In this document: positions 1 through 64,000 of the stretch, one piece after another | Position numbering within the stretch: position 1 is the stretch's first letter | Layout of the letters: the number at the start of each line of letters is the position of its first letter | Assembly (NCBI GenBank): GCA_963727825.1 | Contig: CAVSHO010000001.1 | Span: forward strand, 320,001-384,000 | Length of the DNA: 64,000 bases | Direction: 5' to 3' | Source of the DNA: Ignavibacteriota bacterium | Lineage (GTDB): Bacteria; Bacteroidota; Ignavibacteria; UBA10030 | Program-made: the position numbers and the translations under genes | The notes under the pieces: generated by a model | What the model was told of the DNA's origin: nothing | The model's input: the letters and a program-made list of their open reading frames with translations, nothing else | Databases searched by the model: none

Positions 1-1
1 C

Positions 2-622
2 GTTGTTAGTAACAAGAATAATCGTATATCGCTCCTTCAGCACGCGCATGGTTTCTTCAACACGTGCAGTCGAAATCGGATCAAGTCCGGATGTTGGCTC
101 GTCAAACATAATTACTTCCGGTTCTACTGCCAGAATTCGGGCAATGCAAAGACGCTGTTGCTGTCCGCCTGAAAGATTCATAGCTGGAGTATGAAGCCGG
201 TCTTTAACTTCATCCCACAAATACGCCTCACGCAAACCTTTCTCAACAATTTCTGAGAGCTTGGTTTTGTTTTTAATGCCATGCATACGCGGTCCATACG
301 TAATATTGTCGTAAATGGATAACGGAAGTGGAAAGGGCAGTGCGAAGACAATGCTTACCCGTTTGCGGAGCGATTCTACATCAAGGTCGTCGATGTCTAT
401 GCCGTCCATCAATATTTTCCCGGTTTTGCTGTATGTTGAATTTAGATCATTAAGACGATTCAACGACTGCAATAATGATGACTTACCGGAATTTGCCGGA
501 CCAATGATTGTAAAAATTTCGTTGTTGTAAATATCAAGGTTCAAATTTTTAAGCGCTGTAACATTTCCAAAGTGGATTGTCAGGTCTTGAACAGAGATTT
601 TTATGGTTTTTGCATCTACCAT
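2..622 (-). CDS. pstB: Phosphate ABC transporter ATP-binding protein (runs off the window start; not in ORF track)
   Basis: Hand translation from ATG at 622: [48 protein letters not shown] (Walker A); later [35 protein letters not shown]; overlaps the pstA stop. Confidence 0.9.
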
Positions 623-1461
623 CTTTTTCTCTTTCTAAATTGATAGCGGAGAATGATGGCGGCAAGATTGAGTGTGAGCACGAGCAAAAGCAAAACAAGC
701 GCAGTTCCATAGCGAATGTTTTCCGGAATACCCGGCACTTGTGTGGAGATGACATATAAATGATACGGAAGCGCCATTGTTTGGTCGAACATAGATTGAG
801 GCAGCTTTGGGAGATAAAACGCCGCGACTGTGAAAAGTATAGGTGCCGTTTCGCCAGCGGCGCGGCCGAGACCGAGAATAGTGCCGGTGAGAATTCCGGG
901 CAACGCGTGCGGCAGTACCGAATGACGAATCGTTTGCCACTTGCTTGCTCCGAGTGACAAGCTAACAATGCGGAAAGATTGTGGAACACTTTCCAAGGCC
1001 TCGCGTGATGAAGTGATAATCACCGGTAAAATCATGATTCCGAGTGTCAGCGAACCGGAAAGAATAGAAGCGCCAAAACCTAAGAAAAGTACAAAGATAC
1101 CTAATCCGAAAAGACCATACACAACCGACGGCACGCCGGCAAGATTCACAATTGCCAGCTTTACTATTCGGCTTAATGCATTATCACGAGAGTACTCAAC
1201 AAGGTAAATTGCAGAAAGAACTCCGAGCGGCACAGCAAAAATTATTGCTCCCAGAACCAGATACAGTGTTCCTAAAATTGCCGGAAAAATTCCGCCTGCT
1301 GTCATTCCGTTTGTTGGCATCTCAAACAGAAAACTTAAACTTATTGCGCTTGCTCCCTTGATAAAAATAATGACAAGAATTATTACTACAGGCACTACGA
1401 CTAACAGTGTGCAGAGGAAGAGAACACTGAATGCGATTTTTTGTTTAAGCTGAACGTTCAT
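616..1461 (-). CDS. pstA: Phosphate ABC transporter permease PstA (system 2)
   Basis: [13 protein letters not shown] and [10 protein letters not shown] motifs, multiple TM segments, pst context. Confidence 0.95.
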
Positions 1462-1475
1462 CTATTCAGGATTTC

Positions 1476-2348
1476 TTATTTTTTGACTTTGTGAAGATAG
1501 ATATCGGCCACACCGTTAATTAGAAATGTAATGATGAATAACACAATGCCGATTGCGAAGAGAGCTGCATAATGCTCTCCGCCTTGCACAGTCTCGCCCA
1601 TTTCCGCGGCGACGGTTGCCGTCAAAGTGCGGACTGGTTGCAGAATACTGTGCGGAATCAGTGCCGCATTCCCGGTTACCATCATTACCGCCATCGTCTC
1701 GCCGATAACACGACCGATACCGAGCATGACTGCCGCGACCATGCCGGGGCGCGCTGCGTATGCGACGATGCGCCACGTTGTCTGCCATTTTGTTGCGCCC
1801 ATTGCGATTGCAGCTTCGCGGTACTGGCGCGGAACAGCAGTGACGGCGTCTTCGGCAATTGAAACAATTGTCGGCATAGCCATGAAAGCGAGCGTGATGG
1901 AACCGGTGAGTGCTGTGAGTCCCGTTGAAAGATTAAATATCTCTTTAATGAATGGACCCAGCGTTACCATGCCGATGAAACCTATCACAACAGAAGGAAT
2001 GGCTGCAAGAAGCTCAATGCCGGCTTTCAATACTTCCTTCGTTTTACGAGGTGCAATCTCTGCGATGAAGAGGGCGCTTGCAATTCCTATTGGAATAGAA
2101 ATAATTCCCGCGCCAGCTGTTACTAAAATTGAACCGATAATAAGCGGTAAGATTCCGAATTGCGGCGGGTCAGAGATCGGATACCAATTGCGGGCGAATA
2201 AGAAGTCCGATATCGGAACTCTCCAGAAAATTGAGAGCCCTTCCTTAAGCAGAAATGCAAAGATCAGCGCGACAATCACAATAGACATAATGCCGCTCAG
2301 GAAAATCATTCGCTCGATAAAGAACTCTTTTATTTTACGCAGTTGCAT
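1476..2348 (-). CDS. pstC: Phosphate ABC transporter permease PstC (system 2)
   Basis: ELLAAIPSVVIG, EAAIAMGATKWQT, GRVIGETMAV. Confidence 0.95.
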   Translation of the reverse strand: MQLRKIKEFFIERMIFLSGIMSIVIVALIFAFLLKEGLSIFWRVPISDFLFARNWYPISDPPQFGILPLIIGSILVTAGAGIISIPIGIASALFIAEIAPRKTKEVLKAGIELLAAIPSVVIGFIGMVTLGPFIKEIFNLSTGLTALTGSITLAFMAMPTIVSIAEDAVTAVPRQYREAAIAMGATKWQTTWRIVAYAARPGMVAAVMLGIGRVIGETMAVMMVTGNAALIPHSILQPVRTLTATVAAEMGETVQGGEHYAALFAIGIVLFIITFLINGVADIYLHKVKK

Positions 2349-2355
2349 TTCGACT

Positions 2356-3240
2356 TTACTTGCTCTGTTCCAAAGATTTCACGGGAACAAAATCCAACTT
2401 CTTTACAACCTGTTGTCCTGCGGGTGAAAGCACATAATCGATGAACGTTTTTGATAATCCCTTAGCTTCGCCTTTTGTGTACATTAATAGCGGTCGCGAA
2501 ATAGGATATGCGCCGCTTATCACGTTCTCCATCGTCGGTGGGATTGCCGGAGAATTTTTATCTTTTGCTACTTTGAGCGCTTTTTCTTTGGCGGTGATAT
2601 AACCCATGCCGTAATAACCGATTGCATCCTGGTTTTGTGCAACTTCATCTGCAATCGCCTGCGAGCTTGACAGCAGCAATGCTTCTGCAGCAAATTCTTC
2701 CTTGCCGTCTGCTTTTCCGTGTCGAAGGACGTGCTCTTTAAAATAAACGTGAGTACCGGAATTCACTTCTCGCGATAAAAGTACGATCTTTGCATCGCGC
2801 CCGCCAAGTTCTTTCCAGTTCTTGATCTTTCCGGTGAAGATGTCAGCGAGCTGATCAATAGTCAGTTCCGAAATTTTATTTGCTGGGCTTACCACTACAG
2901 CCAGACCATCGAGAGCAACGATGATTTTCTTTGGAGCCGCCCCTTTCGATGCGACGAGTTCGATTTCGCTTTCTTTCATCTCACGTGATACTTCAGCAAT
3001 GTCGCACGTGCCGTTGATTAATGCTGTAATGCCGGTACCCGATCCGCCGCCGGTTACGGCAATTGAAGTGCCGGGATTTTGTTTCATGTAATCTTCTGCC
3101 CATGCTTGCCCAAGGTTCACCATTGTATCAGAACCTTTAATCTGCAGGGAATTTGATTGATTGCTGCTTCTCCGTGCACAGCCACTGAGGAGAAGCAATC
3201 CGATGACGGCTGGAACGATAAAGTTGATCGATTTAATCAT
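2356..3240 (-). CDS. pstS: Phosphate-binding lipoprotein PstS (system 2)
   Basis: Lipobox LSGC; IKGSDTM, GGGSGTG, SREVNSGT, YPISRPL. Confidence 0.92.
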   Translation of the reverse strand: MIKSINFIVPAVIGLLLLSGCARRSSNQSNSLQIKGSDTMVNLGQAWAEDYMKQNPGTSIAVTGGGSGTGITALINGTCDIAEVSREMKESEIELVASKGAAPKKIIVALDGLAVVVSPANKISELTIDQLADIFTGKIKNWKELGGRDAKIVLLSREVNSGTHVYFKEHVLRHGKADGKEEFAAEALLLSSSQAIADEVAQNQDAIGYYGMGYITAKEKALKVAKDKNSPAIPPTMENVISGAYPISRPLLMYTKGEAKGLSKTFIDYVLSPAGQQVVKKLDFVPVKSLEQSK

Positions 3241-3297
3241 TTGATTGTTCCTTTATACAATGGTCAATTAATTCATTTTTTTTGTGATTTAAATATA

Positions 3298-3336
3298 GGT
3301 AAACATTCTGTAACAAGGTTGTTAAGAAATTGTTAA
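3298..3336 (-). promoter_or_regulatory. Pho-box-like array upstream of pstS2
   Basis: Minus strand TTAACA-N5-TTAACA-N5-GTTACA-N5-TTTACC (11-bp period), followed by TATATTT. Confidence 0.8.
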
Positions 3337-3423
3337 CAAATAGAACGGACGCAGATTGAATAGTACCCTAACGAGTAACATTAAAAGATAGAAGAAAGAA
3401 ACAGAGTGAGGAGATGGACGGTT

Positions 3424-4086
3424 CTACTTCTCTTCGGCGTGATGCTTCACAACGCGTGCTTGTGTATGGAAGATAACCTCTTCGGCTATATTCGTCGTCA
3501 TGTCTGCTACACGTTCAAGGTTCCGGCTTATGCGAATGAGCTCTAGGCCGATTTCGACGGATTTCTTTTCGGATTTTAGCAACTCAATTACTTCGTTAAC
3601 CAATGTACGGTTAAGTTCATCGATCTGGTCATCGGTTTCGAGCACGGAACGTGCCATTATAGGGTCAAGTAGGATGAAGCTATCAATTGAATGGCGCAGC
3701 ATCAATTTCGTCGCTGCTGACATTTTTGGAATTTCCAGCAAAGATTCAGGCTTTCTATACTTGAGCAGATTTAAAGCGGATTCAGCTATGTTCACAGCGT
3801 GATCGCCGATGCGTTCGAGATCGTTGTTAATCTTTTGCGCTGCGATAATGAAACGGAGATCGCTTGCGACCGGTTGCTGAAGTGCAAGGAGATCGATTAT
3901 GGAGTTATCGATCTCAATTTCCAATGAGTTCACTCTATTATCCGTATCGATGACATGCTGTGCTAGGCTGCTATTCTGTTCCAGCACTGATTGGATGGCA
4001 AAGTCGAAGTTTTCTTCAACTACACTTCCCATTTTGATAAGTGTGGTTTTAATACTTTCTAATTCATGCTGAAAATGACGTTCCAT
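3424..4086 (-). CDS. phoU: Phosphate signalling protein PhoU
   Basis: QQPVASDLR, LERIGDHAVNIAE and LERVADMTTNIAEEV (two PhoU repeats). Confidence 0.95.
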   Translation of the reverse strand: MERHFQHELESIKTTLIKMGSVVEENFDFAIQSVLEQNSSLAQHVIDTDNRVNSLEIEIDNSIIDLLALQQPVASDLRFIIAAQKINNDLERIGDHAVNIAESALNLLKYRKPESLLEIPKMSAATKLMLRHSIDSFILLDPIMARSVLETDDQIDELNRTLVNEVIELLKSEKKSVEIGLELIRISRNLERVADMTTNIAEEVIFHTQARVVKHHAEEK

Positions 4087-4115
4087 AAGGTCTGCTTCCT
4101 TCTTAAAGAGAATGA

Positions 4116-4913
4116 TTAACCAAATCTACCTGTAACATAATCTTCTGTTTGCTTGATCGATGGTGCGGTGAATATTTTCTTTGTATTGTCAAATTCAATA
4201 AGCTCGCCTATATAAAAGAAGGCTGTCTCATCGCTTACACGGGCGGCTTGCTGCATATTGTGCGTTACGATGACTATCGTATAGTCTTTCTTCAACTCAT
4301 AGATCAGTTCTTCAATTTTTGCCGTTGAGATGGGATCGAGTGCGCTTGCAGGCTCATCCATGAGAAGTACTTCCGGATTAACGGCAAGGGCGCGGGCGAT
4401 ACATAAGCGCTGTTGTTGCCCTCCAGAGATGCTCATACCGCTCTTCGAAAGGGAATCTTTCACTTCATTCCAGAGTGCTGCCTGCTGAAGGCTTCGCTCA
4501 ACTGTTTCTGCAAGGTGGCCGTTGTGCGCCATACCGTTAAACCGAAGACCTGCTGCAACATTATCAAAGATCGACATAGTTGGGAAGGGGTTGGCTTTTT
4601 GAAATACCATGCCAACTCGCCGCCTTAAATTCACAGGGTCGTTCTCATGAATATCTTCACCGTCCAGCAGGATAGTGCCGTTCATTGTTCCGCCTGCCAC
4701 TTCGTGCATTCTATTCAGGCATCGAAGGAAGGTTGATTTACCACAACCAGATGGGCCGATGATAGCAACGACATGATTTTTTTCAATTGAGAGTGATATA
4801 TTCCGGAGTGCCTGTGTTTTTCCGAAGAAGGCATTCACATTTTTCGCTTCGAGTTTGAGGTTCATTTCATGAGATACAAATGCTGATGACGGTTTTTGGA
4901 GTGTCTCTATCAT
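4116..4913 (-). CDS. pstB: Phosphate ABC transporter ATP-binding protein PstB (system 1)
   Basis: [44 protein letters not shown]; start moved to ATG 4913, which follows AAGGA. Confidence 0.95.
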
Positions 4914-4923
4914 TACGGTTTCC

Positions 4924-5787
4924 TTAATTCTGATGATCACCATAACGCCCGCGCGTAACAAAACGGAACGTAATGTTTACAATGAAAATGAGTACGATAA
5001 GTACAAATGCCGCGCCCCAGGCTTGTCTGTTCCAGTCTTCAAATGGAGCCTTAGCATAATCGTAAATAAAAACGGTTAACGATGCCATAGGGTGAAAAAT
5101 ATCGGTTGACCAAAACCGGTTTCCCAGAGCGGTAAATATCAACGGAGCAGTTTCGCCCGCCGCACGGGCTATGGCAAGAAGGACTCCGGTCATTATTCCT
5201 TTGAGCGCCGTCGGGAGAATAATTCTCAAAGTTGCCTTCCATTGTGGTATGCCGATTGCAAGCGCAGCTTCGCGGTACGAATGAGGGACAAGTTTGATCA
5301 TTTCTTCGGTGGTGCGCGTTGCTGTCGGAATCATAAGTATCCCGAGTGCGACACCTCCTGCAAGCGCTGAGTATTGTTTCATCGGAACGACCACTAAAAT
5401 ATATGCAACGACGCCAATGACGATGGATGGTACACCGCTGAGAACGTCAGTGAAGAATCTGACTATTTGTCCAAACGGGTTATTGCCATACTCTGCAAGG
5501 TAAATGCCGGCAAAGATACTGATGGGCAGTCCGAAGAGACATCCTAATCCAATGAGGATTGCAGTACCCATAAGTGCGTTTGCCATACCACCGCCTGTCT
5601 CGCCGACGGGTTTCGGCATATGAATAAGGAAATCAACATTAAGAGAACTGATTCCTTGTGCTAAAGTATAAAAGAAAATAAGAAACAGCGGAATAACAGC
5701 AATAACTACACTCATAATAGAGAGCGCGGTCATAGTCGTACTTTTTATCTTCCGCCAATTATATTTTTTAAAATCCATGTTCATCAT
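4924..5787 (-). CDS. pstA: Phosphate ABC transporter permease PstA (system 1)
   Basis: [31 protein letters not shown]. Confidence 0.95.
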
Positions 5788-6707
5788 GTAATTTTAAATT
5801 TCTTTGTGATACTCCAGACAATCAATCGAGCAATGACATTCAGAACAATTGTGACCATAAAGAGAATTAATGCGATTTCGATAAGAGAGCTTGAATAAAG
5901 CTCGGTTGTTGCTTCAGCAAATTCATTTGCAATGACACTTGCCATGGAATGACCTGGATCAAGAAGCGAGGCGGAAATTTCAGCCCGGTTACCGATAACC
6001 ATCGTGACTGCCATTGTTTCACCGACGGCGCGGCCGAGGCCAAGTAATGCCGCGCCGAGAATACCGGATTTTCCGTCAGCAAGGATAATCTTTGTCGCTT
6101 CCCATTTTGTTGCGCCGAGGGCAAGGGCTGCTTCACGCTGCGAGTTTGGAATTGCCCGAAGCACATCTCGTGAAATAGAGGAGATGATAGGTAATATCAT
6201 AATAGCCAATATAATTCCCGCCGCAAGCATCCCAAATCCATAAGGAGCGCCACGGAAGAACGGTAAAGAACCGAGGTTGTCTGATAAGAAAGGTTCCACA
6301 GAAGTCCTCAGCCAGGGAACAAGAACAAATATTCCCCAGAGGCCATACACAATACTCGGAATAGCCGCCAGTAATTCAACGAGAAAAGAGACAGGACGTT
6401 CGATCCATTGCGGTGCGAGCTCAGAGAGGAAAACAGCTATACCAATGCTTAATGGAAGAGCTAACAACATTGCTAAAAACGAGGAAGTCACCGTACCGAA
6501 AATGTAGGGGAGAGCTCCGTATACATCCGCAACCGGGTCCCACACTGTGCCCGTAAGAAAGTTCCATCCGAATTTTTGAAGTGACAATTCTGATCCGCGG
6601 ATCATCTCGTATGCCATAAGGAATACAAGTCCGAACACGACGATCCCAAAGAACATCGTTATGTTCTTAAAAATTTTGTCTCCAGTATTTATATTTGTTT
6701 GTCTCAT
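5784..6707 (-). CDS. pstC: Phosphate ABC transporter permease PstC (system 1)
   Basis: ELLAAIPSIVYGLWG, REAALALGATKWE, GETMAVTMVIGN, IANEFAEA. Confidence 0.95.
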   Translation of the reverse strand: MRQTNINTGDKIFKNITMFFGIVVFGLVFLMAYEMIRGSELSLQKFGWNFLTGTVWDPVADVYGALPYIFGTVTSSFLAMLLALPLSIGIAVFLSELAPQWIERPVSFLVELLAAIPSIVYGLWGIFVLVPWLRTSVEPFLSDNLGSLPFFRGAPYGFGMLAAGIILAIMILPIISSISRDVLRAIPNSQREAALALGATKWEATKIILADGKSGILGAALLGLGRAVGETMAVTMVIGNRAEISASLLDPGHSMASVIANEFAEATTELYSSSLIEIALILFMVTIVLNVIARLIVWSITKKFKIT

Positions 6708-6726
6708 AATTTACGATCAACATAAC

Positions 6727-6764
6727 GCCGGGCAGTAACAATTCACCATTTGCTACTACCCGGC
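6727..6764 (-). terminator. Intercistronic stem-loop between pstS1 and pstC1
   Basis: GCCGGGCAGTAACAA / TTGCTACTACCCGGC imperfect inverted repeat. Confidence 0.55.
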
Positions 6765-6814
6765 CATTGCGCAGTAATAGTTGATGTTTCCAACCAAGGA
6801 GCTACACTGCGAAG

Positions 6815-7852
6815 TTATTTTGTTACGATAGAAGAAATTTTCTTTTCGCACATTTTAATTACATCTTTAGGCAATGGTGCATAATAGAGATCTTTTGCAT
6901 AGGATTGGCCTTCATTCATTGCCCATTTTAAAAACTTTACAATCTCTTGGGCTTTTTCCTTGTCTTTCATGTTCTTATAGATTAACAACCAGGTAAACCC
7001 GCTGATGGGATAAGAATCTTTTCCCGGTGCATCAGTCAGGGAGACACGGAAGTCCTCCGGCATATTCTTCGATGCGCCTGCAGCTGCAGCCGATACCGCA
7101 TCAAAGTTTGGTACGATAAAGTTCCCTTCCTTATTTTGGATGGCAGCATAGGATAATCCATTTTGGACAGCATAGGCTAACTCGATATACCCGATTGCAC
7201 CTTCCGATTGTTTCACTAAACCTGCAACGCCTTCATTTCCCTTTCCACCCAAGCCAATCGGCCAGTTAACCGATGTGCCTTTACCAATATTCATAGCCCA
7301 AGTTTTACTGATTTTATTCAAATAATCTGTAAATATATTTGTTGTGCCGCTTCCGTCTGAACGATGAGCAACGATAATCGATACATTGGGCAGCGTCTTT
7401 CCCGGGTTGATATCGGCAATCGATTTGTCATTCCACTTTCTTATCTGACCGAGGAAAATTTTTGCAAGAACATCTGGAGACAGGCGAAGGTCTTTGCCTG
7501 CTGCCGGAAGGTTGTAGGTTACTACAACAGCACCCATTACGGTCGGGATGTGCAATACATCTGAACCTTGCTTTTCTTTGATGGTATTCAATTGTCCATC
7601 TGTCAAAGCAGCATCAGAAGCACCAAAGTCTACTGTTCCGTCGGTAACTGCCTTGATGCCGCCGCCGCTACCAATAGATTGATAATTGAATTGCACGCCA
7701 TTTTGTTTGCTATACACGTCGAACCACTTTGAATAAATGACGTACGGGAATGTAGCACCGGCGCCATTGAGCTTCATCTGTGCAAGCGTTGTTCCGAAAA
7801 GGATAACAACAAGCGCCAGACTCATATATACTTTTGTAAATTTCATTTCCAT
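6815..7852 (-). CDS. pstS: Phosphate-binding protein PstS (E. coli-type, system 1)
   Basis: Signal peptide; GAGATFP, YQSIGSGGG, DFGASDA, RSDGSGTT, GKGNEGV, YPISGFTW. Confidence 0.95.
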   Translation of the reverse strand: MEMKFTKVYMSLALVVILFGTTLAQMKLNGAGATFPYVIYSKWFDVYSKQNGVQFNYQSIGSGGGIKAVTDGTVDFGASDAALTDGQLNTIKEKQGSDVLHIPTVMGAVVVTYNLPAAGKDLRLSPDVLAKIFLGQIRKWNDKSIADINPGKTLPNVSIIVAHRSDGSGTTNIFTDYLNKISKTWAMNIGKGTSVNWPIGLGGKGNEGVAGLVKQSEGAIGYIELAYAVQNGLSYAAIQNKEGNFIVPNFDAVSAAAAGASKNMPEDFRVSLTDAPGKDSYPISGFTWLLIYKNMKDKEKAQEIVKFLKWAMNEGQSYAKDLYYAPLPKDVIKMCEKKISSIVTK

Positions 7853-7870
7853 CTCCTGAGTTATAAAATG

Positions 7871-7900
7871 GAATTCCGAAATCTTCCGATTTCGGAATTC
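7871..7900. other. Perfect 13-bp-stem hairpin between the porin gene and pstS1
   Basis: GAATTCCGAAATC-TTCC-GATTTCGGAATTC. Confidence 0.75.
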
Positions 7901-7913
7901 TTACAATTATTGA

Positions 7914-9059
7914 TTAAAGAAAAACATAATACAATGTGAGGCGAGCGGTAACGGAAGCATTCGGTGTTGTACCGCCTTTTTGCGCTTCATACGTCTCATA
8001 GAGAATGTTCGGCATGATGGAAACATTCTTGTCAACTTTCCATGAAAGGCCGGCAATAATATAATTGCGAGCGAGGTAGCTGGCTGTGCCTGTTCCAAAA
8101 TGTGCCGGATCTTTCGGAGTATCATCTGTACTCGGATTGTAATTGTCATACCGCGCTACAATAGCAAGTTCCGGAATAATGTAGTACGAACCGAACACAG
8201 AAAATCCCATGGCATTCAAATCACTATAGGATTTTGCCGCGGTATCTTTCAGTGCGTTGGAAGTGGTTTGTAAGAACCCTTCGACACCGATGTTATAGCT
8301 GAACGGCTCACTGTAACCGATGAACAACGCAGTTGTCAGGGCACCGTTATTCACATAACTCTTCGTATAGCTATTTTGAATGTTTGCGACGTCTTTATAA
8401 TCTACATACAACGTTGCTTGAAGATTTGTCGTCGGTTTGAGCTGAATATGTGCATAGTAGCGTTTGTATTTATCTGTTTCCACATTGTTGCCGCTGCCAT
8501 TGGCAAACATTGCCCAGTAGTTTATCATTCCATCGTCCGTGATTTTTCCTTTGAGTGAAATTCCGAGATCACGTGAAGAAACGATCCCGCGTAAATCCAT
8601 AATCGTTTTTTCAAGAGAACGATATCCCCACGCTGCTTCAGAGACATCGTAGGCGGGGGTCGGTTGAACGCCGAAAATCAAATTGCTCCCGCTGAAAATA
8701 TTTTTCCACATCAAGTACGCATCTTTGACAAATACGCTAACCTTGGCGCTGGGGAGAACATCACCCGAAGCGGTCGGCGCACTTGTTGCAGCCGCCTGGT
8801 CGGCTTCTAATCGAAACCGGCTAGTAAACTGATCAGAAATGTCGTTATCATAAGCGAAATAGATGCGGCGGAGTTGGAATGCTTGAAATGCAGTTCCACC
8901 GGCCGGGCTCGCAACATTTTTCAGGTTTAGGATGTTTGCGTCTCGTTCGACATTATAATAGTAATCTCCAAACATGTACCCACTGAATTTTCCCTGGCCA
9001 ACGGCTACAGATAATCCAAGAACAATGAGAAGTGTAGAAATTGCTAGCATCTTCTTCAT
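7914..9059 (-). CDS. Outer-membrane porin-like beta-barrel, probably phosphate-selective
   Basis: Signal peptide, FQLRRIYFAY, VKDAYL, SRDLG, alternating aromatic C-terminal strand; lies directly upstream of pstS. Confidence 0.7.
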   Translation of the reverse strand: MKKMLAISTLLIVLGLSVAVGQGKFSGYMFGDYYYNVERDANILNLKNVASPAGGTAFQAFQLRRIYFAYDNDISDQFTSRFRLEADQAAATSAPTASGDVLPSAKVSVFVKDAYLMWKNIFSGSNLIFGVQPTPAYDVSEAAWGYRSLEKTIMDLRGIVSSRDLGISLKGKITDDGMINYWAMFANGSGNNVETDKYKRYYAHIQLKPTTNLQATLYVDYKDVANIQNSYTKSYVNNGALTTALFIGYSEPFSYNIGVEGFLQTTSNALKDTAAKSYSDLNAMGFSVFGSYYIIPELAIVARYDNYNPSTDDTPKDPAHFGTGTASYLARNYIIAGLSWKVDKNVSIMPNILYETYEAQKGGTTPNASVTARLTLYYVFL

Positions 9060-9135
9060 AATTATTTATTCCTTTATATTAATGTTAGTGAAATGGATTG
9101 AGTTATTTTAAATCGAGAAGAAACGATTTCATGCG

Positions 9136-9330
9136 TTAGGTGATGAATGCTTTGACAAGAGTGCTCAAGATGAACATTGCAATTGTCACAAAGACTAAAA
9201 AGAAATAGAATTTTTTATTGGCTATCTCCTGAATTTCAACCCCTTGCGTTTCGTCAAAACCGAAGAGGTTGTAGATAAGTCGAAAGAGAAAGAGTTCGCG
9301 TTGGATTTTCTTTTTTGTTGTCATCTTCAA
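9136..9330 (-). CDS. Small membrane protein (about 62-64 aa)
   Basis: C-terminal hydrophobic helix; co-oriented at the head of the pst operon. Confidence 0.5.
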   Translation of the reverse strand: MKMTTKKKIQRELFLFRLIYNLFGFDETQGVEIQEIANKKFYFFLVFVTIAMFILSTLVKAFIT

Positions 9331-9339
9331 GGGTAAGAG

Positions 9340-9495
9340 TTATGCACCAAGCACTTGCACAATAATTGCAAAGAGTGCAAGAGCGAAACAAACCATACTA
9401 AGTGATACAATGAGCTCTATATTGCTGATGGGAATATTTTCTTCCATCCTAAAATCGTCAGCGGTAAGTATATTTCCTGCTATCCATTGTTTCAT
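9340..9495 (-). CDS. Small membrane protein, 51 aa (below the ORF-track cut-off)
   Basis: AGGAGT RBS then MKQWIAGNILTADDFRMEENIPISNIELIVSLSMVCFALALFAIIVQVLGA*; one TM helix. Confidence 0.6.
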   Translation of the reverse strand: MKQWIAGNILTADDFRMEENIPISNIELIVSLSMVCFALALFAIIVQVLGA

Positions 9496-9551
9496 TTGAT
9501 ACTCCTAAATCTTCATTGTTCTCAACTTGCGATACAAATATCGCATGAAGA

Positions 9552-9590
9552 CATTGCCGGAAGTTAACCGAAAGATTACCAAATTGTTAA
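9552..9590 (-). promoter_or_regulatory. Pho-box-like array upstream of the small ORF-porin-pst operon
   Basis: Minus strand TTAACA, GTAATC, TTAACT, GCAATG at 10-12 bp spacing; GATATTTG downstream. Confidence 0.6.
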
Positions 9591-9861
9591 ATGTAAATGG
9601 AAGCCGGACTGTGGTATTTCTGGAAAACAGGAACAACGATTTTATTGTAGCCAGGGATGGAGTTGCGGTTATAGCTTGATGCCAAAGAATGTTTTGGCTA
9701 AATTAATATAAGTGAAGACTATTCTGAATAAAAGACTCTAATGAAACAAGCATTCGAGAAGGTCAAGCAACTTGTGGCAGACTTCAATGAGCAAGAATCT
9801 GTACTAACACATTAAGCAGGCAAATTTAAATTATAACATAGTATAGTGGAGTATATAATAG

Positions 9862-10245
9862 ATGAAAGATATCAGCAAAAAAATAGTATTTAAGCTTTTA
9901 TTTTTTACGGGATTTACGACCGCACTTATTATGACCTGTTTTGAAATACTAAAGCAGCTTATCCATTCCAATATAACTATTTGGGAATCTCATTTGACTA
10001 CAATTATTTTCACTACAGTCGTAGCCGTAGCTCTTACATATCTGGCTTTAAGAAAGCATGATTCTGTACTAAGAATATTAAGTGGAATAATCCCGGTATG
10101 TGCATGGTGCAGGAAAGTTCGTGATGAGGAAGGGAATTGGGTTTCTTTTGAAGAGTATATAAGAAAAAATTCTGATGCTCATATTACACACGGTATTTGT
10201 ACAGAATGCGGAGACAAATTTCCAGTAGAAGAAGAATACGATTAA
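9862..10245 (+). CDS. Two-TM membrane protein with a C-terminal CxxC...HxxCxxC module
   Basis: LSGIIPVCAWCRKVRDEEGNW...THGICTEC. Confidence 0.8.
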   Translation: MKDISKKIVFKLLFFTGFTTALIMTCFEILKQLIHSNITIWESHLTTIIFTTVVAVALTYLALRKHDSVLRILSGIIPVCAWCRKVRDEEGNWVSFEEYIRKNSDAHITHGICTECGDKFPVEEEYD

Positions 10246-10278
10246 CCAGACATGAATTTTAACGCCCGTCCGTTAGGC
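10240..10278 (+). repeat. Degenerate, internally deleted attC-like site
   Basis: ATTAAC overlapping the stop codon ... GCCCGTCCGTTAGGC. Confidence 0.5.
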
Positions 10279-10440
10279 AGTAGCAATGGCAGGCGAGAAG
10301 GTGCGCTTCCATATACTCTTTTCTTGTGCACCAACCCACTTCGGAAAAACGAATATACCTGTCAACATCATGACCATTGACAGGATCATTAGCTGATTTT
10401 CTATGGAAGCCGCATTTCATAATGTTAGAGGAGCATATCA

Positions 10441-11805
10441 ATGAACGCACTATCAGCCGCCCGGGTTGCCGTTTATATTTCAACGGTGGATTCCTTCTTT
10501 GTCGAGCATCCGGCCATCGACGCCGGTTCAACCCTGCCAGACATCACCGTATACCCCAACAAGAGCCGCCAGACCATTGAAGGCTTCGGCGGCTGTTTCA
10601 ATGAAAAAGGTTGGGAGGCGCTCTCGGTGTTGAGCCGGGAAGAACGCGGAGCGGTTATGCACAGAATCTTCAATCCGGTTGACGGCCTCGGTTTTTCCAT
10701 CTGCCGTGTACCCATCGGCGCAAACGATTATGCGCTTGATCGCTACACTCTGAATGAAACTCCATTTGATTACGAGATGAAGAACTTCTCCATTGAGCGT
10801 GACCGGATCAATCTTATTCCTTACATCAAAGATGCAATGTCCATCCAGCCGAAGCTCCGTCTCTGGGCGTCGGCCTGGACTCCTCCGACCTGGATGAAGG
10901 ATAACCGGAAATTTGATTCGGGCAACTTCCTCGATGACCCGAAGATCTACCGGGCATATGCACTCTACCTTCTTAAGTTCATCCAGGCCTACCGGCAGGA
11001 AAGCCTGCCCATTGAGGCAGTAGCAGTGCAGAATGAACCCGGTACTCTCACCAACTACCCCTCCTGCGACTGGACTGCGGTCCAGTATCTGAGCTTCATC
11101 CGCGATTACTTAGGCCCACTCTTTCAAAAGGAAGAGATGTACGATGCGATCATGCTCGGCACATTCAACCAGCCGAAACTTGCCGGTCACGCGCTCACCG
11201 TTCTTCTCGATCCGCAGGTCCGACGGTTCGTTTCCCTTGCCGGCATGCAGTGGGACAGTCTGAGCTTTATGGACCAGTTGAAGACGGCCGCGCCCGGCCT
11301 TACCGTCTGGCAGACCGAAACCGACTGCGGGAATTGGTTCTGGCTGCCGAACTTTAATCCTGATAAACCGGCGAACGACATTTTCTATGCGGGGTTCACC
11401 TGGGAAAAAATCCGCGACTGGCTAAAAGCCGGCGTAACAGTTTACGAACTTTGGAATATGGTGCTCAAACCGGAAGGGAAGAACATCGATTCGATAAGAC
11501 CCTGGCCACAGAACTCGCTTATTACGGTTGATCCTGCAACTCACGCAATCCGATATACACCACTATTCGGTGCTGTCGGAAGTTTCTCGAGATTCGTACC
11601 CCCCGGCTCGCGAATGATCGAAACGGAGGGAATATCCGCCGAAGCGGATGTCGTTGCATTTCTTGATACGTCCGGCCGCGTCGTCATAGTGCTTTACAAC
11701 AGGAAAGAAGCTTCTGCTTCCATCAAAGTGCAAGTGCGCAACAGCGTTCACGCGGTGAATATGCCGCCGCAGAGCTTCGCAACGCTGGTGGTGCCCGGAA
11801 AATGA
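10441..11805 (+). CDS. Glycoside hydrolase family 30 (glucosylceramidase-like)
   Basis: QTIEGFGG, CRVPIGANDY, ASAWTPPTWMK, VQNEP (acid/base), WQTE (nucleophile). Confidence 0.9.
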   Translation: MNALSAARVAVYISTVDSFFVEHPAIDAGSTLPDITVYPNKSRQTIEGFGGCFNEKGWEALSVLSREERGAVMHRIFNPVDGLGFSICRVPIGANDYALDRYTLNETPFDYEMKNFSIERDRINLIPYIKDAMSIQPKLRLWASAWTPPTWMKDNRKFDSGNFLDDPKIYRAYALYLLKFIQAYRQESLPIEAVAVQNEPGTLTNYPSCDWTAVQYLSFIRDYLGPLFQKEEMYDAIMLGTFNQPKLAGHALTVLLDPQVRRFVSLAGMQWDSLSFMDQLKTAAPGLTVWQTETDCGNWFWLPNFNPDKPANDIFYAGFTWEKIRDWLKAGVTVYELWNMVLKPEGKNIDSIRPWPQNSLITVDPATHAIRYTPLFGAVGSFSRFVPPGSRMIETEGISAEADVVAFLDTSGRVVIVLYNRKEASASIKVQVRNSVHAVNMPPQSFATLVVPGK

Positions 11806-11956
11806 TAGACAAACACTTATGTCATGTAACTGTATTGAAAGATTCGCTTACTTTCGTGAAATTAGAAATTACATACAGGCAACATTTAATTCATTAGCAT
11901 AAAGGATCTAGCGTGCGTTATATTTTACCAACAATTCGATAACAGAATAAATTACT

Positions 11957-12765
11957 ATGAAAATGATAAAGAGAAATATTATTATTAATTCTACTATGTT
12001 ATTTGTCATCGCTTCCATATTAGCCATGACATTGCATGAATTAGGACATTTCTTCACATCTCTTCTGGTTCATGCGCAACATATTTCCATCCATCATAAT
12101 TACACATCGAGTTCTGGTGAAGGACTTTCAGGTACTAGGTAACATATTGATTAAAGGTGCTGGGCCGGTAGTGAGCTTAATAATAGGAATCATTTTCCAT
12201 TTTATTTGTTCCCGACAAGTTCAACGCAATGCTCTCTTCCTCTTCAACGTTTATATGTCCCTAAACGGGTATATTAGTTTTTGGGGCTATTTAATAATTG
12301 CTTATTTGGTCCCTGGAGGTGATACCGGCTATGTCTGTTCTGTTTTGGGCTTTCCTGCTTGGCTCACCATTCTATTGGGATTTGCAGGAGCGGTTGCCTT
12401 ATATTTCACTATAAATAGTTTAATGAAGTATTTTGTATCGATGGGTTCAAAAGAGATCATAGAAAATGAAAAAGACAGGAAAGAGTTTATCCGTTTCTTA
12501 ATTCTTTTCCCTCTATTTAATCTGTCTTGTGATAATTACTTTACTCAATTTGCCAGTGCCAACTCTAGCAAGTATGATTGCTCCTATTTGTGGTCCTCTT
12601 ACCATTCTTTGTGGCTATAATAATGCGGCAGAGAAAAAGTATATTTTAAATGATGTGAATACAGAGTTTGAACAGTTTAATAAATTTAATTTTCAATTAT
12701 TTGGATTCTTTTTGTTAACAGTAATTCTCAACAGACTATTGGTATACGGCATTTATGTGAGCTGA
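11957..12765 (+). pseudogene. Membrane protein with HELGH (M50 peptidase-like) motif, split by two +1 frameshifts
   Basis: Three consecutive ORFs join if one G (12131-12132) and one A (12519-12520) are removed; HELGH, GAGPV, PGGDTG. Confidence 0.7.
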
Positions 12766-12796
12766 TATATCAATTTGAAAAACTCTATTAAATGTT

Positions 12797-13063
12797 GTCT
12801 AACCAGCGGTTCCACTGTCGAAGGTATCAATTTGTGAGAAGTGGTCACTTCGTGACAAGCTGACGGTTGCCAGATGGGTACGTTAAACATGGCTCGTATA
12901 GGTTTTAGTCTTAATAATTTCTTTTTCAGTCTGAACTCACTTCGTTAGTTGCATTGCGAAAATTATCAGTGCCGCAGTGGCGCTGTACGTTATGTCGTAG
13001 ATGGCGCTAAAAGCGACAGCACGGAACATGATAGTGTGAGGCGCCACTTAGCTTCGATTAGGC
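12797..13063 (+). repeat. Degenerate attC-like region (possibly two fused remnants)
   Basis: GTCTAACCAGCGG ... AAGCTGACGG ... ACGTTATGT; then GGCGCCACTTAGCTTCGATTAGGC. Confidence 0.45.
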
Positions 13064-13096
13064 GGCGAGCTGGTTTGTCGCAAAGGAGAATTTAAT

Positions 13097-13693
13097 TTGA
13101 GTAAAATCATTGTGCACTTAGGTTTGACCCTCGATGGTGTCATGCAGGCGCCAGCCAGGCCCGACGAAGATACCCGCGGTGGTTTCAAATATGGTGGTTG
13201 GTCAGTGCCTTATGTCGATCCTGTCTTCGCCGATGGTGTGCGGGAAGGAAATGCCCAGAAGCGTGCTTTTCTTTTCGGGAGGCGTACATATGAAGACTTT
13301 TATTCCGTCTGGCCTAAGCGCACGGACGGCAACCCATTTACTGAAGTGCTCAACAACTATCAAAAGTATGTGGCTTCAACGACATTGAAGGAACCGCTCC
13401 CGTGGATTAACTCCACACTTCTTAAAGGAGACGTGCCCTCAGCGGTCGGCGCACTCAAGGAGCATTTGGACATGAACCTCATTGTCCTCGGCAGTGGAGT
13501 CCTTATCCGATCGTTAATAAAACACAACCTCATTGACGAATATGCGATTTCTATTCATCCACTCGTTCTTGGCTCAGGAAGCCGTCTCTTTTCCGATGGA
13601 TGTCCCTTTGCGAATCTCAAACTTATTGATACTAAAACAACCAAAACCGGCGTAATAATTGCAACCTATCGACCGGACGAGAAACAAGAGTGA
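13097..13693 (+). CDS. Dihydrofolate reductase / RibD C-terminal family protein
   Basis: TLDGVMQAP, LFGRRTYE, KYVASTTL, GSGVLI, LIDEY, PLVLGSGSRLF; AAGGAG RBS before TTG. Confidence 0.88.
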   Translation: MSKIIVHLGLTLDGVMQAPARPDEDTRGGFKYGGWSVPYVDPVFADGVREGNAQKRAFLFGRRTYEDFYSVWPKRTDGNPFTEVLNNYQKYVASTTLKEPLPWINSTLLKGDVPSAVGALKEHLDMNLIVLGSGVLIRSLIKHNLIDEYAISIHPLVLGSGSRLFSDGCPFANLKLIDTKTTKTGVIIATYRPDEKQE

Positions 13694-13768
13694 CGCTGCC
13701 GACCTATTATGGCAACAACACTAGAAAAAAATATTTCACGTCAAGTGAATAAATAGAAAAGAGAAAAT

Positions 13769-15277
13769 ATGATGATGTCTTCTAAATCTACAATACATAA
13801 TATCTATGTTAGTGGCCTTTTTAATTCATTACGCTATTTTTTAAATACCTTAGCGGTTTTAACTATAGTGCTTTTAATTTTTAGTTTTCTCTCTTATTGT
13901 TATTCAGAACCGAAAGGCGTATCCAATTCTGCAAAAAAATGGGTTGGGACCTGGAGTACAGCACCACAGCTTGTGGAAACACGTAATATGCCTCCCTCAC
14001 CGGGCTTGACCAACAATTCATTGCGACAGATCATCCGGGTTTCAATCGGTGGAGACACTCTACAGATAAAATTCTCCAATGAATTCAGCACAAGCGCTGT
14101 TACGATGAAATCTGTTCAAATTGCCGTATCAACCGGAGGTAACACCATTAACGTGTCCACCAATAAAGAATTGAAATTTAATGGTAGCTCCGAGGTCACA
14201 ATGAATGCAGGTGTTGCGGTTACGTCAGATCCAATTGCATTCAATGTGACACCAAGGATGGATTTAGCAATCACCATTTACTTTGGCCAAACATCTGCCA
14301 CTGTGACTGGCCATCCTGGGTCTCGCACGACTTCATACATTATAACAGGAAACACGACTACGACAACCGATTTCACGGGTGCTGTCACAACAGATCATTG
14401 GTACAATATCAATGTGGTTGATGTACTGGCACCACCAAATGCAGCTTGTGTTGCTATTCTTGGTAACTCCATTACCGATGGACGAGGTTCAACGACAAAC
14501 ATGCAAAACCGATGGACAGATGTATTTTCAGAATCTCTTCTTAAAGATTCAAGTACTCAGCAAGTAGGTGTTCTCAATCTAGGCATTGGAGGTAATTGCG
14601 TGCTTTCCGGCGGTTTAGGTCCAACTGGAGTAAGCCGGTATGATCGAGACATTCTTAATCAGCAAGGTGTACGTTGGGCCATCATTTTTGATGGGGTGAA
14701 TGATATTGGCGGGGTCAGCTCTGCTGCTGCTGCAACAACAACAGCTAATAATCTTATTGCTGCCTACAAGCAGATGATTGTTAAAGCTCATACTAAAAAT
14801 ATCAAGATTTACGGTTGCACCATTCTACCTTTTAAGGGTAATGGTTACTATAATCAATACAGTGAATTATGCCGCAATACCATTAATCAATGGATTCGTA
14901 CCAAGGGCAATTATGATGGATGTATTGATTTCGATAAGGTGATGCGAGATCCGCAGGATACTACGAGACTCATGTCAACATATCAAAATGATGGTCTGCA
15001 CCCTGATGCGGCAGGATACAAAACGATGGGCGAGTCCATTGATCTAAACTTGTTTAATAAATCAGATACTACAACGCTTGGGATAAATTCTATAAGAACA
15101 TTTAATGGTTATATATTAGGGCAGAATTATCCAAATCCATTTAATCCGTCGACAAATACTTCTTTCAGTCTTCAATCAAAATCATTCGTGTCATTTAAAG
15201 CATTTAATACGATAAGAATAGAGTTGGCAACAATTGTCTCTGGAGTAGAGTCGATCGGAATTACTCGGCAACATTAA
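13769..15277 (+). CDS. SGNH/GDSL esterase with a degenerate T9SS C-terminal domain
   Basis: GNSITDG, GIGGN, GVND, DGLHP; QNYPNPFNPST tail ends early. Confidence 0.88.
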   Translation: MMMSSKSTIHNIYVSGLFNSLRYFLNTLAVLTIVLLIFSFLSYCYSEPKGVSNSAKKWVGTWSTAPQLVETRNMPPSPGLTNNSLRQIIRVSIGGDTLQIKFSNEFSTSAVTMKSVQIAVSTGGNTINVSTNKELKFNGSSEVTMNAGVAVTSDPIAFNVTPRMDLAITIYFGQTSATVTGHPGSRTTSYIITGNTTTTTDFTGAVTTDHWYNINVVDVLAPPNAACVAILGNSITDGRGSTTNMQNRWTDVFSESLLKDSSTQQVGVLNLGIGGNCVLSGGLGPTGVSRYDRDILNQQGVRWAIIFDGVNDIGGVSSAAAATTTANNLIAAYKQMIVKAHTKNIKIYGCTILPFKGNGYYNQYSELCRNTINQWIRTKGNYDGCIDFDKVMRDPQDTTRLMSTYQNDGLHPDAAGYKTMGESIDLNLFNKSDTTTLGINSIRTFNGYILGQNYPNPFNPSTNTSFSLQSKSFVSFKAFNTIRIELATIVSGVESIGITRQH

Positions 15278-15370
15278 ATGCAGCAAATATATCGAGCGGA
15301 ATTTTTTATATTTCACAGGTTGGCTCATTCATTGAAACTAAAAATTTATTTTACCAAGATAATAATTGCT

Positions 15371-15421
15371 GTCTAACCAAGCGCTTCCCGAGAGGATAAA
15401 CTTAGCGCCGATCCATTAGGG
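15371..15421 (+). repeat. Degenerate attC-like site
   Basis: GTCTAACCAAGCGCT ... CTTAGCGCCGATCCATTAGGG. Confidence 0.55.
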
Positions 15422-15435
15422 CGAATAAATATTTT

Positions 15436-15924
15436 ATGAAAGGTAGTCATATGAAACAACAGTGTCATATTTCCTTTGTCTACGGTAGTTGGCTCGTTCT
15501 TTTGTGCGGATTAATATTCTATTTGCTTAAAGGTGATTTTCTTCAAGCTTGTTTTTGGGTCATTTTTATCTCACTCTTTCTTTGGCTCTACATTCGCTAT
15601 TTCCCGGCTTTTTCTCGTTATATGGGATATGGATCAGTTGCAGATCAGCCTGCAAACGATATTCAACGAACAGAGACAAAAGTCATTCTCTATACCGGAA
15701 TCGGCTGCCCTTTTTGTCCGATTGTTAAAAGACGACTTATGGAGCTGCGATCTAAAATGGGTTTCGAACTAAGTGAAATTGATGTTACCCTTAGACCGAA
15801 TATATTAATTGCAAAAGGCATAAGAGCATTACCAGTAGTCGAGGTTGGGAAAGCTCATTGGATTGGAAATGCTACCAGTGATCAATTAGCAATATTTATA
15901 AAAAATAATTCTGTTGAAATTTAG
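15436..15924 (+). CDS. Membrane-anchored glutaredoxin-like protein
   Basis: Two N-terminal TM helices; YTGIGCPFC; GIRALPVV. Confidence 0.8.
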   Translation: MKGSHMKQQCHISFVYGSWLVLLCGLIFYLLKGDFLQACFWVIFISLFLWLYIRYFPAFSRYMGYGSVADQPANDIQRTETKVILYTGIGCPFCPIVKRRLMELRSKMGFELSEIDVTLRPNILIAKGIRALPVVEVGKAHWIGNATSDQLAIFIKNNSVEI

Positions 15925-15968
15925 ACGGATCTATCCGGGCACTCCCACCCACCAGCCTGCGATCTGAG

Positions 15969-16037
15969 AATGTTATTGCACAAAGTGCAATACAACTTTA
16001 TATTTAAATACTTTTTAACTTTGAACCCATTACAATT
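15969..16037 (+). repeat. Dispersed repeat of about 70 bp, copy 1, with palindrome TATTGCAC-aaa-GTGCAATA
   Basis: Aligns by eye with 17094-17164. Confidence 0.75.
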
Positions 16038-16241
16038 AGCATGGCGCTTAACGGTTGAGTATATTTTTAAAAGTAATATGCTGAAACGTGGTTTGTTTAA
16101 TACAAATATAAAAGTAAACATCACAGCAGCTTACTTGTTCGCCCTGCTTGACCGGCAGGCGAGTGTCTTTCCTGCCAGAATGAGTATCGGACTGGTTGGC
16201 GGAGTGCCAAATCCGTTAGGTAGCGCGAGAAAAGGACTACA

Positions 16242-16982
16242 ATGACATATTCTGCTCAACAATGGTCACAGATTTGGTCTTCAATAGATATTTTGGTATT
16301 CACAGTTGCTTTTATGATTTTTTTCCCGATTGCTGGATACTTGCTATTTCGAAGTCTCAAGAAATCGGACGATCTTAATCTTACATCAAGAAAGCTTTAT
16401 ACCTATGCATATATCATTCTATCAGAGTGGGCGTTTGTTATCGCTTTACTCTGGCTAACGCATCAACATGGTTTCTCGATAAGTGATCTCGGAGAGAACA
16501 TTGGAAATGTAAATCTAACTGTCATTGCCACCATTGTGCTACTTTTTGTTTTTATGGTGATGGTTTATTTCAATGTCAGACAGCTCCGTCAAATGAAGCT
16601 TGAGAAACTCGAAGCTGAGCTTGGTCATCTAAAAATGTTTCTTCCAAGTAATAGACTAGAGTTTATTGCCTTTATACTAATTGCTTTTACAGCTGGTATT
16701 TGTGAAGAGCTGCTTTATCGAGGTTGGTTGCAAAATCTACTTGCTTATGGAACAGGATCTGTTTGGGTTGGTCTTGTGTTGGGATCAGTGATCTTTGGTT
16801 TTGGGCATACGTACCAAGGTAAAATGGGAATAGTCCAGACAGGAATCATTGGGTTGATTTTTGGAGTTGTGTTTATTTTTACAAAGAGTCTCATAGCTAG
16901 CCAGATATTGCACGTAATTGTTGACGTTGTTAATGGTATTGTTGGCGGTTATGCATTTTCGCTTTTGAAAGCGAAATCATGA
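16242..16982 (+). CDS. CPBP/CAAX intramembrane glutamic protease family protein
   Basis: GICEELLYRG, FGFGHTYQG, ILHVIVD. Confidence 0.9.
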   Translation: MTYSAQQWSQIWSSIDILVFTVAFMIFFPIAGYLLFRSLKKSDDLNLTSRKLYTYAYIILSEWAFVIALLWLTHQHGFSISDLGENIGNVNLTVIATIVLLFVFMVMVYFNVRQLRQMKLEKLEAELGHLKMFLPSNRLEFIAFILIAFTAGICEELLYRGWLQNLLAYGTGSVWVGLVLGSVIFGFGHTYQGKMGIVQTGIIGLIFGVVFIFTKSLIASQILHVIVDVVNGIVGGYAFSLLKAKS

Positions 16983-17093
16983 AAATATTTTTTAGTCACG
17001 CGACCTAATCAAATCAGACACTCCCCAAAGGGATCTGCCAAGGATATGGCTTCAGCCCCCTTAAGTGGAAAGCTGACCAACCGGAGGCCTGAT

Positions 17094-17164
17094 AATGTTA
17101 TTGCACGAAGTATAATACAACTTTATATATAGGTACTTTATTTAACATTGAACCCACTACAATT
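17094..17164 (+). repeat. Dispersed repeat of about 70 bp, copy 2
   Basis: AATGTTATTGCACGAAGTATAATACAACTTTATAT...TTGAACCCACTACAATT. Confidence 0.75.
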
Positions 17165-17347
17165 TACATTGCGTGTATGGGTTTTGTTTTTGAATGAAAG
17201 TTAAATAAATGGGCTATACAAAGAGAAAATCCCGCAAAGCGGGATTACATTTTTATGGCTGCGCCTGTCTAGTATATATTGAAAATATACATCGCCATAG
17301 CTTATTTGGTAATTTTGAAAGCCACAAAGGTTGGAAAATATTGAACT

Positions 17348-18514
17348 ATGAATTTTATTAAGACTTTTTCCATAATTCTGTTTCTTGCACTTACATCCTG
17401 TTCACTTTTTAGATCTAGAGAACTGACGAAGTTACCAATCACAAACAATCCTAACTCGCTTGATTCGTCACAGGCGCAGGCCGTATTTGATCGCGCGCAA
17501 TATTTTCCAAACGGGACACAACTTTCTATTTGCATCATCACAGGCGATTCAGAAAAGTATGTTGGTATCGAGCGCCGCAACGATTCTCTAGTCTACGTCG
17601 AGAACAGTGACAGCGTTTTTGAAATAGGATCCATCACAAAAACATTTACCGGTACTATACTTGCAAAGCTCGTGTATGATAAGAAGGTCAACCTCGACGA
17701 CCCTATAAAGAATTATCTTCCTATCACTTTGAATCAATCTGCCCTTAATGGGAAGGAGATAACACTTGTTCAACTTGCCGAACATACATCAGGTCTGCCC
17801 TTTGAGCCAATCAATGTGAAGAATGATGACAAACATCCCTTTGATCCATATGCACCATACAAAAGCTATAGCATAGAACGGCTCTATGATTACCTATCGC
17901 ATCAACTGGTGTTACAGTCTACGCCAGGGGAAAAGCGTACATACTCCAATCTTGGCGGTGGCCTGTTGGGTCACATTCTGACATTATTTTCAAAAAAATC
18001 GTACGAAGAACTTTTGTTTGAAACGGTTTGTAAACCATTAAGAATGCAAAACACATTTGTTGACCTTACACCCGAGCGCATTCATCGAATGGTTCAGGGC
18101 AGATATCCGAATGGCGATTTGCTCCCTTTCGAAGATGGTGATTGTGGTGCGCTTACCGGCTGCGGCGGGATAAAATCCTCGGCCAGGGACCTCGTGAAAT
18201 ATCTCAAAGCGAACATAACTGATACGACTTACTTCTTCCTCGCCCAGAAACCTACAAAACAATTCGACGAGCACTTTTCGGGAGCGCTTGGTTGGGCACC
18301 CTACAGTGAGCGCGGTAAACATCATCAAGGAGCGTTCGGAGCCACCCCAGGCTATACATCCGGAATAATCTTTGAACGGAACTCACGGGTAGGGGTAGTT
18401 CTGCTGACGAATGTCTCTTCCTATCTGGCGGTGAAGGGCAACTATACGGAAGGACTTTGTCGTGCTCTCTACGATCCTCTTCCGTTTGCTGTTATAGATA
18501 AGAAGGGAAAGTAA
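17348..18514 (+). CDS. Serine hydrolase, beta-lactamase/AmpC-fold family lipoprotein
   Basis: Lipobox LTSC; FEIGSITK (SxxK), HTSGLP, YSN. Confidence 0.88.
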   Translation: MNFIKTFSIILFLALTSCSLFRSRELTKLPITNNPNSLDSSQAQAVFDRAQYFPNGTQLSICIITGDSEKYVGIERRNDSLVYVENSDSVFEIGSITKTFTGTILAKLVYDKKVNLDDPIKNYLPITLNQSALNGKEITLVQLAEHTSGLPFEPINVKNDDKHPFDPYAPYKSYSIERLYDYLSHQLVLQSTPGEKRTYSNLGGGLLGHILTLFSKKSYEELLFETVCKPLRMQNTFVDLTPERIHRMVQGRYPNGDLLPFEDGDCGALTGCGGIKSSARDLVKYLKANITDTTYFFLAQKPTKQFDEHFSGALGWAPYSERGKHHQGAFGATPGYTSGIIFERNSRVGVVLLTNVSSYLAVKGNYTEGLCRALYDPLPFAVIDKKGK

Positions 18515-18696
18515 GCTTGTCAATTATGTTGAAGCAGCGATGATATTAGAATAGGGCACTGCGCCAAATCAGAGGCGCTTCCCCAAGTGATTCTTTTGGA
18601 CAAGCTAATCACGGTTTGAAACGTGCTGAGATAGGCTCCTAAGCTATTATACTAATTATTTCAGTTCATAGGTACTCAATTGGATCCAAAATATAG

Positions 18697-20374
18697 CTAC
18701 ACCAGCAATGGTGCGAGCGGTTGAATGTATTGCTTATTCTGATTACTTAGAACTTGTTGAATCAACTGCGAAAACTCTGTGTGATCGAAAGGTTTGCGAA
18801 TAAATCCTGAAGCGCCATCCTGCAATACGGCACGCGTCGCTGTTTCATCGGTGTAACCGGTTGCAATGATCACTTTCACATCAGGATTAATTGTTTGCAA
18901 ATCGCGGAACGTTTCCTGTCCGCTTTTTCCGGGCATCAGCATATCGAGAATCACTAAATCGATCTTTTGGTCTTGAGCTTCGTAAATATGGATCGCTTCT
19001 TCACCGCTTGCAGCGCGAAGAACATGATAGCCGAGTGACTCAATAAATTCTCCATTGATAAAAAGAACCAGATCTTCATCATCCACGAGCAAGATTGTTC
19101 CTTCTCCCGAAATTGCAGGAGCCATCTGTATTTCTTCCTGTCGTATATGTGGTTTCTTGACAAGAGATCTAAAATAAATAGAGAACGTTGTTCCCTTACC
19201 GACTTCACTTGCGACTGTGATTTGTCCGCCATGGCGCTGCATTATGCCATACGCAACTGATAAACCAAGACCGGTGCCTTTTCCTACTGGCTTGGTAGTG
19301 AAGAATGGTTCAAAAATCTTTGGGAGAACCTCTGATGGAATTCCTGTGCCGCTGTCCTTGATATCCAATTGAACATAACTACCAGGATGAAATTGAGGTT
19401 TCCGTAAGCAATATTCCTCATTCAATTCAATCATCGAGGTCGAAATCCGAAGGGTTCCGCCGTTTGGCATTGCATCACGAGCATTCAACGAAAGATTCAT
19501 AATTACTTGCTGCAACTGCGTTTCATCTGCTTCGATTTGCTCAAGTTCTTGTTCAAGCGCTAATTCGACATGTATCCCTTTCCCGATCGAACGTTCCAAC
19601 ATACGGATGGTTTCACGGATGACTTCGTTGAGAGAAACAACTTTTTTATTGATAATATTCTTTTGAGAGAAGTCGAGCAATTGTCTGGTCAGTGATGCCG
19701 ATCGTTGAGCGGCGTTTTCGACAATCCTGCAATACTGCATCAGCTGGCGAGTCAGAAGGTATTTTCATTTTGAGCATTTGCGTGCCGGATAAAATGGCGC
19801 CAAGCATATTGTTAAAGTCATGGGCAATGCCGGCAGAGAGAGTGCCGATACTAGCCATCTTTTCTGACTGAAGAAGCTGATCGTCCTTGGTTTTGATCTC
19901 TTTCAATGCTTGCTGTAGCTGCTTATTTGCTTCGGCGAATTTGTTCCGATTCTGTTCCACCTCTTCGGCATGTTGAATTAATCGGATCCGCTGTTCCATC
20001 AAAACTCGGTCAATAGAGATCAGTCCTACATACTGGCCATCTCGCACGACTACAATATCTTCATAAACAGAATCGGATTTACGCACGAGTGCACGTTGTA
20101 CAATATCAGAGAACTGATGGTTAACACTCACAACCAGGAATTCTTTCAACATCAATTCTGTGACCGGTCGTTTTTGGTAAACCGCATAACCATATCGTGA
20201 GGAAAGAGCATCTGCGGTTTTCTTGGAGGATAGAAAACCAATTGGCTTATTGTCTTCAAGAACAACCAGAGATTGCGTTTTGTGTTTCTCAAACAATTCC
20301 ATGACTTGTTCACATGGTACTGTGGATTCGATTCCGGGAACAGGCGTAACTAACCGATCTGTTGTATTCTTCAT
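18697..20374 (-). pseudogene. CBS-pair hybrid histidine kinase (CBS-HisKA-HATPase-REC) split by a +1 frameshift near 19744
   Basis: 5' ORF has a CBS pair and GIAHDFNN (H-box); 3' ORF has NLSLNARDAM, DSGTGI, FFTTK, GTGLGL and a receiver (VILDMLMP); removing one base gives DSPLMQYCRIV. Confidence 0.85.
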
Positions 20375-20441
20375 GATATTTCCTCGAAATATATGCGCAG
20401 TGAAACTTCAGTATTACAAACGGCAAAATATGCCATGGAGA

Positions 20442-20540
20442 TATTAGATGAGTATCATGAAAGAGTTATCAATTTGAAAAAAAACAGCCAGAAGGGTTTT
20501 ATTTACAGTTTTCTAATGACTTGATTATCTTCCGGTAACA
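20442..20540. promoter_or_regulatory. Back-to-back Pho-box-like arrays for the CBS kinase (-) and olsF (+)
   Basis: Plus: TTTACA 20502, CTAATG 20513, ATTATC 20524, GTAACA 20535; minus: ATAACT, ATGATA, CTAATA at 11-bp period (20442-20469). Confidence 0.55.
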
Positions 20541-20584
20541 TAGTAACAGTATGTTATTCTACTTATTGTAAGGAAGACAAATTC

Positions 20585-22384
20585 GTGGTTTATGTGAATT
20601 ATAAAAATGTTCACATTGATTTGGAAGCAGTCCTTGCGAAATATGTACCTTCGTATTGGCAAAAACTTCCCTTAGTATTGCATGCACCTGTCGTTCGATT
20701 CTTCCATCGTATCTTATCGATGGACAGGATAGAAAAGTTCTTATTAGATCATCGCGGCGTTCGAGGTTTCAATCTAATCGATGATTTGTTCGATATGCTT
20801 GAAGTCTCGTTTCTTGTATCGTTACGCGAAATGGAGCGGATACCGACATCCGGTAAAGTCGTCTGCGTCAGTAATCATCCCTTAGGCGGACTTGACGGGC
20901 TTGTTATTTTAAAAGCTATTTACGAAGTCCGTTCCGATGTTCGCATTGTTGTAAACGATGTGCTGCTCAATTTGGAGAGCCTTGCAGATCTGTTTCTTCC
21001 TGTAGATATATTCTCCGGTGTGAACGCCCGCGCAAACAGTCGCAGGATTGATAAATCATTAGCATACGATGAAGCCGTTGTATTTTTTCCTGCTGCAGAA
21101 GTATCACGTATGTCATTGCGCGGTATTACCGATACGAAATGGCACACAGGAGCAGTACGATTTGCCCAACATCATAAAGCTCCGATTCTTCCAATGTATG
21201 TTGGCGCAAAAAATTCAAAATTCTTCTATGGAGTATCACTCATTTCGAAAAAAGCATCGATGCTTTGCTTACCTCATGAAATGCTTCGCAAGAAACCAAA
21301 ACCGATTCGCTTACATGTGGGTGAAATAATTCCGTATGATGCTTTTGCTCATCTACATGCAAAAGCAGCAACAAAACTCATGCGCAAACAAGTTGAAGCA
21401 TTACCTTTTGGTAGAAAAGGACCATTTAGAACAGAACGGGGCATTGCACGACCAATGGAGAAACGAGTACTTCGCCATGAGCTCGATGCTGCGATGTGTT
21501 TAGGATCACCAGCCTCGCGGAAGAAATTGTTCCTCATTACAGCTAATGAGTCGCCACTTGTTGTTCGTGAAATTGCCAGGCTGCGGGAGATAACATTCAG
21601 GCAGGTAAGCGAAGGAACTGGGAAAAGGCTGGATATTGACTCATACGATCAGAGCTATAGGCACTTAATTCTTTGGGATGATGAACGTATGGAAATTATC
21701 GGTGCCTATAGGCTTGGATTCTGCGATGAGATTTTGCCTATCCAAGGAGTACAAGGAATGTACGCTTCGTCTCTTTTTCATTTCTCGGAAGCATTTCTCC
21801 GATTGCTTCCTTTTGCAGTTGAAATGGGGCGCAGTTTCATTCAACGTCCGTATTGGAATTCGCATGCCCTTGAATATTTGTGGGCTGGAATTGGTGCGGT
21901 GATCGCTAATGAACCGACGGTGAAATATCTTTACGGGCCTGTTTCTATAAGCGGAACGTATACTGAGGAAGCGAAAGAAGCGATAGTGTATGTCTGTTCC
22001 AAATGGTACGGCGCACCGGATGGATATGTAACCTCGTTACACCCCTATCGCATAACATATGAAAAGAGAGCAACTCTACATGAATATTTTTGCGGAACAT
22101 CGTACCAGGAGGATTTAAATAAATTGAAGCTGCGTTTGCGTGCCATTGGTGTTTCCGTTCCTACATTGATACGACAGTATTCGGAACTCTGCTCGCCAGG
22201 GGGAGTGCGGTTCTGTGATTTTGGTATCGATGAAGGATTTGGGTCTTGCATCGATGGATTATTCCAATTAGATATGACACATCTGACTCCTGAAAAGTAT
22301 GATCGCTATATCGCACAATATGCATCTGTCCTCCGATATCCGGGGCGAACTATACCGCAGCTGGCCATTCCTTCTGTGTCATAG
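20585..22384 (+). CDS. olsF: Bifunctional ornithine-lipid synthase-like protein (PlsC-type acyltransferase plus GNAT/OlsB-type domain)
   Basis: NHPLGGLDG and FPAAEVSR; EIARLREITFRQVSEGTG, IIGAYRLG, VEMGRSF, VPTLIRQY. Confidence 0.8.
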   Translation: MVYVNYKNVHIDLEAVLAKYVPSYWQKLPLVLHAPVVRFFHRILSMDRIEKFLLDHRGVRGFNLIDDLFDMLEVSFLVSLREMERIPTSGKVVCVSNHPLGGLDGLVILKAIYEVRSDVRIVVNDVLLNLESLADLFLPVDIFSGVNARANSRRIDKSLAYDEAVVFFPAAEVSRMSLRGITDTKWHTGAVRFAQHHKAPILPMYVGAKNSKFFYGVSLISKKASMLCLPHEMLRKKPKPIRLHVGEIIPYDAFAHLHAKAATKLMRKQVEALPFGRKGPFRTERGIARPMEKRVLRHELDAAMCLGSPASRKKLFLITANESPLVVREIARLREITFRQVSEGTGKRLDIDSYDQSYRHLILWDDERMEIIGAYRLGFCDEILPIQGVQGMYASSLFHFSEAFLRLLPFAVEMGRSFIQRPYWNSHALEYLWAGIGAVIANEPTVKYLYGPVSISGTYTEEAKEAIVYVCSKWYGAPDGYVTSLHPYRITYEKRATLHEYFCGTSYQEDLNKLKLRLRAIGVSVPTLIRQYSELCSPGGVRFCDFGIDEGFGSCIDGLFQLDMTHLTPEKYDRYIAQYASVLRYPGRTIPQLAIPSVS

Positions 22385-22562
22385 CATCATAATATATTCT
22401 TAATTCTCTAATAACATCAAATAGTTATTTTAAACAAGAATTTTCGTTTACAAAGATATTTTGTTCTGTTCGTGGTTTTTATCTAGGAGCGTTTGTTCCC
22501 TCAGAAACGAAGTGATAGAGAAATATGACAAGAAAGATTATGAATAACAGGAAGAATGTTTT

Positions 22563-23552
22563 GTGAGTATGATCCAGCAGTTTAATTTCTCGATAATCCG
22601 CATTGATTGGATGTTACTGCTTCTGCCGATGCCCTTCTTCATCGGTATGCTGCTGGACACACTCGCATGGAAGCAATTGCTTCCGCCACATCTTACCTTG
22701 CGGTTCAAATCATTATTTGGTGCACAAGTGGGAACGGAAGCAGTGCTCCTTTCCATTCCCGGCGGCTTTGCCATGACGGATCCGATCAAACTGTATATTC
22801 TTAAACAACGGTTTCACATTCCGCCTTTGGAAGTGTTTACTAGCCTTATTACACGTCATTGGCTGTTGGGAATTACACAACTTATTTTTATAAGCTCAGT
22901 TTGTCTGTTTGGATTTGTCGTTTCAGAACAACAATTACTGACTTCCTATATCCAGGATGGAACATTGTTCATCGCGATAAGCGTACTCATCACTGTGAGT
23001 CTCGGCCTTGGTTTTGTCGTCCGAAAACTCATGCGCGGTACACTTGCCCGTGATGTCTGGAAAATCCTATATAGGATGAATATCCGATTGTTGAGAGAGA
23101 AATTGAAAAGAGCAATAGGTTCTTTCAAAGAGGCCGACCGTTGCTTCGAAGCATTATGTAAAAGAAATGCGTCGAGTATTATATACGCAGCAATGTTTTA
23201 TCTTCTCTTGTGGACAATGGATGTGTGGGAAACAATGCTGGTTGCCCACGCAACAGGATTTCAAATTTCCATTATTAATGCTTTTCTCATTGAAGCAGTT
23301 CTTTCTGCTGTCCGTTTAAGCGTATTCTTCCTTCCTGGAGGTGTCGTAGTAAAAGAACTCGGATATTTTGCTCTCTTTACATCATTTAATCTTGGTATTT
23401 CTATGATTCGGATTTGTTCATTTGTTTTAATAAAGCGTCTGGTATCCATTCTTTGTATTCTTATCGGTTATCTCGTTCTCCTAAGACAAAGAATAGGCAC
23501 GATTTGGAAACATTCATCGATTCCTTATCAAACTATTATGGAAAGTCAATGA
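22563..23552 (+). CDS. Lysylphosphatidylglycerol-synthase TM / flippase-like membrane protein
   Basis: Multi-TM; LDTLAW, IPGG, FFLPGGVVVKELGY, LIKRLV. Confidence 0.75.
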   Translation: MSMIQQFNFSIIRIDWMLLLLPMPFFIGMLLDTLAWKQLLPPHLTLRFKSLFGAQVGTEAVLLSIPGGFAMTDPIKLYILKQRFHIPPLEVFTSLITRHWLLGITQLIFISSVCLFGFVVSEQQLLTSYIQDGTLFIAISVLITVSLGLGFVVRKLMRGTLARDVWKILYRMNIRLLREKLKRAIGSFKEADRCFEALCKRNASSIIYAAMFYLLLWTMDVWETMLVAHATGFQISIINAFLIEAVLSAVRLSVFFLPGGVVVKELGYFALFTSFNLGISMIRICSFVLIKRLVSILCILIGYLVLLRQRIGTIWKHSSIPYQTIMESQ

Positions 23553-24547
23553 AAAAAAAGATCTTACATATTGGGGGAACGTGGAACCAAATTACTCAAC
23601 TACACCAGATTGCAGATATGCTCCCCGAGTATGATCACTGTTTTTCTCCACAGTATTGTGATGGATTATTACGCGTTATTCAGAAATGGGGTTGGTTGGA
23701 TTTCACTGCTCCTGGACGTCCTTGGGTCAAGAGGATAAAAAAGTATATCCATGATCACCAACTCCAGGAAGACTGCGGCGGTGAATCAGGAGATTACGAT
23801 TTAACATTGATTACGACGGATTTAATTGTGCCAAAAAATATTTTGAATGGAAAAGTTGTTCTTGTGCAAGAAGGAATGACCGATCCCGAGAACTTTATGT
23901 TTCGGATGGTTAAATGGTTTCCATTCCTGCCTCATTGGATTGCCAGCAGTTCTGCTAACGGATTGAGCAATAAGTACAATGTACTCTGCGTTGCAAGTGA
24001 GGGTTATCGTGATTTGTTTATACAGAAGGGCGTGAAACGCGAAAATATTATTGTAACAGGTATTCCGAATTTTGATAATTGTAAAAAGTTTTATAACAAC
24101 ACATTTCCATTCCACAAATATGTTTTAGTGTGTACTTCGGATTCGCGCGAAACTTTCAAGTTTGAGAACAGAAAGAAATTCGTGCGACAGGCATATGAAT
24201 TTGCTGACGGCCGACAACTAATTTTCAAACTTCATCCCAATGAAAATATTAAACGTGCAACGAAAGAAATCAATACCTATGCACCAGGTGCTTTAGTGTT
24301 TACAAATGGGAATACTGAAGAAATGATCGCAAACTGTGATGTATTGATAACACAATATTCAAGCGTTGTGTACGTAGGAATTGCTTTGGCAAAAGAAGTG
24401 TACTCGTATTTTGACGTCCAGATGCTGCGAAGATTATTGCCACTGCAGCATGCTTCTGCAGCAAAAAACATTGCACAGGTATGTCGTCTGCTCCTCGAAA
24501 CAGAATCGGTGAGTGTTCCTGACTTATCTTTCGAGATAGTTTCTTGA
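23549..24547 (+). CDS. GT-B fold transferase (CMP-ulosonate transferase / TagF-like)
   Basis: ATGA overlap with the upstream gene; VTGIPNFD, FKLHPNE (HP motif), DVLITQYSSV. Confidence 0.6.
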   Translation: MKKKILHIGGTWNQITQLHQIADMLPEYDHCFSPQYCDGLLRVIQKWGWLDFTAPGRPWVKRIKKYIHDHQLQEDCGGESGDYDLTLITTDLIVPKNILNGKVVLVQEGMTDPENFMFRMVKWFPFLPHWIASSSANGLSNKYNVLCVASEGYRDLFIQKGVKRENIIVTGIPNFDNCKKFYNNTFPFHKYVLVCTSDSRETFKFENRKKFVRQAYEFADGRQLIFKLHPNENIKRATKEINTYAPGALVFTNGNTEEMIANCDVLITQYSSVVYVGIALAKEVYSYFDVQMLRRLLPLQHASAAKNIAQVCRLLLETESVSVPDLSFEIVS

Positions 24548-25356
24548 AAAAGCTGATTATTATACAGGCACGGCTTGGTTCTTCGCGGCTGCCGCGGAAA
24601 GTGATGATGCCATTGAAGGGAAGTCCTTTGCTTCTGCGTATGATTCAACGGGTAACAACTGCGAAAGTAGATTGCGACCTCATTGTTGCGACAACAACGA
24701 ATCCCGAAGATGATGCTATCAGGGATCTTTGTCAGAAGTTCAATATTCCTTGCTACAGTGGTCATCCGATCGATTTGTTAGATCGGCATTACCAAGCTGC
24801 TCTGCAAGAACATGCCGATGTGGTTATTAAGATTCCTTCAGATTGTCCTTTGATCGATCCACGGGTCATTGATAAAGTAGTCAAATACTATGAAGATCAT
24901 GCGGATCAGTATGATTTTGTGAGTAATCTTCATCCTGCAACTTATCCGGACGGGAATGATGTAGAAGTGATGCCATTCGATATTCTTGAAATTGCATGGA
25001 GAGAAGCTGCTCGTTTACTGGAACGTGAGCATACCACACCATTTATCTGGGAACATCCAGAACGATTTAGAATTGGAAATGTACTCTGGGAAACTGGTAA
25101 AAATTTTTCAATGACTCATCGCTGGACGATCGATTATCCTGAGGATTATATCTTCATCAAAAAAGTATATGATTACCTGTGTACGCCAGACTCCCCAGTA
25201 TTTTCAATCTATGATATCCTGGAATTACTGAAGCAGGAACCGATCCTGCCTCTTTTGAATGTAAAATATGCAGGTGTCAATTGGTACAGGCATCATTTAA
25301 ATGAATTAAAAACAGTGACATCGAAAGAAACAAAAATATTATTAGAAACGGCTTAG
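24544..25356 (+). CDS. SpsF-like cytidylyltransferase (CMP-ulosonate synthetase family)
   Basis: IIQARLGSSRLPRKV, SDCPLIDP, EREHTTP, RWTIDYPED. Confidence 0.85.
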   Translation: MKKLIIIQARLGSSRLPRKVMMPLKGSPLLLRMIQRVTTAKVDCDLIVATTTNPEDDAIRDLCQKFNIPCYSGHPIDLLDRHYQAALQEHADVVIKIPSDCPLIDPRVIDKVVKYYEDHADQYDFVSNLHPATYPDGNDVEVMPFDILEIAWREAARLLEREHTTPFIWEHPERFRIGNVLWETGKNFSMTHRWTIDYPEDYIFIKKVYDYLCTPDSPVFSIYDILELLKQEPILPLLNVKYAGVNWYRHHLNELKTVTSKETKILLETA

Positions 25357-25357
25357 C

Positions 25358-26215
25358 ATGTTAGATGAACAAACTCAAATTTTGAAAGATCGCGCGCTTC
25401 ATGTGCGTGAACATATTATCCGGATGGCAACTGACGGCGGTTGCTTTATAGGTGCATCCCTTTCATGTGTCGACCTTATTGTATTTATGTATTCCGACCT
25501 ATTAAATATTACACCGGATAGCATTGATAATCCTGAGCGTGATTATTTCTTTCTTTCTAAGGGGCATGGTGTCCCCGCGTTGTATGGAGCACTCGCCGAA
25601 TTAAACTTCATGCCAAAAGAACGGTTATTACAGCATTTAAAAATATCCAATTCCATGTATTGGCATCCGAATCGATCAATTCCAGGGGTTGAATTTCATT
25701 CGGGTTCGTTAGGACATTTGCTCGCAGTTGCAATCGGTGTTGCCTACGACATAAAGATTCGAGATGGAAACAATCGTGTCTTTGTACTTCTCGGTGATGG
25801 TGAATTGAACGAAGGTTCAATCTGGGAGGCATGCCTTTCTGCTGCAGCACACCAACTTGATAATCTTATCGTAGTCGTGGATCGGAACGAATTTCAGGCA
25901 AATGCACGGACAGAGGAACTTATTCCGCTCGAACCGATTGGAGCAAAATTTGGAGCATTTGGCTGGACCTGGAAAAGGATCGATGGTCATGACTTCAAAG
26001 CAATGGATGCTGTTTTTCATTGTCTTCCATTTCAACATGGGAAACCTAATGTTATTATCGCGAATACCGTACGCGGAAAAGGATTACCCAGCATAGAACA
26101 GCGGGCAGATAGATGGTTCGCCGACTTCACAAAACAGGAAATGGAAATGCTATTGCAAGAATTGCACAGTTCGGTTCCCACCGACATCTCCTCTGAAACT
26201 CTTATGGTTCAATAA
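25358..26215 (+). CDS. Transketolase N-terminal (ThDP-binding) subunit
   Basis: LSKGH, SGSLGH, GDGELNEGSIWEA, IDGHD, TVRGKG. Confidence 0.9.
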   Translation: MLDEQTQILKDRALHVREHIIRMATDGGCFIGASLSCVDLIVFMYSDLLNITPDSIDNPERDYFFLSKGHGVPALYGALAELNFMPKERLLQHLKISNSMYWHPNRSIPGVEFHSGSLGHLLAVAIGVAYDIKIRDGNNRVFVLLGDGELNEGSIWEACLSAAAHQLDNLIVVVDRNEFQANARTEELIPLEPIGAKFGAFGWTWKRIDGHDFKAMDAVFHCLPFQHGKPNVIIANTVRGKGLPSIEQRADRWFADFTKQEMEMLLQELHSSVPTDISSETLMVQ

Positions 26216-26216
26216 C

Positions 26217-27185
26217 ATGACATACGAAGAGAAGCTTGCACAATTATGTGCACAAAATTCCAAGTTGATGATCCTCACCGCTGAAAATCGCGCAGTCATT
26301 CGATCTCTTCCAACGGGACTCGGCAAACGATTCATAGATTTCGGCATTGCAGAGCAAACAATGGTTGGGGCAGCCGCCGGCCTAGCATTGCGTGGGAGAA
26401 TTCCAATAGTACACGCCTTGGCGACATTTCTTACCATGCGTGCATTTGAGTTTATCAGGACGGATGTAGGAATCGCCAAATTGCCTGTAAAATTAATTGG
26501 CGCCGTTCCAGGATTCCTCTCCGATGGCAATGGCCCGACTCATCAAGCGATTGAAGATATTGCACTAATGCATTCGATTCCTTCTATGCAGATATTCTGC
26601 CCATCTGATATTGATGAACTTGTCGATGGACTTGATCAGGTAATCCAAAGTAAATATCCATGTTATGTTCGCTTTAATGCTCGGTCCTCAGTGATTAAGC
26701 ATTTTACGCCATTTGTGTTCGGAGTATCCGAAACAATTACCGATGGATTTGATATAACAATATTGACTTATGGTTTTTTATTGGAACAAGCACTCATTGC
26801 CAGGGAACTCCTGGAAAAGTCGGGAGTGTCAGTTCGTCTTATCAATCTTCGCAGTCTTCATCCTATTGATGAATCCACAATTTTACGAGCCGCTCGAGAG
26901 ACACGGCTGCTCGTGACAGTTGAAGATCATTTTTTAAACGGTGGCCTGTTTAGTATTCTCAGCGAGATTCTTGTTAGAACTCAAACAATGGTCAATGTAT
27001 TGCCAATCGCACTGGAACAATGCTGGTTCTCACCTGGCATATTGCAGGATGTACTTGAACATGAAGGATATACAGGCAAGCAGCTTTCTCAACGAATTCT
27101 TACCAAGTTTACATCAATTCATCAGAATCACATAAAAGTTTCCAAGCATCATAAAGTTTCATTTTTCATACGATCAATTTGTTAA
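26217..27185 (+). CDS. Transketolase C-terminal subunit
   Basis: FGIAEQTMVG, RAFEFIR, GPTHQAIED, TVEDH. Confidence 0.9.
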   Translation: MTYEEKLAQLCAQNSKLMILTAENRAVIRSLPTGLGKRFIDFGIAEQTMVGAAAGLALRGRIPIVHALATFLTMRAFEFIRTDVGIAKLPVKLIGAVPGFLSDGNGPTHQAIEDIALMHSIPSMQIFCPSDIDELVDGLDQVIQSKYPCYVRFNARSSVIKHFTPFVFGVSETITDGFDITILTYGFLLEQALIARELLEKSGVSVRLINLRSLHPIDESTILRAARETRLLVTVEDHFLNGGLFSILSEILVRTQTMVNVLPIALEQCWFSPGILQDVLEHEGYTGKQLSQRILTKFTSIHQNHIKVSKHHKVSFFIRSIC

Positions 27186-27198
27186 AAAAGGGGTTGGT

Positions 27199-28548
27199 AT
27201 GGCAAACACTGTACAAAACAACGAACGATATCCGGATATTACTCAATCGAATAAATTGTATACTCGCGCCTTAACGCTTATTCCTTCACAAACTCAAACG
27301 CTTGCCAAAGGTCCGGGGCAATATATAAAAGGTGTCGCCCCTAAATATCTTGTGCGCGGGAAAGGTTCGCATGTGTGGGATGCAGACGGAAATGAGTTTA
27401 TCGATTATAATATGGGCATTGGTCCGCTATCCCTCGGATATTGCTACCCAGCTGTCGATGAAGCAATCAAGGAACAACTGCAGAACGGAATAACGTTTTC
27501 CATGATGCATCCGTTGGAAGTAGAGGTTGCAGAGTATATCCATGCACTTGTGCCGAGTGCAGAAATGGTTCGTTTCAGCAAGACCGGTGCCGACGTCACG
27601 AGTGCTGCCGTACGATTGGCGCGTGCCTTTACAGGAAGAAACAAAGTTCTTTGCTGTGGGTATCATGGCTGGCATGATTGGTATATAAGTGTCACGGATC
27701 GCGATAAAGGAATTCCGCGGGAAATAGCTAATCTCACACACACGTTCAATTACAACGACATCGATTCGGTTGTTGATTCGATCGACAGTGAGACTGCATG
27801 CGTTATCCTTGAGCCTATTGTGTTCGAAGAACCTAAGGACAACTTTCTTCATTTACTAAAGGGAATATGCGAACAGAATGGAACATTATTGATTTTCGAT
27901 GAAATGTGGACCGGCTTTCGCTTAGCGCTTGGTGGCGCGCAGGAATATTTCGGCGTGAAAGCGGACCTTATGACTTTTTCAAAAGCGATTGCTAACGGGA
28001 TGCCTCTTTCGGTTCTCACGGGGCGCGCCGATGTAATGCAGTTGCTTGAAAAGGATGTATTCTTCTTTACAACATTCGGTGGCGAGGCACTTTCTCTTGC
28101 AGCCGCAAAAGCGACAATTCTCGAAATGTTAGCTCACCAAGTTCCGCAGCGCATTGCCGCACAAGGCAAAAAGTTGCGCACAGGTCTCGATGCAATTCTG
28201 AAGGAAGAAGATATTTATTTTATAAATTGTCGTGGATTTGATTGCAGAACAATGCTTTCAATTGATTCATCTGTTAATAATCCGCTTGCATTAAAATCGT
28301 TTATTCAGCAAGAGTTCTTCAAGAGAGGCATTTTATGGAGTGGGTTTCATAACATCTCTTACTCTCATACCGACGAAGATATCGAATATACCCTAAAAGC
28401 ATATCGTGAAGTGCTAATATATGCAAAACGAGCTGTGCAGGATGATATTGTACTTAATTCTCTTTGCGGTGAAGTTGTGGAGCCGGTTTTTCGGAAGACC
28501 AGCAACTTTCACACTAAGCCAAAGATAGAGGTCGATGGGAAAAAATGA
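27199..28548 (+). CDS. Class III PLP aminotransferase (GSA-aminomutase-like, sugar-pathway type)
   Basis: WDADGNEFID, YHGWHDW, IFDEMWTGFR, FSKAIANGMP. Confidence 0.88.
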   Translation: MANTVQNNERYPDITQSNKLYTRALTLIPSQTQTLAKGPGQYIKGVAPKYLVRGKGSHVWDADGNEFIDYNMGIGPLSLGYCYPAVDEAIKEQLQNGITFSMMHPLEVEVAEYIHALVPSAEMVRFSKTGADVTSAAVRLARAFTGRNKVLCCGYHGWHDWYISVTDRDKGIPREIANLTHTFNYNDIDSVVDSIDSETACVILEPIVFEEPKDNFLHLLKGICEQNGTLLIFDEMWTGFRLALGGAQEYFGVKADLMTFSKAIANGMPLSVLTGRADVMQLLEKDVFFFTTFGGEALSLAAAKATILEMLAHQVPQRIAAQGKKLRTGLDAILKEEDIYFINCRGFDCRTMLSIDSSVNNPLALKSFIQQEFFKRGILWSGFHNISYSHTDEDIEYTLKAYREVLIYAKRAVQDDIVLNSLCGEVVEPVFRKTSNFHTKPKIEVDGKK

Positions 28549-29363
28549 ATTCACTTTTTTCGTTGACGGATAAGGTTGCGTTAGTAACTGGCGCATTAGG
28601 TTTGCTTGGCAGGCAGCATTGCGATGCGCTTGCTCAATCAGGTGCGAATATCGTCGTAACCGATGTCGATCAGGAGGGATGCAATGCTTTTGCCAGAGAT
28701 CTTGCCTCAGAATACCATATCACTGCTTTTGGATGTGCAATGGATATTACCAACGAGGAATCGCTGTGTAGCGTTCGTGATGCGATGCTGAAACAATTCG
28801 GCAGGCTTAATATTTTGGTCAACAATGCTGCGATCAATGATTTAGTTGAAAAACGTAGCAACAAAGTAGATTATTCAAGTTTTGAATTTTTTCCGCTCCA
28901 AGAATGGAAACAATCTCTAGAAGTGAATGTAACCGGGCTTTTCTTGTGCTGCAGAATATTTGGTGCGCTTATGGTTGAAAACGGGAGCGGTAGTATTATT
29001 AATATCGCATCAACCTATGGAATGGTCGCACCTAACCAGTCTATCTATGTTCGCCCCGATGGTACGCGATTAATGTTCAAATCACCAGCATATCCTACAA
29101 CGAAAGGTGCAGTGTTGGCTTTGACAAAATACTTGGCGGCATATTGGGGAAGCAAGGGTATTCGCGTGAATGCTCTTTCACCGGGTGGAGTCGAAAATGG
29201 GCAGGAAGAATTTTTTGTCGAAAATTATTCTGCGAAAACACCTCTGCAGCGCATGGCACATCCAAATGATTATAAAGGCGCAATAGTTTTTCTAGCGAGC
29301 GATGCATCCCAGTATATGACCGGTGCAAATTTAGTCGTGGATGGTGGTTGGACAATCTGGTAA
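28545..29363 (+). CDS. Short-chain dehydrogenase/reductase
   Basis: TGALGLLG, NNAA, YPTTK (YxxxK), IRVNALSPGG, VVDGGW. Confidence 0.9.
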   Translation: MNSLFSLTDKVALVTGALGLLGRQHCDALAQSGANIVVTDVDQEGCNAFARDLASEYHITAFGCAMDITNEESLCSVRDAMLKQFGRLNILVNNAAINDLVEKRSNKVDYSSFEFFPLQEWKQSLEVNVTGLFLCCRIFGALMVENGSGSIINIASTYGMVAPNQSIYVRPDGTRLMFKSPAYPTTKGAVLALTKYLAAYWGSKGIRVNALSPGGVENGQEEFFVENYSAKTPLQRMAHPNDYKGAIVFLASDASQYMTGANLVVDGGWTIW

Positions 29364-29373
29364 TGAAAAGTTA

Positions 29374-29982
29374 ATGGGAAAAAACCCGATAAAACTTATA
29401 GCAACTACCAATAAAAGCGGATTAAAAAGACGCGCAGATCGAATACGGCTGTTATTAACCGATTGCGATGGCGTACTAACGGATAATGGTGTGTACTATT
29501 CTGATCATGGCGAGGAGATGAAACGATTCTCTATTCGTGACGGTATGGGAGTCGCTCGGTTGCGAAGTGCAGGAATTGAGATAGGGATCATTTCAGGAGA
29601 GGCGTCACGGAGTTTGCAGCAACGTGCCGAGAAACTATGTATTACTCATTTATATCTTGGTGTGAAAGATAAACTTCAGCAGGTAATATCTATTGCCAAA
29701 CATCATAACATTCCCCTGGAGGCCGTTGCATATATCGGAGATGATGTAAATGATATCAATGTTATGTCTAAGCTGTATGAAATAAGCTTGACTGCTGTTC
29801 CCAGTGATGCTTTACCTTCAGTACATCGCTTGGCACATTACGTATGTACATGCAATGGAGGACATGGTGCTTTCCGCGAATTTTCAGATTGGATTCTTGA
29901 TCTCCGCGGCACAGAAAAACCTGTCAATGAAACATATGAAAAAATAGATAATTCACTTATTCTTTCAAAGGTAAAAGTATGA
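29374..29982 (+). CDS. KdsC-family HAD phosphatase (ulosonate-phosphate phosphatase)
   Basis: LTDCDGVLTD, FSIRDGMG, YIGDDVND, GGHGAFRE. Confidence 0.88.
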   Translation: MGKNPIKLIATTNKSGLKRRADRIRLLLTDCDGVLTDNGVYYSDHGEEMKRFSIRDGMGVARLRSAGIEIGIISGEASRSLQQRAEKLCITHLYLGVKDKLQQVISIAKHHNIPLEAVAYIGDDVNDINVMSKLYEISLTAVPSDALPSVHRLAHYVCTCNGGHGAFREFSDWILDLRGTEKPVNETYEKIDNSLILSKVKV

Positions 29983-30908
29983 ATTCCGATGTTTTACGAG
30001 TTGGGCACAAATTTATAGGCGCTAATCAGCCTGTATATGTCATAGCCGAAATCGGCATCAATCACAATGGTTCATTAGAATTAGCAAAGAAGCTTATTGA
30101 TGCTGCATTTCTTGCTGGATGTGATGCGGTTAAATTTCAAAAACGAACCCCCGTAAAATGCGTTCCAATAGATCAATGGAATATCGAGCGCGATACACCA
30201 TGGGGACGCATGACATATATCAACTACCGCAATAAGATGGAATTTGGGAAGGAACAATTTGACGAGATCGATCAATACTGTCGTGTACGCGGAATTGCAT
30301 GGTTTGCATCTTGCTGGGATGAAGACTCCGTCGATTTTATGGAACAATATGCTGTCCCGTGTTACAAAGCACCTTCTGCCTCGCTTACAGACATAGAACT
30401 TCTTCGCAAGATGAAATCTACAGGCAAACCGTTAATCATCTCTACCGGTATGTCGACAATGGATGAAATTGAAACAGTCTTTGATTGTATAGGTCTCGAT
30501 AATCTTTTAATCGCACACACAACATCTACCTATCCTTGTCCGCTCCATGAAATTAATCTCCGGATGATTCAAACACTACAGGAAAAGTATATTAATAATC
30601 CTATCGGTTACTCAGGCCATGAAACGGGATTATCGCCTACATGGGCGGCTGTTGCACTGGGCGCAACGTTTGTCGAACGACATATCACACTTGATCGAGC
30701 GATGTGGGGAAGTGATCAGGCGGCTTCCGTGGAAATAGGCGGGCTTATACGACTTGTTCAAAATATTCGTGACATTGAGCGTGCATTTGGCGATGGTATC
30801 AAGCGGGTTTATCCGAGCGAGATTGGCCAGCGGAACAAATTACGTCGTATTAATTCTCTGGATCCGGTTTCCATATCAACTGAACGTTCCATGGTTTGTT
30901 CGCCATGA
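29979..30908 (+). CDS. NeuB-family ulosonic acid synthase (short form, no C-terminal AFP-like domain)
   Basis: IAEIGINHNG, AVKFQKR, ISTGMST, GYSGHE, VERHITLDR, GSDQAAS. Confidence 0.9.
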   Translation: MNSDVLRVGHKFIGANQPVYVIAEIGINHNGSLELAKKLIDAAFLAGCDAVKFQKRTPVKCVPIDQWNIERDTPWGRMTYINYRNKMEFGKEQFDEIDQYCRVRGIAWFASCWDEDSVDFMEQYAVPCYKAPSASLTDIELLRKMKSTGKPLIISTGMSTMDEIETVFDCIGLDNLLIAHTTSTYPCPLHEINLRMIQTLQEKYINNPIGYSGHETGLSPTWAAVALGATFVERHITLDRAMWGSDQAASVEIGGLIRLVQNIRDIERAFGDGIKRVYPSEIGQRNKLRRINSLDPVSISTERSMVCSP

Positions 30909-31046
30909 ATTGATTTTCTCGCTATGCCTTCGGTCAATTTCCCTATCTTCTATCCTGAGTTGTGAGGTTACTTTATCAGCAGTATGTCTATTTTTTACCA
31001 GTTCATTCCTGACTATACTGCATTTGAACACAATTTACGCAAATTA

Positions 31047-31080
31047 ATAATCCTTTGTTAACAGAAAGATAACAGAAAGA
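31047..31080 (+). promoter_or_regulatory. Pho-box-like array upstream of the sixA operon
   Basis: Perfect tandem 11-mer TAACAGAAAGA x2 (31059-31080), giving TTAACA-N5-ATAACA; TATATTG at about 31123. Confidence 0.7.
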
Positions 31081-31172
31081 CAGGGAATGTTCTCTTACTT
31101 TATTGTGAGTAAAAAAAAACTGTATATTGTGTCTATAAATATGATCGCATGATATTTTATTAAGGATTATTG

Positions 31173-31667
31173 ATGCTGGTTTATATTCTTCGCCATGGAA
31201 TTGCAGCGCCACGCGGTGTCAAACCATACCCAAATGATGATCGTCCTCTCACAGAAGAAGGTATTGAGAAGATGTTAAAAGGCGCAATGGGAATTGTGCA
31301 TCTGGTAGATGATGTAGATATTATTTTAACGAGCCCAATGATACGGGCTGCCGAAACTGCTAAGATTGTCGCAAAGGCATTACACATTGAATCAAAACTC
31401 CAGATTTGTAATGAGCTAAGTCCGGGGAGTTCATTAAAGAATCTTCTTACGTACCTTGCAAAATTTAAAAAATTGAGAGGTATCATGATTGTCGGTCATG
31501 AACCGGATCTTGCTTATTTCGCTTCTGCATTGCTGGGTAAGAAAACACCAGTTATTGAATTTAAAAAGGGTTCACTTTGCTGCATAGAAGTGACCACAAT
31601 ACCATCGAAAAAAGATGGGAAATTACTCTGGCTTGTTACGCCAAAACAATTACGATTGATGGCATAA
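31173..31667 (+). CDS. sixA: Phosphohistidine phosphatase SixA
   Basis: LRHGIA, DRPLTEEG, TSPMIRAAETA, VGHEP, FKKG. Confidence 0.9.
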   Translation: MLVYILRHGIAAPRGVKPYPNDDRPLTEEGIEKMLKGAMGIVHLVDDVDIILTSPMIRAAETAKIVAKALHIESKLQICNELSPGSSLKNLLTYLAKFKKLRGIMIVGHEPDLAYFASALLGKKTPVIEFKKGSLCCIEVTTIPSKKDGKLLWLVTPKQLRLMA

Positions 31668-31682
31668 AAGAAAGAAGGAAAA

Positions 31683-32396
31683 ATGTCCCGCGTTTTTGAA
31701 CAAGATCACCAGCTACCCGGCCGATTAATTATTGTCGAAGGGATAGATGGATCCGGCAAGTCAACACAATTGCAATTGCTGCATAAGTGGCTCCTCAATT
31801 CGAAATATCGAACATTTTTTACAGAATGGAATTCATCAGCACTGGTAAAAGAAACAATTAAGTATGGGAAAAAGAAAAATCTTCTAACACCAACGACGTT
31901 TTCCATTTTGCATGCAACAGACTTTGCCGATCGTTTGATGCACTTGATCATTCCTCCGATGAAAGCAGGAATGATTGTCTGTGCAGATCGGTATATCTAT
32001 ACCGCTTTTGCCCGCGATGTTGTGCGTGGCGTCCATCCGGAATGGGTGCGCAATTTGTATGGCTTTGCAGTTAAGCCGGATATCGGATTTTATTTTAAAG
32101 TACCGATAGAAGTTTCCCTCAATCGTATTTTAACAGGCAGAGTGGAATTGAAATTTCATGAAGCCGGAATGGATATGGGCCTCAGCGAAGATCCGAAGGA
32201 AAGTTTTCGGTTGTTTCAATCCAAGATACTTGAAGAATATGACAGGATCGCAGCGGAATTCGGTTTGAGTGTTATCGATGCGACCCTTTCTATTCAAAAA
32301 CAACAGACAATGGTTCGCGAGATCATCAGAGAGAAGTTGAAAGATTATGAGCCCACGCCATTCCTAAGAAAGAAGGAAAATGTCTATGTTGCATAA
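31683..32396 (+). CDS. Thymidylate-kinase-fold P-loop protein A
   Basis: EGIDGSGKST, ADRYIYT, EAGMD. Confidence 0.85.
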   Translation: MSRVFEQDHQLPGRLIIVEGIDGSGKSTQLQLLHKWLLNSKYRTFFTEWNSSALVKETIKYGKKKNLLTPTTFSILHATDFADRLMHLIIPPMKAGMIVCADRYIYTAFARDVVRGVHPEWVRNLYGFAVKPDIGFYFKVPIEVSLNRILTGRVELKFHEAGMDMGLSEDPKESFRLFQSKILEEYDRIAAEFGLSVIDATLSIQKQQTMVREIIREKLKDYEPTPFLRKKENVYVA

Positions 32397-33147
32397 AAAA
32401 AATGTGTTTTATGGTACCGGGCTGCCTTATGTTGATGCTCATGAAATGAAGGGAAAACTCATTGTCATTGAAGGCACAGATGGAGTAGGGCGATCAACCC
32501 AAATTGAATCATTAAAGAAATGGCTCGAGGTTAAAGGATATGGAGTTGCGACAACCGGATGGACTCGCTCGCCGCTGATGGGCAATGCAATTGATGAAGC
32601 GAAATCGGGCCACACACTCAACGTAAACACCTTTAGTCTATTATATGCTGCAGATTTTGCCGATCGCCTAGAGCATGAAGTGATTCCTGCATTGAAGGCA
32701 GGGTTTATTGTTCTCGCAGACCGCTACATTTATACAGCGTTCGCCCGGTCGATAGTCCGTGGTGCAGACTCACAGTGGATTCGAAAAGTCTTTGGTTTTG
32801 CACTTGTGCCTGACGCAGTATTTTATATGCGCGTGCAAATTGAAGATTTGATTCCCCGTGTAATCAACAGCAAGACATTGAATAGACGCTATTGGGAAGA
32901 AGACTTAGGCGAAGGAATGGATTACTGGGAATCAGGTATGGATCTGCATCTCGGAGAGGATTTTTACGACAGCTTTATGGAGTACCAGAAACGTATTCTT
33001 CATGAATTTCACAAGATGTCCAAAGAATTCAGATTTCAGGTTGTGGATGCGTCACGTTCGTTTGAAGAAATCAATAGGGAATTAAAACAGGGGATATTAC
33101 TCATCCTAAATCATGAAAGATCCGAAGAAAAATCTAGCCGCAATTGA
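32380..33147 (+). CDS. Thymidylate-kinase-fold protein B (P-loop Lys replaced by Arg)
   Basis: EGTDGVGRST, ADRYIYT, ESGMD. Confidence 0.85.
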   Translation: MSMLHKKNVFYGTGLPYVDAHEMKGKLIVIEGTDGVGRSTQIESLKKWLEVKGYGVATTGWTRSPLMGNAIDEAKSGHTLNVNTFSLLYAADFADRLEHEVIPALKAGFIVLADRYIYTAFARSIVRGADSQWIRKVFGFALVPDAVFYMRVQIEDLIPRVINSKTLNRRYWEEDLGEGMDYWESGMDLHLGEDFYDSFMEYQKRILHEFHKMSKEFRFQVVDASRSFEEINRELKQGILLILNHERSEEKSSRN

Positions 33148-34669
33148 TATCGGAACAAATTCCTTCCATCTCATTGTAGCCGAAGTCAATACTGAGACGG
33201 GGCGGTTTAAAATTCTTGGAAAAGAAAAAGAAGTTGTCCGTTTGGGGTCTGGTTCGACGGATATGAAATATCTTTCCGAGCTTGCTATGAACCGTGGTAT
33301 TGAAGTCCTAAAACGATTTCGTATTGTTGCGGATGCTTTTCAAGCAGATGTGCGGGCAATTGCCACGAGCGCTGTACGCGAAGCGATCAACAAACAGGAT
33401 TTTGTTCGCCGCGTGAAGATAGAAACCGGAATTCGGATAGAAATTGTCTCCGGTTTCGAAGAGGCACGGTTAATTTATTTAGGCGTGTTGCAGGCGCTGC
33501 CTGTGTTTCATAATAAAATACTACTTGTTGATATCGGTGGAGGCAGCACCGAGTTTCTCATCGGGGAAAAACGGTCTATTTACTTCAGCAATAGCCTAAA
33601 ACTTGGAGCAGTCCGGTTAACAGAGCGATTTTTAGAATCAGGGAACCTCAGCCGGAAAACTGTCGAAGAATGCAGAAAATATGTGCGCGGATTTCTGGTT
33701 CCGATTATTCGCGATGTAAAAAAACAACAGTTCGAGGTTTGCATCGGAACTTCTGGTACTATCAACAACCTGGCAAATATTATACGAACAAATCGTGGTG
33801 AGGCAATTGAGCTTCCATTAAACAATGTTTCTTTCTCACGGGCAGAATTACTTGAAACTGTTAAGAATATACTCACGTTTATAACGCCCATCGAAAGAAT
33901 GGAAATTGAAGGATTAGATCCCGACCGTGCTGATATTATGCCTGCCGGAGCTATCATTCTTGAACAAATTTTTCTGGCACTGGGTATAAAAATATTAACC
34001 GTTTCGGAATATTCATTACGCGAAGGAATTCTTCTCGACAGCATAGAAAAAATGCACACGAAGAAGCCGTCTGTGTATCTCCACAATCTTCGACGGAGCA
34101 GTGTTCTTCATTTGGCCGAGATTTATCATTATGAAAAAAAACATGCGCATCACGTGAACGCCTTGGCGTTGCAACTGTTCGATCAGACCAAATATCTCCA
34201 TAAACTCAATGGACAGGCGCGTGAATATCTTGAAGCAGCGGCAATTCTCCATGAAGTAGGATCATTCGTTTCGCATACACAGCATCACCGGCATTCCTAT
34301 TACCTGATTAGGAACGCAGAACTGTTTGGCTATACAGAAAACGAGAAAGAAATTATCGCGAATGTTGCACGCTATCATCGTAAGAGCCATCCTAAGATAA
34401 AACATGAGGGATACAATCTTCTTTCAAACGAAGATAAGATATTAGTATCTAAACTTGCCTCCCTTTTGCGTATTGCTGATGGTCTCGACCGTTCGCATGC
34501 CTCACGAATCCAACAATTGAAGGTACGCAAGATTAGTCGAAAACTTCGTGTCCGGGTTTATCATGCATCAAAAGTCAAGCCGGATTTAGAATTGTGGGGT
34601 GCGAACCGGAAGAAGCAATTGTTTGAAATTGTTTTTCGAAAAAGAATTGAATTTGTAGCAGTATCTTAA
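33113..34669 (+). CDS. ppx: Exopolyphosphatase Ppx/GppA (long form with HD-like C-terminal domain)
   Basis: AIDIGTNSFH, ATSAVREA, EEARL, DIGGGSTE, LREG, ARYHRKS, LRIADGLD. Confidence 0.95.
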   Translation: MKDPKKNLAAIDIGTNSFHLIVAEVNTETGRFKILGKEKEVVRLGSGSTDMKYLSELAMNRGIEVLKRFRIVADAFQADVRAIATSAVREAINKQDFVRRVKIETGIRIEIVSGFEEARLIYLGVLQALPVFHNKILLVDIGGGSTEFLIGEKRSIYFSNSLKLGAVRLTERFLESGNLSRKTVEECRKYVRGFLVPIIRDVKKQQFEVCIGTSGTINNLANIIRTNRGEAIELPLNNVSFSRAELLETVKNILTFITPIERMEIEGLDPDRADIMPAGAIILEQIFLALGIKILTVSEYSLREGILLDSIEKMHTKKPSVYLHNLRRSSVLHLAEIYHYEKKHAHHVNALALQLFDQTKYLHKLNGQAREYLEAAAILHEVGSFVSHTQHHRHSYYLIRNAELFGYTENEKEIIANVARYHRKSHPKIKHEGYNLLSNEDKILVSKLASLLRIADGLDRSHASRIQQLKVRKISRKLRVRVYHASKVKPDLELWGANRKKQLFEIVFRKRIEFVAVS

Positions 34670-34807
34670 ATGAAATGCAATTGTGTTAGGTACATTTTGA
34701 AATATTTATTGGACTCTGTAAATATCTGTGTTGTAGCTGTGAACCTGTCTGTTAGATTGTATCCTGAAACTTCAATTACCTGACAAACAACTTGATTGTA
34801 CACTTCT

Positions 34808-35299
34808 CTATGAAATAGATTGCAAGAAGCGCTGTCTAAACTGCTCCTCTTCCCATTGGGAAAATTTCTTACAGAGAGAAAGAAAGTTTTCATGCCGTTC
34901 CTTTTCAAACCTTTGTATTAAAATGCGGAGCCCTGTTGTCGGTATCTTCAGTGCACGATCATTGATGCCTGCATTGAAATGGCGAACTTGCCGGACATGT
35001 TGTCTGAGGATTGGAAGATTGATATCGAGATCATGTATACGGCCTAAGATACCGAGGATCTGTTTGACGGAATTGAGGCAATCCTCAAATTGTGAACCAT
35101 ACGCCGGCAGATACATTTCCATCGCATATCGCACTCGCTTTCCACGCAAACGCAGAGCATGAAGGGTTTCCTGATGATGTTCGTTCAAGATCACAGGATC
35201 GATTCTTGTCAAGAAGGAATCTAATATGGGTGGGAGAATCTCACGGCCGTTGCTGCGTAATGTCAATTTATTCTTCGAGGAGGTGGCTCTCTTTTTCAT
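34808..35299 (-). CDS. CHAD domain, C-terminal half
   Basis: LHALRLRGKRVRYAME, LGRIHDLD; its ATG overlaps the upstream TGA (ATGA). Confidence 0.75.
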   Translation of the reverse strand: MKKRATSSKNKLTLRSNGREILPPILDSFLTRIDPVILNEHHQETLHALRLRGKRVRYAMEMYLPAYGSQFEDCLNSVKQILGILGRIHDLDINLPILRQHVRQVRHFNAGINDRALKIPTTGLRILIQRFEKERHENFLSLCKKFSQWEEEQFRQRFLQSIS

Positions 35300-35772
35300 C
35301 GAAGGGATCCCCAAATGAATTCTTCGAACCGCCGCTTAAACCCGGTGCGTATGAGTTTTCGGATTTCTGCTTTCATGACTTTACGGTGTAACTCGCGTAT
35401 AGTTCGCTCCTGTGCCACAAGCCATTGTAAAGCAATCTTATCTTTGGTTGGGATGTCTTTGATAAGATTTTCCAATTCTTCTTGCAAAACATCGATTTCC
35501 CGTACCGGTCCAAAAGCATTAATAAGTTTCTCAATCTCTTCTAACTGATAACGCAATTGTTTTTTAGGAAAGAAATTTTTATGAATCTTCAATGTAGCAC
35601 GAAGGCGACGGGCTGAAACTCGCATGTTATGGAGCGCCTCTGGATCAGTCCCTTTAACTGTCTCAGATTCGTATGAAAGCATTTCCTGCATCCATCCTAG
35701 TAGCGTTCTTCGAAGCGAAACTTTGAGTGGTTCGTTCGGATCAAGATCAACAATTTCCAATGGTCTTGCCAT
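35296..35772 (-). CDS. CHAD domain, N-terminal half
   Basis: DPEALHNMRVSARRLRATL, FGPVREIDV. Confidence 0.8.
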   Translation of the reverse strand: MARPLEIVDLDPNEPLKVSLRRTLLGWMQEMLSYESETVKGTDPEALHNMRVSARRLRATLKIHKNFFPKKQLRYQLEEIEKLINAFGPVREIDVLQEELENLIKDIPTKDKIALQWLVAQERTIRELHRKVMKAEIRKLIRTGFKRRFEEFIWGSLR

Positions 35773-35974
35773 AACAAGAGTAATGTAGATAAAAGATTGC
35801 AAAAGATAAAATGGAGAACTGGTCAAGTCACAAAATCAAAGAACTCATGTACGATGAAATCAAATTTGATAAATGAATACAATGTATTTATCTTGTGAAG
35901 TATTAAGTTGGACTATCGTTAGCATTAATTAACAAGGACAGTTTTTACATGAAGAACGGGAGAAGAGAACAACA

Positions 35975-36346
35975 ATGACAAACAAAGTTGAAATCAAATG
36001 GTTGCGCGAGCCAGAAGAACATGACTATCCAGCAGCACTGGCCTACTTGTCTTTGATTGAGGATGAAAAGAAAGCCACAGAACTTGTCAATAAATTGAAA
36101 AGAGCATCGATTTCAGAATTTAAGGCCAAAGATATTTTTAGAGCGTCAGATTTATCCTTATTAGGGATTGGTAATTCTCATATTATAAAAGATCAACATA
36201 AAATAAAATCGGGTCATGAACTATCGCCTCTCCTCCTTGTAAGAGATCCGGATAATGCAAAAGTTATTATTGCAGATGGATATCATCGATTATGTGCGGT
36301 TTACTCTTTCGATGAAGATGCCGTCATTCCTTGTAAAATTGTGTAA
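35975..36346 (+). CDS. Small ParB/sulfiredoxin-like hypothetical protein
   Basis: SPLLLV...IIADGYHRL. Confidence 0.6.
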   Translation: MTNKVEIKWLREPEEHDYPAALAYLSLIEDEKKATELVNKLKRASISEFKAKDIFRASDLSLLGIGNSHIIKDQHKIKSGHELSPLLLVRDPDNAKVIIADGYHRLCAVYSFDEDAVIPCKIV

Positions 36347-36423
36347 ATGCATACACTTTTCTTGTGCATCGAAAATGATCTTATCATTCTTTGTTTTAAA
36401 ATCATTAGCTTGGAGCCACCTTT

Positions 36424-36870
36424 ATGAACTGGTCGCTTTTTCTTCCTTCGGTGTCCGATGACTACGAAGGCTCTCCCATTGCCTTCTATTTCTTGGTGCT
36501 GGTCGCTATCGTTAGTACGATCCGCAGTTTTATTCATATATTTGCCATTGACGGTGGGGCAAACTCCATTGCGGGCATAGCGATCAATTTGGCTGGCGGT
36601 TCCAACATTGTTGCGATTTTTGGACAATGGGGTGCAAGCCAACTTCTCCTTGCTCTCTTCTACTGGTTGGCGATTATACGTTATCGGTTTCTAGTTCCTT
36701 GGATGCTGGCAATTGTTTTCCTCGAACAAGTTTTACGAATTGGAGTTGGTCATCTTAAACCCATCGAAGTATCCACATTGCCCCCCGGAGCGATTGGAAG
36801 TTACATCCTTTTGCCTCTATCATTAATTGCTTTAATATTATCCTTGGTGCAGAAGTCTAAAGCTGGATAA
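36424..36870 (+). CDS. Four-TM hypothetical membrane protein
   Basis: Hydrophobic helices; DGGANSIAGI, PPGAIG. Confidence 0.7.
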   Translation: MNWSLFLPSVSDDYEGSPIAFYFLVLVAIVSTIRSFIHIFAIDGGANSIAGIAINLAGGSNIVAIFGQWGASQLLLALFYWLAIIRYRFLVPWMLAIVFLEQVLRIGVGHLKPIEVSTLPPGAIGSYILLPLSLIALILSLVQKSKAG

Positions 36871-37060
36871 TCGATGCCTCTCTGTCTGCTAAAAGAGTGT
36901 AATGAATTTATTTAATTGCGTTGCACAAAAAACAGTCGCACTCCTAATGTGACAAGCAAGCAACCTGGATCAAAATATTTTCCATCTCTGCTAAAGCCAC
37001 TTATTCCCTTAAATTATATTGCAAGACATTGTCATAGACAATGAGGATCATAAAAATCAG

Positions 37061-37121
37061 TTTACATTCCCATGATAACTTCTATACAAAAACATGATAA
37101 TCTGACCACATATTTGATACG
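37061..37121 (+). promoter_or_regulatory. Pho-box-like array upstream of the TonB receptor
   Basis: TTTACA, ATGATA, TATACA, ATGATA, ACCACA, GATACG at an exact 11-bp period; TATATTG at about 37153. Confidence 0.6.
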
Positions 37122-37339
37122 CCGTCATAATAATTAAAAAACATACCGCAAGTATATTGTATCCGTATTTTTTCGACTCCTATTATTTAAATATAGAGGT
37201 GGATTACGTTATCTCACAAATTTTTTCCGTGTGAATTCTTGGTATTTAGCCGCAGTCAATCACACAATAAAATTTCCGGCAGCCGCATTTGGTCAGCTTT
37301 CTTTGATTTAAACACCGTGCTCATTTAACTCATACGAAT

Positions 37340-40129
37340 ATGGATTTACAAATTATGGTTCGTCTGAATGCTGCAATTATTTTTACTGCGCTCTGCGTTG
37401 TCAGCTTGTATGCCGGCTCGATTCGCGGTACTGTACGTGACAAAGGAACGAACGAGCCTATCGTAGGAGCAAATGTCTCGTTACTGGGAACAGGCATGGG
37501 AGCAGTGACGAATGCTTCGGGTGAATTCTTCGTATCCATGTTTAAAAGGACGTACACTATTCGAGTGAGCATGCTGGGGTATGAACAGTATGAGAGCAAG
37601 GTTGTTCTTCCGGAGGATACTGCGGAAGTAGTGCTTGAAATTTATCTTAAGGAAAGTCCCATTGGTGTCGGCGAAGTTGTGGTTCGGGCGCGCGCAAATA
37701 GAGAACTCGAGGCCGCTGGCATTCGTACGGAGTTTGAGTCGAATAACATCATCAATGTAATTACCGCTCAAACGATCGAGCGCTCAACAGATCGGACTGC
37801 AACAGAAGTGCTTCAGCGTGTCTCAGGTCTCTCGATCATTAAACAGAATGGAGAAGGTCACGCCGTCGTTATGCGTGGATTAACCCAGCAATATAATAAC
37901 ACACTTGTGGACGGCATTAAAATTCCAAGTCCGGAATCAAAAGACAGATTTATTCCTCTCGATATCTTTCCATCGTCCTTATTCGAACGGATCGATGTCA
38001 CAAAATCGCTAACAGCTGACCTTCCCGGTGATGCAATAGGGGGAACAACGGATCTCGTCATCCGACGTGCACCTGAATCCTTTATTCTCCAAGTGAGCGC
38101 TGCAACGGGCTATAATTCTTCAGTACAGAATAATCCCTTTATGACATTTGATGCGAGTACAGTCCAGGAGCTTGATCCAGATCGGCTTCATCACATCGTT
38201 GATCAGGAAAATCCAACTGCCTTTACCAAAGATGCATATGGGCGTTTAACAGTGTCACCATCTGATTTCTCAGTCAACAATCTCAAGTTTACATATAAGA
38301 ATAGTCCAATAGATGGTTTGTATTCTCTCGTCGTAGGTGACCGCTTTCTCGATTCACGAATCGGCATCATAGCCTCCGGTGGCTATCAAAACACGTTCAA
38401 TCGGTCACAAACAGATGTTTATAGTATTGATGGTGGAAATATAAATAATAGTTGGAATGCGACCGATGCATCAGTTGACGACCAGACATATTATACACAT
38501 AAAATGCGAAGCGGAGCAACTGTCAAAGCCGACTTTATTATGGCTATCGATCAGCAATTTTCAGTGACATTCATTTACAATAATCAAACGACGGAATTGA
38601 CGAGGAATGGCATTTCAACAACCCTTAACGGTACTGTTGGTGCCGCGACCATTATTGGTACCTATCGTTCTGCACTTCAAAAACAGACTATAGCAAATTA
38701 TTCCATCTCAGGCGATAATTTTACGTCATCACCCATCTCTGTGCACTGGATAGCAAATTATTCCGATGCACAACAGGATCGTCCGGATGATGCTGAATAT
38801 TCCTTGTTGAATCACCCTGATAGAAATGGGAATATCCCAACTGTGTGGGGCACTGGCAATGTTACTCATTCCTGGCGATGGAATGATGACCGTCAGTACC
38901 TTGTCAATGTGGATTTTACGTACAAATTAACCTCAGACGAAACAAATGTTATCCATACAGGCGGAGGTTATACAGGACTTAAACGTGCAAATTTCGAAAA
39001 TGATTTTACATTAGTCCCCGCGCTTGATCCTACTACCGGACGGACGCCACCCTTCACTGTAATTGATAGCATGAAATTTGTCCCTAATGCAGCGATCGTC
39101 GGAAATCCAGTGTTTAATTATCAGAATTACAAAGCACAGGAAGCACTGTTATCAGGGTATTTTGAATACACATTAAACACCGGCGCTTTTCAGGCACTTG
39201 CAGGTATTCGATGGGAACAAGCAACGGACCAGTTCTGGACCGCTGCTCCCATTAGTGATAGATATAATTCGGACACGGTAAAATTCATAGACTTATTGCC
39301 AAGTGCGCACATTCGCTATGCATTCAGCTCAGAACATATTATGCGCCTTTCTGTCACAAAAACTATGAGTCGGCCAAGTTATTTTGATCTTGTTCCTGCT
39401 CAAGACGTGGGAGACGTTAATGTAAACAAAGGGAACCCTGACCTGAAGGCCGCACACTCAACCAATGTTGACCTGCAATATGAGTATGTCACTTCTACTA
39501 CCGATCAGTTCTCTATTACTTTTTACAAAAAACACATTACCGATGCAATCCAGAAAAGCGTATCCGGTTCCACGGTAACATCTACAACCATGACCAATGG
39601 CCCTCCGGCGGATGTCTATGGAGCTGAAATTTCTGTTCTTGTGCACATCGGGAATTTTGGCATCTCCGGAAATTATGCTCAAGCCTATTCACGTACAACC
39701 GATCAGGTCACTATCGTAACGATCGGGACCGATATGTGGGGCGAAATTGGACCTGTTAACACGTACGTCACACGAACTCGTCCGCTTCAAGATCAGTCCC
39801 CGGTTCTCGCAAATGCAACTCTCTCTTATGGGAATAAGCTATGGGGCACCGGCATGCAGGTTTCATACAATTACACCGGCAGACGGCTCGTTGGCGTCGG
39901 TAGCCAGGACGGATTAGATGTCTATGAAAATGGCGTTGGAGATATGGATTTCTCTGCAGATCAGATCATACTACCGGGCCTTAAGCTTTCAGTGAAGCTC
40001 TCTAATATTTTAAATTCTGTCGTTGTGCGAGAAGCTCCATCCGGTGCATGGATGATCCATGTGCCCCTCCTTGTTGAACAGGATTATAATAAATTCCGCG
40101 GTACTATCGGGATCAGTTTTCTTTTATAA
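37340..40129 (+). CDS. TonB-dependent receptor with an N-terminal carboxypeptidase-regulatory-like domain
   Basis: IRGTVRDKGTNEPIVGANV; plug LQRVSGL, RGL, IDVTKS, DAIGG; SRPSY, GNPDLK. Confidence 0.92.
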   Translation: MDLQIMVRLNAAIIFTALCVVSLYAGSIRGTVRDKGTNEPIVGANVSLLGTGMGAVTNASGEFFVSMFKRTYTIRVSMLGYEQYESKVVLPEDTAEVVLEIYLKESPIGVGEVVVRARANRELEAAGIRTEFESNNIINVITAQTIERSTDRTATEVLQRVSGLSIIKQNGEGHAVVMRGLTQQYNNTLVDGIKIPSPESKDRFIPLDIFPSSLFERIDVTKSLTADLPGDAIGGTTDLVIRRAPESFILQVSAATGYNSSVQNNPFMTFDASTVQELDPDRLHHIVDQENPTAFTKDAYGRLTVSPSDFSVNNLKFTYKNSPIDGLYSLVVGDRFLDSRIGIIASGGYQNTFNRSQTDVYSIDGGNINNSWNATDASVDDQTYYTHKMRSGATVKADFIMAIDQQFSVTFIYNNQTTELTRNGISTTLNGTVGAATIIGTYRSALQKQTIANYSISGDNFTSSPISVHWIANYSDAQQDRPDDAEYSLLNHPDRNGNIPTVWGTGNVTHSWRWNDDRQYLVNVDFTYKLTSDETNVIHTGGGYTGLKRANFENDFTLVPALDPTTGRTPPFTVIDSMKFVPNAAIVGNPVFNYQNYKAQEALLSGYFEYTLNTGAFQALAGIRWEQATDQFWTAAPISDRYNSDTVKFIDLLPSAHIRYAFSSEHIMRLSVTKTMSRPSYFDLVPAQDVGDVNVNKGNPDLKAAHSTNVDLQYEYVTSTTDQFSITFYKKHITDAIQKSVSGSTVTSTTMTNGPPADVYGAEISVLVHIGNFGISGNYAQAYSRTTDQVTIVTIGTDMWGEIGPVNTYVTRTRPLQDQSPVLANATLSYGNKLWGTGMQVSYNYTGRRLVGVGSQDGLDVYENGVGDMDFSADQIILPGLKLSVKLSNILNSVVVREAPSGAWMIHVPLLVEQDYNKFRGTIGISFLL

Positions 40130-40224
40130 ATCACGAACACCAAGCATAAATTAACAAAAGAAAAATCATGAAAGTATTATTAAACCAATCTCATCCAACA
40201 TATCAATTTTCTACAGGAGGATTT

Positions 40225-41673
40225 ATGCGTACCTTGCTTGTACTAATTCTGCTTACATGTTGTTCCGCTTTACAGGCACAGACAATCTCGTCTGGACCAT
40301 TATCAGGCCATATTAGAGGAACGACGCTTCCTAATAAATCTTATGTCATTACAGATTCTATTGTTGTTGATGCAGTTGACTCCCTTCGGATCAGCGCTGG
40401 TGATACACTGATCATGCAAAGTGTAAACGGTGCGATGTTCGCTTTCGGGAATTTTTATTGTGAAGGCACATCCACAAGTCCCATTGTCATCACTGTTCCG
40501 GCTGCACGTCGCACGCTTGGCCCCGGTCAATGGGGCGGAATAGTGATAGATTCACCTAATGTCTTCAGTATGAAGTTCACTCATATTTACTGGGCAGGAG
40601 GATCGGATCTTACTGGTCATGCATATCGGACGGTCAATATTGTCTCGGGCTATTTGCACAACACGGTAACGACATTCACGGATAACTGGATCACTGGCAC
40701 GGTTGATGATGCCATCGGAATCACCGGCGGTAAAGTCAGCCTTCTGCGAAACGTTTGCAAATGGTGCGGTTCACCGGATGGCGATAATCTCAATATTAAA
40801 AGTGGTGTATGGGGTGAAATCGCGTACAACGTCATCTGGGGACCAGGCGGAAATGGTATTAAGGTCAATGCCAGTTCCAAAACACGTATAACAAATGTGT
40901 GCATTCATAACAATACGATCACTGCCGGCGGCTGGCGCCGTCTTGGAGAACCTGGCTATTGCATTCTTTTGGATGCAAGTGCCCGTGCGGAAATTTATAA
41001 CAACGTATTCGGCGATTGCTATAATGATCTCGAAATCACAACAGCAGCGGATACCGTAAACACAGTGTACGATAATAATTTCTATTTTGGCTCTGTTGAC
41101 AGCTTGAACAAAGCGAATATTTTTTGGGCGCCGGATGGCGTTGCGCGTAAACAAGCGCATGATAAATTTATGGCCGGTAATGCAACTGGGTCTCCGTTTG
41201 TGAAGTTTAATGATTACTTCACTAATACTTGGGCTGCTCTCGATGCTGATAATAATTATCTGTTGAGTGCAACCTATAAGAACCTGGGATTCACGCCCCC
41301 CAGTAGTTGGACGAATCCCGGGATAACCGGCACCCTTCCTGGCGATGCCAATGTCGGAGCACTTGGTGCATCCACAACCGGTGTCAACAATAGCTTGACG
41401 AACGAACCAACGGGTTTTGCACTTAAACAGAATTATCCGAATCCCTTCAACCCATCGACGACAATCGGATACGCTCTTCCGCACGATGGCTTGGTTACAT
41501 TGACTGTCTTTAATCTTCTCGGACAATCTGTTCGTATACTAGTCAACGGTGTGCAGGCAGCAGGCGCTCACGCTGTTCGATTTGATGCATCGACTCTGCC
41601 CTCAGGAGTATATCTGTACAAGCTCCAATCTGGCGGAATGAGCAATGTCGGTCGTATGATGCTTTTGAAGTAA
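40225..41673 (+). CDS. Secreted beta-helix-like protein with T9SS C-terminal domain
   Basis: AGGAGG RBS, signal peptide, PGQWGGIVI, repeated Asn/Gly strands, QNYPNPFNPST...SGVYLYKL. Confidence 0.8.
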   Translation: MRTLLVLILLTCCSALQAQTISSGPLSGHIRGTTLPNKSYVITDSIVVDAVDSLRISAGDTLIMQSVNGAMFAFGNFYCEGTSTSPIVITVPAARRTLGPGQWGGIVIDSPNVFSMKFTHIYWAGGSDLTGHAYRTVNIVSGYLHNTVTTFTDNWITGTVDDAIGITGGKVSLLRNVCKWCGSPDGDNLNIKSGVWGEIAYNVIWGPGGNGIKVNASSKTRITNVCIHNNTITAGGWRRLGEPGYCILLDASARAEIYNNVFGDCYNDLEITTAADTVNTVYDNNFYFGSVDSLNKANIFWAPDGVARKQAHDKFMAGNATGSPFVKFNDYFTNTWAALDADNNYLLSATYKNLGFTPPSSWTNPGITGTLPGDANVGALGASTTGVNNSLTNEPTGFALKQNYPNPFNPSTTIGYALPHDGLVTLTVFNLLGQSVRILVNGVQAAGAHAVRFDASTLPSGVYLYKLQSGGMSNVGRMMLLK

Positions 41674-41720
41674 ATGAAAAGTAGAAAATTGGTTTGCTAT
41701 TTTATATAGGTATATAGGGA

Positions 41721-41756
41721 GAACGGCGGTACAGCCTAAGGGACGTGCCGCCGTTC
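41721..41756 (+). terminator. Stem-loop after the T9SS protein gene
   Basis: GAACGGCGGTAC...GTGCCGCCGTTC; no clear U-tract. Confidence 0.55.
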
Positions 41757-41797
41757 ACTGAATCAATCCATTTAATTATTACGATAAGGACTAAGTT

Positions 41798-42796
41798 ATG
41801 AATCGCTTTCGTTTTTTATTAATTACCATACTCATTCTATTTGCAGCATCTTTCACCAGACTTCAATCTCAATCAGCAATTGGAAATCCCAATCATTTGT
41901 TGCTCGGCAAAGGATCATTAAATTTTCTTGTCATCAGTGATTGGGGCAGAGAGGGTATCGATGACACAGATAAGAAAGCACCCGGTCAACTGAAGGTAGC
42001 AAGACAACTTGGAGTTACTGCAAAAATGGTCAAAGCGTCGTTTGTTGTTTCATGTGGCGACAATTTTCATGGACATGGGGTATCCAGCAGTACGGATTCT
42101 CTATGGAAAGTGAATTTTGAGAATGTTTACAATGCGAAATCATTAATGATTCCATGGTACATAGCACTCGGTAACCATGATTATGCAGGTAACGCAGATG
42201 CAGAACTTGAGTATGCAAAGACAAGCAAGAGGTGGGTAGAACCTGCGCGTTATTTCTCTTTCACTAAGAAACTTCATGGTTCAACGCGGGTTCTTTTTGT
42301 CATTCTTGATTCTTCACCCTTTGTCGAAGAATACATCAATGAAAAAAGCGATGGACATCATGTGAGTGGCCAAAAGATAGCAGTACAACTGCGATGGTGC
42401 GACAGTGTGCTAAGCTCATCGAGCGCAAGTTGGAAATTCGTATTCTTTCATCATCCCGCATATTCCGCTTCTTCTAAACATGGCAGCACCGTGGAAATTC
42501 AGCGCGCGTTCGTTCCTTTGTTTGAAAAGTATCACGTCGATGCCTGCTTCTCAGGTCATGATCATGATTTACAACACTCACGCCCAGATGATGCAACTGT
42601 AGAATATTTTGGATGCGGCGGCGGTTCTGAAACAAGGCCTGCAGGGCAAGCGCCTTTTACGAAGTACAGTAATGCTTCTTTAGGTTTTGGAGTAGCCTCA
42701 CTGACTCAAAGTACAATAAGATTCAGCTTTGTCAACGAGAATGGAGAACAAATTTATGTATATGACATGCATAAGAGAACTGCCAAAGGGCAATAG
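41798..42796 (+). CDS. Exported purple/tartrate-resistant acid phosphatase family metallophosphoesterase
   Basis: SDWG, GDNF, LGNHDY, HHP, SGHDHDLQH; signal peptide. Confidence 0.88.
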   Translation: MNRFRFLLITILILFAASFTRLQSQSAIGNPNHLLLGKGSLNFLVISDWGREGIDDTDKKAPGQLKVARQLGVTAKMVKASFVVSCGDNFHGHGVSSSTDSLWKVNFENVYNAKSLMIPWYIALGNHDYAGNADAELEYAKTSKRWVEPARYFSFTKKLHGSTRVLFVILDSSPFVEEYINEKSDGHHVSGQKIAVQLRWCDSVLSSSSASWKFVFFHHPAYSASSKHGSTVEIQRAFVPLFEKYHVDACFSGHDHDLQHSRPDDATVEYFGCGGGSETRPAGQAPFTKYSNASLGFGVASLTQSTIRFSFVNENGEQIYVYDMHKRTAKGQ

Positions 42797-42876
42797 TTGA
42801 AACGTTCGGTAACAACAATTAAGCTGCTTGACCTAATGTTTGTATTAACAGTATACTACTTTCTTAAGGGGAACAT

Positions 42877-43305
42877 ATGACACATCTAAAAGAAATCATT
42901 AACGCTATTGGTGCTCATGGAAACTGGAAACAACGTCTTCGGCGAGCAATAGAAACAGGGAATAGTGATTTTACCGTTGAAAAAATAAGAGTCGATAATC
43001 AATGCGACTTTGGTAAATGGCTACATTCCTTATCTTCGGATGAAAAAAAGTCGTTTCATTGGACCAAAATTCAACAATTGCATGCAAAATTTCACATTGA
43101 AGCTGCCCGTTTATTCGAACTTGCAATACAAGGGAATCAAAAAGAGGCTTTGGATGCAATGGTCCTTGGAAGTGATTTTGCAAGATACTCCAGTGAATTA
43201 ACAATGGCAATGGTGCAATGGAAAAGATCATTAAAACAAACCGTCACCTTAACCAGATATCTAGACGCTCCTATTCTTTCCTATGACTTTGCCAATGATG
43301 TTTAA
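42877..43305 (+). CDS. Stand-alone CZB (chemoreceptor zinc-binding) domain protein
   Basis: AHGNWK, CDFGKWL, LHAKFH. Confidence 0.85.
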   Translation: MTHLKEIINAIGAHGNWKQRLRRAIETGNSDFTVEKIRVDNQCDFGKWLHSLSSDEKKSFHWTKIQQLHAKFHIEAARLFELAIQGNQKEALDAMVLGSDFARYSSELTMAMVQWKRSLKQTVTLTRYLDAPILSYDFANDV

Positions 43306-43506
43306 TAATGAACTATAGAAGTGGAAACACGCTCCGCTTGTTTTGGGCAACATTGGAATTGGCCTGCATGCAGTAGTGCCTACGGCCTTTCCGCCGCACG
43401 CTTGCTGAAGGCGGGCACACAGGCAGATCACACGGCATCCCGATTTATCAGGAGGCCATCCGTTAGGCAACACAAAATGCATCAAAAATATATTCAGGGA
43501 GATTAT

Positions 43507-43734
43507 ATGAAACGGTATAAGAATCTTGCAGGTGACTCTAAGGTAATCGCATATGAATACGGCTCAGACTTTATACGGGTACAATTTAGAGACAACTCAG
43601 TTTATCGTTACACTTATGAAAGTGCTGGCAATGTCAATATTGAACAAATGAAAAAGTTAGCGAATGCAGGTCATGGACTCAATTCGTTCATTAATACGCA
43701 TGTTCGCAAGCTACAACAATTAAAAGAACGATAA
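43507..43734 (+). CDS. Small conserved hypothetical (KTSC-like) protein preceded by an attC-like end
   Basis: MKRYKNLAGDSKVIAYEYGSDFIRVQF...GHGLNSFIN; GCCATCCGTTAGGC at 43455-43468. Confidence 0.75.
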   Translation: MKRYKNLAGDSKVIAYEYGSDFIRVQFRDNSVYRYTYESAGNVNIEQMKKLANAGHGLNSFINTHVRKLQQLKER

Positions 43735-43840
43735 ATACATCAGAGCTATTCAAATGCTGAAGGTTAACCACTGATAACTGTGGCAAACCAATACTCTAGA
43801 AAAAATGATACATAAACTATCACACATTAAGGAATAAACC

Positions 43841-44845
43841 ATGTCAAGCATACGTACACGATTGTTGATTCTCGGCACGCTCTATTGCTGTGCATTCCCA
43901 TTAGTCTTTGCTCAAGCCACACTTCCTATTGTTCTCGATACAATTGCTGTTGGAGGAACCGGAGGAATGGATTACATCACATGCGATCCGAAAATACATC
44001 GCCTGTATATCTCCCACGGCACTCGTGTTGAAGTCGTTCAGTACGATACAAAAGAGCATGTTGGAAGTATTGAGAAGACATCCGGTGTTCATGGCATAGT
44101 CCTCGCATCTGATCTCTCGCGCGGTTTCACAAGCAATGGTAAAGATGGCAGTGTCACCGTGTTTGACACCAAGACGCTGGCTGTTATTAAAACAATCGAG
44201 ACAAAGCAGCAGAAACCAGACGCCATTCTATTCGAACCAACGACGAAGCGCGTTTTTATTTTCAATGGCGATAGTGAAAACTGTACTGCAATAGATGCAA
44301 CGACGATGGAGATCGTCGGAACGCTGGCGCTTGGCGGTGGACCGGAGGCTCCTGTAGCGGATCGTAAAGGTGATATTTTCGTGAACATTGAAACGACCAA
44401 CGAAGTGGTCCGGTTCGATGCAGCATCGCTGAAGATAAAATCCCGCTGGCCAGTCGCTCCAGCACAAACACCAACAGGGATTTCGATGGATCGCGAAAAC
44501 CGAATTCTTTTCATCGGAGGAAGAAACCAGGTTTTTGTTGCAATGAATGCTGACGATGGTAAGATAATAGCAAGTTTTCCAATAGGGAAAGGTGTGGATG
44601 GCACTGCCTTCGACTCAAAGACAGGAATGATCTATGTCTCAAATAAAGACGGCAGCCTTGATGTGATTCAAGAAGAATCAGCATCGAAGTTTACTTCCGT
44701 TGGCAAACTCCAAACTTCTCCAGGAGCAAAAACACTTGCTCTTGATAACAAATTACACCGGGTATTTCTTCCTGCTGCCCGCCAAGTGGATGGGCCAGGT
44801 GGTATGAAGGGGGAGATGATGGTGCTTGTGGTAGGAGAACGATAG
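43841..44845 (+). CDS. YncE/YVTN-type beta-propeller exported protein
   Basis: Signal peptide; DYITCD, GVHGI, GFTSNG, PDAI, GKGVDG repeats. Confidence 0.85.
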   Translation: MSSIRTRLLILGTLYCCAFPLVFAQATLPIVLDTIAVGGTGGMDYITCDPKIHRLYISHGTRVEVVQYDTKEHVGSIEKTSGVHGIVLASDLSRGFTSNGKDGSVTVFDTKTLAVIKTIETKQQKPDAILFEPTTKRVFIFNGDSENCTAIDATTMEIVGTLALGGGPEAPVADRKGDIFVNIETTNEVVRFDAASLKIKSRWPVAPAQTPTGISMDRENRILFIGGRNQVFVAMNADDGKIIASFPIGKGVDGTAFDSKTGMIYVSNKDGSLDVIQEESASKFTSVGKLQTSPGAKTLALDNKLHRVFLPAARQVDGPGGMKGEMMVLVVGER

Positions 44846-44917
44846 AATCGCGATGTGAAAATGAAGTGCCTCGGAATAATTTCCGAGGCATTCAATAATA
44901 AAAGGATACACTATTAT

Positions 44918-45388
44918 ATGAGAAGGTCATTTCAATTCTTGCCGATGACTTTAATGTTGTCTGGCACCGCGTTGGCACAAATCATCACGGCAAAACAAGT
45001 ACCACCTGTTGTGAAAGAAAATTTTCAAGCGAAGTTTCCAGCCATAAAACGTGCGCAGTGGAAATTCAAATCCGACAGAAACTATGAAGCCGAGTTTGCA
45101 CTGAAGGGAATAGAAATTGTAGCGAAATTCGATTCAACCGGTAAATGGTTGGAGACCGAATCCGCTGCATTTCGGTCTGCGGTTCCCGTAGCGGTATTAG
45201 ACACTATCTCCAGATACTTCAAGGCATATAAGATCGTCGAGATCCAAACCATATATCGCTGGAACGCGGAGTACGCGCTTTGGGAGATACATTTGGATGG
45301 TGCAAACGAAATCGTGAAAGCGCAGTTTGGCAACAATGGTCAGATAATAAGTCAATCCACAAAACCTAAATTTCAAAAAGAGAAGTAG
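44918..45388 (+). CDS. PepSY-like periplasmic protein
   Basis: VPPVVKENFQAKFP, YEAEF, FDSTGKWLETE, VPVAV (two repeats). Confidence 0.78.
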   Translation: MRRSFQFLPMTLMLSGTALAQIITAKQVPPVVKENFQAKFPAIKRAQWKFKSDRNYEAEFALKGIEIVAKFDSTGKWLETESAAFRSAVPVAVLDTISRYFKAYKIVEIQTIYRWNAEYALWEIHLDGANEIVKAQFGNNGQIISQSTKPKFQKEK

Positions 45389-45407
45389 TACCATCCATAC
45401 CGACAAG

Positions 45408-45468
45408 TCAACATTCTGTTTACGAAATCTTCACATTCTTATCATCCTCCCGTAACACCAGAATGACA
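45408..45468 (+). promoter_or_regulatory. Pho-box-like array upstream of the EEP gene
   Basis: TCAACA, TTTACG, TTCACA, ATCATC, GTAACA, ATGACA at an exact 11-bp period. Confidence 0.65.
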
Positions 45469-45525
45469 TCTTAACAATATATTAAAGGAATCGAATTCAT
45501 ATTAATTCGTTTAAAAGAGGAATAT

Positions 45526-46614
45526 ATGAAGCAATTGCTCAGGGTATTTGCATGGATTCTGGCGGCACTCATTATACTGCTTATAGTTGGTTCGACACTT
45601 GATCACCTCGATGCGTTCAGCAGCAAAGACGCTTTGTATGGATTAGATTTCCTTCCAGCATTGTGGGTCAGTGCTATTGCGGTTGTACCGATCGTTCTAT
45701 TCTTTCTCTTTGGAAAAAAGAGAATTGCCTTTCTGTTATTAACCGTTGTTTGCATTTACACAGCGGCTTTTGGTGATTTCTCTCTTTCATTTCTTATTCC
45801 ACGAAACCGACCGCAATCTACCATAGCAAAAAAGATAACTGTCGTTGCGTTGAATGTTCAATATTATTCGCATGGCGTCAATGAAGTGATAGATGGTATT
45901 CTTTCTCTTGGGGCCGATGTGGCGCTCCTATCAGAAAACGACCTTTCTGATAGCCTCACTTCTGTTGTGAAGAAAAAAATTGCTCCAATGCAGATATGTA
46001 TGGGACATAAAAACAGCGTCGCTATTCTTTCACGATATCCAATTGTCGATTTTAAGGAAATAGAACTTCCAAGTTACGAGGCGTCTTTATCCGGGAGCAA
46101 CGATATCGATGATCTTTCCCGCCATCCTCACCGTTCGTTTGTGTACGCGCTCCTTAACGTTAATGGGACTCAAGTGAATGTTGTATCGATCAGATTTATT
46201 GCTGGCAGGCCAAAAAATAATACACTTGGGGAAAATTTACGTTGGGGAAGGTATCTTCTTGCAATGCAAATGGAGGAGGTTGATGCTTTTACCACGTACT
46301 TGCACGGACTTCATGGCCCGGTTATTTTTGGTGGCGACCTCAATGCACCACCATTATCAAAACCAATGCGTAAGATTCAATGCATGGCGACTGATGCCTA
46401 CATGGCTAATCATTTCTGGGGAGATTATACATTCCGTACTGAATTGCCCACGATGAGATTAGATTATCTCTTCAGCATAAACAACGTCATTCCTGATAAC
46501 GCTCGAAGACCGCATCTGACAGTTTCGGATCACTTTCCAGTGGTCGCTGATTTCTGGATTCCAATCATAGAAACGGTTCAAGCGACAAAAAGGGGCATCG
46601 TCTCTCTTTATTAG
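45526..46614 (+). CDS. Membrane-anchored endonuclease/exonuclease/phosphatase (EEP) family protein
   Basis: N-terminal TM helices; LNV, LSE, ILSRYP, GGDLN, RLDY, SDHFP. Confidence 0.88.
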   Translation: MKQLLRVFAWILAALIILLIVGSTLDHLDAFSSKDALYGLDFLPALWVSAIAVVPIVLFFLFGKKRIAFLLLTVVCIYTAAFGDFSLSFLIPRNRPQSTIAKKITVVALNVQYYSHGVNEVIDGILSLGADVALLSENDLSDSLTSVVKKKIAPMQICMGHKNSVAILSRYPIVDFKEIELPSYEASLSGSNDIDDLSRHPHRSFVYALLNVNGTQVNVVSIRFIAGRPKNNTLGENLRWGRYLLAMQMEEVDAFTTYLHGLHGPVIFGGDLNAPPLSKPMRKIQCMATDAYMANHFWGDYTFRTELPTMRLDYLFSINNVIPDNARRPHLTVSDHFPVVADFWIPIIETVQATKRGIVSLY

Positions 46615-46645
46615 GGTAGCTGGTTCACGCAGCTTTTCAGAATAA

Positions 46646-47332
46646 TTACTTCAGCATTGTTACGAACGAATTGTCTAGCCAGACAGGCGCGTCATTGCTG
46701 TTGTTGAAGTATGTTGCTGTGCTATATGCAACAATCACACCTATTATGGATCCCGCGTAAATATCCACAAAAAAATGTTGTGACAAATAAACGCGAGAGA
46801 ATGCAATAATACAAGCGGCAATGAACAATAAGGGTCGTAGCAAGCGTTGCTTTGTCATCATGCATAAAAGTGTGCAGGTGGTAAAGATTGTTGCGCTGTG
46901 ACCTGATGGAAAACTATTAAAGGAATAGACTTCGACACCGGGAACAAGGTACAATTGATGAATCCCTTTAAAGAATTGACACGGTCGGAATGAATCGGAA
47001 AAAAATAATCTCTTTAGTAATTGAATAATAACAGAGCATGAAATATTACTTATCGCGAGCATCATTGCATATCGGAATCTGATAAATAATAAAATCAATA
47101 CCAATATTGTTGCACTAATACCGTCTCCTAAAAGAGTTGCATATGTAAAAAAGACATCAGCAGCAGACGAGTGATATTGATTGATAAAAAGGTGGATGTA
47201 TGCTTTCGGAATAAGAAGGAGGATGAATCCGCCGAAAAGGATAAATACATACATCCACTCGATAAATGGTGAACTATACTTGATCTGCTGAATAATTCTT
47301 TGTAAGAGTATTTGTCTTGAATGAATATTCAC
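46646..47332 (-). CDS. PAP2-family membrane phosphatase
   Basis: LKRLF...RP, SFPSGHS, SRVYLSQHFFVD. Confidence 0.9.
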   Translation of the reverse strand: MNIHSRQILLQRIIQQIKYSSPFIEWMYVFILFGGFILLLIPKAYIHLFINQYHSSAADVFFTYATLLGDGISATILVLILLFIRFRYAMMLAISNISCSVIIQLLKRLFFSDSFRPCQFFKGIHQLYLVPGVEVYSFNSFPSGHSATIFTTCTLLCMMTKQRLLRPLLFIAACIIAFSRVYLSQHFFVDIYAGSIIGVIVAYSTATYFNNSNDAPVWLDNSFVTMLK

Positions 47333-48045
47333 TGTACAGCCTGTTTTTCCTGAAATTTATATCCCACTCCTGGTACTGTTTCGATATAAGATGCGTATCC
47401 TTTAAGTTTCTTTCGTATGCGTCCGATGTGTACATCTATTGTACGGTTGGCTGAACTGTCGTAGTGACCCCAGATAGTATGAAACAACACCTGACGCGTC
47501 ACTACTCGTCCATGGTTTTTTGCAAGTTGTATAAGAATTTCAAATTCCCTTTTAGAAAACTCGACTTGTTCCTTTCCACAGATCACTGTAAATTGAGAAA
47601 TTAGAATCGATAAATCATCGATCGTGATTATATCATTCTCTCTATCCTGCATAGTTAGCTGTTGTTGATCTTGTCGTCTAAAAAGTGCGCGTATCCGGGC
47701 TTTCAAACGAGGTATTTGCAAGGGTTTAGCGATATAATCATCTGCACCGACTTCAAGACTAATAATTTCATCTATCTCTGTCTCCTTATTACTCAGAATG
47801 AATACAGGAACATCGGGCAATTCAGGTTTTTGTTTGACAACTCGAAGAAAATCCAATCCGTTCATATCCGGCAGCTGAGGATTAAGAATGATGAGGTCTG
47901 GAAAAAACTGCAAGTGGTTCAACGCTTCCCGGCCTGAAGAAGCGGTCGTCACGTAATACCCTTCCTGCGAAAGAACACTTGATAACATCGAAGATGTTTC
48001 TGTATCCAAATCAACGATGAGAATAGATTTACAAGCTATGGTCAT
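47329..48045 (-). CDS. OmpR/PhoB-family response regulator with an atypical receiver (Asp replaced by Asn)
   Basis: DLIILNPQLP, GADDYIAKP, RTIDVHIGRIRKKL, IETVPGVGYKF. Confidence 0.9.
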   Translation of the reverse strand: MTIACKSILIVDLDTETSSMLSSVLSQEGYYVTTASSGREALNHLQFFPDLIILNPQLPDMNGLDFLRVVKQKPELPDVPVFILSNKETEIDEIISLEVGADDYIAKPLQIPRLKARIRALFRRQDQQQLTMQDRENDIITIDDLSILISQFTVICGKEQVEFSKREFEILIQLAKNHGRVVTRQVLFHTIWGHYDSSANRTIDVHIGRIRKKLKGYASYIETVPGVGYKFQEKQAVQ

Positions 48046-48055
48046 AGGTTCTTCG

Positions 48056-48083
48056 TTTACAATAGTTTTACAGAAGGGTAACG
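48056..48083 (+). promoter_or_regulatory. Pho-box-like array
   Basis: TTTACA-N5-TTTACA-N5-GTAACG. Confidence 0.65.
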
Positions 48084-48175
48084 AATTGTTTCTTGCTCGT
48101 CTGCCAATGAATGAATAAGTTGTGATTGAATAAATTTCATGAACATGAACTTTTACTATATACGAGATAATACTT

Positions 48176-48991
48176 ATGAAAAATCAATCTTCTCTTTCTA
48201 CAATAATTCCTCTGTTTCAATCTGTGGAGGAAAATTTCCGTAATAATAACCTGGAACTTGCACTGTCAGGAGTTCGTTCCATTCTCGCAGACGATCCAAA
48301 AAACTTCTATGCAATTGCAATTGAGCGTCGTCTGAAGCGTATTTTTGATCTTCAACAAAAACCGTCTACTGCCTCTAATGCGACGGAATATTCTCGTGCC
48401 CGAATGATTGCTGCACTGGAACACGTTTGTCATATGGCTGTACAACAATTGACGAAAATTTCTGAACAGGCATCGGTCCATGACATGAGTCACCAATTGC
48501 GAGAACAAGCGTTGGAGAACAAATATCAAGCGCTGCTGCATCGAGCAAGACAGCAATTCCATATTCAAGAATATAGCCGCGCTCTTCAAGAAGCGGAACG
48601 TGCTCGTATTATCCGGCCGGATAGCGTTGAAGCTGATACCTTGATTCTGGAAATCAAAGCTCATATAGCAACTCCAGCAGTAAAAGAAAAACAACAGGCG
48701 CGGTTAGAAGATGCGGCCAAAGAAAAAAATGAAAAGCCGAAACAGGCACGAGAATTAAAAAATAAAACAGCCATTGAAAGGTCTGAAGTTGTAACTGAGA
48801 AGATTCTTTCTTCCATCTCCTTTGCTGATTATCACCGGACGAATGCCGATTATGCTGTCTGTCTCCAATATATTGAGCAAGGATTAGAGCTCGATCCTTC
48901 CAATGAAGTGCTCCTTCAGATGAAAGAAGAAGTTGAAAAGGTTGTAATGGAAAAATTCTCGGAGAAGGAGTCTTCATATCAGTTAGTCTGA
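48176..48991 (+). CDS. Helical, TPR-like hypothetical protein
   Basis: LADDPKNFYA, ARIIRPDSVEA and GLELDPSN turns typical of TPRs. Confidence 0.65.
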   Translation: MKNQSSLSTIIPLFQSVEENFRNNNLELALSGVRSILADDPKNFYAIAIERRLKRIFDLQQKPSTASNATEYSRARMIAALEHVCHMAVQQLTKISEQASVHDMSHQLREQALENKYQALLHRARQQFHIQEYSRALQEAERARIIRPDSVEADTLILEIKAHIATPAVKEKQQARLEDAAKEKNEKPKQARELKNKTAIERSEVVTEKILSSISFADYHRTNADYAVCLQYIEQGLELDPSNEVLLQMKEEVEKVVMEKFSEKESSYQLV

Positions 48992-49765
48992 AGTGTGTAA
49001 AGACAGTTCAGCAAGATGTAGGCGTGCTTCGTCTTGCTGTTGCTTTTCGCGGAGGTTCTTTGGAACATGCTTTATCACTTCTTTCAATGAAGATACTGCC
49101 AGGGATTTGTTTCCCATCGCTTTATAAGTCCAGAAGAGTTCATAGTAGGCGAACGAATTGGACGAGTCGTACCGTAAAGCAGTTTTCAAATAATGTTCTG
49201 ATGCTTCCAGGGAACCAGAGAGATCTTCGCCAAATACCACGCGCACGATGCCTTTTTCCAGCCAGCTGAGTTTTGAACCCTCACGTTCGAAAATTGCGCG
49301 AACGACGTATGGATAAGAAAACGTCGAATCGCACTCCAGAGATCTCTGAATGTGCGACTTCACATCTTTCCCAATAGATATTTTCTCTCGAATACCAACA
49401 AACGGAATAAGGCTTCCTTTTGCCAGTGCATACCAGAAATGTGCTGCCGCACTATCGGGATAATTGTGTGCAAGAGAGTCTGCAAACTCAATAGCCTTCT
49501 TATATTCCAGCTCAGAAGCCGAGTCTTTGTTCAGATGAATTCTTCCATTGTCGTTGTGAATGCGAACCATACGAAGTAAGCAGGCATAACTCGTAGGAGA
49601 TTCATTGTAAGCCTGCTCGTATTCCTGCTGAGCTGATTTATTATCGAATGCTTGATAATAATAATCTCCCATGGCTATGTGGTTCTCCTTAGGGGGATTC
49701 GAAAAATAGATGATTAATCCAAAAAGTGCGGTGAATATAAATTGTGCCGCTTGTGTCAATTCCAT
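48983..49765 (-). CDS. Exported TPR-like helical protein
   Basis: N-terminal hydrophobic segment; YPDSAAAHFWYALA, ALRYDSSN. Confidence 0.7.
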   Translation of the reverse strand: MELTQAAQFIFTALFGLIIYFSNPPKENHIAMGDYYYQAFDNKSAQQEYEQAYNESPTSYACLLRMVRIHNDNGRIHLNKDSASELEYKKAIEFADSLAHNYPDSAAAHFWYALAKGSLIPFVGIREKISIGKDVKSHIQRSLECDSTFSYPYVVRAIFEREGSKLSWLEKGIVRVVFGEDLSGSLEASEHYLKTALRYDSSNSFAYYELFWTYKAMGNKSLAVSSLKEVIKHVPKNLREKQQQDEARLHLAELSLHTSD

Positions 49766-49821
49766 GATGATCATTTCCTTATGAGTACGATAATAAGGAT
49801 ACAAAACGCATCTTGCTGAAC

Positions 49822-49849
49822 AATAACCGATTCATTACCAATTTGTTAA
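49822..49849 (-). promoter_or_regulatory. Pho-box-like array
   Basis: Minus strand TTAACA-N5-GTAATG-N5-GTTATT. Confidence 0.55.
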
Positions 49850-49916
49850 GTCTGTTAGTGTATCTTGTAAAGGCCAAAATGTGACCGTATATTAATATGC
49901 AAGAGAAGAAATCGTT

Positions 49917-52325
49917 ATGAATGTAACATCCTTTGTTTTAGGACAAGCGCTGAGGCAGCTTGGCATCCCTACAGATGCAATTCGCCAATTGCAGATCGCC
50001 GGTCAATTGAGCGATGTCGATGGGAGCGGATTCCCCAATGAATTATTTCAGTTGAGTGCTCCAATGGTAACGCGGGGATTGCTGAACTATGCAATCCTAC
50101 AGATGAAGCGTGACTGGTTATATCCGCAGTGGGTGCATCAACAACTTGATCCAAAAAGTAAAAGTTTTGTCGCAAGATCGCAGAATCCATTGCTTCTTAA
50201 CATTACGCACAGAAATTGGACAATGCTCGGCAGTCCATATGGAGAGTACGAAGCTATTGTCGATCCTTGCGGATTACTCACACCGTTACCTCGTGAATGG
50301 TCGATTGATGTTTGGCTTGTATCAGATCGGGGGATATTCCTGCCATCACTTTCCATACCGATATATCAAGAATACGATACAAAGGCACCAAGAATCACAA
50401 CTCGGTTTGATGTTCATGGTATGTTGTTAGAAATTGAGGCATTCGTTGATACAACGAATCAAGGAAGAGATGTGATCTTCCAAGCCGTTCACGTAACCAA
50501 TAACACCGATCAAGTATTAGATGCATTAGTATGTTTTGCTGTGCGGCCGTTCAATCCAGAAGGGGTTGCGCCGATCCGGCATATTGAATTCAAGCAAGCA
50601 CGCCAATTGTATGTTGATCACTGTCTCGGACTTGTCTTTGCCGAGGAACCACAGAGAGTATATTGTTCCAATGCTCAGCAAGGAGATGTAGTGAATACAC
50701 TTCGTCGGCAAGTAGAATGCGGCAATTGGAGATCATCAGAAGAAACTGATCTGAAACATTCAGTGTCGTGCTCGAATGGTCTGGCAAATGCAGCAGTAGT
50801 GTTTGAGGCAAACCTTGTTCCCAACGCAAAACGGTCAATTCACTCTAGTATTGCCTTAGGAACAAAACAGTTTCTTTCACGATTGCAGTCAAAATCAACC
50901 TGGCGTGTCTCCTTTGAACAGCGAAGGGAAAGACATCAAGCTCGATGGATTAAAGAACGGTCAATTGGTGCTGTGATCGAAATTGCCGACGAGCGTCTGC
51001 AAAAGCTCTTCGATGCTAATGTACTGGCTCTTTTACAACTGCAGGATGGTGAATTTATTTCTCCCGGTCCATACCTTTATCATCATTTCTGGTTCCGGGA
51101 TGCAGCACCGATGGTGCATGCGTTGGATAGATTGGGATTTCATCGGCGTGCAAGACAGGTATTAGATTCCTTCCCTGAAAGGCAAGCCAGCGATGGTTTT
51201 TTTAGAGGGCCGGATGGAGAGTGGGATTCCAATGGCGAGGCACTCTGGCTGATCGAGCAACACGTTGCATTATCGCATCCGATTTCGTGGTTAGGACATC
51301 TATTCCCGAATATTCAACGCGGTGCTGAGTGGATTATTCAGAAAAGAAAGCAGAGTCACGATACATTTTCTACAAATCGAGGACTTCTTCCGCCAAGTTT
51401 AAGCGCCGAACATTTTGGAATGGTTGATCAATACTATTGGGACTCCTTCTGGGGATTAAGAGGCATTCGTTCCGCGGCCGCTCTCGCTCATATCATTCAT
51501 CGGCGGGAGATTGCAGAACGATGGGATCGTGAAGCTGAAATGTTCTCCAAAGATATTCGAAGGTCACTGGAAATCGCTGCCGACCGGTTAGGCAGAAATC
51601 TTATTCCGGCATCTCCCTCGCGTCCGTTTGATGAAAGTGCTATCGGATTTGTTTCCGGAATTTATCCGCTAGGTATTACAGATGTCTTTCCATCAGCTTT
51701 TAATGCAACACTGCATGAATTCACGGATAGGTTTGTAGATGACAGAGGGTTTTTCCATCCCATTATTCATTCTGGGTACAATCCATATCTCACATTACAG
51801 ATTGCGCACGCTTTTTTATTGAATAACCAACCACAACGGGCCTGGCAAATTGCTGAGACAATTTTCCGTCAATGCCCGTCACCATATTCATTGCCCGAAG
51901 CGATACATCCAAAGACAGGCGGTGGAGCTATGGGGGATGGTCATCATGGCTGGGCTGCCGCTGAAATTGTTCTCTTTTTTCTCGATTGTCTTGTGCGTGA
52001 AGAAAGAACAATGCTTTCTTTCTATAAAGATGCGACTGCAGGAATGATTCCATGGGGAATGAACACTTCTTTTCATGGAATTGCGACATCATTTGGGAAA
52101 GTCGGTTGTACATTAAACTACGAAACTGAAGGAAGGGCAATATGCTCGCTGTCACTTGAATCTATTTCAGAAAAGAAGCCAAGTGCAATTGATATCTATT
52201 TGCCGTTCTCAATCAAGAGAGCGTTGACGTCTACGCAGGGTGTAGATCTTCAGATTACATCAGGGCAGGAGAAAACAAGAATTACTTGTTCATCAGGCAA
52301 CGCAGTATTGCTCCTGGAGAGATAA
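49917..52325 (+). CDS. Six-hairpin (alpha/alpha)6 glycosidase-like protein
   Basis: YHHFWFRDA, GEWDSNG, SAEH, YYWDSFW, LPEAIHP, GDGHHGWAAAE. Confidence 0.75.
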   Translation: MNVTSFVLGQALRQLGIPTDAIRQLQIAGQLSDVDGSGFPNELFQLSAPMVTRGLLNYAILQMKRDWLYPQWVHQQLDPKSKSFVARSQNPLLLNITHRNWTMLGSPYGEYEAIVDPCGLLTPLPREWSIDVWLVSDRGIFLPSLSIPIYQEYDTKAPRITTRFDVHGMLLEIEAFVDTTNQGRDVIFQAVHVTNNTDQVLDALVCFAVRPFNPEGVAPIRHIEFKQARQLYVDHCLGLVFAEEPQRVYCSNAQQGDVVNTLRRQVECGNWRSSEETDLKHSVSCSNGLANAAVVFEANLVPNAKRSIHSSIALGTKQFLSRLQSKSTWRVSFEQRRERHQARWIKERSIGAVIEIADERLQKLFDANVLALLQLQDGEFISPGPYLYHHFWFRDAAPMVHALDRLGFHRRARQVLDSFPERQASDGFFRGPDGEWDSNGEALWLIEQHVALSHPISWLGHLFPNIQRGAEWIIQKRKQSHDTFSTNRGLLPPSLSAEHFGMVDQYYWDSFWGLRGIRSAAALAHIIHRREIAERWDREAEMFSKDIRRSLEIAADRLGRNLIPASPSRPFDESAIGFVSGIYPLGITDVFPSAFNATLHEFTDRFVDDRGFFHPIIHSGYNPYLTLQIAHAFLLNNQPQRAWQIAETIFRQCPSPYSLPEAIHPKTGGGAMGDGHHGWAAAEIVLFFLDCLVREERTMLSFYKDATAGMIPWGMNTSFHGIATSFGKVGCTLNYETEGRAICSLSLESISEKKPSAIDIYLPFSIKRALTSTQGVDLQITSGQEKTRITCSSGNAVLLLER

Positions 52326-53147
52326 TATATTCGTTCCGGGAATGCGGTGAATATGAACGGTAAGGGGAAGTTCCATCTTTGCCTTAGCATAGAGAGATTC
52401 ATTTTCGCCGACAAGGATTGCTAAACCATCGGGGTCGCACAGCTGCAATAACGGGATGTCTATATCGCTATCGGTGGCAACAATCATGGGCATACAATCG
52501 CCGCTCAATAGACGGTATTGGGCAACTTTTCCATCGCCCACCGGAATCGGGTTCAATATTTGATTCGTGATTATTCCGTTTACGATTTTTGGCTTAATAC
52601 CGGCAATATTATTTATAGGAATATCAAACAACATAGAAGCGGCCATTTTCGCTGAAACATCGTTGCTTGCCGAAATAATAAAAATCGTATACTCCCACTG
52701 ACGCAACAGGTGTATCACCTCAAGCATGATCTGATTTGCCTTTGGCACAGGGACTTCCATTCCTTCACACCTGATCGTATCGGAACTCGAAAGTAAAACT
52801 CGTTTGGTTGTTCTGATAAGAAAGTCCAAAGAAAGGCCATTCAATGCGCGCACCGCTTCAATGTAAGCAGTTGATGCATCTTCTTTTACCATCTGCTGAT
52901 ATTCGGTCCATGAGAGCGAGAGAGGAAAGTCTTCAGAGAGTAATTGTGCAAAAATGGCATTACCAATATCACCGACAAGCAATGTATTATCCAGATCAAA
53001 TACCGCGGTTCTGCTTTTCCCACCCAGATGAGATTCACCAAACCGCTGCTCAATATCTAGGAGGCACTCCAATATGTTCGATCGAAAAACCATTTCTATC
53101 GAGTACTTTGACATAAAGCCAGGGTCGATCAATTCGTAGATTCTCAT
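52293..53147 (-). CDS. HAD-superfamily phosphatase
   Basis: VFDLDNTLLVGDIG (DxD), ISAS, GK, DSDID. Confidence 0.85.
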   Translation of the reverse strand: MRIYELIDPGFMSKYSIEMVFRSNILECLLDIEQRFGESHLGGKSRTAVFDLDNTLLVGDIGNAIFAQLLSEDFPLSLSWTEYQQMVKEDASTAYIEAVRALNGLSLDFLIRTTKRVLLSSSDTIRCEGMEVPVPKANQIMLEVIHLLRQWEYTIFIISASNDVSAKMAASMLFDIPINNIAGIKPKIVNGIITNQILNPIPVGDGKVAQYRLLSGDCMPMIVATDSDIDIPLLQLCDPDGLAILVGENESLYAKAKMELPLTVHIHRIPGTNILSLQEQYCVA

Positions 53148-54124
53148 TGCGCTGTGAATGATCGAAGAGGTTTAGCTGCGAATGCAGGAATCGTAAGTGG
53201 TTTATGATGTTGATGAAGTGCAACTGTAACGTTTGAGATCTGGTAAGGAATCGGCAGCTGGCGAATCTTGATATTACAATACCCATCAGTATATTGCAAC
53301 ATATTATACTTCAAGAACTTCACAGGGTCGTCACAGACTGCGCCTGCTCCATTGGCAAAAAGAATTCCGTTACGATCATATATCTCATTTCGATGAATAT
53401 GTCCATGCAATACATATCGGACATTGAACGATTGGAAAAGGCGGATAATTCTTTTTCTTTTTTTCATCCGCATGGTGTTCGACTCTATTTTTGTCCAAAG
53501 TCTGCCTCCTTCATAGTCTGATTGAATGAAATCGTTAAAGTGATGATGGATAACAATAATGTTGGTACGATCAGCTAAAATGCCGAAGGAGGTCATTTTT
53601 TCTAAAGCATCAATTTGCTGATCGTCCAACATTCCATTCGTGCCCAATGGATTTTGCCTAAAAGACCATGGAGGAATTGAATTCAAGCCGATGATGTTGA
53701 ATGGCCCTACTATTTTGATAAAAGGAAACAGACTTGTTTCACTCAATCTTGTGACATTCTGGAAAGTCTCAGCAAATGCATTCTGGAACAATGCTATATG
53801 CTGTGTATAGTCGATACTACGAATATGCTGCGGAAAACTCAGCACATCTACAGCGCGATGTGGTCCGCCGAAAATATCATGATTCCCAGGCACGATAGTC
53901 AATTTGCTGCTATCCAGCAATTGATGATTTAAAAGTATTTCCCGTGCAAGATAGTAATCATCTTCATCAGCCGTGCTGACAATATCACCGGAGACAATTA
54001 TATGATCTGCCCCTTCGTTCAACATAGAACGTAAGAGCATTTTAAATGATTTGATATGCTCACGATAATGCTGCCGGCTCAAATGCGGATCTGAAATATG
54101 TGCTATTTGAAACATATCTTTCAT
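53144..54124 (-). CDS. CpdA/Icc-like metallophosphoesterase
   Basis: HISDPH, SGDI, PGNHD, HHH, LHGHIH. Confidence 0.88.
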   Translation of the reverse strand: MKDMFQIAHISDPHLSRQHYREHIKSFKMLLRSMLNEGADHIIVSGDIVSTADEDDYYLAREILLNHQLLDSSKLTIVPGNHDIFGGPHRAVDVLSFPQHIRSIDYTQHIALFQNAFAETFQNVTRLSETSLFPFIKIVGPFNIIGLNSIPPWSFRQNPLGTNGMLDDQQIDALEKMTSFGILADRTNIIVIHHHFNDFIQSDYEGGRLWTKIESNTMRMKKRKRIIRLFQSFNVRYVLHGHIHRNEIYDRNGILFANGAGAVCDDPVKFLKYNMLQYTDGYCNIKIRQLPIPYQISNVTVALHQHHKPLTIPAFAAKPLRSFTAQ

Positions 54125-54132
54125 AAGAATAT

Positions 54133-55281
54133 TTACGCTGCCTTGTGTAATAATCGGCGTTGTTTTACCTGTTGTATAACATCTTCGTACGTAATAAAGA
54201 GACGGTTCAGAATGGATTCCCACCGGTATTCCTGAGCACGTCGATGTGCCTGTTCGCCCATCGTCCGCCTATAATTCGGGTGATCGAGCAGCCATTCCAC
54301 TTTTTGTGCAAGGTTCACACCGTCCAGTGGTTTAGCAAGGAGTCCAGATGTTCCATCTTCAATGATCTCAGTTGCGCCCCCCATTTTTGCTGCAACTGGG
54401 GTCAATCCGGAAGCCATTGCTTCTAACGTTACCAATCCGAAGGTCTCCGTTGTTGAGGGGAAGACAAAGATGTCGGCAGAGGCGAAACTCTCTGCAAGCG
54501 TGACACCCGTCTGGTATCCCAGGAAGTGTGCGCCCGGCATCATCTGCTCAAATTCGGTCCGAGCGTGACCTTCCCCCACGATCACCATTTGAAAATCATT
54601 TCGCTTTGTTTTTAATTGTTGATATGCATCAGCTAGGACTCGCAAGTCTTTTTCCCATACTAACCTGCTTACAAATAATACGATGGGTTTAGAACCGCCG
54701 CCGAATTGTATTCGCCATACGTCATTTCGACGCTCAGGCGTGAAGAGCCCCGTGTCGACACCATTTGGAAGATATTGTAAACGTTGAATATTGTTTTCTG
54801 TCAATTCATTTAAAATAGGTCTTGTAGGGACGAGAGTTAGATCTACGTTGTTATACAGATTTCGGGTTATTCGCCATACAAGGTCTTCAAGCTTTGTCAG
54901 GTTATAATAACGAGGATATGCCGGGAAGTGTGTATGGTATGTTGCAACCACAGGCACGTCAAAATGTTTTGCATATTTCACCGCACCAAATCCGAGTGTG
55001 CAGGGACTATTGATATGAATGATGTCCGGCCTGAAATTATTTAGTATTTTGGCGAAAGATTGATATCCTGGCAAAGCCATCCTGTATGCTTTTTGGAGCG
55101 GGATGACAACGGAGGGAACCTTATACATCGGAATGAGCTGCTCTGATAGTTCAGGCAAAATAGAAGTGATGGCAATTACCTCATGATTTCTGGCAAGTGC
55201 GCCATCAATCATTTTATATACAACACGCGTGACTCCATCTTGTCCGACTTTTAAGTTCGCATTGAAATACGCTATTCGCAT
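54133..55281 (-). CDS. GT4 glycosyltransferase, diacylglycerol glycosyltransferase (Agt/MgtA-like)
   Basis: DGV, ATYHTHFPAY, NGVD, VSRLVWEKD, FPSTTETFGLVTLEAMASG. Confidence 0.85.
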   Translation of the reverse strand: MRIAYFNANLKVGQDGVTRVVYKMIDGALARNHEVIAITSILPELSEQLIPMYKVPSVVIPLQKAYRMALPGYQSFAKILNNFRPDIIHINSPCTLGFGAVKYAKHFDVPVVATYHTHFPAYPRYYNLTKLEDLVWRITRNLYNNVDLTLVPTRPILNELTENNIQRLQYLPNGVDTGLFTPERRNDVWRIQFGGGSKPIVLFVSRLVWEKDLRVLADAYQQLKTKRNDFQMVIVGEGHARTEFEQMMPGAHFLGYQTGVTLAESFASADIFVFPSTTETFGLVTLEAMASGLTPVAAKMGGATEIIEDGTSGLLAKPLDGVNLAQKVEWLLDHPNYRRTMGEQAHRRAQEYRWESILNRLFITYEDVIQQVKQRRLLHKAA

Positions 55282-55320
55282 AAATACTCCTCTTTTCTTG
55301 CATGCAATATAAGAGAAGCG

Positions 55321-55359
55321 TATTACTGGAAAATGATGGTGTGGTTATTGATTTGTTAA
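55321..55359 (-). promoter_or_regulatory. Pho-box-like array upstream of the GT4 operon
   Basis: Minus strand TTAACA, ATAACC, ATCATT, GTAATA at an exact 11-bp period, followed by TATATTG. Confidence 0.7.
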
Positions 55360-55391
55360 GCTTTTCGGATGATGAAATCTGGAGGAACGCA

Positions 55392-55577
55392 TTAAAAAAG
55401 AGGAAGGAAGGCATATCGAAGAAGAAAGAGGGCTACGGTTATTCCTATCACCCAAAGGAAAAATTCGATTCCGTTTATCGGTTCAGTATTCTCTTCTCTG
55501 TTTTGCTCTGGGAGATTTTTTTCTACCATTTCGAAGATCTTCGATGAAGGATCATGCTCGTTTTCTGTATTTGCCAT
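55392..55577 (-). CDS. Small single-TM protein (61 aa)
   Basis: AAGGA RBS; acidic N-terminus and C-terminal TM helix. Confidence 0.55.
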   Translation of the reverse strand: MANTENEHDPSSKIFEMVEKNLPEQNREENTEPINGIEFFLWVIGITVALFLLRYAFLPLF

Positions 55578-55629
55578 ACAGCTTTATCCTTTATGAATCA
55601 TTAATAATAACAAGAAGCAATGAGTAAAG

Positions 55630-55657
55630 TATTACGGAATTGTTAATTTATTATTAA
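55630..55657 (-). promoter_or_regulatory. Pho-box-like array in the divergent region before phoB
   Basis: Minus strand TTAATA-N5-TTAACA-N5-GTAATA. Confidence 0.65.
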
Positions 55658-55744
55658 CAAAATTGAGTCTTTTCTACGAATCCTTGAAAGAGAGAAACCT
55701 AACCCCTATATTAAATGCACAAATCTGAAAGATTGAAGTACCTT

Positions 55745-56434
55745 ATGAAAAAAAACATTCTAATCGTCGATGATGAAAAAGATATCATCGATCTTTTATC
55801 GTATAATCTGATCAAAGAAGATTTTTCGGTGATTACCGCCCGCAACGGACGCGAGGCATTGGAACGAGTGAAACAAAAACCTGATTTGATCATTTTAGAT
55901 ATAATGATGCCGGAAATAAACGGGTTGCAGGTTATTCAGGAATTAAAAAGGGATAAGAAGACAGCGTCCATTCCTGTGCTTTTACTTACAGCAAAGGGTT
56001 CAGAGACGGATGAAATTGTTGGCCTGGAAGTAGGAGCGGATGATTATATTATTAAGCCGGTGAAAATTGGAAAAATCATTGCGCGTGTACATGCGGTACT
56101 TCGCAGACAAGAGCAGGCTGCTCAAAAAGCAATTCCACAAATGGATATTATTTCTATAAAAGACTTAGTAATTAACGTGTCCAGCTACACAGCAAGCATT
56201 GGGAAGCAGAAGCTATTATTTCCAAGAAAAGAATTTGAAACGCTCGTTTATCTTATTCGGAATCGTGGGAGAGTGCTTTCACGAGAAGCCATATTAAATG
56301 CGGTCTGGGGGGAAAATATTCATGTGGTGGATAGAACTATAGACGTTCATATTAGAAAAATACGCGAGAAGCTTGGTACTTATTCGGATTATGTCGAGAC
56401 AGTTTCTGGTGTTGGATATCGATTTAAAGCTTAA
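55745..56434 (+). CDS. phoB: PhoB/PhoP-type response regulator
   Basis: IVDDE, LIILDIMMP, GADDYIIKP, DRTIDVHIRKIREKLG; adjacent to a PhoR-like kinase in a pst island. Confidence 0.85.
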   Translation: MKKNILIVDDEKDIIDLLSYNLIKEDFSVITARNGREALERVKQKPDLIILDIMMPEINGLQVIQELKRDKKTASIPVLLLTAKGSETDEIVGLEVGADDYIIKPVKIGKIIARVHAVLRRQEQAAQKAIPQMDIISIKDLVINVSSYTASIGKQKLLFPRKEFETLVYLIRNRGRVLSREAILNAVWGENIHVVDRTIDVHIRKIREKLGTYSDYVETVSGVGYRFKA

Positions 56435-57878
56435 ATGAAAATACAAACAAAAATTACCGTTACTTATGTTGTTCTTGCACTGTTGATTGTTGTCAGTCTC
56501 GGTGTATTCACAAGCATGCGCATGGAATCGGTACTTCAAGGAGCGAATGGTAAACGAACTAAGCCGTCAAGCCGATTTGGTTTTCTTCATTCTCGAAAAA
56601 GATACGACGTACTCATTCTCGCAAATCGATCAACAGGTCAAGTTGGTCGGAGGTCTAGAAAACCTTCGAATTACACTAATTGATGTACAAGGAAACGTAC
56701 TTGCAGACTCGGATATTCCTTTCCCAGATATTGCTGAAGTAAAGAACCATTTGAATCGTCCAGAAGTTCAAGATGCAAAACGTTATGGTGTTGGACACGA
56801 TATCCGTCATAGTGCAACTGTCGGTCACGATTTTTTGTACATGGCAAAACTTGTAAGGATATTTCCAAAGGGAATTAATTTTAAAACGCTTCAATATATC
56901 AGATTGAGTGTTCCACTCGAAGACGTGCAGGATCAAATCAATCGCATTCGTTCGATTATTATAATAGTTGGATTAGGAGTACTGCTTGCAATTGTAACGG
57001 TCAGCATAATTGTTTCTCGTCTCATTACAAAACCGATGACGCAAATTGCCCAAGGTGTGGAACAAATTCGCTCCGGCGATCTGGATGCACAGCTTATTGT
57101 TTCTTCTAATGATGAAATCGGACTTGTAGCAAACGCGGTTAACGAACTCGTACAAAAGCTTAAGTCGGATATTGTACAATTGAAGAAATTAGAGCAAGTG
57201 CGCAGTCAGTTTCTAGGAAATGTTTCGCACGAGCTTCGCACACCGATATTTGCTGTACAGGGATATTTGGAAACGCTTCTCAACGGTGCTGTAGATGATC
57301 CTGCTGTGAATCGCTCGTTTTTGGAAAAAGCACAATCAAATTTGGACCGTCTCAATGTATTGCTAGAGGATCTCATCAACATTTCTCAAATCGAATCAGG
57401 TGAAATGAAAATGAGCTTCCGATACTTCAGTATCAACGAATTTCTAGAATCTGTAATCAAAGAATTTGAAACTATAGCGGCAAACCGAGATGTTGTTCTA
57501 AAACTATTATTGAACACGACCGCGGACGATGAAATTTTTGGCGATAGAGATAGATTGCGGCAGGTTCTAAATAATTTAATCAGCAATGCTATTAACTATA
57601 ATAAATCCGGAGGGGAAGTAGTTATCGCTTCCGAGAAAAAAGAACATGGCATTCAACTGAGTATAAAAGATACGGGTGTTGGAATTCCATCTGAACATCT
57701 TTCAAGGATATTTGAGAGGTTTTATCGTGTTGACAACGACCGCTCACGCGAGCTTGGCGGCACCGGCCTAGGCCTTGCAATTGTTAAGCATATCGTGGAA
57801 GCCCACGGAAGTCAGGTACAGGTGGAAAGTAAGGTGGGAGAAGGAAGCATATTCCGATTCCTTCTTAAAAATAACTAA
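56435..57878 (+). pseudogene. phoR: PhoR-type sensor kinase, split by one extra G at 56530-56531
   Basis: NHLNRPEVQDA, HAMP, NVSHELRTP, NLISNAINYN, RIFERFYRVD, GGTGLGL; the frames join as MESYFKERM if one G is removed. Confidence 0.85.
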
Positions 57879-59698
57879 TGTGCATTCGCCGGTATTTCGA
57901 TGGCTGGAACCATGATCTCTATGAGCTCTTGTTCCAACGCAAGTAATTCATTCCGCATAGTTTCACGATAGTGTTCAGATTCTTCAAGCAGCTTTGGAAT
58001 CAGACTTTTGTAATAGTTTATACCATCCTGTAAACTCGCTTTGAATGTGCTGAAATATTTTTGTTCCTTTGCATTCCAAGTATCAAGCCGTTTTTGGATT
58101 TCAATTTTCATATAATCCACATATAACCGCAGCTCATTTATGAATAAATTGGGGCGATTGGGATCAGTCATAAGTTGTATACGGCCGTAGATGTGCCCCA
58201 CCATTTCTTCTAATGAGGTAATTTTTGAGAAGTAAGCGAGATTCGGCCCTGGACATATTGCAACAGCGCGTTCTTTTGCGGGTCCATGACCATTACTGTT
58301 GATGAGGCCGGATGCAGCAAGATCTTCACACAGACAGGCTTTCTCAACTATCTTCGCAAGTTTCTCAAATAGCACCGTCGGTGAAAAATTCTGTTTTTTT
58401 AATTGATCAATTTTAAGTTCTTGATATTGGCTCGATGCAGTGCAAATTGGTTCAGTCGTAAATTCTGTGTTGGAGACGAGAAACTTTTTTGTGCATTTGC
58501 TTCCGGGGTTTCCCTCATTGGCGCGCTGGTGGATAAGCAAGTCGCTCGTGCTTCCCCGTAGATTATTAAACGGCACTCCAAGTGGTGAAGCATCGCTGAT
58601 ATAATAATCCTCTCTCCTAGCATGAACAAGTAGCTGTCTTGTCGTCTCATCGACATTGGTTGCCTCTGGGACGAGGAGAAACGGTGATCCCCAGCCAGTT
58701 CCTTCAATACAGTAATATTCACGCAAGAACTTGTCTTCCTTCGCCGTGCCAATCCCGCCTTGTACAGTTATTCGAAACGGTAAAGAGTGAGGAAGAGGCA
58801 TTCCTTTTTCCAGTAATGCCGCAGCATAAATTTGCCGTAATTCTGAAAGCAATAAATTTCTATTGGTCTTGAACTCGTCGAGAATTGGCCCAAGCAAAAG
58901 CCCATGCGAAGGAAAAGCATGTCCGCCGCAATTTAATCCGGATTCAATACGGAATTCTGAAATCCAAATTCCTTTCTTTGCAAGTATCTTTCCCTGAATA
59001 ATGGCAGAACGATAATCGCTGACTTTGAGGATAACCCTTTTATTTAGATTGCCATTTTCATCGGGGAAAAATTCGGGCCGTTGTCCCATGTAACTGAATA
59101 ACCGGGGATTCAATCCCGCAGAGAGAATAACTGATGAATTGAGGTCGCTTTGAGCAAATCCGCGCAGTGAGGCAAGTGCATCTGAAAATTCTGCCGGGAG
59201 TTCTTTTTGATCGTGTCCGGTATTAGCTTTATCTAATTTTGTCATGATGTTAACATCGATATCGCCGGCAATAATATTTGTTCGTAACTCATGCTGCAAC
59301 GCTGATTGTTTTTCGGTGTCGGTCACATGTATCATGCGATGATAAAGCACTTTAAGCTGTGAGTCCTCCGGCAGAATTTCGAAATACTTGACAATCTCGC
59401 TTCCTTTCTCAAACGCTGAAGCTTTGAGAGTGGCAATCTGTTTCTGCACAATCTTCTGGAGAAGATTGAGATAAGCGGTAATCCTTTTGGCTCGATAATC
59501 TTCATCCCGAACAGTAATCGGAAAATAAGTCTCCTCGAACAATCGTGCATAATGCTTTCTCATGTGCTCGATTAAAATATCATCTACAATCGATATGACA
59601 GATGAAATACCGTACCTCGCAACTCGAATAGGAGTGTCAACAGAAAATGCCAGTCCTAATACCGGAATATGAAATGAATGCACTCGAGTATCTGCCAT
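57875..59698 (-). CDS. Conserved hypothetical protein, possible FMN TIM-barrel / Fe-S oxidoreductase
   Basis: FHIPVLG, LSAG, ESGLNCGGHAF, VQGGIGT, GSPFL, C-terminal Cys residues (KCTK, ICTAS, CLC, ICPG). Confidence 0.6.
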   Translation of the reverse strand: MADTRVHSFHIPVLGLAFSVDTPIRVARYGISSVISIVDDILIEHMRKHYARLFEETYFPITVRDEDYRAKRITAYLNLLQKIVQKQIATLKASAFEKGSEIVKYFEILPEDSQLKVLYHRMIHVTDTEKQSALQHELRTNIIAGDIDVNIMTKLDKANTGHDQKELPAEFSDALASLRGFAQSDLNSSVILSAGLNPRLFSYMGQRPEFFPDENGNLNKRVILKVSDYRSAIIQGKILAKKGIWISEFRIESGLNCGGHAFPSHGLLLGPILDEFKTNRNLLLSELRQIYAAALLEKGMPLPHSLPFRITVQGGIGTAKEDKFLREYYCIEGTGWGSPFLLVPEATNVDETTRQLLVHARREDYYISDASPLGVPFNNLRGSTSDLLIHQRANEGNPGSKCTKKFLVSNTEFTTEPICTASSQYQELKIDQLKKQNFSPTVLFEKLAKIVEKACLCEDLAASGLINSNGHGPAKERAVAICPGPNLAYFSKITSLEEMVGHIYGRIQLMTDPNRPNLFINELRLYVDYMKIEIQKRLDTWNAKEQKYFSTFKASLQDGINYYKSLIPKLLEESEHYRETMRNELLALEQELIEIMVPAIEIPANAH

Positions 59699-59933
59699 CT
59701 TTAATTCTTTCAATAGTAACAATTTTAATCAAATTAATACAAGATCGTGTATTTTCCCGCAAAATCAAATTATATCCAGAGAAATGCAGACTTATTTATT
59801 AAAATGATAATGAAGTGGTGATCAGTGGTTCCAATAAAGGAACTACAATAAAAAAAATAGAATGTTAAATATTGTGTATATCAAATTAAACCTTTATATA
59901 TCTATCGATTTCTTATAAGAAACAAAAATATTA

Positions 59934-61073
59934 ATGGCTCGTTTGAAAAGTATGAAAAGGTTGCAAAAAAGAGTGGCGTTAGTATGTTTTTCTCGTTCCC
60001 TCGGCGGGCTTGAACTTTCTACTATTCGCATAGCACAAGCGATGGAAAAAAAAAGTGTTTCCACTGTTGTAATTGTACCAAATTCATCGCCGCTTGAACA
60101 GCGAGCAAACGATGCAAACCTTCATGTAAATACAATCACACCTCATTTGAAATATGGAGATATCTCGACAGCACTACACCTTGCCCGTGTACTGAAAGAC
60201 CAACAAATCGAATTGGTTTTGCTCATGCAATCAAGAGATATTCATCTTGCTGCTATTGCATCAGTGATAACACCTCAAGTGAAGTTAGTGTTTTATCAGC
60301 AAATGAATTCGCGCTATAATAAGCGTGATTTTATTCACACATGGATATATTCGAAACTATCACTATGGATTTCCCTCACTCAAAGCATGAAAGAGGATGT
60401 GCTTTCATATACGCGTATGCCACGTGAGAAAGTAAAAGTAGTACCTTTAGGGATAGATCTGTTGCAATTTGATCCATCACACTATGATAAAAATGATGCA
60501 CGAACATCTTTTGGATTATCCACTAATGGTTACACTATCGGAGTTTTAGGACGGCTCGATAAGCTAAAAGGTCAGCATGTATTGCTTCAAGCAGTACCGG
60601 AAGTTGTGAAGCAACACCCAAATGTCACATTTCTTATTGCAGGCGATGAAACCGCGGGGGAACATGGATACAAAGAATATTTAATGAAATTGGGCCGAAC
60701 ACTTGACATCGAACGATACGTAAAATATGTACCTTTTACTGAAGATGTTCCTCGTTTAATGGCAGCTCTTGATGTTTTTGTTCTTCCATCGTTCTCTGAA
60801 ACATTTGGACTTGTGGTTGTAGAAGCAATGGCGATGGAACGGCCGATCATTGCGACGAATGCAGGCGGGCTACCAGAGATTATTACAAACGGCAAGACGG
60901 GATTACTTATAAAACCACGCGATGCAACCGCGGTTGCCTGGGCGATTCACCGCGTTCTTAGTGATTCTGACCTCCGTTCGTCACTTGGACATTTAGCTCG
61001 TGAGGAAGCTTTGAAACGATACGATTTTGATAGTTGTGTAAATTCTCTTCTCGAATCGCTTGCAATGCTTTGA
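59934..61073 (+). CDS. GT4 glycosyltransferase (RfaB-like)
   Basis: GGLE, GRLDKLKGQ, LPSFSETFGLVVVEAMA. Confidence 0.9.
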   Translation: MARLKSMKRLQKRVALVCFSRSLGGLELSTIRIAQAMEKKSVSTVVIVPNSSPLEQRANDANLHVNTITPHLKYGDISTALHLARVLKDQQIELVLLMQSRDIHLAAIASVITPQVKLVFYQQMNSRYNKRDFIHTWIYSKLSLWISLTQSMKEDVLSYTRMPREKVKVVPLGIDLLQFDPSHYDKNDARTSFGLSTNGYTIGVLGRLDKLKGQHVLLQAVPEVVKQHPNVTFLIAGDETAGEHGYKEYLMKLGRTLDIERYVKYVPFTEDVPRLMAALDVFVLPSFSETFGLVVVEAMAMERPIIATNAGGLPEIITNGKTGLLIKPRDATAVAWAIHRVLSDSDLRSSLGHLAREEALKRYDFDSCVNSLLESLAML

Positions 61074-61170
61074 ACAATCTATGATTAGTCTAAAAAAAAG
61101 AGATCACGCATATTATCGCCAAATGATTCTTTAATTATTCAATTATCAGCTTGTAGTAAAGTAAATCAAT

Positions 61171-61306
61171 AAAAAAGGCAAGGCGAATCAATTGATTCTA
61201 ACCTTGCCTTCGATTTTGTTAGGCCTCTTAATACCCCTCTTGATTCAACTACTCCCCGTATGCCTCATCAAGCTTTACAATGCGGATGAAGCGCCTTGCC
61301 TTTTTT
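61171..61306. repeat. 15-bp perfect inverted repeat enclosing an alternative terminator-like hairpin
   Basis: AAAAAAGGCAAGGCG (61171-61185) / CGCCTTGCCTTTTTT (61292-61306); internal CCTTGCCTT (61202-61210). Confidence 0.7.
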
Positions 61307-61491
61307 CGGTAGAGCAATCCGAACTTCTCGGATACAGCTTTGTAGGTGATTTCAATAAACCCTGGGTGGGCTACAAACTGCAGTGTTAAAGTAAGCGTTT
61401 GCTCACTAAGACGGTATCACGTAAACGCGTGTTTTTTATTTTTTTATAGTTTTGTGAAAAAAATACTTGACAGAATCCCCTAAAAACCATT

Positions 61492-62169
61492 TTAGAGAAT
61501 TCGTTGTTTGAGGGCTTTTGCGACAGCGCTGCTACGCTTGTTCACGTGAAGTCTTTCATAGATTTTTCTTACGTGAGTATCGATTGTGTGATGACTGAGA
61601 GAAAGCTTCTTGCCGATTTCCTTTTTCGTTAAACCGTTTATCATTTGTAAAAGGATTTCTCGCTCGCGATTGGTTAAATTGTAATCTGGAGAAGGCGAAT
61701 TTAATGCAGCAAACGATGTTAAAACTTTTCGCGCAATTTGTGCGTTGATAGGTGAGCCGCCGTTCTGTACGTCGCGAATTGCCTCGATAATTTTTTCTAC
61801 TGGAGAATTTTTTAATAAGTAGCCTACGGCTCCATCACAGATAGCTTGAAAGATACTGTCACTATCTTCGCGCACAGTAATAATAATAATTTGAGTAGAC
61901 GGAGCAAGCTGTTTAAATTTCTGTATTCCTTCCAGTCCACTCATACCGGGTAACCCGATGTCTAACAGAATGATACTTGGATGCTTGCTTAATTTTAGCT
62001 GTTGAAGAGTTTTCTCGCATGAATTAAATGATTGACTGCATACTAAATCGGCTTCGCTATTAATCAACTCGATAAGGCATTTTTGGAAAAATAAATTATC
62101 CTCAACAATCCAGATTTCTGCTCTTTTAGTAGAATGTCCGATCGTACGTTTTATTAAGCGGCTTTTCAT
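61492..62169 (-). CDS. NarL/LuxR-family response regulator
   Basis: IVED, LLDIGLPG, GAVGYLLK, LTNREREIL, TIDTHVRKIYERLHV. Confidence 0.92.
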   Translation of the reverse strand: MKSRLIKRTIGHSTKRAEIWIVEDNLFFQKCLIELINSEADLVCSQSFNSCEKTLQQLKLSKHPSIILLDIGLPGMSGLEGIQKFKQLAPSTQIIIITVREDSDSIFQAICDGAVGYLLKNSPVEKIIEAIRDVQNGGSPINAQIARKVLTSFAALNSPSPDYNLTNREREILLQMINGLTKKEIGKKLSLSHHTIDTHVRKIYERLHVNKRSSAVAKALKQRIL

Positions 62170-62346
62170 GCTATTGTGTAATTGATTTCTTTACTTGATA
62201 CAAAAAGGGGCTTTATCAAAGTAATCATTTCTGACTATCTTTTCAATATGTTGATGCATTTCTTTGGTCAATGCGAATATTATTGGCATTATGTGATAAT
62301 TTCTTAACCTTGCTAATCGAATGATTATTGGCTACATTTTTCGTCA

Positions 62347-63999
62347 ATGAAACCAGTTATTTTGATATTTTCCCTTTTGAGTCTACTTTCGTTGCCTGTG
62401 CTTGCGCAAGATTCGAAAGAGAACGCCGACTTCAAACTTGCCGTGAATCTCTATAACGACAAGTTATATGATTTAGCTCTTGAACAATTCCGCGCATTTA
62501 TCGACTTGTATCCCAATACCGCACAAGGCGTTGAGGCACATTTCTATCTAGGACTTACACAGTCCAAGCTTGGTAAACACGACGATGCGCGGTTCACCTT
62601 CCAAAATTTTGCTCTTGCATATTCTGACAACAGTAAAGCTCCTGAAGCGTGGATGAACGCCGCAGAGGAATACGCGGCTATGAAAAATGAACGCGAGGCG
62701 GCAATGGCGTTCGAACGCGTTAAGACGTTTCATCCGAAGAGCAAGTTTGCACCAATTGCTCTGTCAAAAGCAGCAGATTATTACGAACAGCTTGGCGACA
62801 AGGAAAACACTATTCGTGTGCTTCGTATGTTGACACAGGAGTACACAACAGTTGAAGTTCTTCCGGCGCGGCTGAGAATTGCAGAAATGCTTAATGCGGA
62901 AGAACAGTATGAACAAGCGCGTCAGGAATCTAAACGTGTCGCGGATGCAACGGGCGATGCACCACTGAAGGCGCGCGCGTTTCTGCTATTAGGGCAATCT
63001 TTTATCGGATTAGGAAAAACTTCCGAAGCGGAAGAAGCGTTTTCTGATATAGTCAATAATTTCAAATCCACATCAAGCTATTACAAAGCGCTCTTCGCGC
63101 TGGGTGTGTTAAAGAATTTGGAAGGCAATACAGACGACGCTATGGCACGATGGAAATCGCTCGCGGAGGATAGTTCAAAAGCACCGAAACAATTGAGACA
63201 GGACGCCTACATTGAAATGGCAGAGGCAAACAACCGTGTTCGGTCATATCAGCGTGCGTTATCCTTGTTTGAACGTGCAAGCGAAATTCGAGGAGTACGC
63301 AATGGTGAAGTGCTCTACAAAGCTGGCATCGCGGCAGAGCAAACGGGTGACCTTTTGAAAGCGGCACAATATTATTCCCGTGCGCTCAATGATAGTCTTG
63401 GCAGTGCAGATCGACGGGCATTAATCGTTGGTGCTTATAAAGCAGCGAAGATAACGAAAAATTTCGCCGAAGCTGTGCAGTTAGTGAATTACTACCGCCA
63501 AAAATTTTCATCGGATGCAAATTTACCGCGCCTCTTGATTGAGGGGGCAAGAATAGCAAACAATGAACTTGGCGATCCAAAAACAGCTATTGATTTTTGC
63601 GAATGGCTTCGCGAACATTATTCCACAAGCGAATGGATTGATGATGCAACTTTTGAACTTGGTCAAGCGCGGAAAAAAGCCGGCGATGTGGATGGAGCAA
63701 TTGATGCATTTGAAACTTTGCAACGACGTTATCCAAGCAGTGAGTTTGTTTCAGAAGCACAAAAACAAATTCGCCTCATCAAAGCATTTGATCAGCGAAA
63801 CAATGATGCAAGTCTGCAAAAACTTGCATTACTAGTAGGTGATGTTATAGCTCAGAAATCAAAAGGAAATCTTGCTTATCGCCTTGCAGAAATCTACTTC
63901 TTCGATTTGAAAGATTACAATCTTGCCGCCGGACAATATGCTTATGCGCTCAGTGTTGATTTAGAAGATGCCCTTCGACCATCTGCATGGTTGAAACAA
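62347..63999 (+). CDS. Large exported TPR protein (runs off the window end; not in ORF track)
   Basis: Hand translation: MKPVILIFSLLSLLSLPVLAQDSKENADFKLAVNLYNDKLYDLALEQFRAFIDLYPNT...EAHFYLG, with repeated YP/HP TPR turns. Confidence 0.85.
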   Translation, partial: MKPVILIFSLLSLLSLPVLAQDSKENADFKLAVNLYNDKLYDLALEQFRAFIDLYPNTAQGVEAHFYLGLTQSKLGKHDDARFTFQNFALAYSDNSKAPEAWMNAAEEYAAMKNEREAAMAFERVKTFHPKSKFAPIALSKAADYYEQLGDKENTIRVLRMLTQEYTTVEVLPARLRIAEMLNAEEQYEQARQESKRVADATGDAPLKARAFLLLGQSFIGLGKTSEAEEAFSDIVNNFKSTSSYYKALFALGVLKNLEGNTDDAMARWKSLAEDSSKAPKQLRQDAYIEMAEANNRVRSYQRALSLFERASEIRGVRNGEVLYKAGIAAEQTGDLLKAAQYYSRALNDSLGSADRRALIVGAYKAAKITKNFAEAVQLVNYYRQKFSSDANLPRLLIEGARIANNELGDPKTAIDFCEWLREHYSTSEWIDDATFELGQARKKAGDVDGAIDAFETLQRRYPSSEFVSEAQKQIRLIKAFDQRNNDASLQKLALLVGDVIAQKSKGNLAYRLAEIYFFDLKDYNLAAGQYAYALSVDLEDALRPSAWLKQ

Positions 64000-64000
64000 G

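Follow-up and report, generated by a model that had tools for sequence, protein, structure and literature searches.

A candidate operon for an amino-nonulosonic acid and its transfer to a membrane lipid, possibly ceramide

Introduction

The closest described chemistry is the Kdo8N pathway of Shewanella, which proceeds through KdsA and KdsC, the oxidase KdnB, the transaminase KdnA, KdsB and WaaA; KdnB is an iron-dependent alcohol dehydrogenase (Fe-ADH), according to the available sections of PMC5125639. Pathways to KDN and sialic acids instead employ NeuB or KDN-9-P synthase, KDN-9-P phosphatase and NeuA. To our knowledge, the known ceramide glycosyltransferases of bacteria use UDP-sugar donors and belong to GT families other than that of the transferase described here. 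Bacterial ceramide itself is made by the known pathway of Spt, bCerS and CerR (PMC11334938; PMC11087976, available sections). The literature that we searched assigns no genes to a CMP-ulosonate head group on bacterial ceramide. The aminoglycosphingolipid of green sulfur bacteria described in 1991 reportedly contains neuraminic acid. An "aminoglycosphingolipid" has been recorded from Chlorobium limicola (PMC11762602, available sections).

We describe an operon of nine genes in a 64,000-nucleotide stretch of bacterial DNA (hereafter the window). We consider, with moderate confidence, that it makes a CMP-activated, sialic-like, non-N-acetylated amino-nonulosonic acid and puts it onto a membrane lipid, for which ceramide is the best candidate.

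Results

Gene content of the operon

All nine genes are intact ORFs of the same strand, and neighboring genes overlap or are separated by 1–13 nt, which is the arrangement expected of an operon (Table 1). An earlier note on this DNA had listed nine closely spaced genes of named families, and we found all nine, each matching its predicted family; it had also described the set as free of wzx/wzy, NeuC, DegT and acetyltransferase genes, and profile matches indeed place none of these among the nine. Its start position for the locus (22389) lies 174–180 nt upstream of the first possible start codon (22563 or 22569).

The first gene encodes a polytopic protein with at least six hydrophobic segments. 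It gave no Pfam match at 1e-3, and its orthologues elsewhere pass PF03706 (LPG_synthase_TM), the one in locus L014 with 88.6 bits. The gene adjoins the transferase in 8/8 Chlorobiia-class loci and in 10 of the 80 named loci. The cytidylyltransferase, which scores far under the cut-offs of the KdsB, PseF and NeuA equivalogs and has 6oew (titled "Cytidylyltransferase", 122 bits) as best PDB match, is proposed to be a CMP-ulosonate synthetase. The split transketolase probably serves precursor supply; the operons of L007 and L053 lack its N-terminal subunit, which among the eight Chlorobiia-class loci with the transferase was found only in L099.

The class III aminotransferase scores 384 bits with PRK06209 (cut-off 486), and both GSA aminomutases and aminoglycoside C-6' aminotransferases are among its PDB relatives. 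The SDR finds its best NCBIfam matches in generic models for sugar-acid and other SDRs, and falls under the cut-off of each. The HAD phosphatase, whose gene adjoins that of NeuB in 6/6 Chlorobiia-class loci, reaches 157.5 bits with the KDN-9-P phosphatase model, under its cut-off of 180. NeuB stays under the equivalog cut-offs of both Neu5Ac and Pse synthases (TIGR03569, 247 bits versus 399.65); its NeuB domain is the last domain, with nothing C-terminal to it, and its best PDB match is 6ncs (290 aa). The hairpin at the end of neuB is weak evidence for the end of the operon, since terminator-like sites in the region (12) do not exceed the number expected by chance (12.4).

Table 1. Coordinates of the operon and of neighboring features in the window
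Feature	Position	Strand	Evidence or remark
Two pst operons and phoU	616-7852	-	At least 14.7 kb from the operon
OlsF, bifunctional ornithine-lipid synthase	20585-22384	+	NF052615, 653 bits (cut-off 620)
Membrane protein, HpnL / LPG_synthase_TM-like	22563/22569-23552	+	TIGR03476, 51.8 bits, below cut-off
GT-B-like transferase	23549-24547	+	PF04464 (Glyphos_transf), 26 bits (cut-off 22.1), marginal
CTP_transf_3 cytidylyltransferase	24544-25356	+	PF02348, 96.7 bits
Split transketolase, N-terminal (TPP-binding) subunit	25358-26215	+	PF00456, 95.8 bits
Split transketolase, C-terminal (pyrimidine-binding) subunit	26217-27185	+	PF02779, 95.6 bits; PF02780, 73.3 bits
Class III (GSA-aminomutase-like) aminotransferase	27199-28548	+	PF00202, 170.6 bits
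SDR dehydrogenase	28545-29363	+	adh_short_C2, 171.7 bits
KdsC/YrbI-type HAD phosphatase	29341-29982	+	TIGR01670, 137.4 bits (cut-off 106.95)
Short NeuB-family synthase	29979-30908	+	309 aa; PF03102, 252 bits
Terminator-like hairpin	30890-30907	+	End of neuB; possible operon end
SixA, two thymidylate-kinase-like paralogues, exopolyphosphatase Ppx	31170-34669	+	Downstream context

The transferase belongs to an uncharacterised family

The ORF listed for the transferase begins at 23414; alignment with 29 relatives places the true start at the ATG at 23549, giving a protein of 332 aa. QEG, FKLHP, EEMIANCD and SS are invariant in this alignment, the HP of FKLHP in 30/30 sequences. Bacterial GT-B sialyltransferases carry an HP motif and an acidic-acidic-G motif, to which the invariant HP and QEG presumably correspond. 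The marginal Pfam match would make the fold GT-B-like, of TagF type, a marginal assignment; the sole PDB profile match is the TagF-like Cps3D (E 0.004), and profile searches gave no match to the Kdo-transferase families. The family is uncharacterised, most of its 6813 relatives being named "hypothetical protein." We propose that the enzyme moves an amino-ulosonate from CMP to a lipid acceptor; it may instead catalyze phospho-transfer from a CDP-alcohol.

The transferase co-occurs with NeuB

We searched 301 genomes of the window's phylum, and found the transferase in 100 of them (GT+). NeuB orthologues (E<=1e-90) are present in 99/100 GT+ versus 0/201 GT- genomes; they share 63–80% identity, and all 99 genomes that have one also have the transferase. 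The counts of the two genes agree even in genera where they are patchy (g1, 1/5; g5, 1/2; g10, 3/4; g16, 2/3; g30, 4/5). The class of green sulfur bacteria that holds Ca. Thermochlorobacter (Chlorobiia-class) was sampled with 61 genomes, some shared with the phylum sample and, as there, related genomes not being independent of one another; transferase and NeuB occur together in 56 of these, and the same five genomes lack both. The link persists in this class where the two genes are hundreds of kb apart, and the transferase is single-copy in the class-sample matches listed. The connection to green sulfur bacteria, which the earlier note had suggested, thus gains genomic support: the core genes are nearly universal in a group whose amino-sugar sphingolipid had no known genes.

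Unrelated enzymes alternate at the proposed amination step

Within the class sample, the class III aminotransferase of the window's type is found in 11/61 genomes and a DegT-type aminotransferase in 44/61. The top solved relative of the latter is the Kdo8N transaminase (5k8b, 260 bits, versus 169 for the next). Exactly one of these two unrelated aminotransferases is present in 55 of the 56 GT+ genomes; no genome has both, and neither occurs in the five GT- genomes. Judging by this distribution of genes, amination is an obligatory step that is done by unrelated enzymes. KdnA is a DegT-type enzyme and not, as had been stated, one of class III.

The dehydrogenase and the CMP-synthetase are exchanged as well. 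The window combines the SDR, the class III aminotransferase, an SpsF-like synthetase and the HpnL-like protein; the Chlorobiaceae-type operon has an Fe-ADH in place of the SDR, together with a KdnA-like aminotransferase, a NeuA-like synthetase (6ifd, 133 bits) and the HpnL-like protein; and L031 has an SDR, a DegT aminotransferase, a CTP_transf_3 protein and an MsbA-like ABC exporter. The linkage of transferase and NeuB, the either-or aminotransferases and the swapped dehydrogenase and CMP-synthetase together make a pathway that oxidizes, aminates, CMP-activates and transfers well supported. The central proposal of the earlier note, a CMP-activated, non-acetylated amino-ulosonate carried to a membrane acceptor, agrees with these counts, and its interpretation as a whole is partly supported.

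Genomic context of the acceptor

The surroundings of the operon point to a lipid. Its companion is either a flippase-like membrane protein or an MsbA-like ABC exporter, and it is usually closed, as in 14 loci, by a gene for an FA_hydroxylase, which is of lipid type. Spt/AONS, GNAT (bCerS-like) or CerR-like genes lie within 9 kb of the transferase in 37 of 80 loci (43 if PKS genes are included), the ceramide or PKS-sphingolipid clusters with the transferase inside being those of other phyla. None of the 80 loci has both sugar genes and sphingolipid genes. The sphingolipid-linked transferases form a separate clade in a midpoint-rooted FastTree phylogeny, and two genomes carrying them (G001, G003) have no NeuB match. 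Their donor may differ from that of the window's enzyme, so that it is by inference that their acceptor is extended to the window's clade.

The window's genome (G000) has the trio of Spt, bCerS-like and CerR-like genes on contig C13, and orthologues of Spt and of the bCerS-like gene are present in 5/5 Chlorobiia-class genomes tested. In the phylum sample, the bCerS-like gene occurs in 93/100 GT+ genomes, which is weak evidence because it is common in GT- genomes as well (140/201). Family f19 has the full operon with FA_hydroxylase in 5/5 genomes, and in these five we found no Spt orthologue (just paralogues of 29–32% identity, in four of them) and no bCerS-like gene (one match at 21% identity). 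Ceramide is therefore not the universal acceptor, unless f19 makes it another way. We regard it as the likeliest acceptor, not a proven one.

Alternative acceptors

The same sugar could decorate lipid A or the LPS core, as a cationic or zwitterionic modification like Kdo8N in Shewanella. The nearest known chemistry, that of KdnA and KdnB, serves LPS (titles of 5k8b and 5k8c; PMC5125639, available sections), f19 carries the operon without ceramide genes, and an MsbA-like exporter follows the operon in L031. Two GT9 heptosyltransferase-type genes lie ~3–5 kb upstream in six loci; however, these loci share one synteny block and so amount to a single lineage, and three unrelated genes, one on the opposite strand, separate the GT9 genes from the operon. 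The transferase, moreover, has no match among Kdo-transferase families and is found in sphingolipid or PKS clusters (the 37–43 of 80 loci above), not in LPS clusters, and an FA_hydroxylase closes the operon in the 14 loci mentioned. The comparative context thus favors a sphingolipid over lipid A, which had been suggested earlier and which we now hold to be improbable. Still less credible is an ordinary surface-glycan locus, in which the ulosonate goes onto O-antigen, capsule or glycoprotein and the link to lipids is coincidental. Polysaccharide loci often contain NeuB, CMP-synthetases, aminotransferases and split transketolases, and the structures closest to NeuB and to the cytidylyltransferase have generic names only. 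Against this, the conserved block has a single transferase and no wzx/wzy in all 23 type A loci, the system is accompanied by a flippase-like protein and a lipid hydroxylase and elsewhere by genes for ceramide, and near-universality in one class (56/61, single-copy among the matches listed) is unlike strain-variable glycan loci.

Another phosphorus-free lipid, either a (hydroxylated) ornithine lipid or diacylglycerol, could receive the sugar during membrane remodeling at low phosphate. The gene for OlsF immediately precedes the operon in the same orientation, and the 185 nt between them contain no predicted terminator; pst, phoU and ppx lie within the window; an ornithine-lipid hydroxylase is among the members of the FA_hydroxylase superfamily; and f19 lacks ceramide genes. 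The order from OlsF to Ppx is kept, however, in one same-genus genome only (G137, locus L110) and in no other type A locus. In L004, the nearest named relative, SixA–Ppx is present and OlsF is absent within about 9 kb upstream; the SixA-to-Ppx block is collinear only in L004 and L110. OlsF is missing from f19 too (full match in 0/5 genomes). Pho-box-like repeats with an 11-bp period, alike by a comparison made post hoc, precede pstS2 and sixA, not the operon. OlsF is thus context, outside the conserved system, and we find it unlikely that such a lipid is the acceptor. Of the phosphate link claimed for the operon, the genes in the window (pst, phoU, OlsF, Ppx) stand, and the arrangement from OlsF to Ppx is local to the genus.

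Discussion

From the observed family memberships, gene linkage and co-occurrence, we infer substrates, amine position and acceptor as follows. NeuB would condense PEP and a phosphorylated sugar, in the simplest case mannose-6-P to give KDN-9-P, and the KdsC-type phosphatase would strip the terminal phosphate to leave the free ulosonate. The SDR would then oxidize one hydroxyl, and the class III aminotransferase would convert the resulting carbonyl to an amine: at C5 the product would be neuraminic acid, at the terminal carbon a Kdo8N-like 9-amino sugar. After conversion to the CMP-sugar by the cytidylyltransferase, the TagF/sialyltransferase-like enzyme would load the sugar on a lipid at the inner membrane face, and the HpnL-like protein would flip the finished lipid. 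The split transketolase would supply the precursor, and the acceptor ceramide would come from the genome's own Spt, bCerS-like and CerR-like genes. If the acceptor is indeed ceramide, the product would be a counterpart of the aminoglycosphingolipid of green sulfur bacteria.

The proposed pathway has its chemistry in common with that of Kdo8N: condensation of PEP with an aldose phosphate, dephosphorylation, oxidation of a hydroxyl, transamination, CMP activation and transfer to a membrane-anchored acceptor, in this order. The green-sulfur version even has a true KdnA homologue (5k8b, 260 bits) and an Fe-ADH like KdnB. In contrast, the window's synthase is of the NeuB family and not KdsA, its dehydrogenase is an SDR and its aminotransferase of class III, its transferase is not WaaA-like, and the likely acceptor is a sphingolipid rather than lipid A. 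With the KDN and sialic acid pathways it shares the NeuB-family synthase, a KdsC-family phosphatase whose best NCBIfam match is the KDN-9-P phosphatase of Bacteroides (157.5 bits), and a CTP_transf_3 synthetase that is NeuA-like in the Chlorobiaceae-type operon. It differs from them in that NeuB and the phosphatase are under equivalog cut-offs, NeuB has no further domain C-terminal to its NeuB domain, NeuC and an acetyltransferase are missing, the pathway has an additional dehydrogenase and aminotransferase, and the transferase is outside the described sialyltransferase families. The TagF-like CDP-glycerol glycerophosphotransferases resemble this transferase through its marginal Glyphos_transf match and the Cps3D match, over the C-terminal CD-LIT-YSS; unlike these and the GT-B sialyltransferases, it is ~320–330 aa long, without membrane-binding or polymerase extensions, and it forms its own family, about 52–80% identical across phyla. 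Finally, the locus recalls bacterial glycosphingolipid synthesis, as in Caulobacter or Sphingomonas: relatives of the transferase have Spt/AONS, GNAT and CerR-like genes as neighbors, and the window's genome has the trio of Spt, bCerS-like and CerR-like genes.

Gene content of the operon

The nine genes singled out in the earlier note are borne out as intact ORFs, which overlap by 4-23 nt or are separated by gaps of 1-13 nt: ORF structure, Pfam and NCBIfam assignments and the transferase alignment all agree. Alignment with 29 relatives corrected the start of the transferase gene, which then overlaps the gene for the membrane protein by 4 nt. The genome containing the window has 3.12 Mb in 14 contigs, and the closest named relative at the operon locus is an Ignavibacteriota MAG (locus L004), whose proteins are 67-91% identical over the operon and the genes downstream.

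Features of the window and their family assignments; positions are those within the window
Feature	Position	Strand	Assignment or remark
Two pst operons and phoU	616-7852	-	opposite strand to the operon
Direct repeats, 11-bp period (TGTAAC / TGTTAA / TGTTAA)	3309-3336	+	Pho-box-like, before the second pstS (pstS2)
381-aa ORF	7914-9059	-	immediately upstream of the first pstS; unmatched in Pfam and NCBIfam
Hybrid histidine kinase	18697-20374	-	divergent from olsF; two overlapping ORFs, 19646-20374 and 18697-19740
Operon, nine ORFs	22563-30908	+	
Membrane protein, polytopic		+	HpnL match below threshold
Transferase, 332 aa	ATG 23549	+	marginal TagF-type Glyphos_transf match
Cytidylyltransferase		+	CTP_transf_3 (Pfam)
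Transketolase, split into two halves		+	Pfam/NCBIfam
Class III aminotransferase		+	nearest are GSA aminomutases
SDR		+	Pfam/NCBIfam
HAD phosphatase, KdsC/YrbI-type		+	best NCBIfam row is Bacteroides KDN-9-P phosphatase
NeuB, 309 aa		+	nothing past the NeuB domain
Repeat pair GTTAACAGAAA / GATAACAGAAA	about 31085-31110	+	before sixA
SixA, two thymidylate-kinase-like paralogues, Ppx			downstream of the operon
Adjacent thymidylate-kinase-fold paralogues	31683-33147	+	between sixA and ppx; 42% mutual identity

The NeuB protein matches Pfam PF03102 over residues 39-275 (252 bits; cut-off 22.1), its C terminus following soon after, and it fails both the N-acetylneuraminate synthase equivalog TIGR03569 (247.2 bits versus a cut-off of 399.65) and pseudaminate synthase TIGR03586 (193.1 versus 340.25). 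The HAD phosphatase passes the KdsC/YrbI subfamily TIGR01670 (137.4 versus 106.95) and fails the KDN-9-phosphate phosphatase equivalog NF058599 (157.5 versus 180), which is still its top row and scores nearly the same as KdsC PRK09484 (153.9 bits). The cytidylyltransferase passes PF02348 (96.7 versus 22.6) and lies far under the cut-offs of KdsB, PseF and other NCBIfam equivalogs. The membrane protein fails TIGR03476 (HpnL; 51.8 versus 195.65), and no Pfam match was found for it at 1e-3, LPG_synthase_TM (PF03706) included; a relative in locus L014 passes PF03706 at 88.6 bits and is just 24% identical to it. With an aminotransferase of class III and an SDR as the dehydrogenase, the window contains neither the DegT-type KdnA nor the iron-containing alcohol dehydrogenase (Fe-ADH) of the Kdo8N pathway.

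The transferase family and its two genomic contexts

In the alignment of the window's transferase with its 29 relatives, the motifs QEG, FKLHP, EEMIANCD and SS are invariant. Bacterial GT-B sialyltransferases are marked by two conserved motifs, HP and the acidic D/E-D/E-G; here H229-P230 is invariant in all 30 sequences, and so is Q107-E108-G109, which is not a strict D/E-D/E-G. Searches of Pfam, NCBIfam and PDB profiles matched the transferase to no sialyltransferase family by sequence. It reaches 26 bits against PF04464 (Glyphos_transf; cut-off 22.1), over positions 132-280 of the 367 in the profile only, and weakly matches the PDB profile of Cps3D, a TagF-like polymerase (E 0.004); this marginal TagF-type match and the weak profile match are the sole family-level evidence for the proposed reaction. 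Release of CMP is common to TagF-type enzymes and GT-B sialyltransferases, which fits the cytidylyltransferase partner found in every version of the operon.

The wider protein collection holds 6813 relatives of the transferase at E<=1e-20, and those with names are called 'hypothetical protein', with a single 'glycosyltransferase'; for a stored homologue, the ESM Atlas likewise gave clusters named 'hypothetical protein' only. A scan of one genome per species yielded 227 relatives, and the best 80 of these 227 (51-77% identity to the window's transferase) were analysed as loci. The phyla represented are Ignavibacteriota, Bacteroidota, Chlorobiota, Acidobacteriota, Desulfobacterota, Planctomycetota, Verrucomicrobiota, NC10 and Proteobacteria.

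Two contexts emerge among these best 80 loci. Type A (23/80) has the transferase followed by the window's sugar genes, usually with an FA_hydroxylase gene in last position (14 loci by clustering). Type B, defined by at least one of an Spt/AONS-type gene, a ~378-aa GNAT or an NAD-epimerase-type reductase within 9 kb of the transferase, comprises 37 loci, or 43 if PKS genes (KS-AT-ACP-KR-DH) are counted. The Spt/AONS-type gene stands alone or forms a fusion with AMP-binding and ACP domains, and frequent companions are a phosphopantetheinyl transferase, an ABC-2 exporter and a radical-SAM/SPASM protein. None of the 80 loci combines the two contexts, and a midpoint-rooted FastTree phylogeny of 79 sequences places type A and the Chlorobiia in a clade apart from that of type B. 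The type B gene set is what passages of the literature name the bacterial ceramide pathway, consisting of Spt, bCerS and CerR, 'often found clustered' (PMC11334938; PMC11087976); a PKS variant also appears in a passage of PMC12134224.

Loci L018, L054, L069, L077 and ~20 further loci from Desulfobacterota, Planctomycetota and others share a conserved cluster in the order ~2050-aa PKS (KS-AT-ACP-KR-DH), PPTase, ABC ATPase, ABC-2 permease, radical-SAM/SPASM protein, transferase, Spt-like AONS and SDR. Its make-up resembles that of a PKS-type pathway for sphingolipids. A search for a KdnA-like enzyme that might point to the donor of the sphingolipid-cluster clade, in three of its genomes (G001-G003), returned many generic DegT paralogues only.

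Co-occurrence of the transferase and NeuB

Of 301 genomes sampled from the window's phylum, 100 carry the transferase. A NeuB orthologue (E<=1e-90, 63-80% identity) is found in 99 of the 301, all transferase-positive; G161 is the sole transferase-positive genome without one, and the 201 transferase-negative genomes have none. Both searches give identical patchy counts within genera (g1 1/5, g5 1/2, g10 3/4, g16 2/3 and g30 4/5). We also sampled 61 genomes from the class of the genome carrying locus L009, which is titled Ca. Thermochlorobacter and assigned by NCBI to the class Chlorobiia. The transferase occurs in 56 of them, the same 56 have a NeuB orthologue (66-75% identity), and the other five have neither. 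Since the class sample falls inside the phylum sample, where the same places bear different handles, and since relatives are not independent, these counts are purely descriptive.

Within the class sample, NeuB adjoins the HAD phosphatase in all six NeuB loci fetched, and the transferase adjoins the HpnL-like protein in all eight transferase loci fetched; where both pairs lie on one contig, as in G042, hundreds of kb separate them. Divergent from the operon of HpnL-like protein and transferase, eight of eight Chlorobiia-class loci (L094-L101) carry a gene for a 610-650-aa AMP-binding protein resembling acyl-CoA/ACP synthetases.

Interchangeable enzyme sets for the amination step

Orthologues of the class III aminotransferase (64-71% identity) occur in 11 of the 61 class genomes, three further matches being paralogues at 33%. 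The remaining class genomes have a different set after the transferase, in the order CTP_transf_3 enzyme (251 aa), Fe-ADH and DegT-type aminotransferase; clustering finds the latter two after the transferase in 6/8 loci, and the DegT gene lies no more than ~4 kb from it in G010, G028, G031, G035, G042, G044 and G054. The top solved relative of the DegT enzyme is the Shewanella 8-amino-3,8-dideoxy-octulosonate transaminase 5k8b, at 260 bits, the next scoring 169. The Fe-ADH of this Chlorobiaceae-type operon passes Pfam and scores 57 bits against the Kdo 8-oxidase 5k8c, which other Fe-ADHs outscore. The cytidylyltransferase is NeuA-like (best solved relative the CMP-N-acetylneuraminate synthetase 6ifd, 133 bits) and only 21% identical to that of the window. 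KdnA-like orthologues are present in 44 of the 61 genomes, without any overlap with the 11 that have the class III enzyme. Exactly one of the two aminotransferases is thus found in 55 of the 56 transferase-positive class genomes and neither in the five negatives; in the exception, G045, the transferase lies ~1.9 kb from a contig end.

A third mix, from a Syntrophobacteraceae MAG (L031), has in this order the transferase, a CTP_transf_3 enzyme, a DegT aminotransferase, an SDR, NeuB and an MsbA-like ABC exporter, and its transferase is placed in the type B clade. All three versions keep the transferase and NeuB, and the window and Chlorobiaceae-type versions also keep the HAD phosphatase and the HpnL-like protein; dehydrogenase, aminotransferase, CMP-synthetase and flippase or exporter are swapped. 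The amination step is conserved in function, not in ancestry. This pattern of kept and exchanged parts is the strongest evidence for a pathway that would lead from ulosonate synthesis through oxidation, transamination and CMP activation to transfer and export, and the lack of an acetyltransferase gene in any of the three versions fits a free amine. The interpretation in the earlier note is thus supported in part. We hold it probable that a new transferase attaches a CMP-amino-ulosonate to a membrane lipid.

The sugar product

A NeuB-family synthase beside a KdsC-family phosphatase implies a phosphorylated aldose as substrate, as in the synthesis of KDN-9-P or Neu5Ac-9-P, and because no version has N-acetylhexosamine genes, KDN would be the simplest intermediate. 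Amination at the terminal carbon is favoured by the KdnA/Fe-ADH precedent and by the aminoglycoside C-6' aminotransferases among the solved relatives of the window's class III enzyme. DegT enzymes usually act on 4-keto sugars, and an equivalent 5-oxo intermediate would alternatively yield neuraminic acid itself. The amine may therefore sit at the terminal carbon or in the C5-type position of neuraminic acid, and we choose neither.

The operon's oxidoreductase, aminotransferase, phosphatase, transketolase and PEP-condensing synthase recall an aminoshikimate-like logic. We do not favour it as an explanation of the split transketolase, which is missing from loci L007 and L053 and from the Chlorobiaceae-type operons, with NeuB still 66-75% identical in the latter genomes. 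Its probable role is to supply a shared pool of sugar phosphates rather than to define the product.

Ceramide and other possible acceptors

Several observations favour ceramide as the acceptor: the type B context, the FA_hydroxylase closing type A, a gene trio in the window's own genome, Spt and bCerS-like orthologues in Chlorobiia-class genomes, the bCerS-like gene in 93 of the 100 transferase-positive genomes of the phylum sample, and lipid records from Chlorobium. The trio, side by side on contig C13, consists of an AONS, whose top NCBIfam row is serine palmitoyltransferase (487 bits versus a cut-off of 640), a 372-aa GNAT and an epimerase-type reductase; these are 44%, 36% and 36% identical to type B cluster genes, with which they were compared. 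Judged by these similarities, ceramide synthesis could be within reach of the genome. Spt orthologues (63-68% identity) and bCerS-like orthologues (44-46%) were each found in 5/5 Chlorobiia-class genomes tested. Passages in the literature record an aminoglycosphingolipid from Chlorobium limicola (PMC11762602) and sphingolipids in Chlorobium (PMC10626005). Against ceramide, 140 of the 201 transferase-negative genomes have the bCerS-like gene too, and the transferases linked to sphingolipid genes fall into a clade of their own, in which two genomes lack any NeuB match. In family f19, moreover, five genomes have the complete operon, and neither an Spt orthologue nor a bCerS-like gene nor OlsF was found in them. 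Lipid A and ornithine lipid are both possible as acceptors instead. On balance we lean towards the full statement with ceramide as acceptor, with less assurance than for a membrane lipid in general.

In one f19 locus (L108, G069:C33), a LytTR-type two-component pair of histidine kinase and response regulator (14760-16623, minus strand) sits immediately before the operon, which suggests dedicated regulation in this lineage without Spt, bCerS and OlsF.

Phosphate context and neighbouring genes

The surroundings agree with the phosphate context of the earlier note. olsF lies upstream, sixA to ppx downstream and pst/phoU on the other strand; the OlsF directly preceding the operon scores 653 bits, over the NCBIfam cut-off. 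A single genome of the same genus (G137, locus L110) repeats the full order from OlsF through the operon, SixA and the two kinase-like genes to Ppx; L004 has the downstream part and not the OlsF side, and neither part was seen at the other type A loci. Among the five other genomes sampled in the window's genus, four lack the transferase. At L110 (contig C4, ~12760-14730 in locus coordinates), the matches to the HpnL-like protein and to the transferase are each broken into two pieces that lie in different frames, so these genes may be frameshifted or decaying copies, or reflect sequencing errors.

The repeats of 11-bp period before pstS2, and the similar pair before sixA, could on their sequence be a Pho-box-like operator of the lineage. 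The pattern was derived post hoc and from the window only; built on the region upstream of pstS2, it has 4 matches in the window versus 0.59 expected, two of which are the source site itself, and the window scan found no such repeats before olsF or the operon. We reject the pattern as a sign that the operon is under Pho control. Scans of the window for promoters and terminators gave counts at or below shuffled expectation. Among sequencing runs, five DNA runs from two studies, and no RNA run, were found to cover part of the window. We thus retain the label 'Pho-linked' of the earlier note as a local feature and a hypothesis. In Chlorobiaceae-type genomes (L102-L107), an inorganic pyrophosphatase precedes HAD-NeuB in five of six loci, with PPK2 nearby in three; the pyrophosphatase may remove PPi for the CMP-synthetase, rather than reflect regulation.

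Other neighbours deserve mention. Both L004 and L110 retain the thymidylate-kinase-fold pair together with SixA and Ppx, and a separate, more distant Tmk-like gene (28% identity) lies on contig C10; one may speculate that the pair serves nucleotide (CMP/CDP) recycling or polyphosphate-linked phosphorylation. In Chloroherpetonaceae loci, the gene next to the transferase that resembles a thymidylate kinase is an ordinary dTMP kinase followed by TilS, and hence outside the system. The split of the hybrid histidine kinase may be due to a frameshift or an assembly error, and the position of the 381-aa ORF suggests a phosphate-related outer-membrane or periplasmic protein.

Discussion

The sugar of the Chlorobium aminoglycosphingolipid is reportedly neuraminic acid. 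We tentatively propose, as a possibility we rate below even chances when taken as a whole, that this operon, like its counterpart in green sulfur bacteria, supplies the missing genes of a bacterial 'ganglioside', an un-acetylated amino-nonulosonic acid linked to ceramide, with the sugar made by an undescribed route and attached by a new transferase family. KDN-type synthesis would be followed by oxidation and transamination, giving either neuraminic acid without an N-acetylhexosamine precursor or an isomeric 9-amino sugar that earlier chemistry may have taken for neuraminic acid. The transferases would form a new cytidine-nucleotide-dependent family for lipid head groups, with a sister clade decorating sphingolipids of PKS or Spt origin in Desulfobacterota, Planctomycetota, Verrucomicrobiota, NC10 and others.

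Our literature search, with most subscription journals outside its scope, found no gene assignment for the Chlorobium aminoglycosphingolipid and no description of the transferase family; an earlier description is therefore possible. As far as such searches reach, the operon supplies testable candidate genes for a green-sulfur lipid without assigned genes since 1991. It would also represent a new route to amino sialic-like sugars, independent of UDP-GlcNAc or ManNAc, with three enzyme sets for biochemical comparison. More than 6800 cluster representatives annotated 'hypothetical protein' are here proposed as lipid head-group transferases, many of them within sphingolipid clusters of many phyla. 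Under the proposal, anoxic sediments and soils should contain zwitterionic sphingolipids free of phosphorus, a target for environmental lipidomics.

The superfamily of each enzyme is known already, and Kdo8N offers a precedent for the chemistry. The novelty lies in the NeuB-type synthase in this combination, the three interchangeable enzyme sets and a transferase family tied to sphingolipid clusters across many phyla, together with a concrete candidate gene set for the green-sulfur aminoglycosphingolipid. The window's system works like that of Kdo8N but is not a member of it, having its own aminotransferase and dehydrogenase types, whereas the Chlorobiaceae-type operon has both a KdnA homologue and an Fe-ADH.

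Follow-up and report, generated by a model that had tools for sequence, protein, structure and literature searches.

The window, the 64,000-nucleotide stretch that we analysed as a whole, carries four genes on one strand in the order sixA, Tmk-like A, Tmk-like B and ppx, with two CHAD ORFs adjoining them and, upstream, an 11-bp sequence repeated perfectly in tandem (Table 1). On all of these points the open reading frames and family matches agreed with the original prediction. Among the flanking members of the operon, sixA matched TIGR00249 with 101.6 bits (cut-off 74.5), and ppx matched PF02541 (234.1 bits), PF21447 (121.1 bits) and, below its cut-off of 307, TIGR03706 (282.8 bits). The CHAD domain is divided between its two ORFs, and it is likewise split in two in relatives. 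The A and B genes overlap by 17 nt at the end of A; the likely start of B is its second ATG, at 32386, and B homologues in databases are 253 amino acids long.

Table 1. Genes and candidate regulatory elements in the window.
Feature	Positions	Strand	Remarks
sixA	31170-31667	+	First operon gene; phosphohistidine phosphatase family
Tmk-like A	31683-32396	+	237 aa; motifs GSGKST, DRYIYT (DRY), TEWNSS
Tmk-like B	32380-33147	+	255 aa; motifs GVGRST, DRYIYT
ppx	33113-34669	+	Exopolyphosphatase, Ppx/GppA family, HD-like domain III
CHAD ORF, C-terminal domain half	34808-35314	-	PF05235 profile positions 167-223, 50.7 bits
CHAD ORF, N-terminal domain half	35296-35826	-	PF05235 profile positions 8-132, 79 bits
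Perfect 11-bp tandem repeat, TAACAGAAAGA x2	31059-31080	+	111 nt upstream of sixA start
Second TAAC-N7-TAAC site, TTTGTTAACAATTTCTTAACA	3321-3335	-	96 nt upstream of pstS, beside phoU
Third TAAC-N7-TAAC site	55344-55358	-	63 nt upstream of GT4 glycosyltransferase and metallophosphoesterase operon
pstS	2356-3240	-	TIGR02136 263.8 bits, cut-off 206.6
phoU	3424-4086	-	TIGR02135 190.3 bits, cut-off 130.25
PhoB-like response regulator	55715-56434	+	Pfam Response_reg and Trans_reg_C
PhoR-like histidine kinase	56487-57878	+	Pfam HAMP, HisKA, HATPase_c

A and B share with canonical Tmk (TIGR00041/PF02223) the fold, P-loop, DRX motif and lid, and with each other 42% identity (E 1e-61) and an E(A/S)GMD motif, which reads HEAGMD in A and WESGMD in B. 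Both matched the Thymidylate_kin profile PF02223 (78.3 bits for A, 79.8 for B); against TIGR00041, A scored 82.9 bits, below the dTMP-kinase equivalog cut-off of 83.25, and B 86.5 bits, above it. The original prediction had expected such proteins to be mis-annotated as dTMP kinases, and homologues do bear the source names 'dTMP kinase' or 'thymidylate kinase', with B even passing the equivalog cut-off. We rejected a dTMP-kinase identity for both, neither of which has the dTMP-site motif: in the aligned columns neither conserves the residues with which dTMPK binds dTMP, and LREPGG of the genome's own Tmk is replaced by TEWNSS in A (a motif of this type is present in 76/76 A-type ORFs) and by TGWTRS in B. 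That Tmk is the separate canonical enzyme whose existence the prediction had proposed checking; it is encoded on contig C10 (G000:C10:247150-247719) and scored 169.4 bits against PF02223, compared with the 78-87 bits of A and B against the Tmk profiles. PPK2 was also rejected as an identity, as neither protein matched PF03976 at E <= 0.01.

Although the original prediction regarded the pair as unrecognised, its idea was right but already in print: Hofmann et al. have described the PPK3 family (bioRxiv 10.1101/2024.08.28.610084, 2024; JBC 2026, PMC12995831), and our full-text search found only their work on it. According to the accessible part of that text, Sulfolobus acidocaldarius has an operon sixA-ppx-dTMPK-dTMPK-CHAD in which the catalytic cPPK3 is encoded as Saci_2019 and the regulatory rPPK3 as Saci_2020, and the two assemble as alpha2-beta2 (PMC12995831). 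The enzyme, SaPPK3, transfers the terminal phosphate reversibly between polyP and ADP/ATP, preferring polyP + ADP -> ATP; rPPK3 is inactive alone and raises the activity of cPPK3, and Saci_0893 is a working dTMP kinase, Saci_2019 a working PPK (PMC12995831). The predicted heteromeric enzyme, with a catalytic and a regulatory subunit acting on polyP and nucleotides, matches this biochemistry of the orthologous Sulfolobus pair. The connection that the prediction made by way of the PPK2 fold does not reflect the true descent: PPK3 goes back to dTMP kinases and has an origin separate from that of PPK2 (PMC12995831). Hofmann et al. do draw an analogy with two-domain PPK2 (class II, e.g. P. aeruginosa PA3455), a polyP-dependent nucleotide kinase that combines active and inactive paralogous P-loop modules, and report that the ADP and polyP sites of PPK3 are swapped relative to PPK2 (PMC12995831). 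Two-domain PPK2 is nonetheless another family, and A and B are separate polypeptides.

To place A and B, we built a 77-row tree of their homologues that included the genome's own Tmk and Sulfolobales rows. A joined the cPPK3 rows of Sulfolobales in a 38-row clade (SH-aLRT 96), and B their rPPK3 rows in a 36-row clade (SH-aLRT 99); these two halves of the tree mirror one another, and the genome's own Tmk has a branch length of 6.5. The nine Sulfolobales r-type ORFs scored 83-104 bits with B versus 48-82 bits with A. We therefore take A to be orthologous to cPPK3, the catalytic subunit, and B to rPPK3, the regulatory one. Among solved structures, S. tokodaii ST1543 (STK_15430; PDB 2plr, 4nzy, 4rzx, 5h70) is the best relative of A and of B; it was deposited as a dTMP kinase and has the P-loop, DRY and TEWNSS motifs as in A. 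Against 2plr/5h70, A scored 197.8 bits (E 1.9e-57) and B 146.3 bits, compared with only 52.8 bits for A and its best canonical Tmk and at most 55.8 bits for any canonical Tmk in the PDB with either protein. An AF2 model of B (pLDDT 88.3) likewise had 2plr as its top structural match (TM 0.89). The ST1543 crystal is homomeric, with the catalytic subunit only, and neither a c-r complex nor an r-subunit was among the PDB sequence matches of A and B.

The locus resembles that of SaPPK3 in its adjacent dTMPK-fold paralogues within an operon with sixA and ppx, its adjoining CHAD ORFs, its canonical dTMPK elsewhere, its unconserved dTMP-site residues and its apparent lack of PPK1 and PPK2. It differs in gene order, which here is sixA-c-r-ppx, CHAD being encoded on the other strand, and in Sulfolobales is sixA-ppx-c-r; in the nucleotide site of B, as detailed below; in a 12-residue insertion in the lid of B, which the AF2 model renders with low confidence (pLDDT 51-58); and in its host, a Bacteroidota-group bacterium of mesophile type rather than a thermoacidophilic archaeon. 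Activity was measured for the Sulfolobus enzyme and is predicted for the pair here.

The pair is widespread. A B-type ORF lies directly 3' of A in 73/76 related loci from other species in many phyla and in all 28 complete loci from the window's own order, which, together with the conserved 11-bp period described below, upholds the claim that the arrangement goes beyond chance. In 27 of those 28 loci sixA lies directly 5' of A, the exception being cut at a contig start, and sixA is also first in the operon in 9/9 Sulfolobales loci. A Ppx-like ORF is linked to the pair in 45/76 loci, and natural A-B fusions occur (P0241, P0071, P0251, P0256 and P0257). Besides several archaeal groups, at least 14 groups of bacteria contain the pair, a distribution wider than the "a few bacteria" given in the accessible text of Hofmann et al. 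(PMC12995831).

Within this family the nucleotide site of B has a distinctive form, in which Arg takes the place of the Walker-A Lys (GVGRST) and the DRX Arg (R115), the equivalents of A R111, R115 and R148, and an E-S-G-x-D motif are retained. The Walker-A Lys was present in 67/67 A-type sequences, and Arg occupied that position in 58/60 B-type ones. Outside Sulfolobales, 68/69 readable B-type P-loops carried this Arg and 71/71 B-type ORFs the DRX Arg (DR[YF]); in Sulfolobales, all nine r-types had Gly where the DRX Arg would be (DGY) and only 5/9 had the Walker-A Arg. The inactivity of rPPK3 has been explained by loss of the catalytic DRX Arg (PMC12995831), a feature that B, with its DRYIYT motif, does not share. 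That loss is a Sulfolobales trait, not a PPK3-wide one, and in our view B belongs to the family without it. Because B keeps R115, unlike the rPPK3 of the published explanation, any inactivity of B is putative. An r-subunit with an Arg-type P-loop and the DRX Arg, as found outside Sulfolobales, goes beyond the published account as far as its accessible text extends. In the published account, conserved basic residues in the polyP cleft are a mark of cPPK3 and not of rPPK3 (PMC12995831); in our own residue set, drawn up separately from that of the paper, K56, K64, R153, K157 and K/R181 were basic mainly in A-type sequences, and the K157 position was Asp in 88% of B-type ones. From the Walker-A Lys-to-Arg change and the loss of several basic residues conserved in A, with the DRX Arg still in place, we infer that B is a nucleotide-binding but catalytically impaired pseudokinase.

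We consider sixA-A-B-ppx very probably a bacterial PPK3 operon, with A as its cPPK3 and B as its rPPK3: c-type and r-type paralogues that group in the PPK3 clade, apart from canonical dTMPK, lie adjacent in one predicted operon with sixA, ppx and CHAD as neighbours, and the dTMPK is encoded elsewhere. The assignment of activity rests on orthology at ~50% identity. By orthology with SaPPK3, A and B would form a hetero-oligomer in which B boosts the activity of A and which moves the terminal phosphate reversibly between polyP and ADP/ATP, favouring polyP + ADP -> ATP. Of the other components, Ppx breaks polyP down to phosphate, and the CHAD proteins bind polyP granules.

It is hardly credible that A and B are instead ordinary kinases of dTMP or a related nucleoside monophosphate that are merely neighbours of polyP genes and do not act on polyP. 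Pfam and NCBIfam do class both as thymidylate kinases, B with a score above the TIGR00041 cut-off, and the S. tokodaii orthologue was labelled as such by its depositors, but the canonical tmk elsewhere in the genome, the replacement of LREPGG in both proteins and the recurrent linkage to Ppx-like ORFs all speak against this reading, as does the finding that Saci_0893 acts as the dTMP kinase and Saci_2019 as a PPK (PMC12995831). A closer contender would make both subunits catalytically competent, with B performing a second reaction (AMP -> ADP or on another nucleotide) in a two-activity complex. The retained residues of B, with an intact lid Arg, are consistent with it, and so are the near-invariance of GxGR[ST] and DR[YF] over many phyla, which points to selection on the nucleotide site, and the confinement of DRX-Arg loss to the nine Sulfolobales loci. 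In P-loop enzymes, however, a Walker-A Lys-to-Arg change usually cripples phosphoryl transfer, and B lacks the basic residues kept in A, with Asp usual at the K157 position. Given also that rPPK3 of Sulfolobus shows no activity on its own (PMC12995831), we judge a second activity quite improbable. An extension of the PPK3 assignment, speculative and in our estimate unlikely, is that the r-subunit of most PPK3 enzymes is, rather than a dead scaffold, a conserved nucleotide-sensing pseudokinase that sets catalytic direction by energy charge, in an operon switched on by a Pho box. The GxGR[ST]T P-loop, DRX Arg and lid Arg of B would then bind ATP/ADP, and B would set A toward polyP synthesis or ATP regeneration according to energy charge; the Sulfolobus r-form, without the DRX Arg, would be a derived special case. 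In a bolder form of the proposal, B may itself catalyse a second phosphotransfer step.

The original prediction had noted that ppk1 and ppk2 are missing from the window, and this extends to the whole assembly (G000; 3.12 Mb, 14 contigs), in which a profile search found no match to PPK1 (PF02503) or PPK2 (PF03976). At 96.8% completeness and 6.55% contamination, the assembly does not prove their absence; neither was found in the two other operon-carrying genomes of the same genus (G073, 99% complete; G470, 99%, one contig). Since PPK1 and PPK2 were not found, PPK3 is probably the organism's only polyphosphate kinase. The anti-correlation with ppk that the prediction had proposed testing held weakly for PPK1, which was present in 6/38 PPK3-bearing genomes versus 41/113 without PPK3 in a sample of the window's order, and failed for PPK2 (20/38 versus 39/113 in the same sample).

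The 11-bp repeat upstream of sixA is, as judged by comparison of promoters, a conserved TAAC-N7-TAAC element. The motif occurs 5' of sixA in 5/10 sixA-first loci of the order, and with its period changed to any of nine others (7-10 and 12-16 bp) in 0/10; none of 1000 shuffles reached five loci. The entire 64-kb window contains only three such sites, each in the promoter of a phosphate-related operon. Those of pstS and sixA share TTTGTTAACA-N5-(T/A)TAACA and a downstream GAATGTT, and the third belongs to the GT4/metallophosphoesterase operon, which is divergent from the PhoB/PhoR-like gene pair (55715-57878). Direct repeats of 11-bp period lie 5' of pstS and other phosphate-related genes, and the element at sixA is most likely a Pho-box-type site, a candidate target of the window's PhoB-like regulator; the PhoB/PhoR-like pair are candidate regulators of all three sites. 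The identity of that regulator with true PhoB is unsettled, as neither of its two best NCBIfam matches, the PhoB models NF053854 (241 bits against a cut-off of 270) and TIGR02154 (224 bits against 296), reaches its cut-off. Binding of the regulator to the putative site would place the PPK3 operon, with pstS, in a phosphate-starvation regulon. The E. coli Pho box has a CTGTCAT-type core. The putative sites here are like it in being direct repeats of 11-bp period 5' of pstS and phosphate operons with a PhoB/PhoR-type system nearby, and differ in their TAAC(A) core. A probable Pho box at a PPK3 operon goes beyond the published account, as far as the accessible text of Hofmann et al. extends (PMC12995831).

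We regard as somewhat unlikely the alternative in which the repeat, instead of being a Pho box, arose by chance duplication or serves another regulator, for example an operon-specific one. The repeat is perfect in this genome only, its second unit being degenerate in L017, the closest relative sharing the upstream region; the motif is missing from 5/10 sixA-first loci; and genome-wide we found five TAACA-N6-TAACA sites, with no enrichment of the 11-bp period over other periods (3-12 sites). Against this stand the recurrence of period 11 alone 5' of sixA, the restriction of the window's sites to the promoters of pstS and the PPK3 operon and the intergenic region by the phoB/phoR-like genes, and the sequence common to the pstS and sixA sites. 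The Pho-box reading also draws on locus L033, in which a gene for an OmpR/PhoB-type regulator ends directly 5' of sixA.

The ORF positions, motifs and tandem repeat of the sixA-A-B-ppx stretch were all borne out by ORF calling and by Pfam and NCBIfam searches. The two thymidylate kinase (Tmk)-like paralogues, A and B, are 42% identical, and the end of A overlaps the start of B by 17 nt. Profile searches of the window's own assembly (G000; 3.12 Mb in 14 contigs, 6.55% contamination) recovered a canonical tmk on a separate contig (169.4 bits), as the original prediction had asked to be checked, and yielded no match to PPK1 (PF02503) or PPK2 (PF03976) in this 96.8% complete assembly, which extended the absence of ppk1 and ppk2 from the window to the genome. 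Thymidylate_kin has four matches in this genome, the fourth of them weak (26.7 bits; G000:C7:97668-98138, locus L004). The N and C halves of the CHAD domain are encoded by separate, consecutive ORFs both in the window (34808-35826, minus strand) and in many relatives (including L007, L009, L010, L018, L020, L025, L028, L029, L032, L035 and L039), a conservation that makes an assembly error improbable; in L008, L012 and L038 the domain is a single ORF.

Features of the polyphosphate locus and of a second operon in the window
Feature	Position	Strand	Remarks
Perfect tandem TAACAGAAAGA x2	31059-31080		upstream of sixA
sixA	31170-31667	+	family confirmed by Pfam/NCBIfam
Tmk-like A	31683-32396	+	237 aa; PF02223 78.3 bits; GSGKST, DRYIYT, E(A/S)GMD
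Tmk-like B	32380-33147	+	255 aa; PF02223 79.8 bits; GVGRST, DRYIYT, E(A/S)GMD
ppx	33113-34669	+	family confirmed by Pfam/NCBIfam
Two CHAD ORFs	34808-35314 and 35296-35826	-	family confirmed by Pfam/NCBIfam
GT4 glycosyltransferase and metallophosphoesterase	53144-55281	-	downstream of a TAAC-N7-TAAC site

Hofmann et al. (JBC 2026, PMC12995831; preprint 10.1101/2024.08.28.610084) reported that the products of two S. acidocaldarius genes annotated as thymidylate kinases make up a heteromeric polyphosphate kinase, PPK3. According to the sections of that paper available to us, sixA, ppx and a CHAD gene belong to the same operon as these genes; the catalytic subunit (cPPK3) is Saci_2019, and the regulatory subunit (rPPK3), which alone is inactive, is Saci_2020; and the enzyme is a reversible alpha2-beta2 complex that prefers to form ATP from polyphosphate (polyP) and ADP. 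The same sections place PPK3 within the dTMPK superfamily, independent of PPK2, and term S. tokodaii ST1543, whose structure is available (2plr/5h70), a cPPK3 homologue. The pair was therefore not unrecognised in the sense originally proposed, as the interpretation had already been published as PPK3 (PMC12995831). For specialists, the additions made here are the breadth of the family, a signature of the regulatory subunit and a candidate Pho box.

Sequence and structural scores both pointed to the PPK3 family. A matched ST1543 with 197.8 bits (E = 1.9e-57), compared with at most 52.8 bits for canonical Tmks, and B matched the same chain with 146.3 bits. An AF2 model of B (mean pLDDT 88.3, with low confidence in a B-specific 12-residue lid insertion) had 2plr as its best structural match (TM 0.89), ahead of canonical Tmks. 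At the aligned dTMP-site columns, where the real Tmk reads LREPGG, A reads TEWNSS and B reads TGWTRS. For archaeal comparison we sampled 301 genomes from the phylum of a Thermoproteota locus, found matches at E <= 1e-25 in 19, and took nine loci where the c-type (A-like) ORF alone passed this threshold. All nine, from Sulfolobales, had the gene order sixA-ppx-c-r (r-type being B-like), and the c-type ORF of one (L126) was identical to the aligned 2plr sequence. In a 77-row tree rooted on the Tmk of G000, A fell within a 38-row clade that included the Sulfolobales cPPK3 rows (SH-aLRT 96) and B within a 36-row clade that included the rPPK3 rows (SH-aLRT 99), and the two halves of the tree had mirrored topologies. 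We conclude from these comparisons that A is an orthologue of cPPK3 and B of rPPK3, which supports the proposed reading as a polyP kinase pair and adds the locus to the PPK3 family as a new bacterial member. Descent of the pair from PPK2 was considered and rejected because a PF03976 match is missing and because the available sections of Hofmann et al. (PMC12995831) place PPK3 inside the dTMPK superfamily. If function follows orthology, A and B would together form a hetero-oligomeric, reversible polyP:ADP phosphotransferase, and the Ppx and CHAD proteins would handle the polymer.

The locus differs from the Sulfolobus enzyme at the residue to which the inactivity of rPPK3 was attributed, the arginine of the DRX motif (PMC12995831): Sulfolobus rPPK3 has lost this arginine, whereas B keeps it. 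Across 71 loci from other species, the B-type ORF had the DRX arginine in every case, and the Walker-A (P-loop) lysine was replaced by arginine in 68 of the 69 with a readable P-loop, the exception being L095, which has lysine; in the window's own order, GVGR and DRY were each found in 29 of 29. The nine Sulfolobales r-types carried Walker-A arginine in five cases and lysine in four, and all nine had glycine in place of the DRX arginine. Every A-type ORF had both the Walker-A lysine and the DRX arginine. The counts across these four ORF sets indicate that the regulatory subunit is widely marked by Walker-A Lys-to-Arg, with the Arg-to-Gly change special to Sulfolobales, and the former would serve as a simple marker for this subunit. 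In the main text of PMC12995831 the word 'lysine' is confined to a reference title, and supplement legend S14 names Saci and STK sequences only. One database representative, P0258, has DGY; its source is a Bryobacteraceae MAG, not Sulfolobus, and it was rejected as an archaeal rPPK3. In a joint alignment of A- and B-types, K56, K64, R153, K157 and K/R181 were basic mainly in A, with K157 being Asp in 88% of B-type sequences. This bias may fit the statement, in the available sections of the paper, that conservation of the cleft residues extends to c-type and not to r-type subunits (PMC12995831). We would expect B to act as a nucleotide-binding pseudokinase. In L017 (G470:C1), from a congeneric genome assembled as one contig, a TGA splits the B gene (~746-1508 of the locus) into two ORFs of 106 and 142 aa, with A, sixA and ppx intact; loss of function as a pseudogene, a sequencing error and recoding of the stop are all possible explanations.

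Database searches at E <= 1e-10 returned at least 8000 homologues each for A and B. The best 120 of these were at least 77% identical to A and at least 71% to B, and the MAG labels of the named ones were Bacteroidota, Kapabacteria, Ignavibacteria and Acidobacteriota; among representatives of 50% clusters, 323 reached E <= 1e-30. A scan with one genome per species matched at least 600 stretches, at least 558 of them encoding relatives, canonical Tmks included, and 76 of the best 80 loci were of PPK3 type. Bacterial titles among these 76 named Bacteroidota, Nitrospirota, Acidobacteriota, Planctomycetota, Verrucomicrobiota, Chloroflexota, Armatimonadota, Binatota, Thermodesulfobacteriota, Sumerlaeota, Eisenbacteria, Melainabacteria, 'Zipacnadia' and Desulfuromonadales, and the archaeal sources were Nitrososphaerota, Thermoplasmata, Methanoliparum, Marine Group II and a Thermoproteota MAG. 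A B-type ORF lay directly downstream of A in 73 of the 76 PPK3-type loci and beyond ppx in one (L053); none was seen in the examined stretch of L077 or of L101, the latter near a contig end. A Ppx-like ORF was within the examined stretch of 45 of the 76. The A-B pair is spread far more broadly across bacteria than the 'a few scattered bacteria' given in the available text of PMC12995831, whose Data S1 scores PPK3 as 0 for Ignavibacteriota (11 of 11 rows) and Kapabacteria (2 of 2).

Database proteins in which c and r are naturally fused (P0241, P0071), or fused as c-r-HD (P0251, P0256, P0257), hint independently that the two subunits work as one unit. In one family of the window's order the fused protein, of ~650-710 aa, has two Tmk-like modules followed by a Ppx/GppA HD-like domain III; it occurs at G197:C53:20897-22084, in six further genomes (G446, G452, G467, G495, G413 and G434) and as the three c-r-HD database proteins, and four genomes have the fused form only, without a separate A-B pair. 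A cPPK3-like module (GSGKS plus DR[YWH]) also lies inside the long proteins P0277, P0302 and P0316. In P0277, from the protist Ancoracysta twista (EukProt), it accompanies an SPX domain, an APH-like domain and DUF2252, and in the set of P0302 and P0316 it is joined to an MFS transporter. Because eukaryotic phosphate and polyP homeostasis is governed by SPX domains, the SPX fusion may be a sign of PPK3-like enzymes in eukaryotes. Three proteins of 968-2575 aa (P0301, P0342 and P0323) carry a PPK3-like module beside an InPase domain, in one case beside ART-PolyVal, and resemble the polyvalent proteins that mobile elements encode.

Within the window's phylum, strong matches (E <= 1e-80) were confined to 8 of 401 sampled genomes, all from the window's order. 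In 28 of 28 complete loci of this order the genes ran A-B-ppx, with sixA directly before A in 27 and a contig edge at the start of the other, and CHAD ORFs were usually upstream. The proposed anti-correlation with ppk held in part: among 151 genomes of the order, whose relatedness makes the counts descriptive only, PPK1 (47 genomes) was present in 6/38 with PPK3 versus 41/113 without it, the expected direction if weak, and PPK2 (59 genomes) showed no depletion alongside PPK3 (20/38 versus 39/113). Fisher p values for PPK1 and PPK2 (0.025 and 0.056) ignore relatedness and are not readable as tests. A strict anti-correlation was accordingly rejected for PPK2 and is weak for PPK1 in these related genomes. 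Neither PPK1 nor PPK2 was found in 13 of the 38 PPK3-bearing genomes, G000 included. PPK3 supplies the 'missing polyphosphate kinase' of organisms with polyP or polyP genes that lack both other families, and this locus would extend the same role to one bacterial lineage within the Bacteroidota group. Of the 151 genomes, 69 matched none of the three families, among them six of the nine of the window's genus; the other three of the nine carry the operon.

The expectation that the pair would be mis-annotated was confirmed. Against TIGR00041, the NCBI dTMP-kinase equivalog (cut-off 83.25 bits), B scored 86.5 and A 82.9 bits, so automatic pipelines will call the regulatory PPK3 subunit a 'dTMP kinase'. 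This agrees with the source names of the homologues, since all named ones among the best 120 are dTMP or thymidylate kinases. Judged from orthology, such naming is a systematic annotation error, and it bears on metagenomic inference of phosphorus cycling in settings such as enhanced phosphorus removal, soils and sediments.

The 11-bp repeat offers a testable regulatory link. Among 10 loci of the window's order with sixA as first gene, five had TAAC-N7-TAAC no more than 260 nt upstream of sixA, compared with none of 10 at each of nine other periods (7-10 and 12-16 bp) and a mean of 0.076 in shuffles, of which 0 of 1000 reached five. The 64-kb window has three such sites only: 96 nt upstream of pstS, beside phoU; upstream of sixA; and 63 nt upstream of the GT4 glycosyltransferase and metallophosphoesterase operon, which is divergent from paired genes for a response regulator and a histidine kinase. 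No such site precedes the neighbouring operon at 22389-30908. Common to the pstS and sixA sites is TTTGTTAACA-N5-(T/A)TAACA with GAATGTT downstream, and the best NCBIfam matches of the response regulator are PhoB models, both below cut-off. Two observations speak against a Pho box: genome-wide in G000, TAACA-N6-TAACA showed no 11-bp excess (5 sites versus 3-12 at other periods), and in the nearest relative the second repeat unit is degenerate. The case rests on site positions and conservation across relatives, on which we consider the repeat a probable Pho box; the operon would then be under Pho control.

The GT4 and metallophosphoesterase genes presumably resemble the PlcP/Agt pair for phosphate-sparing lipid remodelling; the best NCBIfam match of the glycosyltransferase is a glucosaminyl-phosphatidylglycerol synthase model, far below cut-off. 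A further TAACA-N6-TAACA site, outside the window (G000:C1:410268, minus strand), is followed 24 nt downstream by a receiver-domain protein gene. In the related locus L033, an ORF with an OmpR/PhoB-type winged-helix end stops directly upstream of sixA, a physical link of the operon to a regulator of this type.
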